Part shown: one piece after another, positions 1 through 64,000 of the stretch
Layout of the letters: each line of letters starts with the position of its first letter
How positions within the stretch are numbered: position 1 is the stretch's first letter
DNA from: Ruminococcus sp.
GTDB taxonomy: Bacteria > Bacillota > Clostridia > Oscillospirales > Ruminococcaceae
DNA length: 64,000 nucleotides
Direction of reading: 5' to 3'
Assembly: GCA_018376535.1 (NCBI GenBank)
Contig: JAHABC010000001.1
Location: forward strand, 186,066 to 250,065
Made by a program: the position numbers and the translations under genes
Notes under the pieces: generated by a model
Databases searched by the model: none
Told to the model about the DNA's origin: nothing
The model's input: the letters and a program-made list of their open reading frames with translations, nothing else

Positions 1-293
1 CTTTCAAGATATTCTTTAACTTTCAAGGCAAGTTTAAGATTATCATCTTTTTCGTACAAAGAGCCATCTTGAGAGATTGCACCAGTATCTGAACCACCAT
101 GACCAGCATCGATACAAACTGTTCCAGTCACCTCTATTGGAGTTTGTACAACCACATCAGAGGTATTATTATTTTGAATACATCTAACAACTATAAGCAG
201 TATGGATATAACTATTATAGCAGACAATCCTATAATTGCAGATATATTCTTATTTTGAACTATATACTGTTTAATACTTTTAAAATCTTTCAT
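1..293 (-). CDS. N-acetylmuramoyl-L-alanine amidase (amidase_3 family), N-terminal part; the gene runs off the left edge
   Basis: Reverse-strand translation from ATG at about 293 reads MKDFKSIKQYIVQNKNISAIIGLSAIIVISILLIVVRC...GTVCIDAGHGGSDTGAISQDGSLYEKDDNLKLALKVKEYLE. This is an N-terminal TM anchor followed by the IDAGHGG-DxGA start of the MurNAc-LAA catalytic domain. It is absent from the ORF table because it is truncated. Confidence 0.6.
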   Translation of the reverse strand, partial: MKDFKSIKQYIVQNKNISAIIGLSAIIVISILLIVVRCIQNNNTSDVVVQTPIEVTGTVCIDAGHGGSDTGAISQDGSLYEKDDNLKLALKVKEYLE

Positions 294-313
294 AAATAAA
301 AATCCCGATAAAG

Positions 314-1231
314 TTATTTTTTTAATTCTTTAAATCTAATAGATAGCACTGCTACTATAGTCAACACTATTCCTAGTAAGAGCGTCCAAAAAGTTATAGA
401 GTTTCGCAGATTATATATCTCACTAGTTGGAACTACACCCACTAATATGTCCTCATCATCGTAGATAGAATATCTTATATAGGACTTTTTACCACCTACT
501 GAACAGAAAAAACCTCCATTTTTTTTATTCAAGTCAAACTTATCTTGAGGTAATTGCGACGGCGTTCCTACTAAAGACGTTTCTGTATGACTAAGATATG
601 TATAACTTAAAGTATCAATAATAGCAGTAAAACCATTTTCAAATAGTGGATATTCCGAAGTTACTCTTGAAATGTCAGTAGATTTTAACATCTTACGCAT
701 ACTATCAGAGGAGAATGTTAATTGAATAATACCCACATCATCAAGACGGGTAGTACCTGTTATTATTCTACCAGAACTATCTATAATACTTTCGGTGTAG
801 CCGTTGTTATTTATATAAGATATAAATTCTTTATTCACGGTATCGCCCACTTGATATGTAGATGTACTATATTCAATTACACCAAAATTATCGCTAATTA
901 CAACCTCATCGGCATTAGATATAACTCTAATCTCCTCAAGACTTAGTTCATAAGAGAGTTGGTCAGAATTTTGAGCTATCAACATAGCGACCATTCTAGC
1001 TTTTTCCTCACAGTCGGAGAAAATCTCAGTCGTCAATAGATTTTTTTCGTCAGTATCCTCATTTAAGCGAGTTTCTATCTTTTGAAGTCTAATATCTATG
1101 ATATTTTTATAAGAATTAAACTCTATAACGCCCGAACAGTAGTACGCTAACAAGGATATTATTATAGTAACTATCAACATAGGTATGATAATTAATCTAT
1201 ACTTTATAAGTTCATTTTTCATAAAAAGCAC
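314..1231 (-). CDS. Membrane protein with two TM segments flanking an approximately 250-aa extracytoplasmic Cache-like sensor domain and no output domain
   Basis: 305-aa ORF. There is an N-terminal TM segment (IIIPMLIVTIIISLLAYY) and a C-terminal TM segment (FWTLLLGIVLTIVAVLSI), then RFKELKK and the stop. It lies directly upstream of the amidase on the same strand. Confidence 0.45.
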   Translation of the reverse strand: MLFMKNELIKYRLIIIPMLIVTIIISLLAYYCSGVIEFNSYKNIIDIRLQKIETRLNEDTDEKNLLTTEIFSDCEEKARMVAMLIAQNSDQLSYELSLEEIRVISNADEVVISDNFGVIEYSTSTYQVGDTVNKEFISYINNNGYTESIIDSSGRIITGTTRLDDVGIIQLTFSSDSMRKMLKSTDISRVTSEYPLFENGFTAIIDTLSYTYLSHTETSLVGTPSQLPQDKFDLNKKNGGFFCSVGGKKSYIRYSIYDDEDILVGVVPTSEIYNLRNSITFWTLLLGIVLTIVAVLSIRFKELKK

Positions 1232-1245
1232 CTTTTTGGATATAC

Positions 1246-1653
1246 TTAATCTTTAATTTTAATATCCACTTCCAAAGGAAAGCTAATATTATCATGATTT
1301 TCCATCTGTTGAAGTTCTAAATTACAAATTTTGCTATACAATAGGTATAGTTTTTGTGTATGATTTTCTAAATAATAGTAGTATGCAATGTATGGAACTA
1401 GTAATCCCAAGATTAATATTACTAATATTAAAACTCCTATATTAGACGTTACTAAGAATATTCCAAGACAGATAAACTCTATAATAGCGAACATCATAGT
1501 TACTAAAAAATGAATTAATCTTTCATGTTGAACGAATTGTATCTGTTTAATATGTTCCGATTTTATGTAATCAAAGTTAGATATTTTTCCCTCTTGCAAG
1601 AACTTTTCCAACATAGCTATATACTGTTCAAGATATTTTTTCAATAAAATCAC
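1246..1653 (-). CDS. Small membrane protein with two TM segments, hypothetical; first gene of the minus-strand operon with the sensor and amidase
   Basis: 135-aa ORF. The hydrophobic core is FLVTMMFAIIEFICLGIFLVTSNIGVLILVILILGLLVPYIAYYYYL. The downstream gene follows after a 14-nt gap. Confidence 0.4.
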   Translation of the reverse strand: MILLKKYLEQYIAMLEKFLQEGKISNFDYIKSEHIKQIQFVQHERLIHFLVTMMFAIIEFICLGIFLVTSNIGVLILVILILGLLVPYIAYYYYLENHTQKLYLLYSKICNLELQQMENHDNISFPLEVDIKIKD

Positions 1654-1817
1654 CTCTTAAAAAGATTTTTAAGTGTAATATCTTAATTATACCATTAGTA
1701 AAAATAATATTCAATAGATTTTTTTAAAACTTCTCAAAATTTATATTACAAAATATGGTATATTAAAATAATCATAAAAAATTCGGAAAATTTTTTTACC
1801 ATAAGTAAATAACTTCC

Positions 1818-1846
1818 TTGACTTTGAAAATTTTACATAGTATAAT
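1818..1846 (+). promoter_or_regulatory. Near-consensus sigma-A promoter TTGACT-17-TATAAT for the GGDEF gene
   Basis: ttgactttgaaaattttacatagtataat: the -35 is TTGACT, the spacer is 17 nt and the -10 is TATAAT, about 40 nt upstream of the ATG at 1884. Confidence 0.55.
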
Positions 1847-1883
1847 TAAATTGGACAAAAATTTCAACAAAGGATGTGTAATA

Positions 1884-3014
1884 ATGGTAACTTTGCTATA
1901 TTGTGAAGTCAATGCATTTGCAATATTTGTATTGGCTATACTACTATACAACGTAGTAACTGGTATAGACAAACAAAATCATCAATACTTATTCGTAAAC
2001 GTTTTAGCCAGTCAAATACTGTTTTATATATTAGATATCTTGTGGGCTTGTGCTCAAAGTGGCTACTTTAATATATCTAAAGATTTAAACTTTATAATAA
2101 GTGCATTATATTTCATAGCATCGGGATTGTGTGGATATAGTTGGTTTGTATACTCCGAAAACTTACAGAAATCCAAATTAGTAAATGAAAATAGGTTTAA
2201 AATTTTCAATCTTATTCCTTTTATAGCACTGACTATACTAACAGTTACATCATATAAAACACATTGGCTTATATATATTGATGACAATAATATATATCAC
2301 AGAGGAAAATTATATGTACTACAGATAATCTTAAGTTTTGGATATGTCATATTTACTACTATAAAAGCATTTTTAAAATCTTTAGATAAGAAAAATTATA
2401 TATATAAACATCAATACTTAAGTATATCATCGTTTGTTATTATACCACTTATATTTTGCATACTACAAGCGTTTATAAAAGACATACCATTATTATGTGT
2501 AGGAATTACTCTAGCTATGATAAACGTATATATAAGGTCGCAATCACAACTTATATCAATAGACCCTCTAACTCAATTGAACAATAGAAATCAGTTGATA
2601 AAGTATCTATCCAATAAGATAAAGTACTCCGAAAAGTCACTGTATCTGCTAATTATGGACTTAGATTACTTTAAAAAAATAAACGATAAGTTTGGTCATA
2701 TCGAAGGTGATAAGGCTTTAGTATGTGTTTCCAATACCTTAAAATTCGTATTCAATAAAAAGAATATGTTCATTGCTCGTTATGGTGGTGATGAGTTCAT
2801 TGTAATCTGCGAAGATTTAGAAGCCTATGAAATAGACAATCTATGCGTAACCGTAAACAAACAACTAGCTAAAGCGAATGCTAACAAGGACTACGTTCTA
2901 AAGTTAAGTATAGGTTATGCTAAGTATAATGATGCTGATTTGACTATCCAAGATTTTATCAACCTAGCAGATGAGCAACTTTACATGGTCAAAAAATCCA
3001 GAAAAAATTATTAA
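1884..3014 (+). CDS. Diguanylate cyclase: an N-terminal multi-TM sensor region fused to a GGDEF domain
   Basis: The ORF contains RYGGDEF, and also LIMDLDYFKKINDKFGHIEGDKAL (typical GGDEF N-terminal motifs). About 7 TM helices precede the GGDEF domain. The tabulated ORF starts at 1818, but that start lies inside the promoter. The ATG at 1884 has an AAAGGA RBS and is preferred. Confidence 0.8.
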   Translation: MVTLLYCEVNAFAIFVLAILLYNVVTGIDKQNHQYLFVNVLASQILFYILDILWACAQSGYFNISKDLNFIISALYFIASGLCGYSWFVYSENLQKSKLVNENRFKIFNLIPFIALTILTVTSYKTHWLIYIDDNNIYHRGKLYVLQIILSFGYVIFTTIKAFLKSLDKKNYIYKHQYLSISSFVIIPLIFCILQAFIKDIPLLCVGITLAMINVYIRSQSQLISIDPLTQLNNRNQLIKYLSNKIKYSEKSLYLLIMDLDYFKKINDKFGHIEGDKALVCVSNTLKFVFNKKNMFIARYGGDEFIVICEDLEAYEIDNLCVTVNKQLAKANANKDYVLKLSIGYAKYNDADLTIQDFINLADEQLYMVKKSRKNY

Positions 3015-3035
3015 ACATCAAATAGGGAAAAAATC

Positions 3036-3068
3036 AAGGGTACAGTTATTAAACTGTACCCTTTAATA
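3036..3068. terminator. Bidirectional rho-independent terminator between convergent genes
   Basis: The sequence is aagggtacagtt-atta-aactgtaccctt, a 12-bp stem flanked by A/T runs. It sits between the GGDEF stop at 3014 and the permease stop at 3086. Confidence 0.6.
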
Positions 3069-3085
3069 TTTATCACATAATATAG

Positions 3086-4090
3086 TTAGCCAGTCAAACC
3101 ACTACGTTCAATACCTTCAACGAACTGTTTTTGTAAGAAACAATATAACACTAGTATAGGTGTTATAGATATTAAACAACCTGCTTCCATCCAAACAATC
3201 TTTTCACGAACGGATACTTGTGCAGTAGCACTATTAAATAGAGTAGTATTAAGAGTAGTATCTAAGTTTTTAAGCATTAGAGCAATAGTCTTGTTCTCAG
3301 TAAAGAATGATGTACTTACATAGTAATCGTTCCAGTACCAAACTACGCTAAATAGAAATACTATCAAAAAGCTAGATTTTGCATTAGGTACCATAATTTG
3401 AATGAAAGTTCTAAATGGAGCACAACCATCTAAATAAGCAGCGTCCTCCAACTCTTTAGGAAGTCCTTTAAAGAACTGTCTAAATATTAAAATCATCAAA
3501 CCAGCACGGATACCGTTAGCCATCAAAGCTGGTAGATACATCGTCAATGGATTGTTAATTAAATTGATATCAGTACCCATAAAATATCTAAACTGGGTAT
3601 ATTGTGGAATTAATATAATCTGTTGAGGAACTAATATCATTAAGATAACTATTCCAAATAGAATATTTTTTCCTTTGAACTTAAATCTAGCGAAACCGTA
3701 TCCAGTTATGGCACAAGTTACCACTTGAACTAGTGAACAACCAATATTTAGTAGCAAAGTATTAGTTAAAGTTTCACCGAACTTCATAGCTGAAGCAGTT
3801 TCCTTAATTACTGATAGTGTTAAATTTCTAGGTATCCACATTACAGTAGGGTCGTTCATATCAGATTGTAACCTAAATGCACATGATACCATAAATATCA
3901 ACGGATACAATATTACAAAGCACAAACCAAATAAGATTAAAAATCTAAATACAGGCCAAACCTTTTCCATTATAGATTTATTTCTTAAATAAGTACGTTC
4001 TTCTTTGGTCATATACGCCTTATGAACCTTATCACTAACTTTAGCCTCAAACTTTTTATCACCCAAGGAATTTGAGCCAGGTATTGCCAT
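3086..4090 (-). CDS. Carbohydrate ABC transporter permease (MalG/LplC-like, with a long N-terminal extension)
   Basis: 334 aa with six TM segments. The EAA loop reads LEDAAYLDGCAPFRTFIQIMVPNAKSS. Confidence 0.85.
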   Translation of the reverse strand: MAIPGSNSLGDKKFEAKVSDKVHKAYMTKEERTYLRNKSIMEKVWPVFRFLILFGLCFVILYPLIFMVSCAFRLQSDMNDPTVMWIPRNLTLSVIKETASAMKFGETLTNTLLLNIGCSLVQVVTCAITGYGFARFKFKGKNILFGIVILMILVPQQIILIPQYTQFRYFMGTDINLINNPLTMYLPALMANGIRAGLMILIFRQFFKGLPKELEDAAYLDGCAPFRTFIQIMVPNAKSSFLIVFLFSVVWYWNDYYVSTSFFTENKTIALMLKNLDTTLNTTLFNSATAQVSVREKIVWMEAGCLISITPILVLYCFLQKQFVEGIERSGLTG

Positions 4091-4104
4091 TTAAAAACCC
4101 CTCC

Positions 4105-5016
4105 TTAATCTACTTCGTAGTAGATAAACTTATTAACGATAACAGTAATAATACCTACTGCAACCATTACTATAGCAAAATATGACCAAGCCATTGCAGC
4201 AGCCTCACCATACTTCCAGTCGGATTGAACTTCTAAAATTCTGTTCATAACAGAGTTAGAAGTATCAGTAAAGCTATCGATAATAGTAAATATCAAGTTT
4301 GCTAAAATCATAGGGGAAACGTAAGGGAAAGTAATCTTCCAGAAGTATTCCCAAGCAGTAGCACCTTCCATTTGAGCAGCCTCTTTAGCTGATACTGGAA
4401 TGTTCTGTAATGCTGCTAAGAATATCAAAATTTGAATACCAGAGTTCCAAACCAAGCTAAAAATATTGGTAGTTATACTTTGAATAGTTTCAGTCACGGC
4501 ATCGCTGATACCATATATACCAATAAACTCCATTAGTTCGCCTACTAAGTCTGTTTCAAACATGGTTGAAAATTGTGAAGCATCGCTACTACCACTAGAA
4601 CTCATATCACCAGATATTATTGCGTATACTGGACCTGTTGCTATAATTACTGGTAGAAAGAATACTGCTCTAGCAAAGCCTCTACCCTTAAACTTTTGAT
4701 TTAACATTACTGCTACAAACAATGAAAATATTATTATTAATGGAGTTTTAATAGCAGTATCTTTTAACACAGATACTAAGTACTTAGAATAGTTAGGGTC
4801 TACACCAAAAGCATATACATAGTTTTGAAATCCAACCCAAGACTCTTGAACACCTCCAGTTGCAGGAGTAACAGTTTCAAATGAATACTTTAAAGATGTA
4901 ATAAGTGGTATTAAAAACCATTTAATAGTACCCACTAACCATAAAGCTATAAATCCATAACCATAGAGGCTTTTTCTTTTTTCATAAGGCATTTGAATAC
5001 CTTTACTCTTCTTCAT
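4105..5016 (-). CDS. Polysaccharide/sugar ABC transporter permease (LplB/YtcP-like)
   Basis: 303 aa. The N-terminus is MKKSKGIQMPYEKRKSLYGYGFIALW, typical of LplB-type permeases. The EAA-like region reads AKEAAQMEGATAWEYFWKITFPY. A GAAGGAGG RBS lies 9 nt upstream. Confidence 0.8.
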   Translation of the reverse strand: MKKSKGIQMPYEKRKSLYGYGFIALWLVGTIKWFLIPLITSLKYSFETVTPATGGVQESWVGFQNYVYAFGVDPNYSKYLVSVLKDTAIKTPLIIIFSLFVAVMLNQKFKGRGFARAVFFLPVIIATGPVYAIISGDMSSSGSSDASQFSTMFETDLVGELMEFIGIYGISDAVTETIQSITTNIFSLVWNSGIQILIFLAALQNIPVSAKEAAQMEGATAWEYFWKITFPYVSPMILANLIFTIIDSFTDTSNSVMNRILEVQSDWKYGEAAAMAWSYFAIVMVAVGIITVIVNKFIYYEVD

Positions 5017-7354
5017 TACTTTGACCTCCTTCGATGGTTACATAGTCGGAGTATTTATACTCAGTGCCATTAAGTTTAATTGACATATCAGTAAGATTTA
5101 CTTCTGTTTTAGTGCCGTTTGCATACTCAGTAAGAATAGTATCATCTACTTGCTTATAAGATGTTATATAAGAACCACTAACAGCATTTAAGATATTCTT
5201 TGCAAAAGCATACTGTTGAGATGCAGTATCTACCCAATGTTGATAGTTTGCATAGTAAAGATTATCATACTCAGTATCTTTTAGAGTGCTAGTTTCTTCA
5301 TAAATCATATCGTAGCGAGGATTCATACCAGTTGCAATAGCCTGTAATAGTAGAGTATCACTATCAGCACTAGCATTTATAGGAGTAGTCGCCAATGGCA
5401 TAATTCCGTGCATCACTAGTTGATAGAATGGAATATCTGCATCAAAGATATCGTAGCCACTAGAAGATAGTGGTATATCTGTAATGTGGTCTAAGTAAGG
5501 TAGAGTGTACTCATTAGCACCTATTCCCAAAACTGAACCTACTGAAGATTGTATGTTACTTAAACTTTCTGTCATAATGTTTTGAGTATCTTCTCTAGAT
5601 AGTAGTTGTTTTCCGTAGTCACCATATAGCAAAGATGTCATACTTCCAATGGATACGCCCTCTAGTTTTGCTGATGAGTAGTTTTTAGCAAGTTTAGAAT
5701 ATATCTCACTAAACGAACTTGGTGATAGTAATGAATAAGAATCTTTATTCTTATCTTGTTCACCGAAAGCTAAATCGTAGGAAAGAACTCTTGAATATGA
5801 ACCAGAAACTCTAATGTTAGTATTTTGGAAAGTATAGTAACCTTGTCCAGATATAAAAGTATCGTTTTGTACTACTGGATATAGTTCTATATTGTTATCG
5901 CTTAGATACTTCTTTAAAGATTTAAAATCTCCACTACCACCCAAAGTGTTAGATGGACTAGCTTTAATATCAACTTGATTTTTAATACCAGCGTTAGTCC
6001 AATTATGATAGCTTACTACCATATTATCTGTGCCATTGCCCTTTAGCTGACTGATTATACTTTGAGCATCATCAAAAGATGTTATAGATGTCTTTAAAGT
6101 CATAGGTATACCACACACTGGAGTTAATTTTTCAACACCACCATATAAATCCACATACATATTAGATGCGTTTTCAGTTTCTTTTTGAGTAACTCCAACA
6201 TCTGATAGCAAATAGTTTCTATAACATTCTGCGATATTAGTATAATCTAAATCTTTGTCAGCAAGTGGATAGTATCTAACTTCAATAGTATCTGTTTTGA
6301 TACCACCCTTTTCAAACACCGTTAAAGGAGTAGTATCGCCACCCATGTAGTAAGTATCGGTACTGCGTAGAGTAAACTCAAAGTTACATATATTGTAACT
6401 GCTCTTGGATTGTATACTTACACTAGATTTTATACTAGCATTTGCATCACCTTGAACGGCTACAGCCATTAAACCGTTGCCATCATCTCTAACTATGCCA
6501 TACATTGGAAAGTTTACTTGCTTAGTATATGCCGATGCCGTAGTTGGTACCATAGCAGTATCCGAGCCGTAAATTTTGCCACTATAAGATTTTGAAAAAG
6601 TTTTACCATTATTAAAGTTTATCAAAGCACCAGAGCCATCTGGAATGACAAAATAGCCACCACAATCTTCTTGAGATACTGCACCAAAACTACCTAATAA
6701 GGTCATGGAAGTTAAAATTTGACCATCAGTATCGGAAGGATTATCCTCAACGATATCGGCAGTATTAACGACTACCCTTAAATAATCATCTTCAAGAGTA
6801 TATTGCACTGGAATAGTAATTCCAGCCTTTTTGAACTTAAAAGTAATCTCAACGCCGTTGTCAATCATTTTATAAGTGGATTTTCCGTTCTTAGCCGAAC
6901 GTTGATTAGATGTAGTTCTATCAGCAGGTTTACCGTATGTAAAACTCAAAGCAGATTTTAAATCTTGTCTTAGAGTATTTGTAGCATTTACATCACCCAT
7001 AGCGTTTACAGGTGATGACCACCAAACAAATCCATTAGATTTGTTTTCAAGAGCAAGTAAATCTTCGTCATCTTCTTCGTTTTCATTGATGTATAGAGCA
7101 AAGTTACTATTTTCAGCTAACTTAGTCATAGATTTCAAAAGTTTAGCTTCATCTCTAGCGACAAAGTCCTCATCAACGGCATCGGCTTGATATTCTTCCT
7201 CACCTTGAGCATCTTCTCCAGAAGTATCGACAGTAGTTTCAGTAGATGTTTCTTGTTCAGCATTGGTAATCATGTAAGCATTAACTGGCGATGTAGTCAT
7301 CATTGAAAGCACTAATATGGTAACGATAACCTTTTTAAAACTTTTACTTTTCAT
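5003..7354 (-). CDS. Large secreted protein of 783 aa with a signal peptide, function unknown; possibly a glycan-active enzyme of the uptake locus
   Basis: The N-terminus MKSKSFKKVIVTILVLSMMTTSPVNA is a signal peptide. Acidic low-complexity stretch near the N-terminus; no motif recognisable by eye. It is embedded between ABC permease genes. Confidence 0.4.
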   Translation of the reverse strand: MKSKSFKKVIVTILVLSMMTTSPVNAYMITNAEQETSTETTVDTSGEDAQGEEEYQADAVDEDFVARDEAKLLKSMTKLAENSNFALYINENEEDDEDLLALENKSNGFVWWSSPVNAMGDVNATNTLRQDLKSALSFTYGKPADRTTSNQRSAKNGKSTYKMIDNGVEITFKFKKAGITIPVQYTLEDDYLRVVVNTADIVEDNPSDTDGQILTSMTLLGSFGAVSQEDCGGYFVIPDGSGALINFNNGKTFSKSYSGKIYGSDTAMVPTTASAYTKQVNFPMYGIVRDDGNGLMAVAVQGDANASIKSSVSIQSKSSYNICNFEFTLRSTDTYYMGGDTTPLTVFEKGGIKTDTIEVRYYPLADKDLDYTNIAECYRNYLLSDVGVTQKETENASNMYVDLYGGVEKLTPVCGIPMTLKTSITSFDDAQSIISQLKGNGTDNMVVSYHNWTNAGIKNQVDIKASPSNTLGGSGDFKSLKKYLSDNNIELYPVVQNDTFISGQGYYTFQNTNIRVSGSYSRVLSYDLAFGEQDKNKDSYSLLSPSSFSEIYSKLAKNYSSAKLEGVSIGSMTSLLYGDYGKQLLSREDTQNIMTESLSNIQSSVGSVLGIGANEYTLPYLDHITDIPLSSSGYDIFDADIPFYQLVMHGIMPLATTPINASADSDTLLLQAIATGMNPRYDMIYEETSTLKDTEYDNLYYANYQHWVDTASQQYAFAKNILNAVSGSYITSYKQVDDTILTEYANGTKTEVNLTDMSIKLNGTEYKYSDYVTIEGGQSNEEE

Positions 7355-7376
7355 AATTTAAAAATCACCGACCTTT

Positions 7377-8006
7377 CTATACTTTCAATCTGTAAGCTAT
7401 TTCTGTATATACAGAGTACACAAATACATACACTTGTTGGAACAATGATAGCAATAATACTAATAAGAATAGTATAATTAACATAGCAAATATAGTTAAT
7501 ATTATATCAAATATGGTTTTTAAAACACCAAATTGATGTACTGTCTTTATAGCCATAAACATTAGTATAATACTCCAAAGAGTTCCTATAACTTGTATAG
7601 CTTGCATGAATATATACTCATCACGCACCAAAAAGTGAGATAAAAATACGTTTATAAATACTTGTGCTATATATGGAATTAATGCGTATGCACTAAATAT
7701 ACATATATTTTTCAAAGTACCTTCGCCATCTAGTAGAGTACTTATAGCCCAGTTACCTATAACCCATGTTGCAAACAGTATTATACTTTGAACTATATAT
7801 GGTATTACATTAAATAGCTTATCGTATACCACATAGAATTGAAAACCATACAATCTATCATAAGCCACCTGAGCCACAAAAAGTAGCAATACTATTATAA
7901 ACGAATACTTTAATGAACCACCTTTTTTCCAACGCAAATCCTCGTAACCTTCAAAGGGATGCATTATGGTATGCTTTACCCATTCTTTTTTAGACAAATC
8001 CATCAT
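7377..8006 (-). CDS. Yip1-family integral membrane protein
   Basis: 209 aa. The N-terminus HPFEGYEDLRWKKGGSL followed by five TM segments is typical of Yip1/DUF1282. The start overlaps the upstream gene stop by 4 nt. Confidence 0.5.
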   Translation of the reverse strand: MMDLSKKEWVKHTIMHPFEGYEDLRWKKGGSLKYSFIIVLLLFVAQVAYDRLYGFQFYVVYDKLFNVIPYIVQSIILFATWVIGNWAISTLLDGEGTLKNICIFSAYALIPYIAQVFINVFLSHFLVRDEYIFMQAIQVIGTLWSIILMFMAIKTVHQFGVLKTIFDIILTIFAMLIILFLLVLLLSLFQQVYVFVYSVYTEIAYRLKV

Positions 8007-9520
8007 ATGCTGTTAATCCCCTTTCCCTTTTTAAACTTGGATTTTATTGCATTAATCAACATTTTAAATACAGTAGTATTCAATTTTTTTCTAAGGAACA
8101 CATTAGCGATAGCAATAGCAATAAGTAGTATTATAACTGCGACTATCAAGCTAAAATGAGCGTCAATCCAATCTTGACGATAACCTTCAAAAGCTCTGTT
8201 ATAGCGTTTACCTGCATCGGCTAACTTAGAGTATTTCATAGCATCTTCATAGTCACCAGAGTTTAGTTTAGCACTAGCTATACCAATATAAGCGTTTCTG
8301 TAGTTACCATCACGTTTTAGGACTTCGTACCAAGGTTCAAGGGCTTCTTCATAATAGCCCTCGTTGTATAGGTCGGTAGCCTCATGAACTATAGAACCGA
8401 ACTCTGTTTCTTGAAAGATAGTAATAGTATTTTTCAAGCTATCGACAACGTATAGATTAGTTCCCATGCTTTCCACAGCAGATACTTGTTTAAATGAACC
8501 TAACTGTTCACCAGTAGTACCTACAATAAACATTAGATTACATTCTGCATCAAATTGAAACACTCTACCAGTAGTTAAATCTAAACAATTTATATAACCA
8601 TTGTCTGAAATATCTATATCGGTCATAGCTACCGTTTTAGTAGTTTGAGATGTAGTAGTATCATCACCCCAAAGAGCGTCAACGTTAGCGAATAGATTTT
8701 CACCCGCAGGATTTACCTTTTTAATAATATCGGTATTTTCGGACTGTGTACAAGTGTATATAAAGCCCTCACTATCTATATCGAAGTTATTAAAACCTAT
8801 TGGAACGCTTTTAGAACGTCTAGCACGCATTTCATCAGTAGCGATTAAGTTCCACATATAGTTGCTAATAACTTCGGCAGTTTGTTTTACCTTGTTAGCA
8901 CCATAAAATCCGACAAATTCGCCATCACTGTTGAACATTACAGCACCACTAGTAATATTGTTTACTACTACATATACATATCCAGCACTATCGACTAGCA
9001 CCTTTTGAGGTAGAAAAGTCAACTCTTGAGCATACACTTCTGAAGTAGGTTTAGTAAACTCAGATATTATGTTACCGTCCATATCAGACTTAATAACTCT
9101 AGCATTTTTATTATCAGCAATATACATAAATCCGTTAGAACTATCCACAAATATTCCCAAAGGATTGTTTAAAGTAGTATCTTTGCCATCTAAACCTTTA
9201 AAGGTGTCATAAATTTTAGTTACGTTGTTAAACTGACTATCAAAGACTACTATTCTGTTGTTGCCACTATCGACCAAGTAGAAGTTATCGTTATCATCTT
9301 TAAAGATATCGTTAGGTGATGAAAAATGTTCTATGTCGAAATCTTCGCCTGAGATACTTCTTTCAGCCAAATATCCAGCTTGTGATGGAATTGCTTCACC
9401 CCAAGTATCATAGTTGTAGACCTCATAAGGTTCGTCGGCAAAGACGGTAAGCATCATATTACTAATAGCCAACGTACTAGCGATAAAACCAGTAAACAAC
9501 TTTTTAAAACGTTTCTGCAC
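8003..9520 (-). CDS. Secreted NHL-repeat (beta-propeller) protein with a C-terminal TPR-like segment and a TM anchor
   Basis: 505 aa with a signal peptide. Repeated YxxDxxNNRIxxFD-type NHL motifs are present (NNRIVVFDSQ, KNARVIKSD). The C-terminal TM segment is HFSLIVAVIILLIAIAIANVF. The start codon is non-ATG (GTG). Confidence 0.45.
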   Translation of the reverse strand: MQKRFKKLFTGFIASTLAISNMMLTVFADEPYEVYNYDTWGEAIPSQAGYLAERSISGEDFDIEHFSSPNDIFKDDNDNFYLVDSGNNRIVVFDSQFNNVTKIYDTFKGLDGKDTTLNNPLGIFVDSSNGFMYIADNKNARVIKSDMDGNIISEFTKPTSEVYAQELTFLPQKVLVDSAGYVYVVVNNITSGAVMFNSDGEFVGFYGANKVKQTAEVISNYMWNLIATDEMRARRSKSVPIGFNNFDIDSEGFIYTCTQSENTDIIKKVNPAGENLFANVDALWGDDTTTSQTTKTVAMTDIDISDNGYINCLDLTTGRVFQFDAECNLMFIVGTTGEQLGSFKQVSAVESMGTNLYVVDSLKNTITIFQETEFGSIVHEATDLYNEGYYEEALEPWYEVLKRDGNYRNAYIGIASAKLNSGDYEDAMKYSKLADAGKRYNRAFEGYRQDWIDAHFSLIVAVIILLIAIAIANVFLRKKLNTTVFKMLINAIKSKFKKGKGINSI

Positions 9521-9548
9521 TTAATAATTCACCCTTTCCGTAGTAAAA

Positions 9549-10421
9549 TTAGTCTTTAATACCCGAATGAGCCATAGTTTCGATAACGTTCTTTTGTGCT
9601 ATTACGAATATCAAAATAGGAGGTATTAACATAAACACTGCCGATGCCATAGCAACACCAGCTCTTGCTAGACCAGCCGCAGCAGCCTGTTGAACTACTG
9701 TAGGTAAAGTTTTTAAAGTTTCATCGTAAACTAATCCACCACCTGCGATGTTCCAAGCACCTTGGAATGCAAATATAATCAAAGTCATAAGAGCAGGTTT
9801 TTGGTTAGGCATTACTATTTTCCAACATATAGTAAACATATTAGCACCATCTACTTTAGCTGCCTCAATCATAGCATCTGGAACTTGTGTCATAGATTGA
9901 CGCATTAAGAACAATCCCATAGGAGTTGCAATAGATGGAAGTATTAAAGCCCAATAAGTATCAATCATGCCAAGTTGAGCCATTACTATGTACTGCATGA
10001 TGTATATAACATTACTTTGATACAATAACGATACTACTATTATAGAGTTAAGTATCTTGTTACCAGGGAATCTACACTTTGCAAGTACAAACGCCGCCAT
10101 GGCAGATACAAAACAGTGACATACTGTAACTGTTATAGTTATAAATACACTATTGAATACATATCTTGAAAATGGAACCCATAAATCTCCAGCGACTTTA
10201 AACATATCTTTAAAGTTGTTTAAAGTAGGATTTAATGTATATAACTTAGGTGGGAATATAAAGAGTTCTTGAACTGGCTTTACAGACATTACTACTGCTA
10301 AATATATAGGTAATGCCATAAACAATCCTAATATAAGTAAGAATATAAAAATTCCAGTAGTACTACCTACTTTTGTACCAGCTTGTTTATTAGACTCTTT
10401 CATTTTTCGTGTATCAATCAT
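9549..10421 (-). CDS. Carbohydrate ABC transporter permease (MalG-like)
   Basis: 290 aa with six TM segments. The EAA loop reads IEAAKVDGANMFTICWKIVMPNQKPAL. Confidence 0.85.
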   Translation of the reverse strand: MIDTRKMKESNKQAGTKVGSTTGIFIFLLILGLFMALPIYLAVVMSVKPVQELFIFPPKLYTLNPTLNNFKDMFKVAGDLWVPFSRYVFNSVFITITVTVCHCFVSAMAAFVLAKCRFPGNKILNSIIVVSLLYQSNVIYIMQYIVMAQLGMIDTYWALILPSIATPMGLFLMRQSMTQVPDAMIEAAKVDGANMFTICWKIVMPNQKPALMTLIIFAFQGAWNIAGGGLVYDETLKTLPTVVQQAAAAGLARAGVAMASAVFMLIPPILIFVIAQKNVIETMAHSGIKD

Positions 10422-10439
10422 TTAGAATAACTCCCTCCT

Positions 10440-11375
10440 TTAATCCAAGTACTTATTAAGAGCCGTACTTATAACTTTATTAGCTACATACATGGCTATA
10501 AACAATACCATACATATAGCAGAGGCGTATCCCATTTCATAACGAACCCAACCATAGTCATAAGCATGAGTCATTATAGTATGTGCAGCATAGTCTGTAC
10601 TTGGGAAACCTACCAAGTTTCTACCAACTATATCGGCAGTAAATGAAGATACTATCTGCATAACCGCAGCGAACATCAATTGTGGTCCCATAGATGGTAT
10701 TGTAATATATATTAACTCTTGCCATCTATTTTTTATACCTTCAATAGCACCAGCCTCATATTGAGAACGGTCTATATTTTGGAAACCTGCTCTAAGAGCC
10801 AAGAAACCTGCACCTAAAGATATCCACATTTGAACTACTATTACTACACCTAAAATATAAGTGGAATCTGTTAGCCATTGTATTGGCGATGTTATTATTC
10901 CTAAGTTAATAAGCATAGAGTTTAAATATCCATAAGAGTCACCACTAAAAATCAATTGCCACACGGTGTATACGTTTGCCATAGATGGTGCATAGAATAT
11001 CAAAGTAAATATAGTCTTTAGCTTTGGGTGAAGTTCGTTAATCAACCAAGCCAGTAAAAAGCATAGAATGTAGCTTATAGGTCCTGTAAATATTGCAAAT
11101 ACTAGAGTTACTCTAATAGAACCTATAAATACTTTATCCGAAAGAAACAACGTGGTAAAGTTTGAAAGTCCTATAAACTTTGGAAACTGTACCATATTGA
11201 AGTCTGTAAAACCCATTGGCAAAGATAGGCACACGGGAACTATTGTAAATACAAAGAATAACGCCATAAATGGAATTAACATAAAATAACATTCCTTATT
11301 TTGCTTAACTTGAAGCCACATAATACGACGTTGTTCTTTTTTATCACGAACCCCAATCTTATCCTTTTCAATCAA
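10440..11375 (-). CDS. Sugar ABC transporter permease (MalF-like)
   Basis: 311 aa, multi-TM. The EAA loop reads YEAGAIEGIKNRWQELIYITIPSMGP. Confidence 0.85.
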   Translation of the reverse strand: MIEKDKIGVRDKKEQRRIMWLQVKQNKECYFMLIPFMALFFVFTIVPVCLSLPMGFTDFNMVQFPKFIGLSNFTTLFLSDKVFIGSIRVTLVFAIFTGPISYILCFLLAWLINELHPKLKTIFTLIFYAPSMANVYTVWQLIFSGDSYGYLNSMLINLGIITSPIQWLTDSTYILGVVIVVQMWISLGAGFLALRAGFQNIDRSQYEAGAIEGIKNRWQELIYITIPSMGPQLMFAAVMQIVSSFTADIVGRNLVGFPSTDYAAHTIMTHAYDYGWVRYEMGYASAICMVLFIAMYVANKVISTALNKYLD

Positions 11376-11405
11376 AGTTATCCCTCCTAAATGAAATTTG
11401 TCGTT

Positions 11406-14324
11406 TTAGTCATCAAGTCCAAGATTTTCACGTTTTCTTGTAATTTCTGCATTGATATCTCTATTATACCACATTAGAGTATCACGTGGATTTTCTGCAT
11501 TGTTTACAGTTTCTCTAAAAGCGTTCATAACGTTTCTAGTAACGGCATACGATGCTGGAATAATAGCTATCTCATTGAGTTCACTCTGTTGAGATTGTAA
11601 GGTAGCTAATTCACTAGAAGACCATGAAAGTTTAGTCAAAGCCTCAGTATTAGCAGTAGCATAACGTCCCATTTGACCCATCAAACCTTCTATGGAAGTT
11701 CCGTACTCAACTTGAACGTCCGTAGATGAGAACCATTTTAAGAACTTCCAAGCATCTTCTTCGCTTGAAACCTTATTGAATATGATTCCACAAGTACCCA
11801 TGGAGTTGGTTGCGTGTGAGATAGTACCATCTTCACGAACTGTACCAGGTATTACAGTCATATCCCAAAGACCATTAATCTCTGGAGAGGCAACTGCTAG
11901 TTGATTGAAAAATGAATAGTTTTGAATTACTATTGGATATTCACCAGTTCTAAAACGGTTAAAAGCATCGTAAGTTTGTTCAAAGTCGTATTTAGTATAG
12001 AAGTCTGTCCACTGTTCAAAGGATTGTACAGCCTTTATATTATCAAAAGATGTAGCAGTTTGGTCATCGTTGTAGTAGTTTAGACCATTTTGTAACATCA
12101 AAGTAGCAAACGTATGACCAGCCTCAGTAGCTGCGGAAACGTTTACAGTAGGAGTGACCAAACCTACAGACATATAACTTCTTTGGAAGGCTGGTAGCAT
12201 TTCAAGAAGTTCGTTCCAAGTTTCAGGAGCGTGGTCGAAACCTAACTCACTAAGAACGTCTTTACGATAGAACATCATAGGGAAATTTTGTTCCAAAGGA
12301 ATACCATAGCATTTGCCATCATAGGTATAAGGAACGGTAGCGTTTTCTTGGAAGTTGCTAGTTACTTCGTCGAAGTCGTCAAACTGAGATAAATCTGTTA
12401 AAAGACCTCTAACAGCCAAGTTTACTGGAAGTTCACCAGCTGAGAACAACGATATATCTGGACCTTTACCTGCTAGAGTAGCCTCTACTAGAGTTCCTTG
12501 CACTAGATTTACCGCTACTGGTATGCCAGTTTCTGGAATAAATTCCGATTCTACTAACTCTTTAACTACTTGTGCTTGGTCACGACCTAAACCTACCCAA
12601 ACTGTTATAGCGTCATTACTAGATGTATCGGAAAGCACATTATAGTCATCTGTAAACGAACCTACAAAAGATTTAAAATTAAAAGATGCCGATTTGAAAA
12701 AGTTCTCTTTAGTAGAAGTAAAATCTTGGTCAGCAGATGCCAACTCTATGTAGTCTATTTCAAGGGGTTGTTCACGATAATCTCTCATCCAAGAAGATAT
12801 TGCAGTAACATTATCTTTAATTTGCGATAGATAGTTAGGAATTTGTAAAGGTTTTTCAACACACTTATCAAGAATAACGGTCATCTGTTCTAGTGTAGAT
12901 GCCTCCGAACCCTCCGAATGTGAAAGAGATTCAATATTAGCTTGAATATCCTTTAAAGATTGTGATATCTCCTCAAAAGTTGGAACTAAATCTGGGATTT
13001 TAGTATGTACATAGTAGTCAGTATACTTATCTGGATTAGGGCTAGTAATCATTAAGATTTGTCTGTAATAGTTGTTAATTTTAAGAACTATATCGTCTAA
13101 TTGACGCATGGAGTCACCAATTTCACCAGGGATAACTTCCATAGCCAACTCGTGAGTGCCTTTAGTTAGATATACATATGTATCATTGCCATCTTCGTCT
13201 TGTGGAGTAACTACGCTCCAATCGGTACTATAGTAGAACTTAACTTGATTTAATTCCTCACAAGGAACTTGACCATCTATATAAATGCGTCTGTTAGAGT
13301 AGAAACCTCGCATTTCTTGTTGTCTAGATTTAATACCAAGTTTGTACCAACCATCATTTTCGACATTAACTTCCCATGTTATCGTTTGCAAAGCTTGTGA
13401 CCAAGTAGCATCACCGATAGTGTTGTACATCTGTTTAACTGGGTCAGATGGAGATACTAAGTAACTATCCTTATCGTAAGTAGGATAAAGTGTAGAGTTG
13501 GATTTATACTTAGCCTTTTCGCCCTCTACACGAATTAATGTAGATGGTGTGCTTTCTACTGTAACAGAAGTATCTATACTAGATATATAATCTTGGTAAG
13601 TGTCAACGTTTACAGGATTATGAAACTTAAGATATTCAATACATAAATCAGCCCTAGTACCATCTAAAGTTATGGTATGAGAACCCTTTTCTAAATAAAA
13701 GATAAGAGGGTCATTAAATAGTCCGTCAACATCTTTAATATCAGTAACTTGCCACATACCCTGTTGAACTTGCGATGGTCTTACTTGATTTCCTTTAGCA
13801 TCTTCTTTAATATCTTCCTCATTAATCCAAACCTTATTAAGTTGAACTCTATCGGCAGTACTATAAGGCACTTCTCCGTCTAACTTTACAGAGAGTTCTA
13901 TAGTATTAGAATTAGATACTATATTATAATAAGACATCTCTAAACAGTAGATACCACTTTCCTCGACATTAAAGTTATAAGTAACCGAACCTTCTAAGCT
14001 ATTCCAAATTAGGACATCATTAGAAGAGCCTTCATATTTACCAGTAGAAAAATCTCCATTTTCTGCGGTAGTGTAATCTGTTCCATTGATAAAAATTTCT
14101 TTATTTGGACGTGTTTGAGTTGAATATTTGTCATAATAGTCGCTATAGGTAGTCTGTTCAACGTATAACCCTTGATTACCTTCAGTATCCAAGCTAGTAG
14201 CAACTGCCATATCTGAAGAACCAACAGTTACATCTTCTGCCCGAATTGGTAAACTACGATAAGCAAAAGTAGTAGAAATGAAACATAAAGAAACTATCAT
14301 TGCAACTATTCTTTTTCTAACCAT
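11406..14324 (-). CDS. Very large extracellular solute-binding protein: an approximately 500-aa N-terminal accessory domain fused to an ABC family-1 SBP fold
   Basis: 972 aa with a signal peptide. The C-terminal half carries typical SBP_bac_1 features (ITVWVGLGRDQAQVVKELVESEF, YDGKCYGIPLEQNFPMMFYRKDVL). The N-terminal half is unassigned. Confidence 0.7.
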   Translation of the reverse strand: MVRKRIVAMIVSLCFISTTFAYRSLPIRAEDVTVGSSDMAVATSLDTEGNQGLYVEQTTYSDYYDKYSTQTRPNKEIFINGTDYTTAENGDFSTGKYEGSSNDVLIWNSLEGSVTYNFNVEESGIYCLEMSYYNIVSNSNTIELSVKLDGEVPYSTADRVQLNKVWINEEDIKEDAKGNQVRPSQVQQGMWQVTDIKDVDGLFNDPLIFYLEKGSHTITLDGTRADLCIEYLKFHNPVNVDTYQDYISSIDTSVTVESTPSTLIRVEGEKAKYKSNSTLYPTYDKDSYLVSPSDPVKQMYNTIGDATWSQALQTITWEVNVENDGWYKLGIKSRQQEMRGFYSNRRIYIDGQVPCEELNQVKFYYSTDWSVVTPQDEDGNDTYVYLTKGTHELAMEVIPGEIGDSMRQLDDIVLKINNYYRQILMITSPNPDKYTDYYVHTKIPDLVPTFEEISQSLKDIQANIESLSHSEGSEASTLEQMTVILDKCVEKPLQIPNYLSQIKDNVTAISSWMRDYREQPLEIDYIELASADQDFTSTKENFFKSASFNFKSFVGSFTDDYNVLSDTSSNDAITVWVGLGRDQAQVVKELVESEFIPETGIPVAVNLVQGTLVEATLAGKGPDISLFSAGELPVNLAVRGLLTDLSQFDDFDEVTSNFQENATVPYTYDGKCYGIPLEQNFPMMFYRKDVLSELGFDHAPETWNELLEMLPAFQRSYMSVGLVTPTVNVSAATEAGHTFATLMLQNGLNYYNDDQTATSFDNIKAVQSFEQWTDFYTKYDFEQTYDAFNRFRTGEYPIVIQNYSFFNQLAVASPEINGLWDMTVIPGTVREDGTISHATNSMGTCGIIFNKVSSEEDAWKFLKWFSSTDVQVEYGTSIEGLMGQMGRYATANTEALTKLSWSSSELATLQSQQSELNEIAIIPASYAVTRNVMNAFRETVNNAENPRDTLMWYNRDINAEITRKRENLGLDD

Positions 14325-14671
14325 ATTTTTTCCACCTTTCTAAAAATTAATATAGAATAAACTAATCAACTCGTGTTCTATAATAGGCAAAACACACCTA
14401 TATTTATAGAAATCAATATTCCTCTTATCATTATAACTAAATAATGTGTCATTGTCAAGATACAATAATTTACTTTTGAAGATAACAGAGTCATTTGTTT
14501 ATAGTATACAAATAAGCAGTATATTATTTGTGTAACTTTATAATTTGCTTTGATATTAAAAATATCTTGCAAAAGTTATAAAATTATGATACAATTAAGA
14601 AGTAATTTATTTTAAACATCTAAATTTAATGTTTAAGTAAAATATATATTACTATAGGAGATTTTTTTATT

Positions 14672-15109
14672 ATGATAGTTATAGGTTGTGACCACGCTGG
14701 ATATCCATTAAAAGTTGAAATTGTTAAATATCTTACTGAAAATGGTATCGATTTTGTGGACGTTGGTTGTAATGGTGAGTCTTGCGACTATCCTATTATA
14801 GCTAAATCACTTTGCGATAAGGTTACTGAAGATATATCTAACAATACAGGTATACTAGTGTGTGGTACTGGCGTTGGAATGTCTATATGTGCAAACAAAG
14901 TAAAAGGAATTCGTGCTTGTGTATGTTCCGATTACTTTTCAGCTAAGTACACTCGTATACACAATGACGCTAACGTTTTATGTCTTGGTGCTAGAGTAAT
15001 TGGCGTAGGTACTGCCATAGAGTTAGTCGATGTATTTCTTAATACTCAGTTTGAAAAAGGTGGTCGTCATCAAAGACGTGTTGACCTTATATCTAAGTTG
15101 GAAGATTAA
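14672..15109 (+). CDS. rpiB: Ribose-5-phosphate isomerase B
   Basis: 145 aa. It has MIVIGCDHAGYPLK, CGTGVGMSICANK, and the RpiB/LacAB family signature. A GGAG RBS is present. Confidence 0.9.
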   Translation: MIVIGCDHAGYPLKVEIVKYLTENGIDFVDVGCNGESCDYPIIAKSLCDKVTEDISNNTGILVCGTGVGMSICANKVKGIRACVCSDYFSAKYTRIHNDANVLCLGARVIGVGTAIELVDVFLNTQFEKGGRHQRRVDLISKLED

Positions 15110-15135
15110 TATTATTATATAGGAGTGATTTTTTT

Positions 15136-15771
15136 ATGAATATGAAAAATGTACACGTTATTGAACACCCTCTAGTTCAACACAAAATTTCTTTAATGAG
15201 GGACGCTAATACTGGCTCTAAAGAGTTTAGAGAGTTAGTATCTGAAACTGCTATGTTAATGTCTTATGAAGCTACTAGAGATTTACCTCTAAAGGAAGTA
15301 GAGATTAAAGCTCCTAGACACTATACTAAGTCTAAAGTAATATCTGGTTACAAGATGGCTTTAATTCCTATACTCCGTGGAGGTCTACCTATGGCAGAAG
15401 GAATATCCAAATTAATTCCTACTGTTAAGATAGGTCACGTTGGTGCTTTTAGAGAACCATCTACTGGCGAAACCGTTAAGTATTACGCTAAGTTCCCTGC
15501 AGATATACAAGAACGTCACGCAATAATAGTAGATACTATGCTTGCTACTGGTGGTGCAGGTGTATTAACTGCTAACGAACTTAAAAAATCTGGTGTTAAG
15601 GATATTAAGTATATGTGCTTAATAGCCTCCCCTGAAGGCTTAGAGGCTCTAACTTCTGCTCACCCAGACGTTGAAATATACTGCTGTTGCATAGATAAGG
15701 GTCTTGACGATGATAACTATATCGTTCCAGGTCTTGGCGATGCAGGTGACAGAATTTTTGGTACTAAGTAA
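15136..15771 (+). CDS. upp: Uracil phosphoribosyltransferase
   Basis: 211 aa. It has VHVIEHPLVQHKISLMRD and the C-terminal YIVPGLGDAGDRIFGTK. Confidence 0.95.
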   Translation: MNMKNVHVIEHPLVQHKISLMRDANTGSKEFRELVSETAMLMSYEATRDLPLKEVEIKAPRHYTKSKVISGYKMALIPILRGGLPMAEGISKLIPTVKIGHVGAFREPSTGETVKYYAKFPADIQERHAIIVDTMLATGGAGVLTANELKKSGVKDIKYMCLIASPEGLEALTSAHPDVEIYCCCIDKGLDDDNYIVPGLGDAGDRIFGTK

Positions 15772-15847
15772 TATGTTTAATACTTAAAATCGGTGATGGC
15801 TATAGCTATAGCCATCTCACTCCGATTTAACAAGGAGGTTTTTTATT

Positions 15848-17668
15848 ATGTGTGGTGTAGTAGGTTACGTTGGCGACAAAGATTGTACAGATGTACTTAT
15901 AAACGCACTATCTAAATTAGAGTACAGAGGTTATGACTCTGCTGGTATTGCCGTATTTGAAAAAAATAAAATAGTAGTTGAAAAATGTCAAGGTAAGTTA
16001 ACAAACCTAATAGACAAAATAAATTCTGAACACAAACCAATTGGACATTGTGGCATAGGTCACACTAGATGGGCTACTCATGGTGAACCATCTGATATTA
16101 ATTCCCACCCACACGGTAACAAAAGAGTTACTATAGTTCACAATGGAATTATTGAAAACTATCGCCAAATTAAAGATTTCTTATCTAATGAGGGTTACTC
16201 CTTTGAAAGTCAAACCGATACCGAAATAGTAGCTAAACTATTAGACTACTACTATGATGGCAACCCATTAGATACTATTATTAAAGTAATCGGTGAGATT
16301 AAAGGTTCTTATGCGTTGGGTATAATCTTTAGAGATTTCCCAGATACTGTATTCGCAGTTAGAAAAGATAGTCCTTTAATAGTAGGTCTTGGCGAAAATG
16401 AAAACTTTATCGCCTCCGATGTTCCTGCTATACTAAAATATACTAAAAAGTATAATCTGCTTGAACAGAATGAAATCGCAGTTATAAAAAAAGATGCTGT
16501 TAAAATCTATGATATTCACCAAAACTTAATCGAAAAAGAAGTTATGGTAGCAAATTGGGATATCAATGCTGCTGAAAAGTGTGGCTATGAACACTTTATG
16601 CTTAAAGAAATCCATGAACAACCTACCGCTATAAATAATACTATATCTCCTAGAATTATTGATGATATGCCTAACTTGGAAGAATGTGGCATAACTGTAG
16701 ATACTCTTAAAGGTGTAAATCAACTATTTATAGTAGCTTGTGGTACTGCTATGCACGCTGGTATAGTCGGCAAGTACGTCATTGAGGATTTAGCTAGAGT
16801 TCCCGTAACTGTAGATATGGCATCAGAATTTATATATAGAAATCCTATTATAAATCCTAACGATTTAGTCATACTAATATCTCAATCGGGAGAAACTGCC
16901 GATACTAAATCTGCATTAAAACTTGCTAAGGAACGTGGTGCGAAAACTCTATCGATAGTAAACGTAGTAGGTTCTTCTATTGCTCGTGAAAGCGATATGG
17001 TTATATATACTCATGCAGGTCCAGAGATTTCTGTAGCATCTACAAAGGCTTATTCTGTTCAACTTTCTATAATGTATCTATTTGCATTTGAACTAGCCTA
17101 CGCCAAAGAAAAGATATCACTTGATACTTGCAAGGAATATACATCTAAACTTTTAGATATTCCTAACTTAGTTACTCAAACTTTAGAACATAAGGATATC
17201 TGTCAAAAGGTTGCATCTAAGATTATGAACGCTACTAGTCTATTATATATAGGTCGTGGCTTGGATTACGCTCTAAGTATGGAAGGCTCTTTAAAATTAA
17301 AAGAGATTTCTTATATTCATTCTGAGGCTTACGCATCTGGTGAGTTAAAACATGGTACTATATCTTTAGTAGATGAGGAAATGCCAGTAATTGCAGTAGC
17401 TACGCAAGATAAACTTTTTGCTAAAACTATTAGTAATATCAAGGAAGTAAAAGCCCGTGGGGCAAAAGTAATTCTAGTATGTAAGGAAAACGCTAATGTA
17501 GATAGCGACGTTGCCGACTATATCATTAAAATTCCTGTTACTGATAACATTCTAATGCCTATGATTACTACAGTTCCACTTCAATTGATTGCTTATTATA
17601 CTGCAGTTCATAGAGGCAACAATGTTGACCAACCTCGTAACTTAGCGAAATCTGTTACTGTTGAATAG
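15848..17668 (+). CDS. glmS: Glutamine--fructose-6-phosphate aminotransferase (isomerising)
   Basis: 606 aa. It begins MCGVVGYVG (N-terminal nucleophile Cys), has two SIS domains, and ends with the C-terminal VE. Confidence 0.95.
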   Translation: MCGVVGYVGDKDCTDVLINALSKLEYRGYDSAGIAVFEKNKIVVEKCQGKLTNLIDKINSEHKPIGHCGIGHTRWATHGEPSDINSHPHGNKRVTIVHNGIIENYRQIKDFLSNEGYSFESQTDTEIVAKLLDYYYDGNPLDTIIKVIGEIKGSYALGIIFRDFPDTVFAVRKDSPLIVGLGENENFIASDVPAILKYTKKYNLLEQNEIAVIKKDAVKIYDIHQNLIEKEVMVANWDINAAEKCGYEHFMLKEIHEQPTAINNTISPRIIDDMPNLEECGITVDTLKGVNQLFIVACGTAMHAGIVGKYVIEDLARVPVTVDMASEFIYRNPIINPNDLVILISQSGETADTKSALKLAKERGAKTLSIVNVVGSSIARESDMVIYTHAGPEISVASTKAYSVQLSIMYLFAFELAYAKEKISLDTCKEYTSKLLDIPNLVTQTLEHKDICQKVASKIMNATSLLYIGRGLDYALSMEGSLKLKEISYIHSEAYASGELKHGTISLVDEEMPVIAVATQDKLFAKTISNIKEVKARGAKVILVCKENANVDSDVADYIIKIPVTDNILMPMITTVPLQLIAYYTAVHRGNNVDQPRNLAKSVTVE

Positions 17669-17690
17669 TTTATAAATATAAACATTATAA

Positions 17691-17728
17691 AAAACTCCAC
17701 TAAATATCAGTGGAGTTTTAATTTTTAT
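17691..17728. terminator. Bidirectional terminator between glmS and tsaB
   Basis: The sequence is aaaactccact-aaatatc-agtggagtttt followed by aatttttat. Confidence 0.6.
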
Positions 17729-18408
17729 CTATTATTAGATTTTAAATCTTTTTCAGCCTTAGTAGGTTGTAAATACAATGCTTGTAAATCTTGTGGAGTT
17801 TGTGGCTCAAGATTTCTAGCAATCTCGCAAAGACTACTTGCAGATTGCAACCTATCTTTAACACTAGCTAACGCTACATTGGATTTAAACTCATAAGAAC
17901 TATAAAAATCTTCTGCACCATCGCCAACTAATATGATATTTTTATCAATATTAGATAGCTTTTCAAAAAGCATCGATTTTTCTAAAATACAATCATCACT
18001 ATAGCGTGTAATAGATTTCATATTGCTTTGGAACAATCCACAATATACCAAATCTAAACGAGCCTTCATAATAGAACATATTACACCATCAAATCCGAAT
18101 ACATTGTAAGCCAAACTTTCTAATGTAGATATTCCGTTACAACCGATATTCAATGCAAAACACATTGCTTTTACTCCAGATATGCCTATTCTTAAACCAG
18201 TATAAGAACCTGGGCCACATGATACTACTATTCTATTAACATCTTGAAGTGTTTTTCCGACACTCTCAAGAAGTTTTTTACACATAGGCATAATTATCTG
18301 CGAATGAGTTAAAGTAGTATACACACTATTTTCAGCTAATAGAACATCATCTTGCATTAGCGATACTGATGCCATCTTTCCTGAAGTATCTATTCCTAAG
18401 ATTAACAA
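17725..18408 (-). CDS. tsaB: tRNA threonylcarbamoyladenosine biosynthesis protein TsaB (YeaZ)
   Basis: 227 aa. It begins MLILGIDTSGKMASVSL, the inactive Kae1/YgjD paralogue fold. Confidence 0.85.
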   Translation of the reverse strand: MLILGIDTSGKMASVSLMQDDVLLAENSVYTTLTHSQIIMPMCKKLLESVGKTLQDVNRIVVSCGPGSYTGLRIGISGVKAMCFALNIGCNGISTLESLAYNVFGFDGVICSIMKARLDLVYCGLFQSNMKSITRYSDDCILEKSMLFEKLSNIDKNIILVGDGAEDFYSSYEFKSNVALASVKDRLQSASSLCEIARNLEPQTPQDLQALYLQPTKAEKDLKSNNR

Positions 18409-18830
18409 AATCTATCACCACCATTTACAGTAATCTTTCTGGTACTGTCGTCCAAACGTTCAATAGATATCTTTATAGTACTATCGTTAAAGATTTCCTT
18501 AACGTTTTCTGACCATTCAATAATAGACACACTATCTTCAAGTGGATAGTCAAAGAAACCTATACTTTCTAAGCCGTCAATACCGTTAATTCTATACATA
18601 TCAAAGTGATACACATTTATATTATCGCCTCTATACTCATTGGATAGCGTAAAAGTAGGTGAAAACACATCATCTTTAAGACCTAATCCCATGACTATGC
18701 CTCTAGTAAGAGTAGTTTTTCCCATACCCAAACCACCAATATAGGCAATCATATCGCCCTTTTTAAGTTTAGAACCTATATACTTACCGAACTCTATGCT
18801 TTCTTCAGCAGAATGAGTTATCTTTTCCAT
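18402..18830 (-). CDS. tsaE: tRNA t6A biosynthesis ATPase TsaE (YjeE)
   Basis: 142 aa. The P-loop GGLGMGKTTLTRG is present. The gene overlaps tsaB by 7 nt. Confidence 0.85.
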   Translation of the reverse strand: MEKITHSAEESIEFGKYIGSKLKKGDMIAYIGGLGMGKTTLTRGIVMGLGLKDDVFSPTFTLSNEYRGDNINVYHFDMYRINGIDGLESIGFFDYPLEDSVSIIEWSENVKEIFNDSTIKISIERLDDSTRKITVNGGDRFC

Positions 18831-18844
18831 GAACCATCGCCACC

Positions 18845-20516
18845 TTAGAATAGACCAATAATATTACCATTATTGTCGCAATCTATAACCATGGCAGTAG
18901 GTTTTTTGCCTAAACCTGGCATAGTCATTACATCGCCAGTTAGAGCAACCACGAAACCTGCTCCAGCAGATAGCTTAACATCTCTAACGGTTATTGTGAA
19001 GTTTTGAGGTCTACCCAACTTAGTAGGGTCATCTGAAAGTGAGTACTGAGTCTTTGCCATACACACTGGAATGTTATCAAAGCCAATCTTTTCAATTTCC
19101 GCAATAGATTTTTCAGCTTGTTTAGTAAAAGTAACGCCATCAGCACGATATATTTCTTTAGCTATAGTGTTTAGCTTATCTTTAATAGATAAATTTACAT
19201 CATATATTGGTGCAAAGTTAGATGGCTCATTTTCGATAGTTTCTAATACCTTATTAGCTAAATCAAGACCACCTTCGCCACCCTTAGTGAATACTTCAGC
19301 TAAAGATACCTTAACATTTAAGCTATCGCATAGTTGTTGAATGTATTCAATTTCGGCAGTAGTATCGGTGTGGAACTTATTTATAGCTACTACTACTGGA
19401 ACTCCAAACTTCTTCATATTTTCAATATGAGTTACTAAGTTAATACTACCATCTTTAAGAGCCTGTAAGTTCTCATTGGATAGTTCAGCCTTTGGAACTC
19501 CACCGTTATACTTTAACGCTCTAATAGTGGCAACTATTACTGTACAAGATGGCTTTAAATCTGCAAAGCGACATTTAATATCAAAGAACTTTTCAGCACC
19601 CAAATCCGAGCCGAAACCTGCTTCAGTTATGCAGTAGTCACCTAGTTTTAAAGCCAATCTAGTAGCTCTAACTGAGTTGCAACCATGAGCTATATTTGCA
19701 AATGGTCCTCCGTGAATAAATGCAGGATTACCCTCTAGTGTTTGTACTAAGTTTGGCTTAAGAGCATCTTTCATTAGAGCAACCATAGAACCACATACTC
19801 CAAGTTGCTTTGCATATACTGGATTTCCGTCCAAATCGTAAGCTACTAAAATCTTTTCAAATCTAGCCTTAAGGTCATCAAGGTCTTTAGCTAGACAGAG
19901 TATAGCCATAATCTCAGATGCTACTGTAATTTGGAAACCATCTTCACGAGGAACACCGTTTATTTTTCCACCAAGACCTACTATAATATTTCTTAAAGCA
20001 CGGTCATTCATATCCATGCAACGCTTGAATAGTATGCGTCTTTGGTCTATGCGTAGTTCGTTGCCCTGTTGCATATGATTATCTATAACTGCACATAGTA
20101 GATTGTTAGCAGCAGTTATTGCGTGCATATCACCAGTAAAGTGTAGGTTTATATCTTCCATCGGAACTACTTGAGAATATCCACCACCTGCGGCACCACC
20201 TTTAATGCCAAATACCGGTCCTAATGATGGCTCTCTTAAAGCTACTATAGATTTCTTTCCTAATCTGCCCATGGCTTGTTGCAAACCTACAGATATAGTA
20301 GTCTTACCCTCACCCGCTGGTGTTGGGTTGATAGCAGTTACTAAGATTAACTTACCATCAGGATTATTCTCAACCTTTTTTAGTAGATTTTCCGATACTT
20401 TAGCTTTATAATGTCCATACTGTTCTATATCTTCATAATCTATTCCTATTTCCCTAGCTATATCTACAATAGGTTTCATTTTGCACCCTTGTGCGATTTC
20501 TATATCAGTCAACATA
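18845..20516 (-). CDS. fhs: Formate--tetrahydrofolate ligase
   Basis: The sequence MLTDIEIAQ...TPAGEGKTT... shows full-length FTHFS similarity. The start is taken at MLTDIEI, where an AAAGGAG RBS is present. The tabulated ORF extends 13 codons further upstream. Confidence 0.9.
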
Positions 20517-20604
20517 AAAAAACTCCTTTTCAGCGTGATAAAGATATTATACACTATATTAAAGACAAATTCAAGTGATATTCCATTTTAGAATGGCAAA
20601 AAAA

Positions 20605-21681
20605 TTACAATATAGTTCCTCCACCAAGAACGAACTCCCCTTGATACATAACTACAGCTTGACCTTTTGTGATGGCTCTTTGTGGAGTATCAAAGATTAC
20701 TTTTATCTTTCCATCATCTAATGGATACACTGTCGCTGACTGTTCTACTTGATTATATCTAGTCTTAGCCATAACTTTAAGAGGTTCTGTCAACTTTTCA
20801 ATAGATATAAAGTTTACATTATCAGCAATCAATTCCGATTTAAAGAGTTCTTCATTAGTACCCAAAGTTACGGTATTATCTAAGGAATTTTTATCTATAA
20901 CGAACATAGGTTTACCAAAGGTAACTCCAAGACCCTTTCTTTGACCTATAGTATAGTTTATAATACCTTGATGTTCTCCTAAGATGTTACCTTTAGTATC
21001 TATAAAGTTTCCTTTAGGAGAGGTATATCCTTGTTTGTTTATAAACTCCACATACTTTCCACTAGGAACAAAGCATATATCTTGACTATCGGGTTTTCTA
21101 GCGTTGATTAAGTCGTTATCTTGAGCAATTTGACGAACGGTATCCTTATCATAGTTAGACAGTGGAAACAAAGTTCTAGCCAATTGATACTGCGTTAGAT
21201 TATACAATACATATGTTTGGTCTTTGTGTCTATCTGCTGGACGCTTTAAAAGATATCTACCAGTAGTATCATCTTTTATTATGTGAGCGTAATGTCCAGT
21301 AGCTATATAGTCATATCCAAGAGTTTCAGCACGTCTGAGCATTGCATCAAACTTGATATGTTTATTACATTCAATACAAGGATTAGGAGTTCCACCATGG
21401 ATATAACTATCCACAAAGTTATCCATAACCGATTTTTTAAAGTAATCTTTAAAGTTAAAAACAACGTGTTCAATGCCTATTTTATAGGCGACACGTCTAG
21501 CGTCATCGACATCATCTAAAGAACAACAAGTTCTTTTAGCGTCCTCCGATAGAACTATGTCATCATTGGAGAAAAGTTTTAGAGTAACACCCATGACATC
21601 GTAACCTTGATTTTTTAGCAGTAATGCCGTAACAGAACTATCTACGCCACCAGACATTCCTACCATTACTTTTTTATTCAT
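20605..21681 (-). CDS. mnmA: tRNA-specific 2-thiouridylase MnmA
   Basis: The sequence begins MNKKVMVGMSGGVDSSV (PP-loop) and contains Cys-rich catalytic motifs. The ATG at 21681 has an AGAGGTG RBS. Confidence 0.9.
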   Translation of the reverse strand: MNKKVMVGMSGGVDSSVTALLLKNQGYDVMGVTLKLFSNDDIVLSEDAKRTCCSLDDVDDARRVAYKIGIEHVVFNFKDYFKKSVMDNFVDSYIHGGTPNPCIECNKHIKFDAMLRRAETLGYDYIATGHYAHIIKDDTTGRYLLKRPADRHKDQTYVLYNLTQYQLARTLFPLSNYDKDTVRQIAQDNDLINARKPDSQDICFVPSGKYVEFINKQGYTSPKGNFIDTKGNILGEHQGIINYTIGQRKGLGVTFGKPMFVIDKNSLDNTVTLGTNEELFKSELIADNVNFISIEKLTEPLKVMAKTRYNQVEQSATVYPLDDGKIKVIFDTPQRAITKGQAVVMYQGEFVLGGGTIL

Positions 21682-21693
21682 AATAAGCACCTC

Positions 21694-22380
21694 TTAAAAA
21701 GATTTTTTTACATAGATTAAAAAATCGTTAATAGATTGAAAAGATAAATCACATAGATTTTCAATACTTTGCCAATCGCTATTGTTAGATTTATCCCAAA
21801 TGGCTATCGTAAAAAATCCGTGATTTTTAGCAGTTTCCAAACAATAAAGACTATCTTCAACCACTGCAACACTTTTGGGAGATAGTTTTAAATTTTCAGC
21901 ACATTTGAAAAATATATTTGGGAACTCTTTACCCTTGCCGATTTCCGAACACGTTTCAAGAAATTTAATTCTATTGATTAAATTCAATCTAGTTAAACAT
22001 GAAGTAGCTAAACTTCTATAAGTAGCTGTAGCCACTCCATATGGAATATTTTTACTATCAAGATAGTCTAAAAGGTTAGATACTCCCTCTTTTAATGGAA
22101 TAGTATTCTTATAATTTTCAGCAACAATCTGTTCAATGCGATTTATAATCTGTTGTTGGGATATTTTTAAGTTAAAAGTATCAATAAAGTATCTTGAAGA
22201 TTGCTCAACTGTCATTTTTTTTACTATTTCCGATATGTTATCTGGAGGAGTTACACCATTTTCTGATAAAAATATTCTATCCACATTGTACCATAAAGGC
22301 ATACTATCTATTAGAGTGCCATCTAAGTCGAAGATGTACCCCTTAATATTGGATATATCAAAAATAAAAATCACCACCAT
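21694..22380 (-). CDS. HAD-superfamily hydrolase, beta-phosphoglucomutase-like subfamily
   Basis: FDLDGTLIDS is HAD motif I, and the C-terminal D-rich motif is present. Confidence 0.65.
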   Translation of the reverse strand: MVVIFIFDISNIKGYIFDLDGTLIDSMPLWYNVDRIFLSENGVTPPDNISEIVKKMTVEQSSRYFIDTFNLKISQQQIINRIEQIVAENYKNTIPLKEGVSNLLDYLDSKNIPYGVATATYRSLATSCLTRLNLINRIKFLETCSEIGKGKEFPNIFFKCAENLKLSPKSVAVVEDSLYCLETAKNHGFFTIAIWDKSNNSDWQSIENLCDLSFQSINDFLIYVKKSF

Positions 22381-22484
22381 TTTTAAATAATTATATCATA
22401 TTAGTACGAATAATGCAAACTTTCTTGACTTTTTCCAATCTTTATGTTAATATTTTAGTATATTAAATTAAGAAGGTGTTATTT

Positions 22485-23675
22485 TTGGAAATTTTAAAAA
22501 AAGCAATCTACGGAGTACTAGCCTTAACCTTGATATCTATACCTATTGCAAACCATGGTATATTAGATACTTCTGCTTTGAGTTCTGCAACTATTGGAAT
22601 TGAAAATTTTTCATATAGTGGTAAATGTGGCGAAAATTTAACCTACTCATTCGATACAGATACTAAAACCCTAACTATTAGTGGTACTGGCGATATGTTC
22701 GGTTTTAAACAGTACAACAAACAACCTTGGAACGGCTATCAAAAAGATATTCAAAAGATTGTAATAGAAGATGGTGTTACATCTATAGGTGACCACGCTT
22801 TCTGTTCGTTAGTAAACTTAACAGATATTTCAATTCCTGAAAGTGTTACATCTATAGGTGATATATCTTTTAGTAATATTGGCTTAACAGAAATACATAT
22901 ACCATCAAAAGTAAATGATTTACAACGTTCTATATTTGGTAACAACAAGACTTTAAAGATAATAGTTAGTGAAGATAGTCTATACTATACTACCATTGAT
23001 GACGTTATTTACTCTAAAGATATGTCTGAATTGGTTATATATCCCGATTGGAAAGATGATAAATCTTTTACAGTTCCAAATGGCGTTACTACCCTAAAAG
23101 ATGGCTGTTTCTTTAGCAATGGATATCTACAAGAATTAATCTTATCCGATACCGTTACAGATATTGGAAAATCTAGTATCAGTTTTTGTATAAAACTAAA
23201 GTCTTTAAAACTATCTAGTGGTTTAAAGACTATCCATACTGGAAATTTCGCAAATATGAAAAATTTACAGGTTGTAACCATTCCAGAAGGTGTTACAACT
23301 ATAGAATCTATGAACTTTTTTGGTTGTGACTATCAAATGGTTGTACAGTTGCCAAGCACTCTAACAGATATTAGTGAAAACTGTTTCTATACATCTAAAA
23401 ACGAACACTTTACTTTAGTTGCTCCAAAGGATTCATATGCGTGGAAATACGCCTCCGATAACAACATAAACATAACCGACAGCATGGATAATGTCACTAT
23501 ATATGAATTTGGAGATATAAACGCAGACCAAAATATCGACTATTTAGACGTTCTACTAATGAAAAAGTATCTTTTAGGTATGGATACTACTAAAAACGTT
23601 CTAGCAGATGCTAACAAAGACGGCAAGTACAATATTTTGGATTTATTACAAATAAAATCTACTGCTATTAAATAG
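22485..23675 (+). CDS. Cell-surface leucine-rich-repeat (BspA-type) protein with a C-terminal type-I dockerin
   Basis: There is a signal peptide and repeated LRR_5-like units (IPESVTSIGDISFSN, IPEGVTTIESMNFFG). The C-terminal GDINADQNIDYLDVLLMKKYLLG...ADANKDGKYNILDLLQIK is a duplicated dockerin Ca-binding segment. The start is a TTG at 22485 with an AGAAGGTG RBS. The tabulated GTG at 22476 is too close to the RBS. Confidence 0.7.
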   Translation: MEILKKAIYGVLALTLISIPIANHGILDTSALSSATIGIENFSYSGKCGENLTYSFDTDTKTLTISGTGDMFGFKQYNKQPWNGYQKDIQKIVIEDGVTSIGDHAFCSLVNLTDISIPESVTSIGDISFSNIGLTEIHIPSKVNDLQRSIFGNNKTLKIIVSEDSLYYTTIDDVIYSKDMSELVIYPDWKDDKSFTVPNGVTTLKDGCFFSNGYLQELILSDTVTDIGKSSISFCIKLKSLKLSSGLKTIHTGNFANMKNLQVVTIPEGVTTIESMNFFGCDYQMVVQLPSTLTDISENCFYTSKNEHFTLVAPKDSYAWKYASDNNINITDSMDNVTIYEFGDINADQNIDYLDVLLMKKYLLGMDTTKNVLADANKDGKYNILDLLQIKSTAIK

Positions 23676-23696
23676 TGCAATTCAATATATACCCTA

Positions 23697-23727
23697 TTGG
23701 AACAATGTATATTGTTCCAATTTTTTT
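23697..23727 (+). terminator. Rho-independent terminator after the LRR-dockerin gene
   Basis: The sequence is ttggaacaat-gtat-attgttccaa followed by ttttttt. Confidence 0.65.
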
Positions 23728-23739
23728 ATGTGAAAAAGG

Positions 23740-23768
23740 TTGAAAAAATTCGCTATGTATGATATACT
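23740..23768 (+). promoter_or_regulatory. Sigma-A type promoter for the GT2 gene (TTGAAA-17-TGaTATACT, extended -10)
   Basis: The sequence is ttgaaaaaattcgctatgtatgatatact, about 45 nt upstream of the ATG at 23815. Confidence 0.45.
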
Positions 23769-23814
23769 ATTATTGATTATTACTATCTTTTGAAAGGATT
23801 GATTATTTCTAGCT

Positions 23815-24750
23815 ATGAAATTGATATCGGTAGTAGTGCCTTGCTACAATGAACAAGAAGTTCTACCACTATTCTATGATAAGATTACTGAAATCATGGG
23901 TGGTATGGTTCAAAAGTATGGCATAGATTACGAACTAATGTTCGTAGATGATGGCTCTAAAGATAAGACTTTGGAAAAGTTTAGAGAACTATCACAAAAA
24001 GACAATAGAGTAAGATTTATCTCTTTTTCAAGAAACTTCGGAAAAGAAGCTGGTATGTATGCAGGTTTAAAGAACTCTAAAGGTGACTACGTCGTAGTAT
24101 TAGATGCAGATTTACAACACCCTCCAGAATTTATTCCTAAAATGTACGAATTTGTTAAAGATGGTCAGTTCGATTGTGCTACCACTAGACGTGTTAGTCG
24201 TAAAGGTGAATCTCCTGTACGTTCTTGGTTTGCTAGATTGTTCTACAAAATTATGAATAAAATCTCACAAACTGAAATTGTAGACGGTGCTCAAGATTTC
24301 CGTTTTATGACTCGTCACATGGTCGATAGTATTCTATCTATGTCCGAATATAATAGATTTTCTAAAGGTATATTCTCTTGGGTCGGATTTAAAACTAAAT
24401 ATATAGAGTACGAAAATGTCGAACGTGTAGCAGGAACTACCTCTTGGTCTTTTATGAACCTATTTAAATACTCTTTAGAGGGTATTATGGCATTTTCAAC
24501 ATTTCCGTTATCATTATCCATATTTTTTGGAATACTGTTCTGTATCATATCGCTACTAATGTTGATAATATTCGGTATAGTAGGCTTTGGAACAACTTCA
24601 GGAGTTCTAACGGGAGCTTTCTTTATTGGTGGAATAGTTCTATTATGTATGGGTATAAATGGAATGTATCTAGCAAAAACCTACTTGGAAGTTAAAAACA
24701 GACCTATCTATATAGTTCGTGAAACTGAAAAGGGTGTTGTTGAAAGATAA
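23815..24750 (+). CDS. Family-2 glycosyltransferase, GtrB/CsbB-like polyprenyl-phosphate sugar transferase, with two C-terminal TM helices
   Basis: It has VVVPCYNEQEVLPLF, VDDGSKDKT, and a DAD-like motif in DADLQHPPEF. The C-terminal double TM segment is typical of the bactoprenol glucosyltransferase family. Confidence 0.75.
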   Translation: MKLISVVVPCYNEQEVLPLFYDKITEIMGGMVQKYGIDYELMFVDDGSKDKTLEKFRELSQKDNRVRFISFSRNFGKEAGMYAGLKNSKGDYVVVLDADLQHPPEFIPKMYEFVKDGQFDCATTRRVSRKGESPVRSWFARLFYKIMNKISQTEIVDGAQDFRFMTRHMVDSILSMSEYNRFSKGIFSWVGFKTKYIEYENVERVAGTTSWSFMNLFKYSLEGIMAFSTFPLSLSIFFGILFCIISLLMLIIFGIVGFGTTSGVLTGAFFIGGIVLLCMGINGMYLAKTYLEVKNRPIYIVRETEKGVVER

Positions 24751-24820
24751 TCTTTTTATATACGGAACGTCTAAAGTATAGCGTTCCGTATAATATTGCT
24801 TGGATTGGTGATTTATTTAC

Positions 24821-25900
24821 ATGAGTGTTGATAAGTTAAAAAAATATAAGGTGATATTTTGCTCTATTTTGGGAACTCTAATAGTAGGCTCTCAATTTGG
24901 AGATAGTATGTATATATCTAAACATATGGATAAAACTCATATAACCTACGATATAAATAACAATGAAGTAGTAAACAGTTACTTTAATAACTCTATATTT
25001 TTGGTTAAAACTGCTAGAGGCTACTACGGTATAGTCAATGCTAATGGCAGAGATATTATCGCTCCAGTTTGGAACAGTATAGAAGTTTTATCGGAAAATA
25101 GATTTATAGTCGGTAGAGTTTTAAACAGTGCATCGGTATCGGTAGGCATTTTAGATGACTATGAAAATGTTATCGTGCCAATGTTGTTCAATAGCATATC
25201 ACAAGAAAATGAGTTCTTTAGAGTAGGTACTCTAAATGAAAACGGCAAAAAAATATTCTTTGATGCCTATGGAAACATTCAACTGTATCAAGATTGGGAC
25301 AGCTACGAAATTGATAATAACTCTGCTAAAGTGAAAAAAGACAACATAACTGCCATTATAACTGCTACTGAAGATGGTAAATGTTCATACTCATCAATAT
25401 ACATACCATCTAATATACTAGATAAGGACTTTTCTGTTACCATTAAAAATCCTATTTCAGATGGTACTTCTGTATTAAATGATTATCAAAACATTGTTAA
25501 AAATCTATCCATATATTGTGAGGCCATATTCAATTCCGATACCGATAGCATTAGAAAGATTACCAATGCCAAATATTATAACTCATTAATATCCAATATG
25601 TTGCCTAACTGTAAGTTGAACCATATAAGTAACGTATCGGTGTACGGAAAAAGTAGTCCCGATTTAGATGGTGCAATATTATATACGGCTGAAATTAAAT
25701 TAGCATATATATCCAAAAATTCCATGATTGAAAATCCTAAAACTCAAGAAATGGATACCATTCTACTAAAGTTGAACTTCTTTAGGGACCAAGATGGCTC
25801 TATAATATTGAGTTCTGCTGAAAAAATTCTAACCGATACAGACGATACACCATTTACAGAAACTACTACAAGTTCTTATGATAGTGCAGAATATCAATAG
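24821..25900 (+). CDS. Hypothetical exported or membrane-anchored protein with WG-like repeats
   Basis: 359 aa. The N-terminal hydrophobic segment is VIFCSILGTLIVG. Repeats of the type ARGYYGIVNANGRDIIAPVWNSIE are present. Confidence 0.35.
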   Translation: MSVDKLKKYKVIFCSILGTLIVGSQFGDSMYISKHMDKTHITYDINNNEVVNSYFNNSIFLVKTARGYYGIVNANGRDIIAPVWNSIEVLSENRFIVGRVLNSASVSVGILDDYENVIVPMLFNSISQENEFFRVGTLNENGKKIFFDAYGNIQLYQDWDSYEIDNNSAKVKKDNITAIITATEDGKCSYSSIYIPSNILDKDFSVTIKNPISDGTSVLNDYQNIVKNLSIYCEAIFNSDTDSIRKITNAKYYNSLISNMLPNCKLNHISNVSVYGKSSPDLDGAILYTAEIKLAYISKNSMIENPKTQEMDTILLKLNFFRDQDGSIILSSAEKILTDTDDTPFTETTTSSYDSAEYQ

Positions 25901-25957
25901 GTATACAAAAAGAACGCCTATATTAAGACGTTCTTTTTATAATATACTAATATTTAA

Positions 25958-27163
25958 CTACTTGGATATAATTTCAAGAGTATCTCTAGCAATTAGTAAC
26001 TCCTCATTAGTAGGAACTACCCAAAGTTGAACCTTAGAGTCATCTGTAGAGAACTTACCAAATTCACCATGAGTCATCTTAGCATTTAAATCTCTATCGA
26101 ACTTAATGCCTAAGTTTTCAAGATTTGCTAGTGCCTCTGCTCTAACTTCTGGAGCGTTTTCGCCGATACCACCAGTAAATAGAATAACATCTGCACCGTT
26201 CATAACTGCCATAAATGAACCTATATACTTTTTAATCTCATAAGCTAACATTTCGGAAGTTATTTCTGCTCTATGATTATGTTCATGTCTAGCCTTAGTG
26301 ATATCTCTGTTATCGCTAGATATACCAGAAACACCTATAAATCCTGACTTCTTATTTAGATAGTCACTAGTTTCCTTAGGAGATAGTCCCATCTTTTCTT
26401 GTAGATATGTTACGGCAGAAGCATCGATAGAACCGCATCTAGTACCCATAATTAAGCCATCAAGTGGAGTAAAGCCCATAGTAGTATCTATAGATTTACC
26501 ATCTTCAATAGCTGTAATAGATGAACCATTTCCTAAGTGACAAGATATAATCTTTAAATCCTTAACATCTTTGCCCATAAGTTCAGCTATTTTTTGGGAA
26601 ACAAATCTATGAGAAGTACCGTGGAAACCATACTTTCTAATCTTAAACTTTTCGTAACATTCGTATGGTAGAGCGTACATATAAGCCTTTTCTGGCATAG
26701 TTTGATGGAATGAAGTATCAAATACTACTACTTGAGGTACGTTTGATGGTAAAACACTCTTACAAGCATTTAAAGCTAACACATGAGCATGGTTATGTAC
26801 TGGAGCAAGTTCTGCAAGTTCATCAATTTTAGCGATAACCTCATCAGTAGCTATACAAGTTTTAGTAAAAACTTCAGCACCTTGTACTACTCTATGACCT
26901 ACTGCTAATATTTCGTTCATACTTTCAATAACCTTAGTATCGCCAGTAGTAAGAGCCTTAATTAGTTCATTAAAAGCCTCAGTATGAGTTGGGAAGTCAA
27001 CATCTTTTTCAAGAGTTACACCGTTAGCATTTTTATATGAGATATGTCCATCGATACCAATTCTATCGCAGTTACCCTTTGCGATAACTTTTTCATCGTC
27101 CATATCGATAAGTTGATACTTCAATGAGGAACTTCCTGCATTGATTACTAATATTCTCTTCAT
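25958..27163 (-). CDS. ackA: Acetate kinase
   Basis: 401 aa. It begins MKRILVINAGSSSLKYQL, the ASKHA fold. Confidence 0.95.
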   Translation of the reverse strand: MKRILVINAGSSSLKYQLIDMDDEKVIAKGNCDRIGIDGHISYKNANGVTLEKDVDFPTHTEAFNELIKALTTGDTKVIESMNEILAVGHRVVQGAEVFTKTCIATDEVIAKIDELAELAPVHNHAHVLALNACKSVLPSNVPQVVVFDTSFHQTMPEKAYMYALPYECYEKFKIRKYGFHGTSHRFVSQKIAELMGKDVKDLKIISCHLGNGSSITAIEDGKSIDTTMGFTPLDGLIMGTRCGSIDASAVTYLQEKMGLSPKETSDYLNKKSGFIGVSGISSDNRDITKARHEHNHRAEITSEMLAYEIKKYIGSFMAVMNGADVILFTGGIGENAPEVRAEALANLENLGIKFDRDLNAKMTHGEFGKFSTDDSKVQLWVVPTNEELLIARDTLEIISK

Positions 27164-27268
27164 GTTAATCTAAATCCTTTCATAAATGATTAAATATATA
27201 ATTATAATATTATTATATATCTAATTCAGACAAATTTCAAGCATTTTTTTATTTTAAGGAGCTTTTAT

Positions 27269-28435
27269 ATGAAAATTGGTGGAATTATAGCAGAATACAA
27301 TCCATTTCACAATGGGCATAGATATCAAATAGAACAGTTTAAACTTAAACACAATATAACTCACTTGGTTGTGGTTATGAGTGGTAACTTTGTTCAACGT
27401 GGAGATGTCGCCATTATAGATAAGTTTAAACGCTCTAAGATGGCTATTCAAGGTGGTGCAGATTTAATACTTGAACTTCCTGTATGTTATGCACTATCCA
27501 CGGCAGAATACTTTGCTTTAGGTGGAATATATCTATTAAATTCACTAGGTTGTGTGGATACTCTATCTTTTGGAAGTAGTTCCGATATAGATACTCTAAC
27601 TAAGATATCTAAACTATCCAATGAACTTCGCAACTCTAATGAAGTTCTTGAACTAATGAATAATGGTCTTACGTTTCCAAACGCCTTAGCTAAGGTTGTA
27701 TCTACACTAAGCTATGATTACTCTAATGTACTAGGCGAACCTAACAACGTCCTCGGCTTAGAATACATTCGGGCATTAAACAGATTACATTCTAACATAG
27801 AACCTACTACTCTAGTTAGAAAGAACGTTCAACATAATTCAACTGCTCCTTTGGATAACTTTGCTAGTGCATCTTACATTAGAAACGAAATATTAAAAGG
27901 TTCAAACGTTTCAAGGTTAATGCCCAACTACGATATAATCACTAGTAACGATATCCATAGCATTGAAAATTTAGAAAAAGTTATCTTATATAAGTTAAGA
28001 TGTGCCTCTATTGAGGAACTTCAATCAACTTTTGATGTTTCTCATGGCTTGGAATACAGAATACTTCAAGCTACAAAGAAATCCACAAGTTTAAACGATT
28101 TACTATTTAATATCAAGTCTAAAAGATACACTCTAGCCCGTATTAGAAGAATTATCTTAAACGTTCTGCTAGGCATAACTAAACAAGATATATCTACAAT
28201 GCCCCCATACGCTAGAATATTAGCCATGAATACTAAAGGTACTGAAATTTTATCTATTGCCAAAAAAAGAGCAAGTATCCCAATAGGAACATCTTTGGCA
28301 AAGTTAGAAAAAATATCTATAGAGTGCAAAAAGTTTGCTACTTTAGAAAGTAAATCTACAGATATTTATGAACTATCTAGTAGTAAAAGTATTCCATGTG
28401 GCACGGATTATACTCACAAAATAATTCTTAAGTAA
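27269..28435 (+). CDS. tmcAL: tRNA(Met) cytidine acetate ligase (TmcAL/YlbM, UPF0348 nucleotidyltransferase)
   Basis: 388 aa. The N-terminus MKIGGIIAEYNPFHNGHRYQIEQ is the nucleotidyltransferase HxGH motif typical of the family. Confidence 0.75.
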   Translation: MKIGGIIAEYNPFHNGHRYQIEQFKLKHNITHLVVVMSGNFVQRGDVAIIDKFKRSKMAIQGGADLILELPVCYALSTAEYFALGGIYLLNSLGCVDTLSFGSSSDIDTLTKISKLSNELRNSNEVLELMNNGLTFPNALAKVVSTLSYDYSNVLGEPNNVLGLEYIRALNRLHSNIEPTTLVRKNVQHNSTAPLDNFASASYIRNEILKGSNVSRLMPNYDIITSNDIHSIENLEKVILYKLRCASIEELQSTFDVSHGLEYRILQATKKSTSLNDLLFNIKSKRYTLARIRRIILNVLLGITKQDISTMPPYARILAMNTKGTEILSIAKKRASIPIGTSLAKLEKISIECKKFATLESKSTDIYELSSSKSIPCGTDYTHKIILK

Positions 28436-29001
28436 TTATAATTCATCGAAATATTGACCATTTTCAAACTCTTTATCAGTAAGAGTATGTACTTTTTTAA
28501 TAATAATTTTTGTTTCTTTAAAAGAGTATCTTTCATAATAACAAACGGCTGTTTTTTTGTATCCTGACTTTTTTTGCCACTTCCAAAAAGCAATATCTTC
28601 ATGAGCTGTTTGCCAAGTAATAGCATCTATTTCTTGTTGCCAAAATTCTAATGAATATTCATCATCGGTTGTAGGTTTTGGTGGATAAATTGGTTTAGTT
28701 TTTCGTGGATACAATCTGCAAACTATGTGCAAATCTGGACTATATTTTTTGCCATAATCATTAGGAGTATCATTATCGTGTTTAACAATATCTATCCAGT
28801 AGCCTTTTGTGTTTATTTTTTTTACTACATCACGAATAATATACACTCCTAATGCCTCATTAGAGTGGACATAATCTTTATATCCCTTGTATTTTTTATT
28901 TAATTCTTCTATCACCCTTTTTTTGATATCCTTTTTTGAATCTTTTGGAGATTTTTCAACTTTTTGTGAGTTTTTCTTTTCTTGATTTTTGTTCATATTC
29001 A
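28436..29001 (-). CDS. Lysine-rich hypothetical protein
   Basis: The preferred start is MNMNKNQEKKNSQKVEK, with an AAAGGA RBS. The longer tabulated ORF to 29101 adds a hydrophobic leader with no RBS. The stop codon abuts the tmcAL stop codon. Confidence 0.4.
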
Positions 29002-29355
29002 TAGTAACAAATCCTTTCGTAATTAAAATTAATAAAAAAAGCCAATCAACATTAAAAAACATTAGACAACAACTAATAGTGGATTTTATAATAAAAAACA
29101 CTACATACTAATGTATTTTAATATCGATTGGCTATACATATCCTTATGAATACACATAAAATTAAAATTACTGCTTTTTGCAAATAAACTTGATAGTTTA
29201 TCATAATTTTAATGCAATCATATATTATATTATTATTGTATCATAAAAAAAATAATTTGTCAATACATATTTTAAAAAAATTATAGGTTAAATAAACTCA
29301 TTATATACATAATTCGTTAAAAAGTAAGAAATATTCTTGTTGATTTTCTTAATAA

Positions 29356-29390
29356 AAAAGGAACGTTTTTTTAAAGCGTTCCTTTAATTA
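29356..29390 (-). terminator. Rho-independent terminator after the three-gene membrane-protein operon
   Basis: On the minus strand the sequence reads AAAGGAACG-CTTTAAAAAAA-CGTTCCTTT followed by TTTTATT. Confidence 0.6.
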
Positions 29391-29394
29391 ATAA

Positions 29395-29957
29395 TTAACA
29401 GAAGTATATATCACCATCATATATATACCAATCGCCATTGTACTTTATGACTACTACGGAAAGTTCCTCTGTACTATTACCAGTTTTGCCCTTATACTTC
29501 ATGGATACAGTCAACTTATAACCCTTTTTAATTTTAACTTCCGAACCATCGGTACATAAGGAAGTGGCATCTTTAGAGTACTGACTAAGTTCCTCTTTAG
29601 ATAGCTTAGTTCTATCTAAGACTTTGCAAGTTTCCTTGAAATTTTTTCCATACTTAGAAACATACCCATCATATATATTTTGCATATAGTTATCGCCATT
29701 GTCATAAGCGAAAATCATAAGATTTTCCAGACCATTATCGGTTAAAAAGCTAGGGAACACACTTTTATATAAGTTATAATCTTGTTTAGTAACAGCTTTA
29801 CAATAAGATTTCATAACTCCCTTATAGCCACCATTTGATATGGATATTGGTATAAAAAATATTAAAAATACAAAAACTATCGATACAGCTATAGCACCAA
29901 TATTTAACTTTCTTTTCTTTTTGGATTTTCTACCATGGTTCGATTGTATAGTAGTCA
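29395..29957 (-). CDS. Membrane-anchored exported protein; paralogue of the ectodomain of the upstream gene
   Basis: The start is taken at MTTIQSNHGRKSKKKRK, followed by a TM segment (IGAIAVSIVFVFLIFFIPI) and an ectodomain ending VVVIKYNGDWYIYDGDIYFC. The longer tabulated ORF would overlap the upstream gene. Confidence 0.45.
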
Positions 29958-29987
29958 TAAGAAACTCCCCTCTTTTAATATTTAAGA

Positions 29988-30674
29988 TTATTGTTGAGTA
30001 TCTACAGATGTGTTTATAGGATTGATAATGTTCATAATATACCATGAACCATCAAACTCCATTACAGCGACCATAGTATTCAACTTTTGATTACCTATAG
30101 AACCACTAAAAGTAATCTCTAAGCCAAGCTGATAAGCATCTTGAGCAGGATAATCTTCCATATTATAGTCATCAATATAGTCAAATATTGAAGTTAAGTA
30201 ATCATTTATGGCATCATCATCAAGATGTTGTTTATCCAAAATATTATAGGATACGCTAACATCACTACCATAAGATTTTACAATTTCGTCGCTTAAAAGT
30301 TCCATGTACTCATCAAAACCAGTTTCAGTCAAAGAACCTAAAGTATCTTTAATAACGCCTTGCATAAATTCCGGATAAGATTTCAAAAACTTATTAGGGT
30401 CATCATCAATCATTGCAGATATGTTCATATCTATAGCATCTACATAGGATTTTGCTCCCAACTTATTCTTACTAGTAACTATAGATACTACTACAAGACC
30501 TACTACTAATACTATACATATTATCACTACTAGTATAATAGTAGTCTTTTTTTTGGCTTTTTGACGTTGCTTATTGATTAATATTTCTGCTCCTGCGACG
30601 GCTTTTTCACATTCGGGACATTTTATAGCATTGTCGTCCATTTCAGCACCACAAAATCTACACTGTTTAGCCAA
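29988..30674 (-). CDS. Membrane protein with a zinc ribbon, one TM segment and an ectodomain
   Basis: The N-terminus is MAKQCRFCGAEMDDNAIKCPECEK (CxxC-N10-CxxC). The TM segment is TIILVVIICIVLVVGLVVVSIV. The ectodomain ends AVMEFDGSWYIMNI and is alignable with the downstream paralogue. Confidence 0.5.
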   Translation of the reverse strand: MAKQCRFCGAEMDDNAIKCPECEKAVAGAEILINKQRQKAKKKTTIILVVIICIVLVVGLVVVSIVTSKNKLGAKSYVDAIDMNISAMIDDDPNKFLKSYPEFMQGVIKDTLGSLTETGFDEYMELLSDEIVKSYGSDVSVSYNILDKQHLDDDAINDYLTSIFDYIDDYNMEDYPAQDAYQLGLEITFSGSIGNQKLNTMVAVMEFDGSWYIMNIINPINTSVDTQQ

Positions 30675-31638
30675 CTGCCGAACCTCCTTCCTCTTGATAT
30701 GTTATAAACCTTTCAATAAACTCATGAGCAATTTCAAAGTTTTTTTCCATTTTTTTATAAGAATCGTAGACTTTTTCTACTTTTCTAATACCGATGTACA
30801 TATCATCTGGAATAGAACCTTCATAGCCAATCTGTTGAGCGAAGTCGGTATCTTTTAGATAGTACTTATAATGGTCAACATTTTCATCGTCTTTAAAATC
30901 TTTGGATAGATTGTATAAAACTTCTTTAGGTTTTAGTATTTCCTCACAAGAGTCATCTGCAACTACTATTAGGGAGTTCGCCGATTGCATTTCACCAGAA
31001 AACTTAGCCATATAACTAGTATAGTTTACATCATTAGAATCGGTAGCTATAGGAATATAGTACACATTAACTGTAGATACACCATCGCCAGTATTATCAT
31101 CTACAAACTGTTCAAAGTAGTCGGACATTTGTTGTGTATAACCTGAAAGTTCACCATTAGTGACAAAGAACAGTACAGTAGCATCGGCTTTAGGAGTAGT
31201 AACTATACCATAAGTTATGTAACTAGCTATAATCAAGATAAATATTACAATCCAAAGCCACCAAACGTTATGATAAAAAAAGTTCCCTATCTTTTGAGGA
31301 AATGTCAACACTGGAGCTTCCTCATGAACTTCATGAATACTATCCGAATGGTCGATTACACCCTGTTTAAGACGAATTAACTCAATCTTATCTTGTTGTA
31401 ACTTTTTAGCATAATCTTCACGTTCTTTTTCATGTTGAGCAATAGCCTTTTGTTCACGTTCAGCTTGAAGTACACGTTCTTTTTCTTCGATTTCCTTAGC
31501 CCTATCAAAAAGACTTTTTTGTTTAGTGTTACCATCATCGTTATTAGAAGTATCATCTAATTGTAAAGATTTCTTGTCATCATCATGGGAAATATCATTC
31601 TTATCTTTATCCAAAAAAGCGACCTCCAATCTATACAA
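30667..31638 (-). CDS. Membrane-anchored protein: a charged, coiled-coil-like cytoplasmic N-terminus, one TM segment, and an approximately 190-aa ectodomain
   Basis: 323 aa. A KE-rich segment (EEKERVLQAEREQKAIAQHEKEREDYAKKLQQDK) is followed by a TM segment (WWLWIVIFILIIASYITYGIV). The gene overlaps the next gene by 8 nt, suggesting translational coupling. Confidence 0.45.
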   Translation of the reverse strand: MYRLEVAFLDKDKNDISHDDDKKSLQLDDTSNNDDGNTKQKSLFDRAKEIEEKERVLQAEREQKAIAQHEKEREDYAKKLQQDKIELIRLKQGVIDHSDSIHEVHEEAPVLTFPQKIGNFFYHNVWWLWIVIFILIIASYITYGIVTTPKADATVLFFVTNGELSGYTQQMSDYFEQFVDDNTGDGVSTVNVYYIPIATDSNDVNYTSYMAKFSGEMQSANSLIVVADDSCEEILKPKEVLYNLSKDFKDDENVDHYKYYLKDTDFAQQIGYEGSIPDDMYIGIRKVEKVYDSYKKMEKNFEIAHEFIERFITYQEEGGSAVG

Positions 31639-31707
31639 AAAATGCAGAATGAAAGATATATACTAGTAACTTTTACATTCTGCATTAAGTGTCAATAAGT
31701 TATAATA

Positions 31708-33225
31708 CTACGCTAATGGACGCATAGTAGGGAACAATAATACATCTCTAATAGATGGGCTATCAGTAAGTAGCATAACTAATCTATCAAGACCTAAACC
31801 TAAGCCACCAGTTGGAGGCATACCATATTCAAGAGCAGTAACAAAATCCTCATCTACTTGAGCGTTATTGCCACCTTGAGCACGTTTAGCTTTAACTTGT
31901 TTTTCAAATCTTTCACGTTGGTCAATAGGGTCGTTAAGTTCAGAGAACGCATTACCCATTTCACGACAGTATATAAAGTATTCAAAACGTTCAGTAAAGG
32001 CTGGGTTAGATGGTTTTCTCTTAGCTAATGGAGAGTTTTCTACTGGATAATCATAGATTATAGTAGGTTGTACAAGTTTATCTTCAACAAAGGCATCAAA
32101 GAAAGCTATCAACACATGACCCTTAGTAGCAGTGTCGCCTTCTTCTACTTCTACGTGGTGAGCCTTTGCACAAGCACGAGCCTCCTCATCAGTAGACCAA
32201 TCGTTGTAATCTACACCAGCATACTTTTTAACAGCCTCAACCATAGTTAGACGTTCCCAAGTTTCGCCTAGCTTTATTTCAACTCCTTGATACATTACAT
32301 TATCCGAACCACATATAGTCTTTGCCAAATGATGGTATAGATTTTCTATTAAATCCATCATACCAAAGTAGTCTGTATACGCTTGATACATCTCTATAGA
32401 TGTAAATTCAGGGTTATGGGAAGTATCCATACCTTCATTACGGAATATTCTACCAACCTCATAAACCTTATCAAAGCCACCAACTATCAATCTTTTTAGA
32501 TATAGTTCAGTTTCAATTCTAAGATACATATCTATATCCAATGCGTTGTGATGTGTTACGAAAGGTCTAGCAGATGCACCAATTTCAAGAGTGTGTAATA
32601 CTGGAGTATCAACTTCAATGTAACCTAGATTATCTAAGTAGTTTCTAATCTCCTTTAATATTTGACTTCTCTTGACAAAAGTATCCTTAACGTCTGGATT
32701 ACATATTAAATCCACATAACGTTGACGATATCTAGTATCAGTATCCTTTAAGCCGTGCCACTTTTCAGGTAGTGGTAGTAAAGATTTAGAAAGTAACTCT
32801 ATCTTAGTAGCGTGTACGGATATCTCACCAGTACGAGTCTTAAATACAAAACCCTCAATACCTACTATATCTCCGATATCCCACTTCTTGAACTCTTTAA
32901 ATTCATCTTCGCCGATATCGTTCATACGAACGTATACTTGCATTCTATCCGAACCATCACGAACGTTAATGAAGTTAGCCTTACCCATATTTCTCCAAGT
33001 GATAATTCTACCAGCAATCTTAACGGTTTGACCTTCCATAGCGTCGTAGTTTTCACGGATTTCAATATTCTTATGAGTATAGTCAAACTTAGTAATCTCA
33101 TAAGGATTGCAATTCTTAGCTTTAAGTTCGTCTAGCTTTTCAATTCTAATCTTTTTTAGTATGTTAATATCCTGTTGAGTTTCTTCCTCAACTGGAAGAT
33201 TGTTATTCTGTTGATTTTCTGCCAT
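31708..33225 (-). CDS. lysS: Lysine--tRNA ligase (class II)
   Basis: 505 aa. Class-II motifs are present, including the C-terminal GGLGLGLDRLVMLLTD. Confidence 0.95.
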   Translation of the reverse strand: MAENQQNNNLPVEEETQQDINILKKIRIEKLDELKAKNCNPYEITKFDYTHKNIEIRENYDAMEGQTVKIAGRIITWRNMGKANFINVRDGSDRMQVYVRMNDIGEDEFKEFKKWDIGDIVGIEGFVFKTRTGEISVHATKIELLSKSLLPLPEKWHGLKDTDTRYRQRYVDLICNPDVKDTFVKRSQILKEIRNYLDNLGYIEVDTPVLHTLEIGASARPFVTHHNALDIDMYLRIETELYLKRLIVGGFDKVYEVGRIFRNEGMDTSHNPEFTSIEMYQAYTDYFGMMDLIENLYHHLAKTICGSDNVMYQGVEIKLGETWERLTMVEAVKKYAGVDYNDWSTDEEARACAKAHHVEVEEGDTATKGHVLIAFFDAFVEDKLVQPTIIYDYPVENSPLAKRKPSNPAFTERFEYFIYCREMGNAFSELNDPIDQRERFEKQVKAKRAQGGNNAQVDEDFVTALEYGMPPTGGLGLGLDRLVMLLTDSPSIRDVLLFPTMRPLA

Positions 33226-33244
33226 TTAAAAAACTCCTTTTATA

Positions 33245-33718
33245 TTACTTTGAAATAGATATAACTTCAAATTCGATAACACCAGCAGGTGCTTCAACTA
33301 AGAAGTACTCTCCAACTTTTTTCTTCATGGCTGATTTACCAATAGGAGATTCATCAGAGATTTTACCATTAATAGGGTCAGATTCATTAGTATTAACTAT
33401 TTGCATTTTTTCTATTTTGCCAGTAGTCATATTTTTTATTTCTATTATAGAACTCATACCTATTTCTTCAGTAGAAATACTATCATCATCGACAATAACA
33501 GCATTTTCAAGAGTAATTTGAAGTTCTACTATTTCAGCCTCAAGTATACCTTGTTCATCTTTAGCGGCATCGTACTCAGCATTTTCGGAAAGGTCACCAT
33601 AGGAACGAGCTTCTTTTAGCTTTTCAGCGACTTCAACACGTCTAACGGTTTTTAGATATTCTAACTTTTCTTCTAACTTTTTAAAACCCTCACGGGACAT
33701 TTGTTTCTTTTCAGCCAT
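33245..33718 (-). CDS. greA: Transcription elongation factor GreA
   Basis: 157 aa. It has SREGFKKLEEKLEYLKTVRR and the acidic-tip motif EARSYGDLSENAEYDAAKD. It lies 19 nt upstream of lysS. Confidence 0.95.
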   Translation of the reverse strand: MAEKKQMSREGFKKLEEKLEYLKTVRRVEVAEKLKEARSYGDLSENAEYDAAKDEQGILEAEIVELQITLENAVIVDDDSISTEEIGMSSIIEIKNMTTGKIEKMQIVNTNESDPINGKISDESPIGKSAMKKKVGEYFLVEAPAGVIEFEVISISK

Positions 33719-33969
33719 AGTTATAGTACCTCACATTTCATGATTTTAAAAAATTCCTATACTATATTATTATATAACTTATAACATGGAATGTCAAGAT
33801 TATTTTTCTTAAAGAAATCTATAGAAAAACAAATAGTAGACAATAATTAATATCTAACAATTATTATTTATTAATTATTATCTATTAATTGAATATATAC
33901 CTATTGTGTTACTTTTGAATATATAGTATAATAATCTAAGATAATTCTATTAAAAAAGGAGTAGACTAT

Positions 33970-34746
33970 ATGTATAACAATATTTTTGATACACACTCCC
34001 ATTATACTGATGATGCCTTTAAGTTAGATAGTCTAGCTTTATTAGATGATATCCATACTAATAATGGCGTTAAACTGGTAATGTGTGCTACTGTAGATAT
34101 TCAAGATAGCTTAAATACTCTAAACTTAGCAAGTAAACGTGATTTTATATACTGCTCTGCTGGAATACACCCAGAAAATTTGGATAATCTTCAAGAAAAC
34201 TACATCGAACTGTTAGAAAACTTAGTTAAAGAAAATCCTAATAAGATTAAAGCCATCGGTGAAATAGGTCTTGACTATCACTATGAGGGTTATAATGCTG
34301 AACTTCAAAAAGAAGTATTTATATCTCAAATGGAGTTGGCTAAAAAATTAAATCTTCCAGTTATAATACACTCAAGAAACGCTTGTGAAGATACTCTTGA
34401 AATTTTAAGAGAATATCAAGGAGTTAAAGGCGTTATGCACTGTTATAGCTACTCTAATGAGGTTGCTAAGGAAATCTTAAAGTTAGGATATTATATCAGT
34501 TTTACGGGAGTAATCACATTTAAGAACTCTAAAAAGGCGATAAAATCTCTTGAAGTCGTTCCAATGGACAGACTTATGCTCGAAACTGATTGCCCTTATA
34601 TGTCACCTGAACCTTTTAGAGGTCAACGTTGTAACTCCTCTATGATATATCGCATGGCTGAAAAGGTAGCAGAAGTGAAAAATTTAAAACCTCAACAAGT
34701 TTTAGATATTACCTATCAAAATGGCTTGAAATTCTTTAATATCTAG
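33970..34746 (+). CDS. TatD-family metal-dependent hydrolase/DNase
   Basis: 258 aa. It has FDTHSHYTDDAF, and also GEIGLDYHY and the VIIHSR motifs. Confidence 0.85.
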   Translation: MYNNIFDTHSHYTDDAFKLDSLALLDDIHTNNGVKLVMCATVDIQDSLNTLNLASKRDFIYCSAGIHPENLDNLQENYIELLENLVKENPNKIKAIGEIGLDYHYEGYNAELQKEVFISQMELAKKLNLPVIIHSRNACEDTLEILREYQGVKGVMHCYSYSNEVAKEILKLGYYISFTGVITFKNSKKAIKSLEVVPMDRLMLETDCPYMSPEPFRGQRCNSSMIYRMAEKVAEVKNLKPQQVLDITYQNGLKFFNI

Positions 34747-34762
34747 GAAAGGGTTCGTTTTT

Positions 34763-35086
34763 ATGTATTTTGAAAATTTTAATTATGGAAGTAATATAAA
34801 ATCTAAGTATGTGAATTTTCCACTTGATATTAATTTAGAACTATCTAAACAAGTAGATTTACTCAAAGAAGATTTAATACAAATATATTATACTAATGGA
34901 CATATCTTAGATATTGGATATTATCCTGAATTTGATTTGAAAAATGGTTCATTTAAAATAGTTGTATCTAAAAAAAGGTATAATCATAAGATTATCAGTT
35001 ATTCTGCAAGTAATATTGATACTCTAATTAAGAATATTAATCTTGCAATTAATGTAATTCAAGATACTTTTCATACTAGTAAATAA
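34763..35086 (+). CDS. Hypothetical protein
   Basis: 107-aa ORF between tatD-like and rsmE on the same strand. It has a weak RBS and no recognisable motif. Confidence 0.3.
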   Translation: MYFENFNYGSNIKSKYVNFPLDINLELSKQVDLLKEDLIQIYYTNGHILDIGYYPEFDLKNGSFKIVVSKKRYNHKIISYSASNIDTLIKNINLAINVIQDTFHTSK

Positions 35087-35101
35087 AAAGGAGAAAATAA
35101 T

Positions 35102-35821
35102 ATGCCTAGATTTTTCGTAAACGTAGAAGATGAAAACAACATAATCATAGAGGGCGACGACGCTCGTCACATTGGACGCTCTTTAAGAATGAAATTAGGT
35201 GACGCTATCACGGTAACTTGCAAGGGTACAGATTATAATTGTACTATAAAAAGTATCTCCGATGAGGTTGTAACTTTAAACTTAATAGATAAACATATCT
35301 GTAAGAGTGAACCATCTGTAAAGTTGATACTCTTTCAAGCCATTCCAAAAGGTGATAAGTTTGAAACTATCTTACAAAAATCCATAGAGTTGGGTGCTAG
35401 TGAGATAGTTCCCGTATTAACTCGCAGATGCGTTTCTCGACCTACTGACAAAGATTTCTCTAAGAAGTTAAAGCGTTATGAAAAGATATCTGAAAGTGCA
35501 TCAAAGCAATCTGGTAGAGGAATAATTCCAAAGGTTCATAACATGGTAACTCTTGACAAAGCTATAGATATGATGAAATCTAACGATTTAAACTACATTC
35601 TATATGAAAACGGTGGAGAACGTTTTTCAGCTGAACGTCTAAAAGATGTTAAAACTATCGGAGTTTTCATAGGTAGTGAGGGTGGTTTCGATTTGGAAGA
35701 AGTCGAAAAAGTAAAGTCTAATGGAGGCGTTCCAATATGGCTAGGCGAACGTATCTTAAGATGTGAAACTGCTCCCCTATCTGCGATAACCATAATAATG
35801 CACTTAACTGGCAATATGTAA
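35102..35821 (+). CDS. rsmE: 16S rRNA (uracil1498-N3)-methyltransferase RsmE
   Basis: 239 aa. It begins MPRFFV...DDARHIGRSLRMKLGD (PUA-like N-terminus) followed by a SPOUT C-terminus. Confidence 0.85.
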   Translation: MPRFFVNVEDENNIIIEGDDARHIGRSLRMKLGDAITVTCKGTDYNCTIKSISDEVVTLNLIDKHICKSEPSVKLILFQAIPKGDKFETILQKSIELGASEIVPVLTRRCVSRPTDKDFSKKLKRYEKISESASKQSGRGIIPKVHNMVTLDKAIDMMKSNDLNYILYENGGERFSAERLKDVKTIGVFIGSEGGFDLEEVEKVKSNGGVPIWLGERILRCETAPLSAITIIMHLTGNM

Positions 35822-35835
35822 CGATTAAAAAAATA

Positions 35836-35867
35836 GTAGGTTCTAAAAAAGAACCTACCTTTTTTTT
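35836..35867. terminator. Bidirectional terminator shared by rsmE and the convergent EpsG-like gene
   Basis: The sequence is gtaggttc-taaaaaa-gaacctac followed by tttttttt. The minus-strand reading also has a T run. Confidence 0.65.
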
Positions 35868-36972
35868 ATGATGAATAGTTTAAAAAGCTCTGATATGGGA
35901 AAGTTCCGTGGAAACCACTTACCATACCAAAGATATTATATCCAAATGCCACAAGTATGGTCAATATTACAAGTATTGAATACTTAATCTTACCCGATTT
36001 AACTTTATCATCTTTAATAAAGTAATCTTTAAGGGAGTCTAAAACGTCTGGAACTGCTATCATAACGAATATATATACAAATATAGAAAATCTTTCAAGG
36101 ATAAAGTGCTTAGTTATAAAGAACCATATTCCAAAAGTAAATACGGCAGAGTTTACCAGTATATAACTATTATGTTTTTTATCGTAGCCACCCTCATGAT
36201 AACCAAACAACATAAGCAACATATACAAAGATGGTACTATTAAATACTTTTGATGCAATCCCGCATTTAAATACTTAGTATCTAAGTAAGCACCATATTT
36301 AGGAACTAATTCAGCTACAATATCTAATATATTATTAGAGAATATGTATAATACTATTAAAAATATCATACCACCGAATAAAATCTTAGTAGTAGGTTTT
36401 ATATAGGCTATCACAAAATATATAGGTATCATCAACAGTGCCGAAGAATGTATAGTAGAGGCTATCAGCACTACTACTATAAACGGAATAGTCTTTCTTT
36501 CGATAAACCATCTATATGCAAGAAATATTATAGTGGCTGCCAACGTTTGACGTACAAAGTTCATAGATGAATAATAAAACGTTAAACACACATACAAATG
36601 ACATGATAACCATACATTCTTACTATACTTAGCTATAATATATCCCGTGGGAGCTAAACACATAAAAGCCATTATTCCGTACATTATCCTGTATTTTTTG
36701 GTAAATAATGATATAAATTTAAATAGCAACATAAAACCTGGTTCTATTTGGTCATTAAGACATTCATTCCAATCATAAGATATTGCTCTAAGGAATATGT
36801 TTATATAAGAAAAATAATCATTACCAATACCATACCTAAAATAAGACAATCCAAATAGATACATAAACACTAATACGACATAAGCAACATTTTTAATCTT
36901 ATTAGGTTTATATATGCAAAATGGATACGCTAATGCAAATATAATTACTTCAGCAATTATATAAACAGTCAT
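35866..36972 (-). CDS. EpsG-family/Wzy-like polysaccharide polymerase membrane protein
   Basis: 368 aa with about 10 TM segments. The YFRYGIGNDYFSYINIF motif is typical of EpsG-type polymerases. Confidence 0.45.
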   Translation of the reverse strand: MTVYIIAEVIIFALAYPFCIYKPNKIKNVAYVVLVFMYLFGLSYFRYGIGNDYFSYINIFLRAISYDWNECLNDQIEPGFMLLFKFISLFTKKYRIMYGIMAFMCLAPTGYIIAKYSKNVWLSCHLYVCLTFYYSSMNFVRQTLAATIIFLAYRWFIERKTIPFIVVVLIASTIHSSALLMIPIYFVIAYIKPTTKILFGGMIFLIVLYIFSNNILDIVAELVPKYGAYLDTKYLNAGLHQKYLIVPSLYMLLMLFGYHEGGYDKKHNSYILVNSAVFTFGIWFFITKHFILERFSIFVYIFVMIAVPDVLDSLKDYFIKDDKVKSGKIKYSILVILTILVAFGYNIFGMVSGFHGTFPYQSFLNYSS

Positions 36973-37068
36973 AAGAATATCACCCTAATATTAAATTTTT
37001 TAGAACTTATTAAAATTCCAATACAATTATAGCATAATTATGTTAATAGGTCAACTAATATAGAACAA

Positions 37069-37100
37069 AAAAACACATCAACTTAATGATGTGTTTTTTA
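37069..37100 (-). terminator. Rho-independent terminator after pckG
   Basis: On the minus strand the sequence reads AAAAACACATCA-TTAAGT-TGATGTGTTTTT followed by a T run. Confidence 0.6.
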
Positions 37101-37122
37101 TATTAAGTGCAATACAATAATA

Positions 37123-38919
37123 TTACTTATTTAATCTAGCTTCTAGCTTGTCTAACTCATCAGAAAGAGCCTTAGGAAGTCTAGCGAATTGTTTGTAGTA
37201 GTTTCTCATTTCCTCAACTTCAGCTTTCCAAAGGTCAGTATCAACAGCAAGTAGTTGGTCAAGAACTTCAGGAGTTACTTCATCTTCAATACCTTCAAGA
37301 TTTAGGTCTTCCTTCTTAGGTAGATAACCAATAGCAGTTTCTTCAGCATCAACGACGCCTTCACAACGCTTAATAATCCAGTCAAGAACTCTCATATTAT
37401 CGCCAAAACCAGGCCAAATGAAGTTGCCATTTTCATCTTGCTTGAACCAGTTTACATTGAAAATCTTAGGAGCTTTATCGCCTAACTTTTCGCCCATTTC
37501 TAGCCAGTGACCCCAGTAGTCAGCCATATCGTAACCACAGAAAGGCTTCATAGCCATTGGGTCGTGACGAAGTACGCCAACAGCACCAGTAGCAGCAGCA
37601 GTAGTTTCAGAAGATACTGCAGAACCCATATAAGTTCCGTGAGTCCAATCGAATGATTGATATACTAGTGGAGTAGTCTTTGCACGTCTACCACCAAAGA
37701 TGATTGCAGATACTGGTACGCCCTCTGGATTATTAAATTCAGAAGATAGGCATGGACAGTTTACTGCAGGTGCGGTAAATCTTGAGTTAGGGTGTGCTAG
37801 AGTGTTGCCTTCAGCAATATATTCAGGACCATTTACCTTAGCACCCTTCCATTCAGTAGCATTTACTGGAGGATTCTTATCAAACTTTTCCCACCAAACA
37901 GTCATATCATCGTTATTGATAGCTACGTTAGTAAATATAGTGTTCTTCTTAGTGGATTCTAATGCATTATAGTTAGACTTTTCATTAGTACCAGGAGCAA
38001 CACCAAAGAAACCGTTTTCTGGGTTGATAGCGTATAGTCTGCCATCTTTACCAGGTTTCATCCAAGCGATATCATCACCAACAGTCCAAATCTTGTAACC
38101 AGCCTTCTTGTAGCCTTCTGGTGGAATTAACATAGCTAAGTTAGTCTTACCACAAGCAGATGGGAATGCAGCAGTGATATACTTAACTTCGCCATTTGGC
38201 TTTTCAAAACCTAAGATAAGCATATGCTCAGCCATCCAACCTTCGTTCTTACCTTGGAAAGATGCAATTCTTAAAGCAAAGCACTTCTTACCAAGTAGTA
38301 CGTTACCGCCGTATGCAGAGTTAATAGACCAGATAGTATTTTCTTCTGGGAATTGTACAATATATCTACCTTCTGGGTCAACATCAGCCTTAGAGTGTAG
38401 ACCTCTTACGAAATCGTTAGAAGTTTCGCCTAAGTTTTCAAATGCTTGAACGCCCATTCTAGTCATGATATTCATATTTAGTACAACGTAGATAGAGTCA
38501 GTAACTTCTACACCAACCTTAGCTAATGGAGAACCAATTGGTCCCATTGAGTAAGGAATAACATACATAGTTCTACCCTTCATAACGCCAGTGTACATAG
38601 GAATTAACTTAGCCTTCATATCTTCTGGGCTCATCCAGTTGTTAATAGGACCAGCATCTTCCTTATTTTTAGTACAGATAAAAGTTCTATCCTCAACTCT
38701 AGCAACATCGTTAGGTTTAGTTCTATGATATAGACAACCTGGAAGTTTTTCTTGATTTAATTCAATCATTTCACCAGTTTCGATAGCTTCTTTTCTTAAA
38801 GCTTGAAGTTGTTCTTCACTACCGTCAATCCAAACTACATTATCTGGAGTAGTAAGAGCAATCATTTCATCTACCCAAGCGACAACGTTTGGGTTTTTAG
38901 TTAATGGCTTCTTTGACAT
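37123..38919 (-). CDS. pckG: Phosphoenolpyruvate carboxykinase (GTP)
   Basis: 598 aa. It matches the GTP-dependent PEPCK family: the GSAYGGN-like kinase-1a motif (INSAYGGNVLLGKKCF) and FPSACGKTN. Confidence 0.9.
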   Translation of the reverse strand: MSKKPLTKNPNVVAWVDEMIALTTPDNVVWIDGSEEQLQALRKEAIETGEMIELNQEKLPGCLYHRTKPNDVARVEDRTFICTKNKEDAGPINNWMSPEDMKAKLIPMYTGVMKGRTMYVIPYSMGPIGSPLAKVGVEVTDSIYVVLNMNIMTRMGVQAFENLGETSNDFVRGLHSKADVDPEGRYIVQFPEENTIWSINSAYGGNVLLGKKCFALRIASFQGKNEGWMAEHMLILGFEKPNGEVKYITAAFPSACGKTNLAMLIPPEGYKKAGYKIWTVGDDIAWMKPGKDGRLYAINPENGFFGVAPGTNEKSNYNALESTKKNTIFTNVAINNDDMTVWWEKFDKNPPVNATEWKGAKVNGPEYIAEGNTLAHPNSRFTAPAVNCPCLSSEFNNPEGVPVSAIIFGGRRAKTTPLVYQSFDWTHGTYMGSAVSSETTAAATGAVGVLRHDPMAMKPFCGYDMADYWGHWLEMGEKLGDKAPKIFNVNWFKQDENGNFIWPGFGDNMRVLDWIIKRCEGVVDAEETAIGYLPKKEDLNLEGIEDEVTPEVLDQLLAVDTDLWKAEVEEMRNYYKQFARLPKALSDELDKLEARLNK

Positions 38920-39087
38920 CTTAAATAGCCCCTTTCGACATTTTCAATTTTTGGGAAATGTATACCAAAGGATATCATTTCTATAGATATAATTATAAAT
39001 CATTTTTGAAAATATGTCAATACATTTCGACATAGCTAACATAAATTTTATTGCATTCAAAAAAAAATTTAAGCATATATAATAAAC

Positions 39088-39128
39088 ATATCAAGATATT
39101 ATGTATATTATGCACAATATCTTGATAT
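39088..39128 (-). terminator. Perfect 13-bp inverted repeat (ATATCAAGATATT ... AATATCTTGATAT, 15-nt loop) downstream of the last cluster gene; either a terminator or a protein-binding inverted repeat
   Basis: It lies 30 bp after the TEII stop. A moderate T-rich tract follows on the minus strand. Confidence 0.35.
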
Positions 39129-39157
39129 ATATGTAAAGTATTTAATTTAATTAAGTT

Positions 39158-39946
39158 TTAGCGTACTAAAACACTTCTACTAGTCTTTTTATAAAGTAGA
39201 TTATATATATCATTTTTAATAACATCGATATAATAGTCGCCAAGGTCGAATATAAAAAAGTGTTCGCCTGAGTATTCGTACTTAGAGAACTTGCCAGTAG
39301 TTACATCTTTCCAAGCGTCCATCATTTTAAAACTAGCATCGTGGTCTTTAGAACCTGCATACGCTATTATAGGAATACTTAAAACTTCATTATTATAGAT
39401 AAAAGTTTCATTTAGCTTGTAGTCATTCTTGATAAACGGAATTATAATCTTTAATACTTCCTCATTTTCCAAGATTTCTTTAGGAGTACCACCCATAAGT
39501 TTTAGTTCATCTATTAAAGCACTGTCGTCCATATCGGTAGAATATCTATCGCTAAAGTGAATACACGCTGAATGTCTACCAGATACCATCAAGGCTAATG
39601 GCTTATTAGAATAGTTTTGTTCAAGCTCATAAGCAGTTTTGAATGCTACTGCTGAACCCATACTATGTCCATATAATATGTATCTTCTGCCATCTGCAAA
39701 CTCTGAGATAGCTTTAGCAATCATAGAAGATATAGTATCCATATTGAATATGTAATCTTCTGCCATTCTGCAACCCTTTCCAGGTAACTCAATTGGAATG
39801 AATGCTATATGCTCATCATTTTTCTTAGTCCAAGGCATATATACAGATGCTGAACCTCCTGCATGATGAAAACAAAATACCAATATAGTGTCATCATTTA
39901 AAGATATCTTTTTTGAAAATGGAAACCATTTTGTACAATCTGTCAT
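39158..39946 (-). CDS. Type II (editing) thioesterase of the PKS/NRPS cluster
   Basis: It has FCFHHAGGSASVY (the TEII N-terminal motif) and LYGHSMGSAVAF (GxSxG). The start is taken at MTDCTKWFPF, with a GGAAG RBS 17 nt after the megasynthase stop. The tabulated ORF extends to 39994. Confidence 0.8.
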   Translation of the reverse strand: MTDCTKWFPFSKKISLNDDTILVFCFHHAGGSASVYMPWTKKNDEHIAFIPIELPGKGCRMAEDYIFNMDTISSMIAKAISEFADGRRYILYGHSMGSAVAFKTAYELEQNYSNKPLALMVSGRHSACIHFSDRYSTDMDDSALIDELKLMGGTPKEILENEEVLKIIIPFIKNDYKLNETFIYNNEVLSIPIIAYAGSKDHDASFKMMDAWKDVTTGKFSKYEYSGEHFFIFDLGDYYIDVIKNDIYNLLYKKTSRSVLVR

Positions 39947-39962
39947 AAAAGACCACTTCCTT

Positions 39963-42900
39963 TTAAAGTATTTCCCAATTGTCGCTATTGGCAATTGTAT
40001 TTATAAAGTTTATATAATCATTGAACATATTGTCAATAATTTCTGCATCAAAGAGTTCGCTAACGTAGTCCCAAATCAAAACTAGTTCATTATTTCTAAC
40101 CAATGCTTGATGGTCTAACGATACTTGTGGCGTTTGACTTATAGAATATACTTCTTTTACGCTATCAAAGATATCATTTTCATTAGAACTACTTTCAAGA
40201 TTTCCAAAAATCATACTAGTAAATACTACAGGCATAACGGCTTTTAGAATATTATCATCGGAGAAGTGTTTTAATAGTTCCAAACCGTTATAGGTTCTAT
40301 GTTCTATAGCCTCTACAAGATAGTTCTTAGTTGAAGTTAAGCTATCCATAAAAGTAGAATTTTTGCTTTCAAAGTAAGGAATTAATGTAATATTAGTAAA
40401 ATCTCCCAATATGTTCCAAACATCATTGTGTAGAGGTAATCTATTAAATAGCGTTAGATTTAAAGTGAAATCGTGAGTATTACTATACTTAGATAATACA
40501 CTCATATAAGCAGTGCATATAACTGCCGATGCCGTTAAACCATACTTTTTAATCTTCTCATTTAATAGATGTGTCTTATTCTTATCTAATACGAACCTCT
40601 TACGCTTAAAGTGAGGCGTTTCTACTTGTGAGAAATCTACCTTATACTTCAACTCTGGAGCGTTTGGCAAACTTTGAACACTATTTTCCCAATATTCTAT
40701 TGCCTTTTTATGATATTCTTTATCTTCAAGGAATATGCTTTCATTTGTAACGTAATCCTTAAACGATAGTTGTGGCTTTTTGATAGTTCTACCCTCATAG
40801 ACTTCAAATATTTCAGAAATCATCATATTAGCACTCCAACCATCTAAAAGGATACAGTCGAAACTAAAGTGCACTATATAGTTATCATTACCCAAATCAC
40901 TGACAATTATGTCAAACATAGGCCACTTGCCTATTTCGTACTTATGTTCCGACCAAGTACTTCTAACCTGCAAGAGTTCCTCATTAGATACCTTACTAAC
41001 TTTAACCTTGTAGTAAGGCATATTTTCAAGAACTGCTTGAGTTCCGTTGGAAAACACTACCGTTTGAAGAATATCATTGTAACGAATAACCTTATTAATA
41101 GATTTTTCTAACTTAACTAAATCAAGATTATTCCATTCTATTTCGGTGTAGTAGTGAGCACTAGTTCCACCCAATTCATAATAGTTAGAACGTCCTAACA
41201 GATAAGCCTTCTGTAATGGTGTTAGTAAGAATGAATTTTCTTTAAAGTATTCGGCATCATGTTTTTCTTGTTCAGCCTTTACAGTTAGATACTCTATTAA
41301 GGATTGCTTATTAGCTATCAACTCTGCCTTTAACTGAGGTGTCATCTTGCCCTTAGATGCCTTAAACTTTAACTTACCATCTTCAAGATATAGTTCTATT
41401 CCTTGATTAGAATACTTTTCTAATGGATTTTCTTGTAACTCAGTAGTAGTATATACAAAGTTATCATCATCATCTGGTTGAGAGTTATCTTGTTGTTGAA
41501 CAAAGTTATTATTATCGTTAGCGACTTTTCCATCGAAGAAGTTAATAAGTTCACTTACAGACTTATAAGATATCATATCACTTATAGATGGTCTTTCACC
41601 ATATATACTTTCTAACTCATCAGCAAGACGTATCATATCAACGGAAGATACTCCAAAAGCACTAAAACTATCATCTTCAGTAATTTCGGATATATCCAAA
41701 ATTTCTCTAATCTTCTTCAATATAGGATTAACATTCTCATTAGAAGTATTTGACGCTTTACTACTATTCTTTATATCCTCATATATTTGATGTAACTTTT
41801 TCATATCGGATTTGCCATTAGCTGTTACTGGTAAATCTTCTATACAAATAATCTTATCTGGAATAAAGTACTTAGGTAGATACTTACCAAGTTCTTGTTT
41901 TAGTAGTTCTTGGTCTATAGTATCCTTTTGGATTAGAAAAGCAACTATCTTTTTGCGTGAATTTCCAACAGGCATTATAATAGCCTTGCTATCTATACCA
42001 CACTTTTTAATTGCAGATATAATTTCACCTATTTCAATTCTGTAGCCGTTTATCTTTATTTGACCATCTTTTCTACCAAGGAACTCTATAACGCCATCAC
42101 TGATATACTTACCGTAATCGCCAGTATTATATAGTCGTTCGCCAATAGATTTATGTACATAGAAAGCATTTTCAGTTAAAGAAGGTTCATTATAATAACA
42201 TTCTGCAAGACCGTCACCTGCTATGTGAAGTTTTCCTGATACATAGTCTGGACATCTTCTGTTAAAGTCATCTAAGATATAAAATCTTTGGTTTGCTAAA
42301 GGATATCCATATGGAATAGAGTTCCATTCAGGATTTAAAGTATCCACATTAAAGTAGTTAGACCAAATAGATGCCTCTGTTGCACCACCCATGCTAGTAA
42401 GTTCGGCATTAGGAAGTGCTTTATATAGTTTATCCAATAGGTTTAGAGGTATCCAGTCACCCGATAGGATAACTTTTCTTATACTTTCTGAAGTTAAAGA
42501 TTTTTTATTTAAGAAGTCTAAATATAAATCCATAATAGCAGGAACAGTATTCCAAACAGTGACATCGTTGTGTTTAACTAACTGATATTGACTTTTAGGG
42601 TCTATTTTTTCCTGTTCAGTAGGAATAACTATCTTACCACCTACAGATAGCATTCCAAAAACGTCATACACTGATAAGTCAAAACTTAATGAAGATATCG
42701 CTATAGTACTATCATTAGATGTTATATTATACTTTCTAGTTACGTCATCTATGGTGTTCATTGCCGAACCGTGTGCAATGTACACTCCCTTTGGATTTCC
42801 CGTCGAACCAGATGTATATATAATATATGCACCATCACTAGCAGATATTGTCGGTAGATTAGTACCATCACTGCTAGAACTTTCAAAGTCTATGATACTA

Positions 42901-45900
42901 TAGTATGTAATACCCATATCATTGAACTTATTATCACCGATTATAGCCTTTGGTATGGATTTTTCTATGATATTTATAGTCCTATTTTTAGGTTGTTTGT
43001 ATGTAATAGGTACATAAACAGCTCCAGCCTTTAAAATTCCGACTATAGAGTAAATCTGTTCAAAAGATTTTGGAAGTTCTACTAGAACTCTGTCGCCTAT
43101 AGTAACGCCATCTTGTATTAGTTGATTAGCTACCTTATTAGAACACTCATCAAGTTGCCTATATGTATAAGAATTTCCATTGGTTACAACTGCTACGTTA
43201 TTTGGATTTTCTAAGACATTCTTATTAAAGCCAGTAAGTAGAGTAACTGGAGTATACTCAATAGTTGTCATATTAGCCTTATCGTGAGCCTCTACTTGAT
43301 ATGATGGTCTTAAATCTATTAAAGTTTGATTAAAGAACTCTGGATTTTCAATAGCCTTATCTACTAAAGAAGTATATACATCAAACATAGCACTTACGAC
43401 ATTATCCATGAATACGCCATCAAGGGTATCCCAAGATAGAACTATGTCTTTATCCTCATAGAAAATTTGATGGTCTATACAAACTTGTGGTGTAGATGAT
43501 ATCAAACTATTTGAAGATTTTAAGAAGATAGCATCATTGTCTGAGATATCTTTATTTAAATCATCAATACCGATAGCACTAGTAAATACTACAGTATACA
43601 TTCTATCTTCGTTGAAGTGTTTTCTTAACTCACCAACGAACTCTGTAGCAGAGTACTCTGTATGAGATATACTATTCATGATAGTACTTTGAATATCCAA
43701 AGCATTTTTAGATACAGTTGTATCCTTTCTATGAACATCTATTAAAGCTAGTTTAGTGAAGTCACCAATTATCTTTTGAACATCTTTGTTAATATTTTCT
43801 CTGTTGAAAACTGTCATCATTATAGCAAATGAAGAACCTCCTCCAAATGCAGATAACACTTCAGCATACAACGTAAACAACGCAGATGATGGAGTTAATC
43901 CATACTTAGCACAATTTTGAGTAAACTTCTTCCATTGCTTTGGATTGATATTCTTTCTTCTTCTAACGAACTTATGTTTATTATCCACAAATTCCGAACT
44001 CTTAAATGGTAGTTCAGGGGATTTAGGAAAATCTTCTATTTTAGATAACCAATATTTTTTGTCTACATCATGTTTAGCCTTAATATCACTGGAATTATTT
44101 AAGTAGTTAAGATAATCTTTGTAAGTAATAGTTAGAGGTTCTAATATTTCACCATTGTACAACTTGCCCATATCTTTCCAGAAGATATATAAACTCATAG
44201 CATCGGCAATCATGAAGTCTATGGAGAAGTGTATTCTGTAGTTGATATCATCTAACTTAGTTATAGCAACTTTAAACATAGGTTTATCTATAGGTAGAAT
44301 TTCATAAGACATAGTAGTTCTTATGTTATCAAGATGTTTTTGCATATCACTAATAGATTTATAATCATATACCACTACTGTAGAATACTCATCTTTAACA
44401 ATATACTGTTTAGCGTCCTTGTTCATGCGACATCTAAGCATATCGTGACGTTGTTCCAAGCACTTTAGAGTATGTTTAAACTTTTCGATATCTAAGTTAG
44501 GCATATCTAACTCAAAGTAAGTACAACACGCATTATTAGATAACAACATATTCTTATTATCTCTACCAGCCCAGTAAGCATATTGAATATCGTTTAAGTC
44601 GAACATATCGTATCTATGTTGTTCGTCTATTGTAACTTGATTAACTTGCTTATCAGCAGAATTACTTACAGTTAAACCTTTTAACAACTCTTTCCAACCA
44701 GATACAGTACAGTTATTAAAGAAATCATTTAGATTTATTTCAACATTGAAATGTTTTTTAATATCGCCTACTATCTTAACGCCGTTTAAGGAACTCAAAC
44801 CTAAAGTTAGTAGATTAGTATTTTCATCAATATCAGATTTATCAATACCTAAATGATATACTAATAAGTTTACAATATATTCCGATATCTTTTCGTCAGT
44901 AAGTTCCAAACTACTATTAGAAGTTTCTTCAACTTCGTTTATAACTGGAGTTGCATAACTAACCTTTTCATATAGATTGTGTATATAAGGTATCTTTTTA
45001 GTATCAAAAGCGTAGTTAGGAATATCGCAAGTTTGAGCGTTAAAAGATTTATAATAACCTCTCATATTGAAAGGAATAGCATATAAAAACATTGATGATA
45101 AGATTTCAGCAATCTTATAATCAGCAGAAGTATCTTTAGATGCTGAATATATACAATCGGCGTTACCGTTGGATATTCTTCCAATAAGACCACTTAAAAT
45201 AGGCATTGCACCAACTTCTAAGAATAAGTATTCCGATAGGTTTCCTAAATTGAGTACGCTATCTAGGAAACGAACTTCTGAAACTATATGTTGTTTCCAG
45301 TAATCAGCAGTTGTAAATAGAGTCGTTTCTGCCTTAGATGTAACGTTTGAAATAATATTCAACTTTGGCTTTGAATATGTTACTGTCTTAGCCACTTCAA
45401 AGAAGTCATTAGATGCATCTTGCATAAATGGTGTATGGAATGGTCTAGTAGTATTCAAGATAGTATGTTTTATATCTTTAGCATTTAGTATGCCATCTAT
45501 TTCTAAAATAGATTTTTCACTTCCTGCAATGACTGTCTGTTGCTGACTATTCGACAATGATATATATACATCATTATAAGGCTTAATGATATCTTTAATA
45601 CATTCTTTATCGGTGAATATAGCCATCATTTTGCCAAATATAGATTTTTCTTGTATAGCTTTACCTCTTGTAACTACGAGTTTCATGGCATCTTCAAGAG
45701 AGAATACTCCCGATATACAAGCCGAAACGTATTCGCCTATACTATGACCAAATACTATACTTGGATTGATTCCATACTTTTGATACATATACGCTAATGA
45801 ATATTCTACTGAAAATATCGCAGGTTGAGTATATACAGTTTGTGATAAGTCATACTTTTCGGAAAATACTAAATCTATTAGACTACCTCCAGTAAGTTGA

Positions 45901-47651
45901 TTATAATACTTATCACACATATCGAAGGCTTGTTTAAAGTAAGGATTTTTATAAAAATCCTTGCACATATTGTTATATTGTGAGCCTTGACCAGTAAATG
46001 TAAATACAATCTTCTTTTTAGATAGTCCCTTTTGTGTGAATATGTTGCTATCCATTTGACCAGAAATAGCCTTGTTTAATAGACTTTTTAAATCATCAAG
46101 ATTTTTAGCCATAATAAGAGTTCTAACCTCTAATATGGCTCTGGTTACATTTTGCGTATATGATAGATTAGTTAAGTTTATATCTTTGCAAGTTTCAACG
46201 TAAGCTAGGAACTTCTTCATCTGTTCAATAAGAGCGTTCTCAGTTACTGCCGAAAACATAAATGGATATACTGGCATATCTTGAGTAGTAACAGTATCTT
46301 TGTTATACTCCTCAAGAACTATATGAACGTTAGTTCCAGAAAGTCCAAACGAACTAACACCTGCAACCCTATTTTTACCATTAGATTTATTCCAATCCAT
46401 TAAGTTTTGAGCAACCTTAACAGATATAGCGTTCCAATTAACATACTCCGATGGTACGTTATAGTTTATACTTTTAACAATCTTTTTGTGTTCAAGCATA
46501 AGAGCAGTTTTTATCACACTAGCAATACCAGAAGCAGGTTCTAAGTGACCGATACTAGCCTTTAATGAACCTATATATAAAGGTTCGGTTCTATTAGAAC
46601 CTATTACGTTAGATATCGATTTTATTTCAATAGGGTCGCCTAGAGCAGTTCCTGTACCATGAGTTTCAATGTAGTCTATATCGTTAGGAGTAATACCACT
46701 CTTAATCCAAGCAGATTTCAAAAGTTCTTCTTGAGCAAATCCATTAGGTGCAGTTAGACTAGTACTAGCACCATCATGATTAATATAGCTACCCTTGATT
46801 ACACAATGTATACTATCATTATCGGCAGTGGCTTTGGATAGATTTTTCAATAGTATAGCACAACAACCTTCGCCTCTAACAGTACCATTAGCGAACTTAT
46901 CAAAACTTTTTAGTTCGCAAGTTTTGGATAGTATGTTCAATGCGGATAGCTTCTTAGTAGTTTCAGGTGAAAACATTATATTAACACCACAAACTATAGC
47001 CATTTCACAATCGTTATCTCTTAGCGATTTTATAGCTTGATTTATAGCACTCGCTGATGCTGAACAAGCAGTATCTATAGTTAAAGCTGGACCATGAAAA
47101 CCAAAAAAGTAAGATATTCTACCAGATATAAACGATACGTTCATACCAGTAACATCAATATCATGTTCATTTCTAGTTATGTTTTCGTTTAAGAAGTCTG
47201 TTTGAGCGACACCACAAAATACGCCTATTTTTTTACCTTTCAATTCTGTAGGAGAGTATCCTGCATTTTCAAGAACTTCCCAACAAACTTTTAGAACCAT
47301 TCTCTGTTGAGGGTCAATATAAGATGCCTCTTTAGGAGGAATTTTAAACAATCTACTGTCAAATTCTTCAATATCTTCAGTTAAAAAACCTGCCTTTTGC
47401 AAGTATGGATTTTTTAAAAGTTCATCTTTATCATACTCATTCCATCTATTTTCTGGGACGTTTATAATGTCATCTTGACCACTTTCAAGAGATTGCCAAA
47501 AATCTTGAGTATTTTTTATACCATTAGGTAACCTACAAGCCATTCCTATGATGGCTGTAGGTTCATTAGATATAGTTTTTTCTGATAAAAGTTTTTTTAA
47601 TCTTTGAATTTCAAGCAAAGCTTTTTTCATTAAATCTTTATTTTCAGACAT
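39963..47651 (-). CDS. Hybrid PKS-NRPS megasynthase: KS-AT-ACP-Cy-A(Cys)-PCP-Cy
   Basis: KS domain: DTACSAS, HGTGT, GHLEPASG. AT domain: GQGSQ, GHSIGE, and an RPFH malonyl-type motif. ACP: LGLSSL. Cy1: FDLNDIQYAYWAGR and DFMIADAMS (DxxxxDxxS). A domain: YIIYTSGSTGNPKGV, FDLSVYD, GGATEASIWS and LSGDWIP, which are Cys-type signatures. Other A-domain motifs are NTGDYGKY and GRKDGQIKINGYRIEIGEI. PCP: FGVSSVD. Cy2: LTPLQKAYLLGR and DCILLDGWS. A GGAGGT RBS is present. The start abuts the FAAL gene stop. Confidence 0.85.
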   Translation of the reverse strand: MSENKDLMKKALLEIQRLKKLLSEKTISNEPTAIIGMACRLPNGIKNTQDFWQSLESGQDDIINVPENRWNEYDKDELLKNPYLQKAGFLTEDIEEFDSRLFKIPPKEASYIDPQQRMVLKVCWEVLENAGYSPTELKGKKIGVFCGVAQTDFLNENITRNEHDIDVTGMNVSFISGRISYFFGFHGPALTIDTACSASASAINQAIKSLRDNDCEMAIVCGVNIMFSPETTKKLSALNILSKTCELKSFDKFANGTVRGEGCCAILLKNLSKATADNDSIHCVIKGSYINHDGASTSLTAPNGFAQEELLKSAWIKSGITPNDIDYIETHGTGTALGDPIEIKSISNVIGSNRTEPLYIGSLKASIGHLEPASGIASVIKTALMLEHKKIVKSINYNVPSEYVNWNAISVKVAQNLMDWNKSNGKNRVAGVSSFGLSGTNVHIVLEEYNKDTVTTQDMPVYPFMFSAVTENALIEQMKKFLAYVETCKDINLTNLSYTQNVTRAILEVRTLIMAKNLDDLKSLLNKAISGQMDSNIFTQKGLSKKKIVFTFTGQGSQYNNMCKDFYKNPYFKQAFDMCDKYYNQLTGGSLIDLVFSEKYDLSQTVYTQPAIFSVEYSLAYMYQKYGINPSIVFGHSIGEYVSACISGVFSLEDAMKLVVTRGKAIQEKSIFGKMMAIFTDKECIKDIIKPYNDVYISLSNSQQQTVIAGSEKSILEIDGILNAKDIKHTILNTTRPFHTPFMQDASNDFFEVAKTVTYSKPKLNIISNVTSKAETTLFTTADYWKQHIVSEVRFLDSVLNLGNLSEYLFLEVGAMPILSGLIGRISNGNADCIYSASKDTSADYKIAEILSSMFLYAIPFNMRGYYKSFNAQTCDIPNYAFDTKKIPYIHNLYEKVSYATPVINEVEETSNSSLELTDEKISEYIVNLLVYHLGIDKSDIDENTNLLTLGLSSLNGVKIVGDIKKHFNVEINLNDFFNNCTVSGWKELLKGLTVSNSADKQVNQVTIDEQHRYDMFDLNDIQYAYWAGRDNKNMLLSNNACCTYFELDMPNLDIEKFKHTLKCLEQRHDMLRCRMNKDAKQYIVKDEYSTVVVYDYKSISDMQKHLDNIRTTMSYEILPIDKPMFKVAITKLDDINYRIHFSIDFMIADAMSLYIFWKDMGKLYNGEILEPLTITYKDYLNYLNNSSDIKAKHDVDKKYWLSKIEDFPKSPELPFKSSEFVDNKHKFVRRRKNINPKQWKKFTQNCAKYGLTPSSALFTLYAEVLSAFGGGSSFAIMMTVFNRENINKDVQKIIGDFTKLALIDVHRKDTTVSKNALDIQSTIMNSISHTEYSATEFVGELRKHFNEDRMYTVVFTSAIGIDDLNKDISDNDAIFLKSSNSLISSTPQVCIDHQIFYEDKDIVLSWDTLDGVFMDNVVSAMFDVYTSLVDKAIENPEFFNQTLIDLRPSYQVEAHDKANMTTIEYTPVTLLTGFNKNVLENPNNVAVVTNGNSYTYRQLDECSNKVANQLIQDGVTIGDRVLVELPKSFEQIYSIVGILKAGAVYVPITYKQPKNRTINIIEKSIPKAIIGDNKFNDMGITYYSIIDFESSSSDGTNLPTISASDGAYIIYTSGSTGNPKGVYIAHGSAMNTIDDVTRKYNITSNDSTIAISSLSFDLSVYDVFGMLSVGGKIVIPTEQEKIDPKSQYQLVKHNDVTVWNTVPAIMDLYLDFLNKKSLTSESIRKVILSGDWIPLNLLDKLYKALPNAELTSMGGATEASIWSNYFNVDTLNPEWNSIPYGYPLANQRFYILDDFNRRCPDYVSGKLHIAGDGLAECYYNEPSLTENAFYVHKSIGERLYNTGDYGKYISDGVIEFLGRKDGQIKINGYRIEIGEIISAIKKCGIDSKAIIMPVGNSRKKIVAFLIQKDTIDQELLKQELGKYLPKYFIPDKIICIEDLPVTANGKSDMKKLHQIYEDIKNSSKASNTSNENVNPILKKIREILDISEITEDDSFSAFGVSSVDMIRLADELESIYGERPSISDMISYKSVSELINFFDGKVANDNNNFVQQQDNSQPDDDDNFVYTTTELQENPLEKYSNQGIELYLEDGKLKFKASKGKMTPQLKAELIANKQSLIEYLTVKAEQEKHDAEYFKENSFLLTPLQKAYLLGRSNYYELGGTSAHYYTEIEWNNLDLVKLEKSINKVIRYNDILQTVVFSNGTQAVLENMPYYKVKVSKVSNEELLQVRSTWSEHKYEIGKWPMFDIIVSDLGNDNYIVHFSFDCILLDGWSANMMISEIFEVYEGRTIKKPQLSFKDYVTNESIFLEDKEYHKKAIEYWENSVQSLPNAPELKYKVDFSQVETPHFKRKRFVLDKNKTHLLNEKIKKYGLTASAVICTAYMSVLSKYSNTHDFTLNLTLFNRLPLHNDVWNILGDFTNITLIPYFESKNSTFMDSLTSTKNYLVEAIEHRTYNGLELLKHFSDDNILKAVMPVVFTSMIFGNLESSSNENDIFDSVKEVYSISQTPQVSLDHQALVRNNELVLIWDYVSELFDAEIIDNMFNDYINFINTIANSDNWEIL

Positions 47652-47653
47652 AA

Positions 47654-49756
47654 CTATATATTACCTCCAAGTTCTTGATTAAGTAAGTCTGCGATATCAT
47701 CTTCAGATAGTTCATCATTAGAGTTATCAAAGTACTTGTTATATACATATTCGGAGAAAGTATCGATAGTGTTATAGTTAAATATATCTACTATTTCAAG
47801 ATTTATTTCAAGACCTTCATTAATTTCACTTATTATATCCACTGAAGATTTAGAGTTTATACCCATCTGCATAAAAGGTATGGATTTATCTATATTAGAC
47901 TTATCAACACTTAAATGACTGGATATTAAAGTTAATACTAAGTCTACCATTTCATCTTTATTAGATGGCTTAACAAAGTCAATCTTAACAGATTTAACGT
48001 TATCGGAAACGTATAAAATATCCTTTAGAGTGTTATTTAGATATGCTTTTTTAGTAGCCAATCTCATAATCTTGCCACTGTAGGTTCTAAGAATACTATT
48101 CTCAGCTACAAAGATAACTTTTCCTACCGATAGCTTAAACGATTGTAATATATTATTTCTTATCTTATTAGCAATGTTAGATAACTCCTCTACAGATACA
48201 TCTTCAGCAACCTCTTGAATTAGAGTTAAACTATCTTCATCATCGCTAGAGTTTGAAAATACACAACTTGCATAGTTTAAGCGATTATCACTCTCATAGG
48301 AAACTTGTTCAATATCTTGAGGGTAATAGTTTACACCTCTAATGATAATAATTTCCTTAAATCTACCAGTGATAAATAACGCACCTTTTTCACTAAGGAA
48401 ACCAGCATCACCAGTATGTAAGATAACTTCTCCAGAAGTTTCATCTTTAACAAAGGAGTCTAAAGTATCAGCTTCATTCTTCCAATAGCCCTCAGCAACC
48501 GATTCGCCCAATACACAAACTTCACCAATTTCAAAAGGTTTAAGCTGATTGCCTTGGTTATCTAAAACCATAACTTTATCACCAATATCAATAGGAGAAC
48601 CGTTCCCTACTAGATACGTTACATTACTTTCATTTTCATCTACATAGTTTAGAAAACTATCTAAAACACCAGAAGATATTACAGATACTCTATTTTCGGA
48701 TAGTTTTTTAGTATCCAATTTAATCCATTCAGTATCTTCACCTGTGTAGTTGGCACTTACACAAAGAGTAGCCTCTGCAAGACCATAAGCACCCATAACA
48801 GCACTATCACGCAAACCCAGTTTATTAGCACACTTTATAAACTTTACAAGAGTATTAAATCTAACAGGTTCAGAACCGCTAATTATTCTAACTAAGGAAT
48901 CTAATCTAATACCATAAGCATTACTGTCATCATTTTCAATCTTTTCAAGAATGTTAGCTAAAATCTCGAAGGCAAAGTTAGGAGCAACTGTAAATGTAGC
49001 CTTATAATCGGATATAACTTTTAACCATATAATAGGATTTTTCTTAAAAGATGTTGGCGACATAAATATATCTTGACAACCGGAAGATATACTAGTTAAA
49101 AGTCCAGCAATAAGTCCCATATCGTGATAGTATGGCAACCAACTAACCCATCTACTAGTTTCATTAAGTCCTAGTTTTGCCATTATGTTCTGTAGATTGT
49201 TTATCAACGATAGATTAGTTACCATAACGCCTTTAGGCTCTTTTGTAGAACCAGATGTATATTGTAACAAAGCGATATCATTTATAACGCATAGTTCCTC
49301 ATTAGACTTTCCATCAGTTTGAGCGTATACTGGAGTGCTATTAAACTCTGCATTACTAGTAGCAGAAATTTTTTCTAAAATATCATTATTAGTTAAAATA
49401 CAAGATGCCTCACAATTATTGATGATACCTTTCCACTTTTTAAACTCACCATCAAATAGAGGCATATCCACTGGCACTATTATAGCACCTATTAAGTTAC
49501 AAGCCATAATACCAACCACAAGTTCTAAGTTGGCATGATACATAAGTATACATCTATCATTTTGTTTAACATTGTTCTCTAATAGATAGTTCGCAAAAGA
49601 CTCAGATTGTAAGTATAGTTGACTATATGTAATAGATGACTTATTTCCATCATCATCAATAAAGATATATGCTTCAACATCTGGAGTTATATCTGCACGA
49701 TATTTTAATATTTCTCCAATACTTTTAAAACTATCGATTTGAAAGTTACCCATCAT
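47654..49756 (-). CDS. Fatty acyl-AMP ligase with a C-terminal ACP (starter-unit loading didomain)
   Basis: 700 aa. The FAAL-type adenylation region carries LQYTSGSTKEPKGV and GDAGF. The C-terminal carrier reads FMQMGINSKSSVDII. The position directly upstream of the KS module is typical of lipopeptide/hybrid initiation. Confidence 0.8.
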   Translation of the reverse strand: MMGNFQIDSFKSIGEILKYRADITPDVEAYIFIDDDGNKSSITYSQLYLQSESFANYLLENNVKQNDRCILMYHANLELVVGIMACNLIGAIIVPVDMPLFDGEFKKWKGIINNCEASCILTNNDILEKISATSNAEFNSTPVYAQTDGKSNEELCVINDIALLQYTSGSTKEPKGVMVTNLSLINNLQNIMAKLGLNETSRWVSWLPYYHDMGLIAGLLTSISSGCQDIFMSPTSFKKNPIIWLKVISDYKATFTVAPNFAFEILANILEKIENDDSNAYGIRLDSLVRIISGSEPVRFNTLVKFIKCANKLGLRDSAVMGAYGLAEATLCVSANYTGEDTEWIKLDTKKLSENRVSVISSGVLDSFLNYVDENESNVTYLVGNGSPIDIGDKVMVLDNQGNQLKPFEIGEVCVLGESVAEGYWKNEADTLDSFVKDETSGEVILHTGDAGFLSEKGALFITGRFKEIIIIRGVNYYPQDIEQVSYESDNRLNYASCVFSNSSDDEDSLTLIQEVAEDVSVEELSNIANKIRNNILQSFKLSVGKVIFVAENSILRTYSGKIMRLATKKAYLNNTLKDILYVSDNVKSVKIDFVKPSNKDEMVDLVLTLISSHLSVDKSNIDKSIPFMQMGINSKSSVDIISEINEGLEINLEIVDIFNYNTIDTFSEYVYNKYFDNSNDELSEDDIADLLNQELGGNI

Positions 49757-49772
49757 AATTCAATCCTTTCTT

Positions 49773-49790
49773 AGTTAGCTAGTGCTAACT
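49773..49790. promoter_or_regulatory. Operator-like palindrome AGTTAGC-tagt-GCTAACT abutting the FAAL RBS
   Basis: A perfect 7-4-7 inverted repeat 17 bp upstream of the FAAL start codon. It is one of five related copies in the cluster. Coordinates are accurate to about 2 nt. Confidence 0.5.
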
Positions 49791-49838
49791 TTTTCACAAA
49801 AAAAATTAAGTTAAAATATTTAAATCGGTTTAATTTCA

Positions 49839-49855
49839 GTTAGCAACTGCTAACC
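49839..49855. promoter_or_regulatory. Operator-like palindrome AGTTAGC-aact-GCTAACC (distal FAAL site)
   Basis: 7-4-7 inverted repeat with one mismatch, 66 bp upstream of the first copy. Confidence 0.45.
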
Positions 49856-50153
49856 AAAAATCTAAAAATCGACTTGAATACGTACTTTAATTAAATTAAA
49901 AGCTACGTTATCAAGTTCGGGATAATTATAGCACAATCCAATTGAAAAGTCAACATAATTATTAGCAACTGTATATTAAACCAAACAGATTATACTATTA
50001 TGTTAAATATGTACAAATATTAGTCATGGTTTACATCTTGACAGTTTTAAATCGTTGTGATACACTATATTCGGTTAAAATTTAGCTTTTATAAGCTACT
50101 ATACACATATTAGCCATACTAGAATATTTTTCTAGCATTATTTTTTAAATACT

Positions 50154-50171
50154 AGTTAGCCAATACTAACT
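50154..50171. promoter_or_regulatory. Operator-like palindrome AGTTAGC-caat-ACTAACT (distal site for the ABC operon)
   Basis: 7-4-7 inverted repeat with one mismatch, 67 bp upstream of the proximal site. Confidence 0.45.
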
Positions 50172-50220
50172 AAATACAATATATTAATAACTATTTTTTA
50201 TAGATGTTATTGTATCTTGC

Positions 50221-50238
50221 AGTTAGCTAAAGCTAACT
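50221..50238. promoter_or_regulatory. Operator-like palindrome AGTTAGC-taaa-GCTAACT abutting the RBS of the ABC ATPase gene
   Basis: A perfect 7-4-7 inverted repeat immediately 5' of the AAAGGAGGAG RBS. Confidence 0.5.
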
Positions 50239-50255
50239 TAAAGGAGGAGTATATT

Positions 50256-50954
50256 TTGTATCTTAGTGTACAAAACTTAAAAAAGAGTTATGGCAATGGT
50301 TCTAGCCAAGTACAAGTTTTGAAGGGTATAAATACAGAGATTGAAAAAGGTCAAATGTGTGTTATACTAGGACCAAGTGGTTCAGGAAAATCCACTTTTT
50401 TAAACCTTATAGGTGGTCTTGATACCATAGACAGCGGAAATGTAATAATAGATGGCTTAAATATAGCGGGTATGGATAGTAATAAACTATCTAAGTACAG
50501 ACGTGACTATCTAGGATTTATATTTCAATTCTACAACTTAGTTCCAAATTTGACTATATATGAAAATATTCAAGTTTGCGAAAATCTAACTCAAAAAGCC
50601 TTGGATATAAACGAACTCTTAGATATATTAGGTCTAACTGAACATAAAAATAAGTTTCCATCACAACTATCTGGAGGTCAACAACAAAGATGTGCTATTG
50701 CTAGAGCTTTAGTTAAAAATCCTAAGTTACTACTATGCGATGAGCCTACTGGTGCTTTGGATTCTAAAACATCTAAAGAAATACTAGTCCTATTGGAAAA
50801 GGTTAATAAGATGTATAATACTACTATGCTAATAGTTACTCACAATACGGCTATTAAAGATATGGTTCATAAGGTTATCAAAATTAAAGACGGTCTTATT
50901 AGCAAAGATTATATAAATGATAATATTATATCGGCAAATGACATAGAATGGTAA
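50256..50954 (+). CDS. ABC transporter ATP-binding protein (MacB/FtsE-like, pairs with the FtsX-type permease)
   Basis: It has Walker A GPSGSGKST, signature LSGGQQQR and Walker B LLLCDEPTGALD. The TTG start at 50256 sits 6 nt after the AAAGGAGGAG RBS. The tabulated ORF start at 50217 is upstream of the RBS. Confidence 0.85.
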   Translation: MYLSVQNLKKSYGNGSSQVQVLKGINTEIEKGQMCVILGPSGSGKSTFLNLIGGLDTIDSGNVIIDGLNIAGMDSNKLSKYRRDYLGFIFQFYNLVPNLTIYENIQVCENLTQKALDINELLDILGLTEHKNKFPSQLSGGQQQRCAIARALVKNPKLLLCDEPTGALDSKTSKEILVLLEKVNKMYNTTMLIVTHNTAIKDMVHKVIKIKDGLISKDYINDNIISANDIEW

Positions 50955-50969
50955 CTTGAGGTATACATT

Positions 50970-53900
50970 ATGGTTTTGAATAAAAGAATTTTAAGAAATA
51001 TTAAGAAAAATTTCTTTCGATGGTTTGCACTTTTCTTATTGGTAGTTCTTGGAATTTATATGGTACTAAGTTTAATCGCAGCTGCCGAAACTGTAACTTA
51101 TGGCGTAAATACCTATGCCGATGAACAAAATCTTGAAGATGGTGAGTTTACAGTATTCGTTCCATTAACTAATGATAATTTAGAGTATATATCCGATAAG
51201 GGCTACTCCCTTGAGGAAAACTTCTACATAGATTTCGCTATGAACGACGATAGAAACTCTACACTTAGAATATTCAAAAATAGAGAAAATATAAACGTTC
51301 AAATAGCTAATGATGGCTCTATTGCATCAAAAGATAATGAGATACTATTAGAACATCACTACGCCGAACTACACGGATACAATATCGGTGATACTATATC
51401 TATTGCTGATTTGGATTTCAAAGTAGTAGGTGTTGGTGCTTCTCCAGACTATGACGACTGTAGACAAAATCTATCCGACGCAGGTACTGACCACAACGTC
51501 TTTGGTATGGCTTTTGTTACACCTAATGCCTACGATAAACTAAAAGCTACCGATAAGTATAAAAATACTGAAGAATATCTTTATAGTTACAAACTCGGAA
51601 AAGATAACTCCGATGACGACCTTAAAGAACTTCTTCAAGCTTTAGACTTCGATTTGACAGATATCAAAGATAAGTACGTCCGTGAATTGATTGACGATGT
51701 GGAAGATGAAAAAAATGACATCATTGATGGTGTAAATAAACTTCAAGACGCTAGTTATGAATTAAAAGACAATCTAAAAAAATTCTCCGATGGTACTAAA
51801 GAACTCAGCGACGGTGTTCAAACATTTAATGATAAAACTTCCGAATTTTTTGACGGTATAAATCAACTTTATGATGCTCTTAATACACTATCTTCTAACA
51901 ATTCTAAGTTACTAGATGGTGCTAATTCGGTATATGATGCACTATTTTCTATGGTAGAAAGTTCTCTTGCTGAAAATGATATAAAAGTAAATCTAACTAT
52001 AGATAACTATAAATCCGAATTAAATAAGGTTATGAACAATCCAAGTAAGATATCCGACAATACTAGAAAACAGATTAACGATTTAATATCTTCCTTAGAT
52101 AGTTATAATCAATTTTACACTGGCTTAAAAGAATATACTTCTGGTGTGGATAGCTTAACTGCTGGAGCATCTAGCTTGAGCAACGGAACTACTCAATTAA
52201 GTGATGGTGTTCATGTGTTATCAAGTGGATTGGAACGCATAGTAGCTAATAACAGTAGTATAAACAATGGAACATCAACCTTATTAGATAGTCTATTGGG
52301 AATGGTTCAAGGACAATTAAATCAATATGGTTTTGACGTTCAACTAACAAAAGATAACTATTCTGCAACTTTACAACAGATATATGACCAACTTTCAACA
52401 GTATCTCCTGAAAGTGCCGAAAGTATTATGAACTTAAAATCTTCCATTGATGGCGTTGTAACATTAAATAATGGTATAGCATCATATACTGGTGGAGTAT
52501 CCGAAGTATACAACGGAGTTAATAGTTTAAGTAGTGGTGTATCGGAATTAAGTAATGGTTGCAATACTCTCCTAGAGGGTTTACAGACTTTAAGTACATA
52601 CAATAGTAGTCTAGTGAGTGGTTCTCAAGATGTTTTTAACGCTCTATTGAGTACTGCACAAACTCAATTAAAAAGTGGTGGTATAGATGTTAATCTTACT
52701 ATAGATAACTATTCTTCCCAATTGAGCAACATTGCAAATAACATCGATACTTATACTAGCGATGCTTTAAAATCACAATTGACATCTGCAATTGAACAAC
52801 TAGACAGTTACGGAGAGTTCTACAATGGTATAGTAGATTACACCGACGCAGTAAACTCTATATATGATGGTGCTAAAACTCTAAATGACAGTTGCAAAGA
52901 TATTACTAATGCTATCGATGAGTTAGCAGACGGTTCTAATGAAATAGATGAAAACTCTATTAAACTATACGATGGCTCTGTTGAGTTCGCCGATGCTATT
53001 GATACTCTAGCTGACAATATATACGACATAGTGGACGAAGTTTTCACTATCGACATAGATAACTTAACTATGTTCCTAACTGCTGAAGATAACATTAGAA
53101 TAAAAGCCTCCATTGATGACGTAGCTATCAATAAGAGTGGTGGTCTAGTTGGAGGAGTAATATTAATAATCTTATTTGCATATGTAATATCGGTATTCAT
53201 AATACACGAAATTAATGACGAAAGTGCTGTAATAGGTGCATTATACTCCATGGGTGTAAGTAAAAAGACTCTTTTAATGCACTATATAACTCTACCTATG
53301 ATTATAGCCTTTGTAGGAGGTCTATTAGGAACTATTTTAGCATTTACTCCATTAGGTGTAGGAAATCAAATAAAGAGTGCTGTTACATACTACTCATTAC
53401 CAAACTTAGAGTATGTATATCCAATATATGCTTTAATCTATGGTATAGTGTTACCTCCAGTAATAGCCTTGATTGTAAACGTAATAGTAATAAATAGTGC
53501 ATTATCTCAAACACCTTTGAGTTTATTAAGAAAATCCAATAAGAATAAAATTCGTACTATAAACTTGAGTACTGGAAAGTTAAGTTTTACCAATCAATTT
53601 AGAGTTCGTCAGTTCGTTAGAGAACTTAGAACTAGTATAACACTATTCTTTGGAATGTTAGTAGCTCTACTACTATTGATGTTAGGTCTAACTTGTTATT
53701 TTTCAATAAATAACTATCAAGTTCAAAATAAACAAGATTTAAACTATAAATATCTATACTCCTTGAAGTACGAACTAGACAAGGAAGATATTCCTACAAA
53801 TGCCGTACAATGCTACTCCGAAAGCGTTAATAAAGAGATTTTAGGTCAAGATATGAAAGTAACTCTAATGGGAATAGATGGCAATAGCAAATATTTCAAC

Positions 53901-54629
53901 TTTGATGTCCCAGATAAAAAGAATACTGTCGTAGTAGGTAGTTCAATGGCTATAAAGTTCGGTTTAAAAGTTGGCGACGTTGTATACTTCAACGATGAAC
54001 TAAACGACAGAGTTTACTCCTTTGAAGTTGCTGATATAGTTCAATATTCAATTGGTTTGTATATGTTCATGGATATTGACAGAATGAGAGATTTATACAA
54101 TCAAGAGGACGATTATTTCAACGTATTAATATCCGATGAGGAACTAAATATCGATATAAACAGAGTGTACTCCACTATTAAGGATACCGATATTTTAAGT
54201 ATATCTGCTATATTTAAAGAAAGTATGAGTGGTATGATAACTATGTTATTAGTAATATCGGTAGTTATATTTGTAGTGGTAATGTATCTAATGATAAACA
54301 TTATGCTAGATAAATCGGCTAATAACATATCACTGATAAAAATATTCGGATATAATGACAAGGAAGTTAAAAACCTCTACCTTGATGGTAACTTCTTTGT
54401 AATATTAATATCATCATTGATAAACGTACCTATATCAAAGATGTGTATGAATGCTTTGTGGCCATCAATGGTATCCAATATGCAATGTGGCTTTGATACT
54501 TCAATACCTGCGTATATGTACATAGTAGTATTCCTAGTTATATTCATATGTTACTTTGTAGTAAGCCTTCTATTGATGCGTAAGCTAAGAGGAATATCCC
54601 CTGCTGAAGTTCTAAAGAACAGAGAATAA
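50970..54629 (+). CDS. Giant FtsX/MacB-family ABC permease (1219 aa) with two FtsX 4-TM modules and an approximately 700-aa ectodomain carrying three tandem, approximately 115-aa YhgE/Pip-like repeats
   Basis: An N-terminal TM segment is followed by an ectodomain with repeats (VNLTIDNYKSELNKV / VQLTKDNYSATLQQI / VNLTIDNYSSQLSNI). The first FtsX block spans about aa 745-870 and the second lies at the C-terminus. The gene is coupled to the upstream ATPase by a 15-nt gap. Confidence 0.75.
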   Translation: MVLNKRILRNIKKNFFRWFALFLLVVLGIYMVLSLIAAAETVTYGVNTYADEQNLEDGEFTVFVPLTNDNLEYISDKGYSLEENFYIDFAMNDDRNSTLRIFKNRENINVQIANDGSIASKDNEILLEHHYAELHGYNIGDTISIADLDFKVVGVGASPDYDDCRQNLSDAGTDHNVFGMAFVTPNAYDKLKATDKYKNTEEYLYSYKLGKDNSDDDLKELLQALDFDLTDIKDKYVRELIDDVEDEKNDIIDGVNKLQDASYELKDNLKKFSDGTKELSDGVQTFNDKTSEFFDGINQLYDALNTLSSNNSKLLDGANSVYDALFSMVESSLAENDIKVNLTIDNYKSELNKVMNNPSKISDNTRKQINDLISSLDSYNQFYTGLKEYTSGVDSLTAGASSLSNGTTQLSDGVHVLSSGLERIVANNSSINNGTSTLLDSLLGMVQGQLNQYGFDVQLTKDNYSATLQQIYDQLSTVSPESAESIMNLKSSIDGVVTLNNGIASYTGGVSEVYNGVNSLSSGVSELSNGCNTLLEGLQTLSTYNSSLVSGSQDVFNALLSTAQTQLKSGGIDVNLTIDNYSSQLSNIANNIDTYTSDALKSQLTSAIEQLDSYGEFYNGIVDYTDAVNSIYDGAKTLNDSCKDITNAIDELADGSNEIDENSIKLYDGSVEFADAIDTLADNIYDIVDEVFTIDIDNLTMFLTAEDNIRIKASIDDVAINKSGGLVGGVILIILFAYVISVFIIHEINDESAVIGALYSMGVSKKTLLMHYITLPMIIAFVGGLLGTILAFTPLGVGNQIKSAVTYYSLPNLEYVYPIYALIYGIVLPPVIALIVNVIVINSALSQTPLSLLRKSNKNKIRTINLSTGKLSFTNQFRVRQFVRELRTSITLFFGMLVALLLLMLGLTCYFSINNYQVQNKQDLNYKYLYSLKYELDKEDIPTNAVQCYSESVNKEILGQDMKVTLMGIDGNSKYFNFDVPDKKNTVVVGSSMAIKFGLKVGDVVYFNDELNDRVYSFEVADIVQYSIGLYMFMDIDRMRDLYNQEDDYFNVLISDEELNIDINRVYSTIKDTDILSISAIFKESMSGMITMLLVISVVIFVVVMYLMINIMLDKSANNISLIKIFGYNDKEVKNLYLDGNFFVILISSLINVPISKMCMNALWPSMVSNMQCGFDTSIPAYMYIVVFLVIFICYFVVSLLLMRKLRGISPAEVLKNRE

Positions 54630-54651
54630 TCTACACAATAATAGATGCTTT

Positions 54652-54690
54652 AAAATCCCCTATCATAAAATATAGGGGATTTACTTATAT
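54652..54690 (+). terminator. Terminator of the ATPase-FtsX operon
   Basis: The sequence is aaaatcccctat-cataaaa-tataggggattt followed by a T-rich tract. Confidence 0.6.
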
Positions 54691-54708
54691 TTAAACTTAT
54701 ATATAAAG

Positions 54709-54745
54709 AAATAACTCCAATATAATTACTGGAGTTATTTCTATA
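54709..54745 (-). terminator. Terminator of the convergent ABC half-transporter operon
   Basis: The sequence is aataactcca-atataattac-tggagttatt. The minus-strand transcript has a T-rich tail. Confidence 0.5.
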
Positions 54746-54773
54746 GTTTCAACGTTATATTTTATGTGATGTA

Positions 54774-56540
54774 TTAATGTTTAACATTATCATATATGTT
54801 CCACTTTTCTACACGCTTACGAACGTTTATAAAGTCACGATATTTACCCTCTTGTTTAATAAGTTCCTCATGATTTCCTTGTTGAACTATTCTACCATCA
54901 TCGACTACTAGTATACAATCTGCATTTTCGATAGTAGCCAATCTATGAGCGATTGTAATTACTGTCTTACCCTTAGTAAGTTCCGAAATAGCCGATTGTA
55001 TTAAGTGTTCATTTTCAGGGTCTATACTAGCAGTAGCCTCATCTAGTATTATTATTGGAGCGTTTTTCAACATTGCTCTAGCGATTGAAATTCTTTGTTT
55101 TTCACCACCAGAAAGTGTTCCACCACCCTCACCGATTACTGTATCGTAACCATTAGGTAGCTTGGATATAAAATCATGACAACAAGCCTTTTTAGCTACT
55201 GCTATCATATCTTCTTCGGTAGCGTTAGGATTTCCAAAGCATATATTATTTCTTATAGTATCGTTGAATAGGTACACGTTTTGAAATACCATAGATATGT
55301 TAGATAGTAAACTATCACAAGTGAACTCTTTTAAATTGTGACCACCTATACTTATACTACCAGAGTTTACATCGTAAAAACGAGCAATTAGGTTACAGAT
55401 TGTGGATTTACCACTTCCAGATGGACCTACTATCGCAGTTGATGTATTTTCTGATATCTTAAAGTTTACATCTTTTAATATCTGTCTAGTATCGTAACCG
55501 AAGTTTACGTTTTTGAACTCTATATCAAAGTTAGATAGTTTTATATCTTTACCATCACCATCGATATAACTTTCATCATTCTTTAAGACATCTAATTGGT
55601 CCATAGCATCATCTATTACACCTAGAGTATGAGCACCATCGCTAATAGGTTCAAGACTAGCGAATATGTTCAATGAGAAGAATGCAAATATTAGAGTCAT
55701 TTTAATATCCATTTGACCACTTAGTCCCAAACACAAAGATGATATTACTAAACCTATAGATGCAACCTTTAAAGCTAGTAAGTGCATACAGTTTGGAAGT
55801 GTATAACCCCATTCGATTTTTAAACTTATATCTTTACTTTCTTTACAAGCACTCTTCATAGCGTTTATGGACGCTCCACCTTGACCAAAAGATTTTACTA
55901 TTGATAAACCTCTAGCATACTCTATAGTTGCGTTGGTAAGATTTCTTACTGCATCGGCAGACTTTGGAGCGTTCTCCTTACTATGTTTAGATACCACTAG
56001 CAAAAATACAAAAGATAATCCTACACCTAACACGGATATTAATGATACTAACGGATTAACAAAGAACAAACACAAGAATATACATAAAAAGTTTAGATAT
56101 CCACCGATAACGGTATCTAGCATACGAATACCCATATTTTCAAGGGTACTAAGTCCAGTAGTTATAGAGTTCAATATATGACCAGTATCCATCTTTTGAA
56201 AGTATCCTAAAGATACTCTTTTTAAAGCGTCACCAACGACTAAACGGTCACGAGCAACCAACTCATAACTGATAGTTTCTTGAAACTTTGCTCTAAAGTA
56301 GTCGAATACAAATCTAAGTATAACCAATCCTAATATGATTAGACAACTTAACCAAATCCATTTAGTATCGAATGTAGCTATACCTTGTTTATCTTCAATT
56401 AGCATACCAATGGTATACGCCGACACCATTATTGGCAAAGATGCAAACCATGTGGAAAAGAATGATAATACAAAACCTATGTATAATCTACCTTTAAAAT
56501 CTCCACACCAATCTATTATACGTTTTATAGTTTTAAACAT
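54774..56540 (-). CDS. ABC half-transporter (TMD-NBD fusion, type I exporter fold), subunit B of a heterodimer
   Basis: 588 aa. Six N-terminal TM segments are followed by Walker A GPSGSGKST, signature LSGGEKQR and Walker B ILDEATASID. Confidence 0.85.
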   Translation of the reverse strand: MFKTIKRIIDWCGDFKGRLYIGFVLSFFSTWFASLPIMVSAYTIGMLIEDKQGIATFDTKWIWLSCLIILGLVILRFVFDYFRAKFQETISYELVARDRLVVGDALKRVSLGYFQKMDTGHILNSITTGLSTLENMGIRMLDTVIGGYLNFLCIFLCLFFVNPLVSLISVLGVGLSFVFLLVVSKHSKENAPKSADAVRNLTNATIEYARGLSIVKSFGQGGASINAMKSACKESKDISLKIEWGYTLPNCMHLLALKVASIGLVISSLCLGLSGQMDIKMTLIFAFFSLNIFASLEPISDGAHTLGVIDDAMDQLDVLKNDESYIDGDGKDIKLSNFDIEFKNVNFGYDTRQILKDVNFKISENTSTAIVGPSGSGKSTICNLIARFYDVNSGSISIGGHNLKEFTCDSLLSNISMVFQNVYLFNDTIRNNICFGNPNATEEDMIAVAKKACCHDFISKLPNGYDTVIGEGGGTLSGGEKQRISIARAMLKNAPIIILDEATASIDPENEHLIQSAISELTKGKTVITIAHRLATIENADCILVVDDGRIVQQGNHEELIKQEGKYRDFINVRKRVEKWNIYDNVKH

Positions 56541-56549
56541 ATTAAATTA

Positions 56550-58322
56550 CTACTCCTTTCCCGATACAGATACAGCCCAATCTTTAGCACCAATATGAGC
56601 CTTCCACATTTGAGCGTATAATGGACACTTTTCAAGTAACTCTTGTTGTGTACCTTGAGATAGTATACTACCATCTTTAAGAACCACAATATTATCGGCA
56701 TTACTAATAGTTGAAAGTCTATGTGCAATAACTAATAAAGTCTTACCCTTAGTAAGTGCAGATATACTTTCTTGTATCTTATCTTCATTTTCTGGGTCAG
56801 TAAAGGCAGTAGCCTCATCTAGTATAACTATCGGAGCGTTTTTCAACATCATTCTAGCTATGGCAATACGTTGTTTTTCTCCTCCAGATAGACGCTTACC
56901 AGCCTCACCAGCAGGAGTATTATAACCATCAGGAAGTTTATTAATAAAGTCCTCACATTGAGCCAACTTAGCTACTCTATACACTTCCTCATCAGATGCC
57001 TTAGGATTTCCTAAACGTATATTTTCCAAAATAGAACATCTAAATAAGAAGTTATCTTGAGTAACGAAACTTACAGTATCTGCTAGTTGAGAAATAGGAA
57101 TGTTTTTGATATCCACGTCACCTATCTTTATAGTACCACCAGTAGTATCCCAAAATCTAGCGATTAGCTTTGCTACTGTAGATTTTCCTCCACCAGATGG
57201 ACCTACTAACGCTGTAAAACTACCTTGAGGTAGATTTAAACTTATATTATGTAATACATTATCTTTAGCGTCGCCACTATAAGAGAAAGTTACACTGTCT
57301 AATTTAACATCGTAGCCGTTTAACTTTGCAGATGTATTTGGTTCTGGTAATGATGGCATTTCTAAATACTCTTGTAGTTCATCTACGGTAAATTGAACTT
57401 GTCTTAAACTTTCTGAGAAAACTTCCAACTTTGCCAAAGAACCTATCATTGACATGGATAACATTACTCCTAAGGCTACTTGTGCTATTGAGATACTTCC
57501 GTTAGTACATAGATACAAACCCATCGGTAGAGTTCCTAAAAGTGTAGATGGAAATAGTGCAAAAGTCAACTTCATAGTAAACCATGTGGATTGCAACCAC
57601 TTAACTACAAATGTACGATAATCTGTAATAGCCTTTGCATACTTTTCATAAGATACTCCTGCTCTACCAAATGCTTTTATAACCTCAATACCTTCAATAT
57701 ATTCTACAATAGTACTGTTCATGTAGGCAGTTGCCTCGTTGTACTTATCGAAGTTTTGACCACTTATTTTGAAGGTAAGTCCCATGCACACTATCGATAG
57801 TGGCAAAGTAACTAACGATGCCAATGCAATCTTCCAATCTATAGTGCATAACAAGATAAAACTTATTATTGGTAATATAATATGTCCAGAACCCTCTGGA
57901 ACAAAGTGTGCTATTGGAGGTTCTATATTATCAATCTTATCGACAATAATGCCTTTTATCTCACCAATAGAATGTGATGTTACTTTTCCTAAAGGTGCGT
58001 GTAGAAATCTATCTACTACACGAAGTCTTAACTTTTCCAAGATTGTAAACGCCGCAGTATGTGAAATTCCTGTAGATAATCCAAATAATACCACTTTCAC
58101 CACATAACCTATTAAGCCTATCAATCCCCAAAAGATTATATCTTTACTAGATATACTACTTTCAGTATACTTTTCTATAATCTTGTATATAGAAAAGTAT
58201 GGTACCATTCCAGATAGTATACTAACTATAGATAGTATTACTGAAATCACTAAATCTTTTTTACTTTCACTAGCATAACTCATCAACACGTTAAACCAAG
58301 ATTTCTTTTCTTGTTTTTCCAA
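56550..58322 (-). CDS. ABC half-transporter (TMD-NBD fusion), subunit A of a heterodimer
   Basis: 590 aa. Six TM segments are followed by GPSGGGKST, LSGGEKQR and ILDEATAFTD. The downstream partner follows after a 9-nt gap. Confidence 0.85.
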   Translation of the reverse strand: MEKQEKKSWFNVLMSYASESKKDLVISVILSIVSILSGMVPYFSIYKIIEKYTESSISSKDIIFWGLIGLIGYVVKVVLFGLSTGISHTAAFTILEKLRLRVVDRFLHAPLGKVTSHSIGEIKGIIVDKIDNIEPPIAHFVPEGSGHIILPIISFILLCTIDWKIALASLVTLPLSIVCMGLTFKISGQNFDKYNEATAYMNSTIVEYIEGIEVIKAFGRAGVSYEKYAKAITDYRTFVVKWLQSTWFTMKLTFALFPSTLLGTLPMGLYLCTNGSISIAQVALGVMLSMSMIGSLAKLEVFSESLRQVQFTVDELQEYLEMPSLPEPNTSAKLNGYDVKLDSVTFSYSGDAKDNVLHNISLNLPQGSFTALVGPSGGGKSTVAKLIARFWDTTGGTIKIGDVDIKNIPISQLADTVSFVTQDNFLFRCSILENIRLGNPKASDEEVYRVAKLAQCEDFINKLPDGYNTPAGEAGKRLSGGEKQRIAIARMMLKNAPIVILDEATAFTDPENEDKIQESISALTKGKTLLVIAHRLSTISNADNIVVLKDGSILSQGTQQELLEKCPLYAQMWKAHIGAKDWAVSVSGKE

Positions 58323-58384
58323 TTTAAAAATGCTCCTTTCAAGATAATATATTTATTATAATATAAAAATATTATACACTACCA

Positions 58385-59773
58385 TTAAAATATTTTAGTC
58401 AAGGTTAGAACCTTATCGCAAGTTAAGTTCATGAACTCTCTATCGTGGGATACTATTATTATAATATGTCCCTCACTAGCGAGTTTTTTTACTATCTTAC
58501 AGACTTCAATCATGTGTTTATAATCCAAGCCACTGGTAGGCTCATCAAATATAAGAACTCTTTTTTTAGATAGCAATGCTAAAGCAATAGCTAACCTTTG
58601 TTTTTGCCCACCAGATAAAGCCATTGGGTGACTTTCTTTAAAAGGTAACAAATCGCATTGAGATAGAATATCATCAATGTTAATATTTTCGTCATCAACA
58701 GATTGCAAACATTCATTTTCAACGCTATCGTAAAAAAGTTGATGGTTTACATCTTGCATTACACAAAAACTTACTTTCTGTCGATTTTTATGATTAAGTA
58801 CAACACTATCTAAAGTAATAGTTCCAGATTTTTGTTTTATAAGTCCACATAGACAGCGTATCAAAGTAGATTTACCTGAGCCATTCTGTCCAGTGATTGC
58901 TAAAACTTCTCCTTGATTGACACTAAAAGAGATATCTTTTAAAATAGTAGCATCTTTTTTGTAGCCATAACAAAGATTTTCCACCTTAAAACTTTGATTA
59001 CTATTAAATGTCGCTTTTGGAATGTTTAAACTTTCATATAGTAAGGTACGCAATCCAAGACTAATTCTGTAGTCATTAGATATCTTTTTAAAACTTTCGC
59101 CCGAATACTCCGAAACGATTTTACCATCTTTTAGATATATAACTCTATCAACCAAATCCATTAAGAAGTATAATCTATGTTCAGCAATTATGATAGTATT
59201 TCCATTACTTTTTAAGAACTCTATCTGTTTTCTTAAATTTTCTATAGCTTTTTCATCTAAGTTAGCAGTAGGTTCGTCTAAGACGTAGATATCTGGGTTC
59301 ATAGTATATATACTTGCAAAAGCGATGGTTTGCTTTTCACCTCCGGACAGTGAAAAGATATTCTTATCTATTAGATGCTTTATGTTTAAACTCTTGATAG
59401 TTCTATCTAAGCGATAGTTTATATCTATTGGTGATACCCCCGCATTTTCTAAACCAAAGACTATCTCATCGGTAGTATTTAGATTAAAAAACTGGCTCTT
59501 AGGATTTTGAAACACTGAACCTACTTTTTTAGAAATTTCATACAGTTCAGTATTAGCGACTACCATATCTTCAATATATACTTTACCATCTAAAAAGCAA
59601 TCGTTAATAAAGTGAGGAATAAGTCCATTGATAGTCTTAGTTATAGTAGTCTTTCCACAACCACTTGCACCACATAACAGAACACATTCACCACTTTTAA
59701 TATTAAGGTCTATATTATATAAATCCATGCGATTTTTATTGTAACCAAAAGATAGATTATCTATTTTAATCAT
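58385..59773 (-). CDS. ECF-transporter energising ATPase, fused duplicated EcfA-EcfA' type
   Basis: 462 aa with two complete NBDs (GASGCGKTT...LSGGEKQ...VLDEPTANLD and GQNGSGKST...LSGGQKQR...IFDEPTSGLD). Confidence 0.8.
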   Translation of the reverse strand: MIKIDNLSFGYNKNRMDLYNIDLNIKSGECVLLCGASGCGKTTITKTINGLIPHFINDCFLDGKVYIEDMVVANTELYEISKKVGSVFQNPKSQFFNLNTTDEIVFGLENAGVSPIDINYRLDRTIKSLNIKHLIDKNIFSLSGGEKQTIAFASIYTMNPDIYVLDEPTANLDEKAIENLRKQIEFLKSNGNTIIIAEHRLYFLMDLVDRVIYLKDGKIVSEYSGESFKKISNDYRISLGLRTLLYESLNIPKATFNSNQSFKVENLCYGYKKDATILKDISFSVNQGEVLAITGQNGSGKSTLIRCLCGLIKQKSGTITLDSVVLNHKNRQKVSFCVMQDVNHQLFYDSVENECLQSVDDENINIDDILSQCDLLPFKESHPMALSGGQKQRLAIALALLSKKRVLIFDEPTSGLDYKHMIEVCKIVKKLASEGHIIIIVSHDREFMNLTCDKVLTLTKIF

Positions 59774-59788
59774 ATATAAATAACTCCT

Positions 59789-60475
59789 TTACTTAAAAAA
59801 AATCAAAGCCATGATAAAAATAACTGCAAAAATTGAGATAATAATATCATATGGCTTAATTTTTAATTGGGTTATGGTCGTCTTAGGTGCAGGATTTTCT
59901 ATACCTCTAGTGACTGCTGCTGAAGATAGTTCCTCAGAAGTTTCTATAGCAGATACCATTAAAGGTACAATATAAGCCTCTACCTTTTTTATTCCGTGAA
60001 TGTTTCTAAGACGCATAGCATCTTTAATGTAACTAGCCTCCTCACGAATAGCTGGGAAGTATCTAATAGTTACGGTAATTGGAATAATAATCTTTTGAGA
60101 TATATGTAGCTTTCTTAAAGCCTCAGTGAACTGTTTAAGCGATACCGTCTTTATAATAAGATTTCCTACCATTAAACACGGAAAAACTTTTCTAGCATAA
60201 GTCACTATAAGAGAAAAACTCATTGATATAGCTTTGGGAGCGTATACTACTATGTACTTCTGTAATAGCAACATTATGACAAAAAACAGCAACCACTTTA
60301 TCCCAGATTTTTTAACTCCACTTATAAAATACAATATACCCACAAAAAGTATATATCCTACTTCAAGATATATACTACTTTGAGCAAATGCTATAATATT
60401 AGATGTTATTAATAATAAAAGTTGTATTCTAGGGTCTATAAGCAGTTTAGATTTATTTTGTTCTAAAGTATTCAT
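59789..60475 (-). CDS. ecfT: ECF transporter T (transmembrane coupling) component, EcfT/CbiQ family
   Basis: 228 aa with five TM segments and the conserved C-terminal Ala-Arg-Gly-like coupling region (AAVTRGIENP). Confidence 0.7.
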   Translation of the reverse strand: MNTLEQNKSKLLIDPRIQLLLLITSNIIAFAQSSIYLEVGYILFVGILYFISGVKKSGIKWLLFFVIMLLLQKYIVVYAPKAISMSFSLIVTYARKVFPCLMVGNLIIKTVSLKQFTEALRKLHISQKIIIPITVTIRYFPAIREEASYIKDAMRLRNIHGIKKVEAYIVPLMVSAIETSEELSSAAVTRGIENPAPKTTITQLKIKPYDIIISIFAVIFIMALIFFK

Positions 60476-60477
60476 AA

Positions 60478-61074
60478 TTATAACATACCAGCCTTCTTGA
60501 AGTGTTTATTAAACATTGCTTTAGTTATAAACAATCCTATAATAGAACATATTATTGGTGCTACAAATAGAACTATCAACATTGGTGTAGATGAAAAACC
60601 TTCTAAGGTTGCAATATAGTCAGCAGACATACCTTGTTCCTTTAGTTGGTTAAAAAAGCTATCGTGTATTAGCCATACTGGAAGTGGTGAACCTACCATT
60701 CCTAATGAAAATAATACAAATGATACAGCATTTCCTTTAAAAGTATTGTATTTAAACAGATATCTAACTAATTCAGCCAAAAGACAACTTATCAAGAAAC
60801 TTACAAGAATTATTACAGTAAACTGTCCAGTAACGAAGTATATCAAGCCAGTAATAAAGCCCATTATTAGAACTGCTCCAAACTTTTGAACCTTTGTACA
60901 CATCAACATATATGGAATACCTGATAATAATGATATAAGTGCAGGAAGTAGTATCCAAACTATAGGGTGCAAACCACTTAATATCATAAATATGAAGTTT
61001 ATTACAAAGTATATAGCCGAAAATATACCTATTGTAATTAAATCTTTGCCTTTTAGAGTTTTATTATTATCCAT
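60478..61074 (-). CDS. Putative ECF-transporter substrate-specific (S) component, a small 6-TM membrane protein
   Basis: 198 aa and highly hydrophobic. It lies immediately upstream of EcfT with a 2-nt gap, in the standard S-T-A gene order of a dedicated ECF module. An AGGAGG RBS is present. Confidence 0.55.
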   Translation of the reverse strand: MDNNKTLKGKDLITIGIFSAIYFVINFIFMILSGLHPIVWILLPALISLLSGIPYMLMCTKVQKFGAVLIMGFITGLIYFVTGQFTVIILVSFLISCLLAELVRYLFKYNTFKGNAVSFVLFSLGMVGSPLPVWLIHDSFFNQLKEQGMSADYIATLEGFSSTPMLIVLFVAPIICSIIGLFITKAMFNKHFKKAGML

Positions 61075-61115
61075 AAAATAGCCTCCTAAGAATATTATAC
61101 AATAAACACTCTAAA

Positions 61116-61132
61116 GGTTAGCAGAGCTAACC
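61116..61132. promoter_or_regulatory. Palindrome GGTTAGC-aga-GCTAACC (same half-site as the FAAL/ABC operators, with a 3-nt spacer) between the NRPS stop and the ECF S gene
   Basis: The extended form AAGGTTAGCAGAGCTAACCTT is a perfect 9-3-9 inverted repeat, about 45 bp upstream of the S-component start. It could alternatively act as a weak terminator hairpin for the NRPS gene. Confidence 0.45.
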
Positions 61133-61155
61133 TTTTAGAATATCTATTATTTGGA

Positions 61156-64000
61156 TTAAAATTGTTCTATTAATTCAGCCAATTTCTTAGCATTAGTAGG
61201 GTCTTCAACACAAGAATAGTGGTTTCCATCAGCATAAAAGACCTCAAAATCTCCTAAGCAGATATCTCGCCAGAACTCCATACTTCTTTCGTTGCTATAG
61301 AATGAGTTATACGATTCTTTAGCATTAACATAACGAACATCGCCAACGTAAGCATCAATATCCGATGTTATACAGTGTGTAGTTTGAGCAAATATCTCAA
61401 AGTAGCTTTTTAAGATATCTGGAGATATCTTTTCATTAGATTTTTTATTAACAATATCGGCATACTTTTGGAAACGCTCATCTTTAGACATTGTTGAAAG
61501 TTTTTCTAATGGAACGCTCATATAAGATAGTTCACTATCAGATTTAATCTTATCAAGAACATCTTCTGGAATACAACCGAACTTTTCAGTTATCTTCATA
61601 AAGTCGAAAGTATCGCCTACTATACCCAACTCATTGAAATCCACATTAAAGTTAGGCATGAACATCAATTCCATGAATAGTTCGTTGTTAATCTTCCAAG
61701 GAATAGTTTGAGCATCTATTAGAACCATATCCACGATTTCAACATCTGCCTCTTGAAGTCTGTTAGCAGTTTGAGTGGATAACCAAGCACCAAAAGAATG
61801 TCCAATCAATTGAACTTGTTTGTAACCAGTTTCTAATATCAACTTAGCATAGTCATCAACTAGAGTTTGTAAGCAAGTATCCTTATTCAATTGACAATAC
61901 TGTTTAATATCTCTAATGGATATAGTCATAACCTTACCTTTATTTTGATGTATCATTTCAGTTATCAAGTTAGACATATTGTTTACAGTACCCAATCCCG
62001 AATGGAACACCACTCTAAGAGGGCCATCACCAGCATCATAGAACTTAACTTCTCCAATACTGTTATTAGAACTATTATCATTAGAAGTATCTTGTACACA
62101 AGATTTATCTTCTATAAATCTTGATAGTTCAATAATAGTAGGGTGATTTAATATAAATCTAAGTAACTCATCAAAAGGAATGTTTTTAGCAATACTTTCT
62201 CTAAGTTTACCAGTTATTTGAGCCATTATTAAAGAGTCTGCACCATATTCAAATAGATTATCATTTAATTGAATACCTCTAATACCAGTATTTTCACATA
62301 TCGAAAGAATTTCTTTTTGAAGTTCTGTATAGTTTTGATTATCTACACTTACAGACTTAACACTTACACTATTAGATATCTTATTTTTAGCAAGTTCAAG
62401 TAACTGTTTTCTATCTATTTTGCTATTAGCAGTTATAGGTAGATTGTCTAACATTGAAAAACTAGAAGGCATCATGTAAGTTGGAAGATACTCTTTAATA
62501 TAGTCTTTAAGTTCGGAACTTTCAAGATTATACTTGTTAGTCTTGAACTGTTTTATAAATAGTTCCAAGCCGAAACTCTTTAAAGGACTATCATTTTTAG
62601 GGAATACTACAGTAGATGCGTTATTATCTACAATATTTAAAGCGTTCAACCAATCATTAGAGTCTAAAAAGGCTTTATTCTGTCTTAAAGAGTCCTCTGG
62701 TTTGGTCATCAAGAAACCTTGAGAAGCTAATATCCAAACTTCTTCCTTAACTGGTTCGGTGAATAAGAAGAATCCATTAGGTTTAATCAACTTTTTGATG
62801 TTGTTCAAACTATTTAAGATATCTTTAGCATTTTCTAATACACCTACTGCTATGATTATATCATAAGAGTTATCAGAAAAACCTTGTGCATATATATCTT
62901 CATCAATGTTAAGTGGATATACACTTACTCGATTATTATTTTCAAACTTCTTTTTAGCGTTAGGAATAAAGAACTTATTAATATCTGTAACATGATAAGT
63001 ATAGTTGCTATCACCAAGAGTTCTCATAACCTGTTCCGATGTTGCACAAGTACCAGCACCAACTTCAAGGATATTAACTTTTCTATCTTGTGATTTAACA
63101 AATCTATTAACAAACTCGCAAATGCAGATGTTTAAATATTTAGACATCTTATTATTTACATACATATCCAATACTATATCATTTTTACCATCTGGATATA
63201 ATAGTTTAATAGGGTCTTCTTGTTTGCATAGTAGCTTGTTCAATCTAGTGGAACTCTTATATAGGTAGTCATAGAATATATCTGCACCCATCTCCGATAG
63301 CCAATTAGATTTTAAATCTGCCCATAGAGAGTTAATATCTTCCATAGATACGTTACTATACTTAGCATTAATCTTGTAAGAGTCGTTACTTTTGGTTATA
63401 TAATTGTTATTAACTAATAGTTTAACCCAATATTCAACTAACCATTTATATTGATTATCAATTGAACCACACTCTAAGAGTTGTTGCATAGTAAACTCAT
63501 CACTATTGATACAATTCTTAATTGCAAAAATCATAGATTGCATAATAGCATTATCTTTAACTAATACGGCATCATCAAGCACTTTTTTAGTTAGATGGTT
63601 CATAGTCAATTCTGCGTTTGCATTAAGATTTTCATACAATCTTTCAGACTTTTCTAAAATTGAACTTCTTTCTTCTTTAGAATTAACCTTAGTTTCGTAG
63701 TAGCACAATAAAGATTTTTCATCATTACTTTCATAGTATACAACGGCACTATTTTCAACCTTAGGATTTTCGTCTATAGCGTGTTCAATTTCGCCCAACT
63801 CTATACGATGTCCATTAAGTTTTATTTGATGGTCTGCTCTACCTAAAAATTCAATTTCGCCATTAGAATGATATTTTCCTAAATCACCAGTTTTGTACAT
63901 CATTTCGCCAGTAGATTTATCTTTAATAAATTGAGCGTTAGTCTTTTCGATATCGTTGTAATATCCAGTAGCTAGACCCTTACCCAAGATATATATTTCA
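61156..64000 (-). CDS. NRPS terminal module, 5'-truncated at the window edge: ...A(with embedded methyltransferase)-PCP-TE (PchF-like)
   Basis: The frame is open to the window end (EIYILGKGLATGYY, the A6 motif). The tabulated M is an internal TTG. A-domain motifs are YKTGDLGKY (A7) and GRADHQIKLNGHRIELGEIE (A8). An approximately 400-aa insert with the SAM motif ILEVGAGTCATS follows, then NLPITANSKIDRKQL (A10). The PCP reads FEYGADSL. The TE has GHSFGAW (GxSxG). Confidence 0.85.
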   Translation of the reverse strand, partial: EIYILGKGLATGYYNDIEKTNAQFIKDKSTGEMMYKTGDLGKYHSNGEIEFLGRADHQIKLNGHRIELGEIEHAIDENPKVENSAVVYYESNDEKSLLCYYETKVNSKEERSSILEKSERLYENLNANAELTMNHLTKKVLDDAVLVKDNAIMQSMIFAIKNCINSDEFTMQQLLECGSIDNQYKWLVEYWVKLLVNNNYITKSNDSYKINAKYSNVSMEDINSLWADLKSNWLSEMGADIFYDYLYKSSTRLNKLLCKQEDPIKLLYPDGKNDIVLDMYVNNKMSKYLNICICEFVNRFVKSQDRKVNILEVGAGTCATSEQVMRTLGDSNYTYHVTDINKFFIPNAKKKFENNNRVSVYPLNIDEDIYAQGFSDNSYDIIIAVGVLENAKDILNSLNNIKKLIKPNGFFLFTEPVKEEVWILASQGFLMTKPEDSLRQNKAFLDSNDWLNALNIVDNNASTVVFPKNDSPLKSFGLELFIKQFKTNKYNLESSELKDYIKEYLPTYMMPSSFSMLDNLPITANSKIDRKQLLELAKNKISNSVSVKSVSVDNQNYTELQKEILSICENTGIRGIQLNDNLFEYGADSLIMAQITGKLRESIAKNIPFDELLRFILNHPTIIELSRFIEDKSCVQDTSNDNSSNNSIGEVKFYDAGDGPLRVVFHSGLGTVNNMSNLITEMIHQNKGKVMTISIRDIKQYCQLNKDTCLQTLVDDYAKLILETGYKQVQLIGHSFGAWLSTQTANRLQEADVEIVDMVLIDAQTIPWKINNELFMELMFMPNFNVDFNELGIVGDTFDFMKITEKFGCIPEDVLDKIKSDSELSYMSVPLEKLSTMSKDERFQKYADIVNKKSNEKISPDILKSYFEIFAQTTHCITSDIDAYVGDVRYVNAKESYNSFYSNERSMEFWRDICLGDFEVFYADGNHYSCVEDPTNAKKLAELIEQF

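What the first reader, a model, noticed from the sequence alone, without database searches (positions are those of the whole stretch)
61156..64000. Non-colinear, split PchF-like terminal module with a methyltransferase inserted between A8 and A10, transcribed with transporters rather than with the rest of the assembly line
The TE-containing last module is encoded upstream of, and in the same operon as, the ECF and ABC genes. It is separated by about 11 kb and an oppositely oriented operon from the FAAL/megasynthase genes that must act before it. The A domain is interrupted by an approximately 400-aa SAM-dependent MT (ILEVGAGTCATS). This MT-interrupted A domain is also seen in PchF (thiazolidine N-methylation) and HMWP1. 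The N-terminal part of the protein, and whether it carries its own Cy/C domain, lies outside the window.
Basis: partly seen in the sequence, partly recalled or inferred. Interest (0 to 1): 0.65.

Follow-up and report, generated by a model that had tools for sequence, protein, structure and literature searches.

The report
PchF-like last module of gut-bacterial metallophore pathway
The window ends inside the last enzyme of a pyochelin/equibactin-type assembly line from an uncultured human-gut Clostridia bacterium; the enzyme itself is an ordinary, widespread type, but the complete fatty-acid-primed, three-thiazoline cluster it belongs to has no characterised product.

Summary
Window 61156-64000 (-) encodes the C-terminal 947 aa of an 1805-aa NRPS. 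Its domains are docking domain, Cy, Cys-specific A domain, PCP and TE. A 391-aa SAM methyltransferase interrupts the A domain between motifs A8 and A9.

Near-identical metagenome contigs supplied the missing upstream DNA. It holds an A-PCP protein, a saccharopine-dehydrogenase-like protein and a thiazolinyl reductase, then housekeeping genes.

Orthologous clusters in Clostridium butyricum, C. beijerinckii and several metagenomic relatives place this terminal gene directly upstream of the FAAL and megasynthase genes. Both NRPS operons, and the divergent ABC operon between them, carry GTTAG-N6-CTAAC. This is the core of the experimentally defined EqbA (DtxR-like) operator of equibactin. I conclude it is one metal-regulated pathway.

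Three corrections:
- The terminal module is intact. The split module is the penultimate one (Cy on the megasynthase, A-PCP in trans).
- Late-genes-first order and co-transcription with transporters are normal for this family.
- HMWP1's methyltransferase is not inside an A domain.

The methyltransferase groups with PchF-type enzymes, not C-methyltransferases. Verdict: new variant of a known kind, moderate interest.

The parts
61156..64000 (-). C-terminal 947 aa of the 1805-aa terminal NRPS: end of A core, MT insert, A9-A10, PCP, TE. The gene starts about 2.57 kb beyond the window end.
   Evidence: Open frame; Pfam; full gene on 99%-identical contigs L001-L008
63784..63843 (-). A-domain core motif A8 (GRADHQIKLNGHRIELGEIE), just before the insertion point
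62518..63690 (-). 391-aa SAM-dependent methyltransferase domain inserted in the A subdomain (full-length residues 962-1352)
   Evidence: Homologues without the MT align as two pieces flanking it. Pfam MT families. PDB best hit CurJ C-MT, E 6.5e-22. Homologous to the PchF MT and to reductase-fused MTs.
63037..63072 (-). SAM-binding motif I, ILEVGAGTCATS, intact
62821..62859 (-). IIIAVGVLENAKD: the position of the catalytic His of C-methyltransferases (NVLHAT) is Glu here; it is Asn in PchF
   Evidence: Alignment with CurJ, DisA, HMWP1 MT1/MT2 and PchF
62401..62487 (-). A9 (LPTYMMPS) and A10 (NSKIDRKQL, catalytic Lys), which resume after the insert
62113..62301 (-). PCP domain (GADSL phosphopantetheine-attachment serine)
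   Evidence: Pfam PP-binding, E 1e-8
61159..62037 (-). Thioesterase domain (GHSFG at 61786-61803; candidate His in DGNHYS at 61213-61230)
   Evidence: Pfam Thioesterase, 28.8 bits against a cutoff of 26.4. Aligns with PchF to residue 1789.
61115..61133 (.). Palindrome AGGTTAGC-AGA-GCTAACCT, an operator-like variant with a spacer one base shorter. It lies between the NRPS stop and the ECF-S start and is followed on the coding strand by TGTATAAT.
   Evidence: The N6 motif occupies the equivalent position in relative L017.
60478..61074 (-). MptD/Trep_Strep-family ECF transporter S component
   Evidence: PF09605, E 1.6e-60. TIGR02185, 137 bits against a cutoff of 76.
59789..60475 (-). ECF T component (CbiQ family)
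58385..59773 (-). Fused ECF A-A' ATPase (two ABC_tran domains)
54774..58322 (-). Two fused permease-ATPase ABC genes (590 and 588 aa), the PchHI/YbtPQ/EqbKL type
   Evidence: 1:1 orthologues in the C. butyricum cluster, 52% and 47% identity.
54707..54742 (-). Terminator-like hairpin closing the late operon
50217..54629 (+). Divergent ABC ATPase plus 1219-aa FtsX/MacB-like permease. It carries the same operator motif in its promoter, so it is probably part of the regulon.
49774..50237 (.). Divergent control region with four copies of A-GTTAG-N6-CTAAC-T (49774, 49839, 50155, 50222) and promoter-like sites on both strands (49953..49925 minus; 50038..50066 plus)
   Evidence: Six matches in the window against 0.07 expected. 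Promoters. The motif equals the core of the EqbA operator.
47654..49756 (-). FAAL-ACP loading protein (700 aa)
   Evidence: Pfam AMP-binding plus PP-binding. Best NCBIfam hits are fatty-acyl-AMP ligases, all below their cutoffs.
39963..47651 (-). 2562-aa megasynthase KS-AT-ACP-Cy1-A(Cys)-PCP-[internal TubC_N dock]-Cy2. It ends in a Cy domain with no A or PCP of its own.
   Evidence: Pfam; Cy motifs; A code DLYNISMIWK
39158..39994 (-). Type II thioesterase, the last gene of the cluster (the PEPCK housekeeping gene follows)

Best explanation
The fragment is the 3' half of the gene for the last module of a single hybrid PKS/NRPS assembly line. The cluster spans about 32 kb, from window 39158 to about 7.6 kb beyond the window end. 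The organism is an uncultured human-gut Oscillospiraceae / 'Ruminococcus sp.' bacterium.

Proposed order of events:
1. FAAL-ACP activates and loads a fatty acid.
2. KS-AT-ACP adds one malonyl unit. There is no KR, DH or ER domain, so a beta-keto group remains.
3. Cy1-A-PCP adds the first cysteine and forms the first thiazoline.
4. Cy2, at the end of the megasynthase, condenses the chain onto a cysteine carried by the free-standing 950-aa A-PCP. That protein is the equivalent of PchE without its ArCP-Cy part, and its A domain holds a degenerate MT-like insert.
5. The A-PCP's conserved C-terminal tail (...EEGEL) docks to the TubC_N-type domain of the 1805-aa terminal protein.
6. Cy3-A(Cys)-PCP forms the third ring. 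The adjacent Irp3/PchG-type reductase reduces it to a thiazolidine.
7. The embedded methyltransferase N-methylates the thiazolidine, as in PchF.
8. The TE hydrolyses the product.

The product is proposed to be a lipid-tailed thiazoline/thiazolidine carboxylate metallophore. It would be taken up by the ECF (EqbHIJ-like) system and the YbtPQ/PchHI-like ABC pair. The whole cluster would be repressed by an EqbA/DtxR-type metal-dependent regulator acting on GTTAG-N6-CTAAC operators.

Shown here: domain composition, gene content, orthology and synteny with relatives, Cys specificity codes, and operator occurrence. Inferred: substrate identities, order of protein hand-offs, N- versus C-methylation, metal binding, and direction of transport.
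For: Gene content and boundary:
- The full protein is TubC_N-Cy-A(MT)-PCP-TE, 1805 aa.
- Upstream lie an Irp3-like reductase (TIGR01761, 235 bits against a cutoff of 189), a Sacchrp_dh-like protein and the 950-aa A-PCP. Beyond them come Smr, TsaD, PolA and Dus, i.e. the cluster boundary with no aryl or other starter.

Domain-level evidence:
- All three condensation-type domains are Cy type (D/ExxxxDxxS, VVFTS, SQTPQV..D).
- All three A domains carry Cys-type codes. The terminal one is identical to PchF.
- The megasynthase ends in Cy2 without an A or PCP. In relative L010 the equivalent is a stand-alone dock-Cy followed by the A-PCP gene.
- A-PCP orthologues share the extreme C-terminal motif (M/I/V)E(E/I)GE(L/I).

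Comparative evidence:
- C. butyricum has 1:1 full-length orthologues of every cluster gene except the MacB-like pair. They lie in one co-directional array: A-PCP, SDH, reductase-MT, terminal NRPS, FAAL, megasynthase, TEII, ECF S/T/AA', ABC, ABC.
- The terminal NRPS gene is directly upstream of the FAAL gene in C. beijerinckii L009 and in L011, and directly upstream of the megasynthase gene in L016.

Regulation:
- GTTAG-N6-CTAAC occurs four times in the FAAL/ABC divergent promoter region and twice upstream of the A-PCP gene (expected 0.07 and 0.03).
- It also occurs in intergenic positions in L010, L011, L016 and L017.
- It equals the core of the EMSA-defined, Fe2+/Zn2+-responsive EqbA operator (PMC3672683).

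Methyltransferase:
- It clusters with PchF and with reductase-fused MTs, and it lacks the C-MT catalytic His.
- In PchF, methylation follows PchG reduction (PMC10510592).

Equibactin precedent: the ECF-type EqbHIJ genes are needed for uptake, and the SDH-family EqbM is needed for production.
Against: - No product, transcript or biochemical data exist for this cluster or, as far as four library searches show, for its Clostridium orthologues.
- No DtxR/EqbA-like regulator gene lies within the roughly 85 kb examined.
- The MT position equivalent to the C-MT His is Glu here, not the Asn of PchF.
- Relatives L010 and the K. pneumoniae plasmid carry both an embedded Glu-type MT and a reductase-fused Asn-type MT. 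The embedded type may therefore perform a different methylation.
- The MT tree is a small neighbour-joining tree without bootstrap support. PchF is represented by an uncharacterised B. cenocepacia orthologue.
- The insert in the 950-aa A domain gives only sub-threshold MT or PchE-E similarity.
- Promoter and terminator calls are consensus matches whose overall counts do not exceed shuffles.
- The KS-AT-ACP module could act iteratively.
- The role of the SDH-like protein is unknown.
- The MacB-like pair and the lipid tail would also fit a secreted antibiotic.
Confidence: 0.72

Rival explanations
1. Two unrelated pathways. The late operon (A-PCP, reductases, PchF-like module, ECF/ABC transporters) makes or completes an aryl-capped pyochelin/equibactin-like siderophore on its own. 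The FAAL/megasynthase/TEII operon makes a separate lipopeptide.
For: The late cassette is modular. In L017, one of the closest relatives (52% identity), SDH, reductase, Term(MT) and ECF genes sit next to DHB-type genes (isochorismate synthase, isochorismatase, short-chain dehydrogenase) and a DtxR-like repressor, with no FAAL or megasynthase in the 17.7 kb seen. The two operons in the window have separate promoters and are separated by an opposite-strand operon.
Against: - There is no aryl-AMP ligase, ArCP, salicylate/DHB synthase or any C/Cy domain that could feed the 950-aa A-PCP anywhere in the late operon or in the 10 kb upstream, which is housekeeping.
- The megasynthase ends in an orphan Cy domain that needs an A-PCP partner.
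- Full 1:1 orthology exists with the contiguous C. butyricum cluster.
- Both operons share the operator motif.
Confidence: 0.06
2. The embedded methyltransferase is a C-methyltransferase, like HMWP1 MT2, which alpha-methylates the last thiazoline. Alternatively it methylates another atom. Either way it would not be a PchF-type thiazolidine N-methyltransferase.
For: The best solved-structure matches are PKS C-MTs: CurJ (E 6.5e-22), DisA, PsoF, AprA MT2 and LovB. Identity to HMWP1 MT2 (30% over core columns) is no lower than to PchF (25%). Relatives L010 and the K. pneumoniae plasmid carry this embedded type in addition to a reductase-fused PchF-like MT, which suggests non-redundant roles.
Against: - The catalytic His conserved in all five C-MTs aligned (CurJ, DisA, PsoF, HMWP1 MT1 and MT2) is replaced by Glu.
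- The domain shares the SQ(G/A)(F/L)(M/L)M motif with PchF and the reductase-fused MTs, and branches with them in the tree.
- In the FAAL-type clusters with the relevant genes in view (window, C. butyricum, C. beijerinckii, L011) there is one MT each, either embedded or fused to the thiazoline reductase. This argues for one conserved function coupled to reduction.
Confidence: 0.2
3. The cluster product is not a metallophore but a secreted bioactive lipopeptide (an antibiotic or signalling molecule). The ABC and MacB-like systems would then serve export or immunity.
For: The cluster has a FAAL-derived lipid tail. A MacB/FtsX-type ABC pair is co-regulated with it. The fused permease-ATPase ABC proteins score best against exporter families. 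No chelator was detected chemically even for equibactin (PMC3672683).
Against: - The operator equals that of the Fe2+/Zn2+-responsive EqbA.
- A DtxR-like repressor is encoded in relative L017.
- The MptD-type ECF system is homologous in kind to EqbHIJ, which is needed for eqb-dependent iron accumulation.
- Gram-negative versions of the same terminal NRPS plus ABC pair are followed by TonB-dependent siderophore receptors.
- The thiazoline/thiazolidine-carboxylate end is the pyochelin chelating unit.
Confidence: 0.15

Closest known systems
PchF and the pchEFGHI operon (pyochelin; Pseudomonas aeruginosa and Burkholderia)
   Same: - Same architecture, Cy-A(MT)-PCP-TE, with the MT embedded in the A subdomain.
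- Colinear over the whole length with the B. cenocepacia orthologue.
- Identical Cys code.
- Adjacent PchG/Irp3-type reductase.
- Followed on the same strand by two fused ABC transporter genes.
- The preceding A-PCP carries an MT-like insert at the position of the PchE epimerase (PMC10510592).
   Different: - Only 28% identity.
- The MT has Glu where PchF has Asn.
- The upstream module is split (Cy on the megasynthase, A-PCP free-standing).
- There are three Cys modules instead of two.
- The starter is FAAL plus a PKS module instead of salicylate.
- An ECF importer replaces a TonB receptor.
- An extra saccharopine-dehydrogenase-like gene is present.
Equibactin locus eqbA-N (Streptococcus equi ICESe2) and Clostridium kluyveri NRPS cluster 1
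   Same: - Firmicute thiazoline-type NRPS cluster with a thiazoline reductase, an SDH-family protein (EqbM), an ECF-type importer (EqbHIJ) and a fused ABC pair (EqbKL).
- The operator core GTTAG-N6-CTAAC is identical to the EqbA-bound palindrome.
   Different: - Equibactin starts from salicylate (EqbD) and uses HMWP2/HMWP1-like synthetases.
- Its MT is fused to the reductase.
- Its repressor gene eqbA is in the locus. Here no regulator gene was found nearby and the starter is FAAL/PKS.
- EqbH-L sequences were not compared directly.
Uncharacterised orthologous clusters in Clostridium butyricum (pNPD4_2, NPD4_RS01825-01890) and C. beijerinckii (LN908213)
   Same: The same gene set with 1:1 full-length orthologues at 30-52% identity, including the 2600-aa KS-AT-ACP-Cy-A-PCP-dock-Cy megasynthase. 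The same late-genes-before-early-genes order.
   Different: - There the MT is fused to the C-terminus of the reductase and the terminal A domain is uninterrupted.
- Transporters lie after TEII rather than between the terminal NRPS and the FAAL gene.
- PPTase and AraC-type regulator genes are present.
- There is no MacB-like pair.
- The A-PCP has an extra N-terminal region of about 200 aa.
HMWP1 (yersiniabactin; irp1)
   Same: The Cy3, MT2, PCP3 and TE regions align. A thiazoline reductase (YbtU) is encoded next to it.
   Different: - HMWP1 has no A domain around MT2.
- It has a large N-terminal PKS part.
- MT2 keeps the C-MT catalytic His (NVLHDA) and branches with the C-MTs.
Micacocidin / massiliachelin pathways (FAAL-primed yersiniabactin-like siderophores)
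   Same: A FAAL-activated fatty acid and a type I PKS module start a thiazoline/thiazolidine siderophore assembly line (PMC6604713 and PMC10291242 abstracts).
   Different: From my own knowledge, not tested here: those systems use an iterative PKS with a KR domain to build a 6-alkylsalicylate. Here the PKS module has KS-AT-ACP only, so an aliphatic beta-ketoacyl starter is expected.

Membership tests
PchF-type terminal NRPS module, Cy-A(MT)-PCP-TE | Heterocyclisation (Cy) domain in place of a standard C domain | tested here: met
   EFIIADWTS (a conservative D-to-E change at the first Asp, shared with the L010 and C. beijerinckii homologues), PYVFTS and SQTPQVFIDCQV. Best PDB hits are Cy-A proteins: BmdB, FmoA3 and PchE. 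This part lies outside the window, on 99%-identical contigs.
PchF-type terminal NRPS module, Cy-A(MT)-PCP-TE | Cysteine-specific A domain | tested here: met
   Specificity code DLYNLSLIWK, identical to B. cenocepacia PchF. The GrsA ruler reproduced DAWTIAAICK.
PchF-type terminal NRPS module, Cy-A(MT)-PCP-TE | SAM-dependent MT embedded in the A subdomain between A8 and A9, with an intact SAM motif | tested here: met
   Insert at residues 962-1352, defined by homologues lacking it. Motif order is A8, MT, A9, A10. LEVGAGT is conserved. Homologous to the PchF MT, E 5e-20.
PchF-type terminal NRPS module, Cy-A(MT)-PCP-TE | C-terminal PCP and TE; full-length colinearity with PchF | tested here: met
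   A single BLASTP alignment covers residues 11-1789 against 6-1812 of the B. cenocepacia PchF orthologue. GADSL and GHSFG are present. The Pfam TE hit is just above its cutoff.
PchF-type terminal NRPS module, Cy-A(MT)-PCP-TE | Partner thiazolinyl reductase (PchG/Irp3/YbtU family) encoded next to it | tested here: met
   The 362-aa gene immediately upstream scores 235.5 bits on TIGR01761 against a cutoff of 188.8. It also hits PF21390 Irp3-like_C.
PchF-type terminal NRPS module, Cy-A(MT)-PCP-TE | N-methylation of the PCP-bound thiazolidine after reduction | not testable with these tools
   Indirect only. The C-MT catalytic His is absent and the domain branches with PchF and the reductase-fused MTs.
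HMWP1-type terminal module (Cy-MT-PCP-TE, C-methylating) | MT lies between Cy and PCP with no A domain; the protein carries an N-terminal PKS part | tested here: not met
   A complete A domain flanks the MT here. Only the Cy and MT-PCP-TE regions align with HMWP1. There is no PKS part.
HMWP1-type terminal module (Cy-MT-PCP-TE, C-methylating) | C-MT catalytic His (NV[LIV]H[AD]) | tested here: not met
   GVLENAK here, against NVLHDA in HMWP1 MT2 and NVIHAT in MT1.
Equibactin-type (eqb) metallophore locus | Thiazoline reductase plus SDH-family protein plus ECF-type importer plus fused ABC pair | tested here: met
   TIGR01761 reductase; PF03435 protein; Trep_Strep/MptD S component, CbiQ T component and A-A' ATPase; two fused permease-ATPase ABC genes. 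Matched by family only. Eqb protein sequences were not compared.
Equibactin-type (eqb) metallophore locus | EqbA operator palindrome in the promoters | tested here: met
   The GTTAG-N6-CTAAC core of AACTATTATTGTTAGATGTATCTAACAATAATAGTT (PMC3672683) is found six times in the promoter regions of three transcription units, where far fewer than one is expected.
Equibactin-type (eqb) metallophore locus | DtxR-like repressor gene and a salicylate-activating starter enzyme in the locus | tested here: not met
   tblastn with the L017 DtxR-like protein finds nothing in the window or in L001-L008. The starter is FAAL-ACP plus a PKS module.

The most novel reading that the evidence does not exclude
A common human-gut strict anaerobe (Oscillospiraceae), together with C. 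butyricum and C. beijerinckii, makes a so-far undescribed lipid-tailed tris-thiazoline/N-methyl-thiazolidine metallophore. In it a FAAL/PKS-derived beta-ketoacyl (enol) unit replaces the salicylate oxygen donor of pyochelin. The metallophore is recovered through an ECF transporter, and the cluster is controlled by an EqbA-type metal repressor whose operator is conserved across these Clostridia clusters.
Probability: 0.4. Interest if true: 0.6.

Novelty: new variant of a known kind. Interest (0 to 1): 0.4.

Why it matters
The terminal module itself is routine. More than 100 full-length homologues with the same architecture exist in Firmicutes and other phyla, and some are annotated as pyochelin synthetase.

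What is worth keeping is the whole cluster.
- It is a conserved, uncharacterised Clostridia gene-cluster family that joins a fatty-acyl/PKS starter to a pyochelin-like end.
- One of its proteins occurs with an identical sequence in 432 index blocks of public assemblies, including human-gut metagenomes.
- It has cultivable orthologous hosts (C. butyricum, C. beijerinckii) in which it could be tested.

If the product is a metallophore, it would be a handle on how strict gut anaerobes compete for iron or zinc. The conserved GTTAG-N6-CTAAC operator gives a simple sequence signature for finding further members of this regulon.

The cluster also illustrates two things about module evolution. A methyltransferase can sit either inside the A domain or fused to the reductase that prepares its substrate. 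A Cy | A-PCP module can be split between operons.

Tried and rejected
1. Two scans of the GTDB species-representative genomes found nothing. One used peptides of the A-PCP. The other used a wobble-tolerant DNA pattern from the ECF-S gene. The organism name therefore rests on NCBI MAG annotations: 'Ruminococcus sp.' and Oscillospiraceae bacterium.
I walked upstream through a homology search instead.
4. A TetR regulator (as in L010) or a DtxR-like regulator (as in L017) near the cluster was searched by tblastn. Neither was found in the window or the flanking loci.
5. An Rfam scan of the whole window gave no riboswitch or other RNA family.
6. The insert of the 950-aa A domain was compared with the PchE epimerase and with MT structures. 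Only sub-threshold matches resulted (E 0.007-0.7), so the comparison is inconclusive at sequence level.
7. Five literature searches for a characterised product of this Clostridium/Ruminococcus cluster type found none in the held library.
8. My first ORF choices for PchG and PchI in the high-GC Burkholderia locus were spurious frames. tblastn corrected them.

Full report
**Observation.**
On the minus strand the frame is open from the window edge (63999) to a stop at 61156. The 'TTG start' given by the ORF lister is an edge artefact.

Pfam finds the end of an A domain, a class I SAM methyltransferase, a PP-binding domain and a thioesterase. The core motifs run in this order:
- A7 and A8 (63784-63843)
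- SAM motif I, ILEVGAGTCATS (63037-63072)
- A9 (62464-62487) and A10 (62401-62427)
- PCP GADSL
- TE GHSFG

Homologues that lack the insert align in two pieces, residues 11-961 and 1353-1802. This sets the insert at 391 aa (window 62518-63690), between A8 and A9.

**What lies beyond the window.**
The ECF S-component protein of the window occurs with an identical sequence in 432 index blocks of public assemblies, including human-gut metagenomes. Six long contigs are 99.0-99.5% identical to window 50466/50478-64000.

They show the complete protein of 1805 aa: TubC_N-type docking domain, Cy, A(MT), PCP, TE. Upstream on the same strand are:
- a thiazolinyl reductase (TIGR01761, above its cutoff)
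- a saccharopine-dehydrogenase-like protein
- a 950-aa stand-alone A-PCP

Walking further shows that the A-PCP gene is preceded only by housekeeping genes (Smr, TsaD, PolA, Dus). There is no second multi-module NRPS and no aryl starter. NCBI MAG records name the organism 'Ruminococcus sp.' or Oscillospiraceae bacterium.

**Anatomy of the whole line.**
All three condensation-type domains are heterocyclisation domains:
- Cy1 (DFMIADAMS) and Cy2 (DCILLDGWS) on the 2562-aa megasynthase
- Cy3 (EFIIADWTS) on the terminal protein
- each also has the VVFTS and SQTPQV..D motifs

All three A domains have cysteine-type codes. The terminal one (DLYNLSLIWK) is identical to B. cenocepacia PchF.

The megasynthase is KS-AT-ACP-Cy1-A-PCP-(internal TubC_N)-Cy2. 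It ends in a Cy domain with no A or PCP. The missing A-PCP is the 950-aa protein. Its A domain carries a degenerate MT-like insert at the position where PchE carries its MT-like epimerase (PMC10510592).

In relative L010 the equivalent Cy is a stand-alone dock-Cy protein, encoded directly before the A-PCP gene. A-PCP orthologues share an extreme C-terminal (M/I/V)E(E/I)GE(L/I) motif. This is a plausible docking tail for the TubC_N domain of the terminal protein.

So the terminal module is intact. The split module is the penultimate one.

**One pathway or two.**
C. butyricum pNPD4_2 carries full-length 1:1 orthologues (30-52% identity) of every cluster gene except the MacB-like pair. They form one co-directional array: A-PCP, SDH, reductase-MT, terminal NRPS, FAAL-ACP, megasynthase, TEII, ECF S/T/AA', ABC, ABC.

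The terminal NRPS gene lies directly upstream of the FAAL gene in C. beijerinckii L009 and in L011. It lies directly upstream of the megasynthase gene in L016. The 'late genes first' order is therefore ancestral to the family. In the window's species the transporter block, plus an opposite-strand MacB-like pair, sits between the two halves.

L017, one of the closest relatives (52% identity), combines the same late cassette and ECF genes with DHB-type starter genes and a DtxR-like repressor. The cassette is thus modular, which is the main argument for the two-pathway rival. In the window's genome, however, no alternative starter is present.

**Regulation.**
I noticed a palindrome, A-GTTAG-N6-CTAAC-T. 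It occurs:
- four times in the 460-bp divergent region between the FAAL and ABC-ATPase genes: 49774, 49839, 50155 and 50222 (six matches in the window against 0.07 expected)
- twice upstream of the A-PCP gene, against 0.03 expected
- as a variant with a spacer one base shorter, between the terminal NRPS and the ECF-S gene
- in intergenic positions next to cluster genes in L010, L011, L016 and L017

It matches the core of the palindrome that EqbA needs for binding to the eqbB promoter. EqbA is the DtxR-like repressor of equibactin, and its binding is enhanced by Fe2+ and Zn2+ (AACTATTATTGTTAGATGTATCTAACAATAATAGTT; PMC3672683).

This links both NRPS operons and the MacB-like operon in one predicted metal-responsive regulon. 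No regulator gene was found nearby.

Promoter-like sites flank the operators. Terminator-like hairpins close the late operon (54742..54707) and the MacB-like operon. These are consensus matches only.

**The methyltransferase.**
Among solved structures it is closest to PKS C-methyltransferases (CurJ, E 6.5e-22). It is also homologous to the PchF MT (E 5e-20) and, more closely, to MT domains fused to Irp3-like reductases in relatives (E 1e-33 to 1e-50).

Alignment with CurJ, DisA, HMWP1 MT1 and MT2 (taken from a Klebsiella plasmid irp1) and PchF gives three results:
- SAM motif I is intact.
- The catalytic His of the C-MTs (NVLHAT) is Asn in PchF and the reductase-fused MTs, and Glu here (GVLENAK).
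- The domain branches with the PchF group.

In the FAAL-type clusters with the relevant genes in view (window, C. butyricum, C. beijerinckii, L011) there is one MT each, either embedded or fused to the reductase. That fits a function coupled to thiazoline reduction, as established for PchF (PMC10510592).

Caveats: the tree is small and has no bootstrap support. L010 and a K. pneumoniae plasmid cluster carry both MT types.

**Comparison with known systems.**
The terminal protein passes every sequence-level test for the PchF type and fails those for the HMWP1 type. The locus shares its reductase, SDH-like protein, ECF importer, ABC pair and operator with the equibactin locus. In that system EqbHIJ is needed for uptake and EqbM for production. 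The locus differs in its starter and in lacking a local repressor gene.

The NRPS-reductase-ABC pair gene order is also that of the Burkholderia pyochelin locus. Co-transcription with transporters is therefore typical, not odd.

The architecture dock-Cy-A(MT)-PCP-TE is very common. I found no paper in the held library describing the product of this Clostridia cluster family.

**Verdict.**

The module is an ordinary member of a known family. The cluster as a whole is a new variant of the pyochelin/equibactin kind, with a FAAL/PKS starter, three Cys rings, a split Cy | A-PCP module and a relocated MT. Its product is uncharacterised.

Interest is moderate (0.4).

Noticed in passing
window 49774-49789, 49839-49854, 50155-50170, 50222-50237; variant at 61115-61133; L007 9840-9855 and 9943-9958; also L010 22428 and 22451, L011 586, L016 569, L017 7750: A conserved palindrome, A-GTTAG-N6-CTAAC-T, lies in the promoter or RBS-proximal regions of all transcription units of the cluster and of distant relatives. 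Its core is identical to the EMSA-defined EqbA (DtxR-like) operator of the equibactin locus. No regulator gene was found in the roughly 85 kb examined.
   Followed up: yes
window 41184-41199 and 44496-44511: Two further matches to GTTAG-N6-CTAAC lie inside the megasynthase coding sequence. They could be chance matches or internal regulatory sites.
   Followed up: no
window 41286-41423 (megasynthase residues 2077-2122): A TubC_N-type docking domain sits inside the megasynthase, between the PCP and the final Cy domain and after an acidic linker (DDDDNF...). It looks like the scar of a gene fusion of a once separate dock-Cy protein; such a protein exists as a stand-alone 500-aa gene in L010.
   Followed up: partly
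window 50217-54629 (+): An ABC ATPase and an unusually long (1219-aa) FtsX/MacB-type permease with coiled-coil-like regions are inserted in the opposite orientation in the middle of the cluster. The pair has no counterpart in the C. butyricum orthologous cluster but carries the cluster's operator motif. The listed TTG start at 50217 is probably too far upstream, because an operator and an AAGGAGG RBS follow it; the gene is called as 232 aa on the metagenome contigs.
   Followed up: partly
L009 14619-16910, L011 5033-7258, L015 15097-17391, compared with window 62518-63690: The homologous methyltransferase domain is either embedded in the terminal A domain (window, L010, L016, L017) or fused to the C-terminus of the Irp3-like reductase (C. 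beijerinckii, C. butyricum, L011). L010 and the K. pneumoniae plasmid have both forms.
   Followed up: partly
L013 (K. pneumoniae plasmid pINF237_01-VP, CP032834.1, 63668-87688): An IncFIB Klebsiella plasmid carries a siderophore-like cluster. Its 1803-aa terminal NRPS is 36% identical over the full length to the gut-bacterial protein. It is followed by two ABC genes and a TonB-dependent receptor, and it is distinct from the yersiniabactin genes.
   Followed up: no
L017 11762-15459: One of the closest relatives of the terminal NRPS (52% identity) sits with DHB-type starter genes (short-chain dehydrogenase, isochorismate synthase, isochorismatase) and a 136-aa DtxR-like repressor. This shows that the late cassette is reused with different starters.
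   Followed up: partly
L007 / window-equivalent about 68.8-71.6 kb (950-aa A-PCP): The stand-alone A-PCP lacks the N-terminal region of about 200 aa that is present in the C. butyricum and C. beijerinckii orthologues (1172 and 1175 aa). That region has no Pfam hit and its role is unknown.
   Followed up: no
whole window: The Rfam scan at gathering thresholds found no RNA family in the 64 kb. Neither the A-PCP nor the ECF-S pattern was found in the GTDB species-representative genomes. The cluster is therefore absent from that collection, or present only in a form the exact patterns missed.
   Followed up: partly
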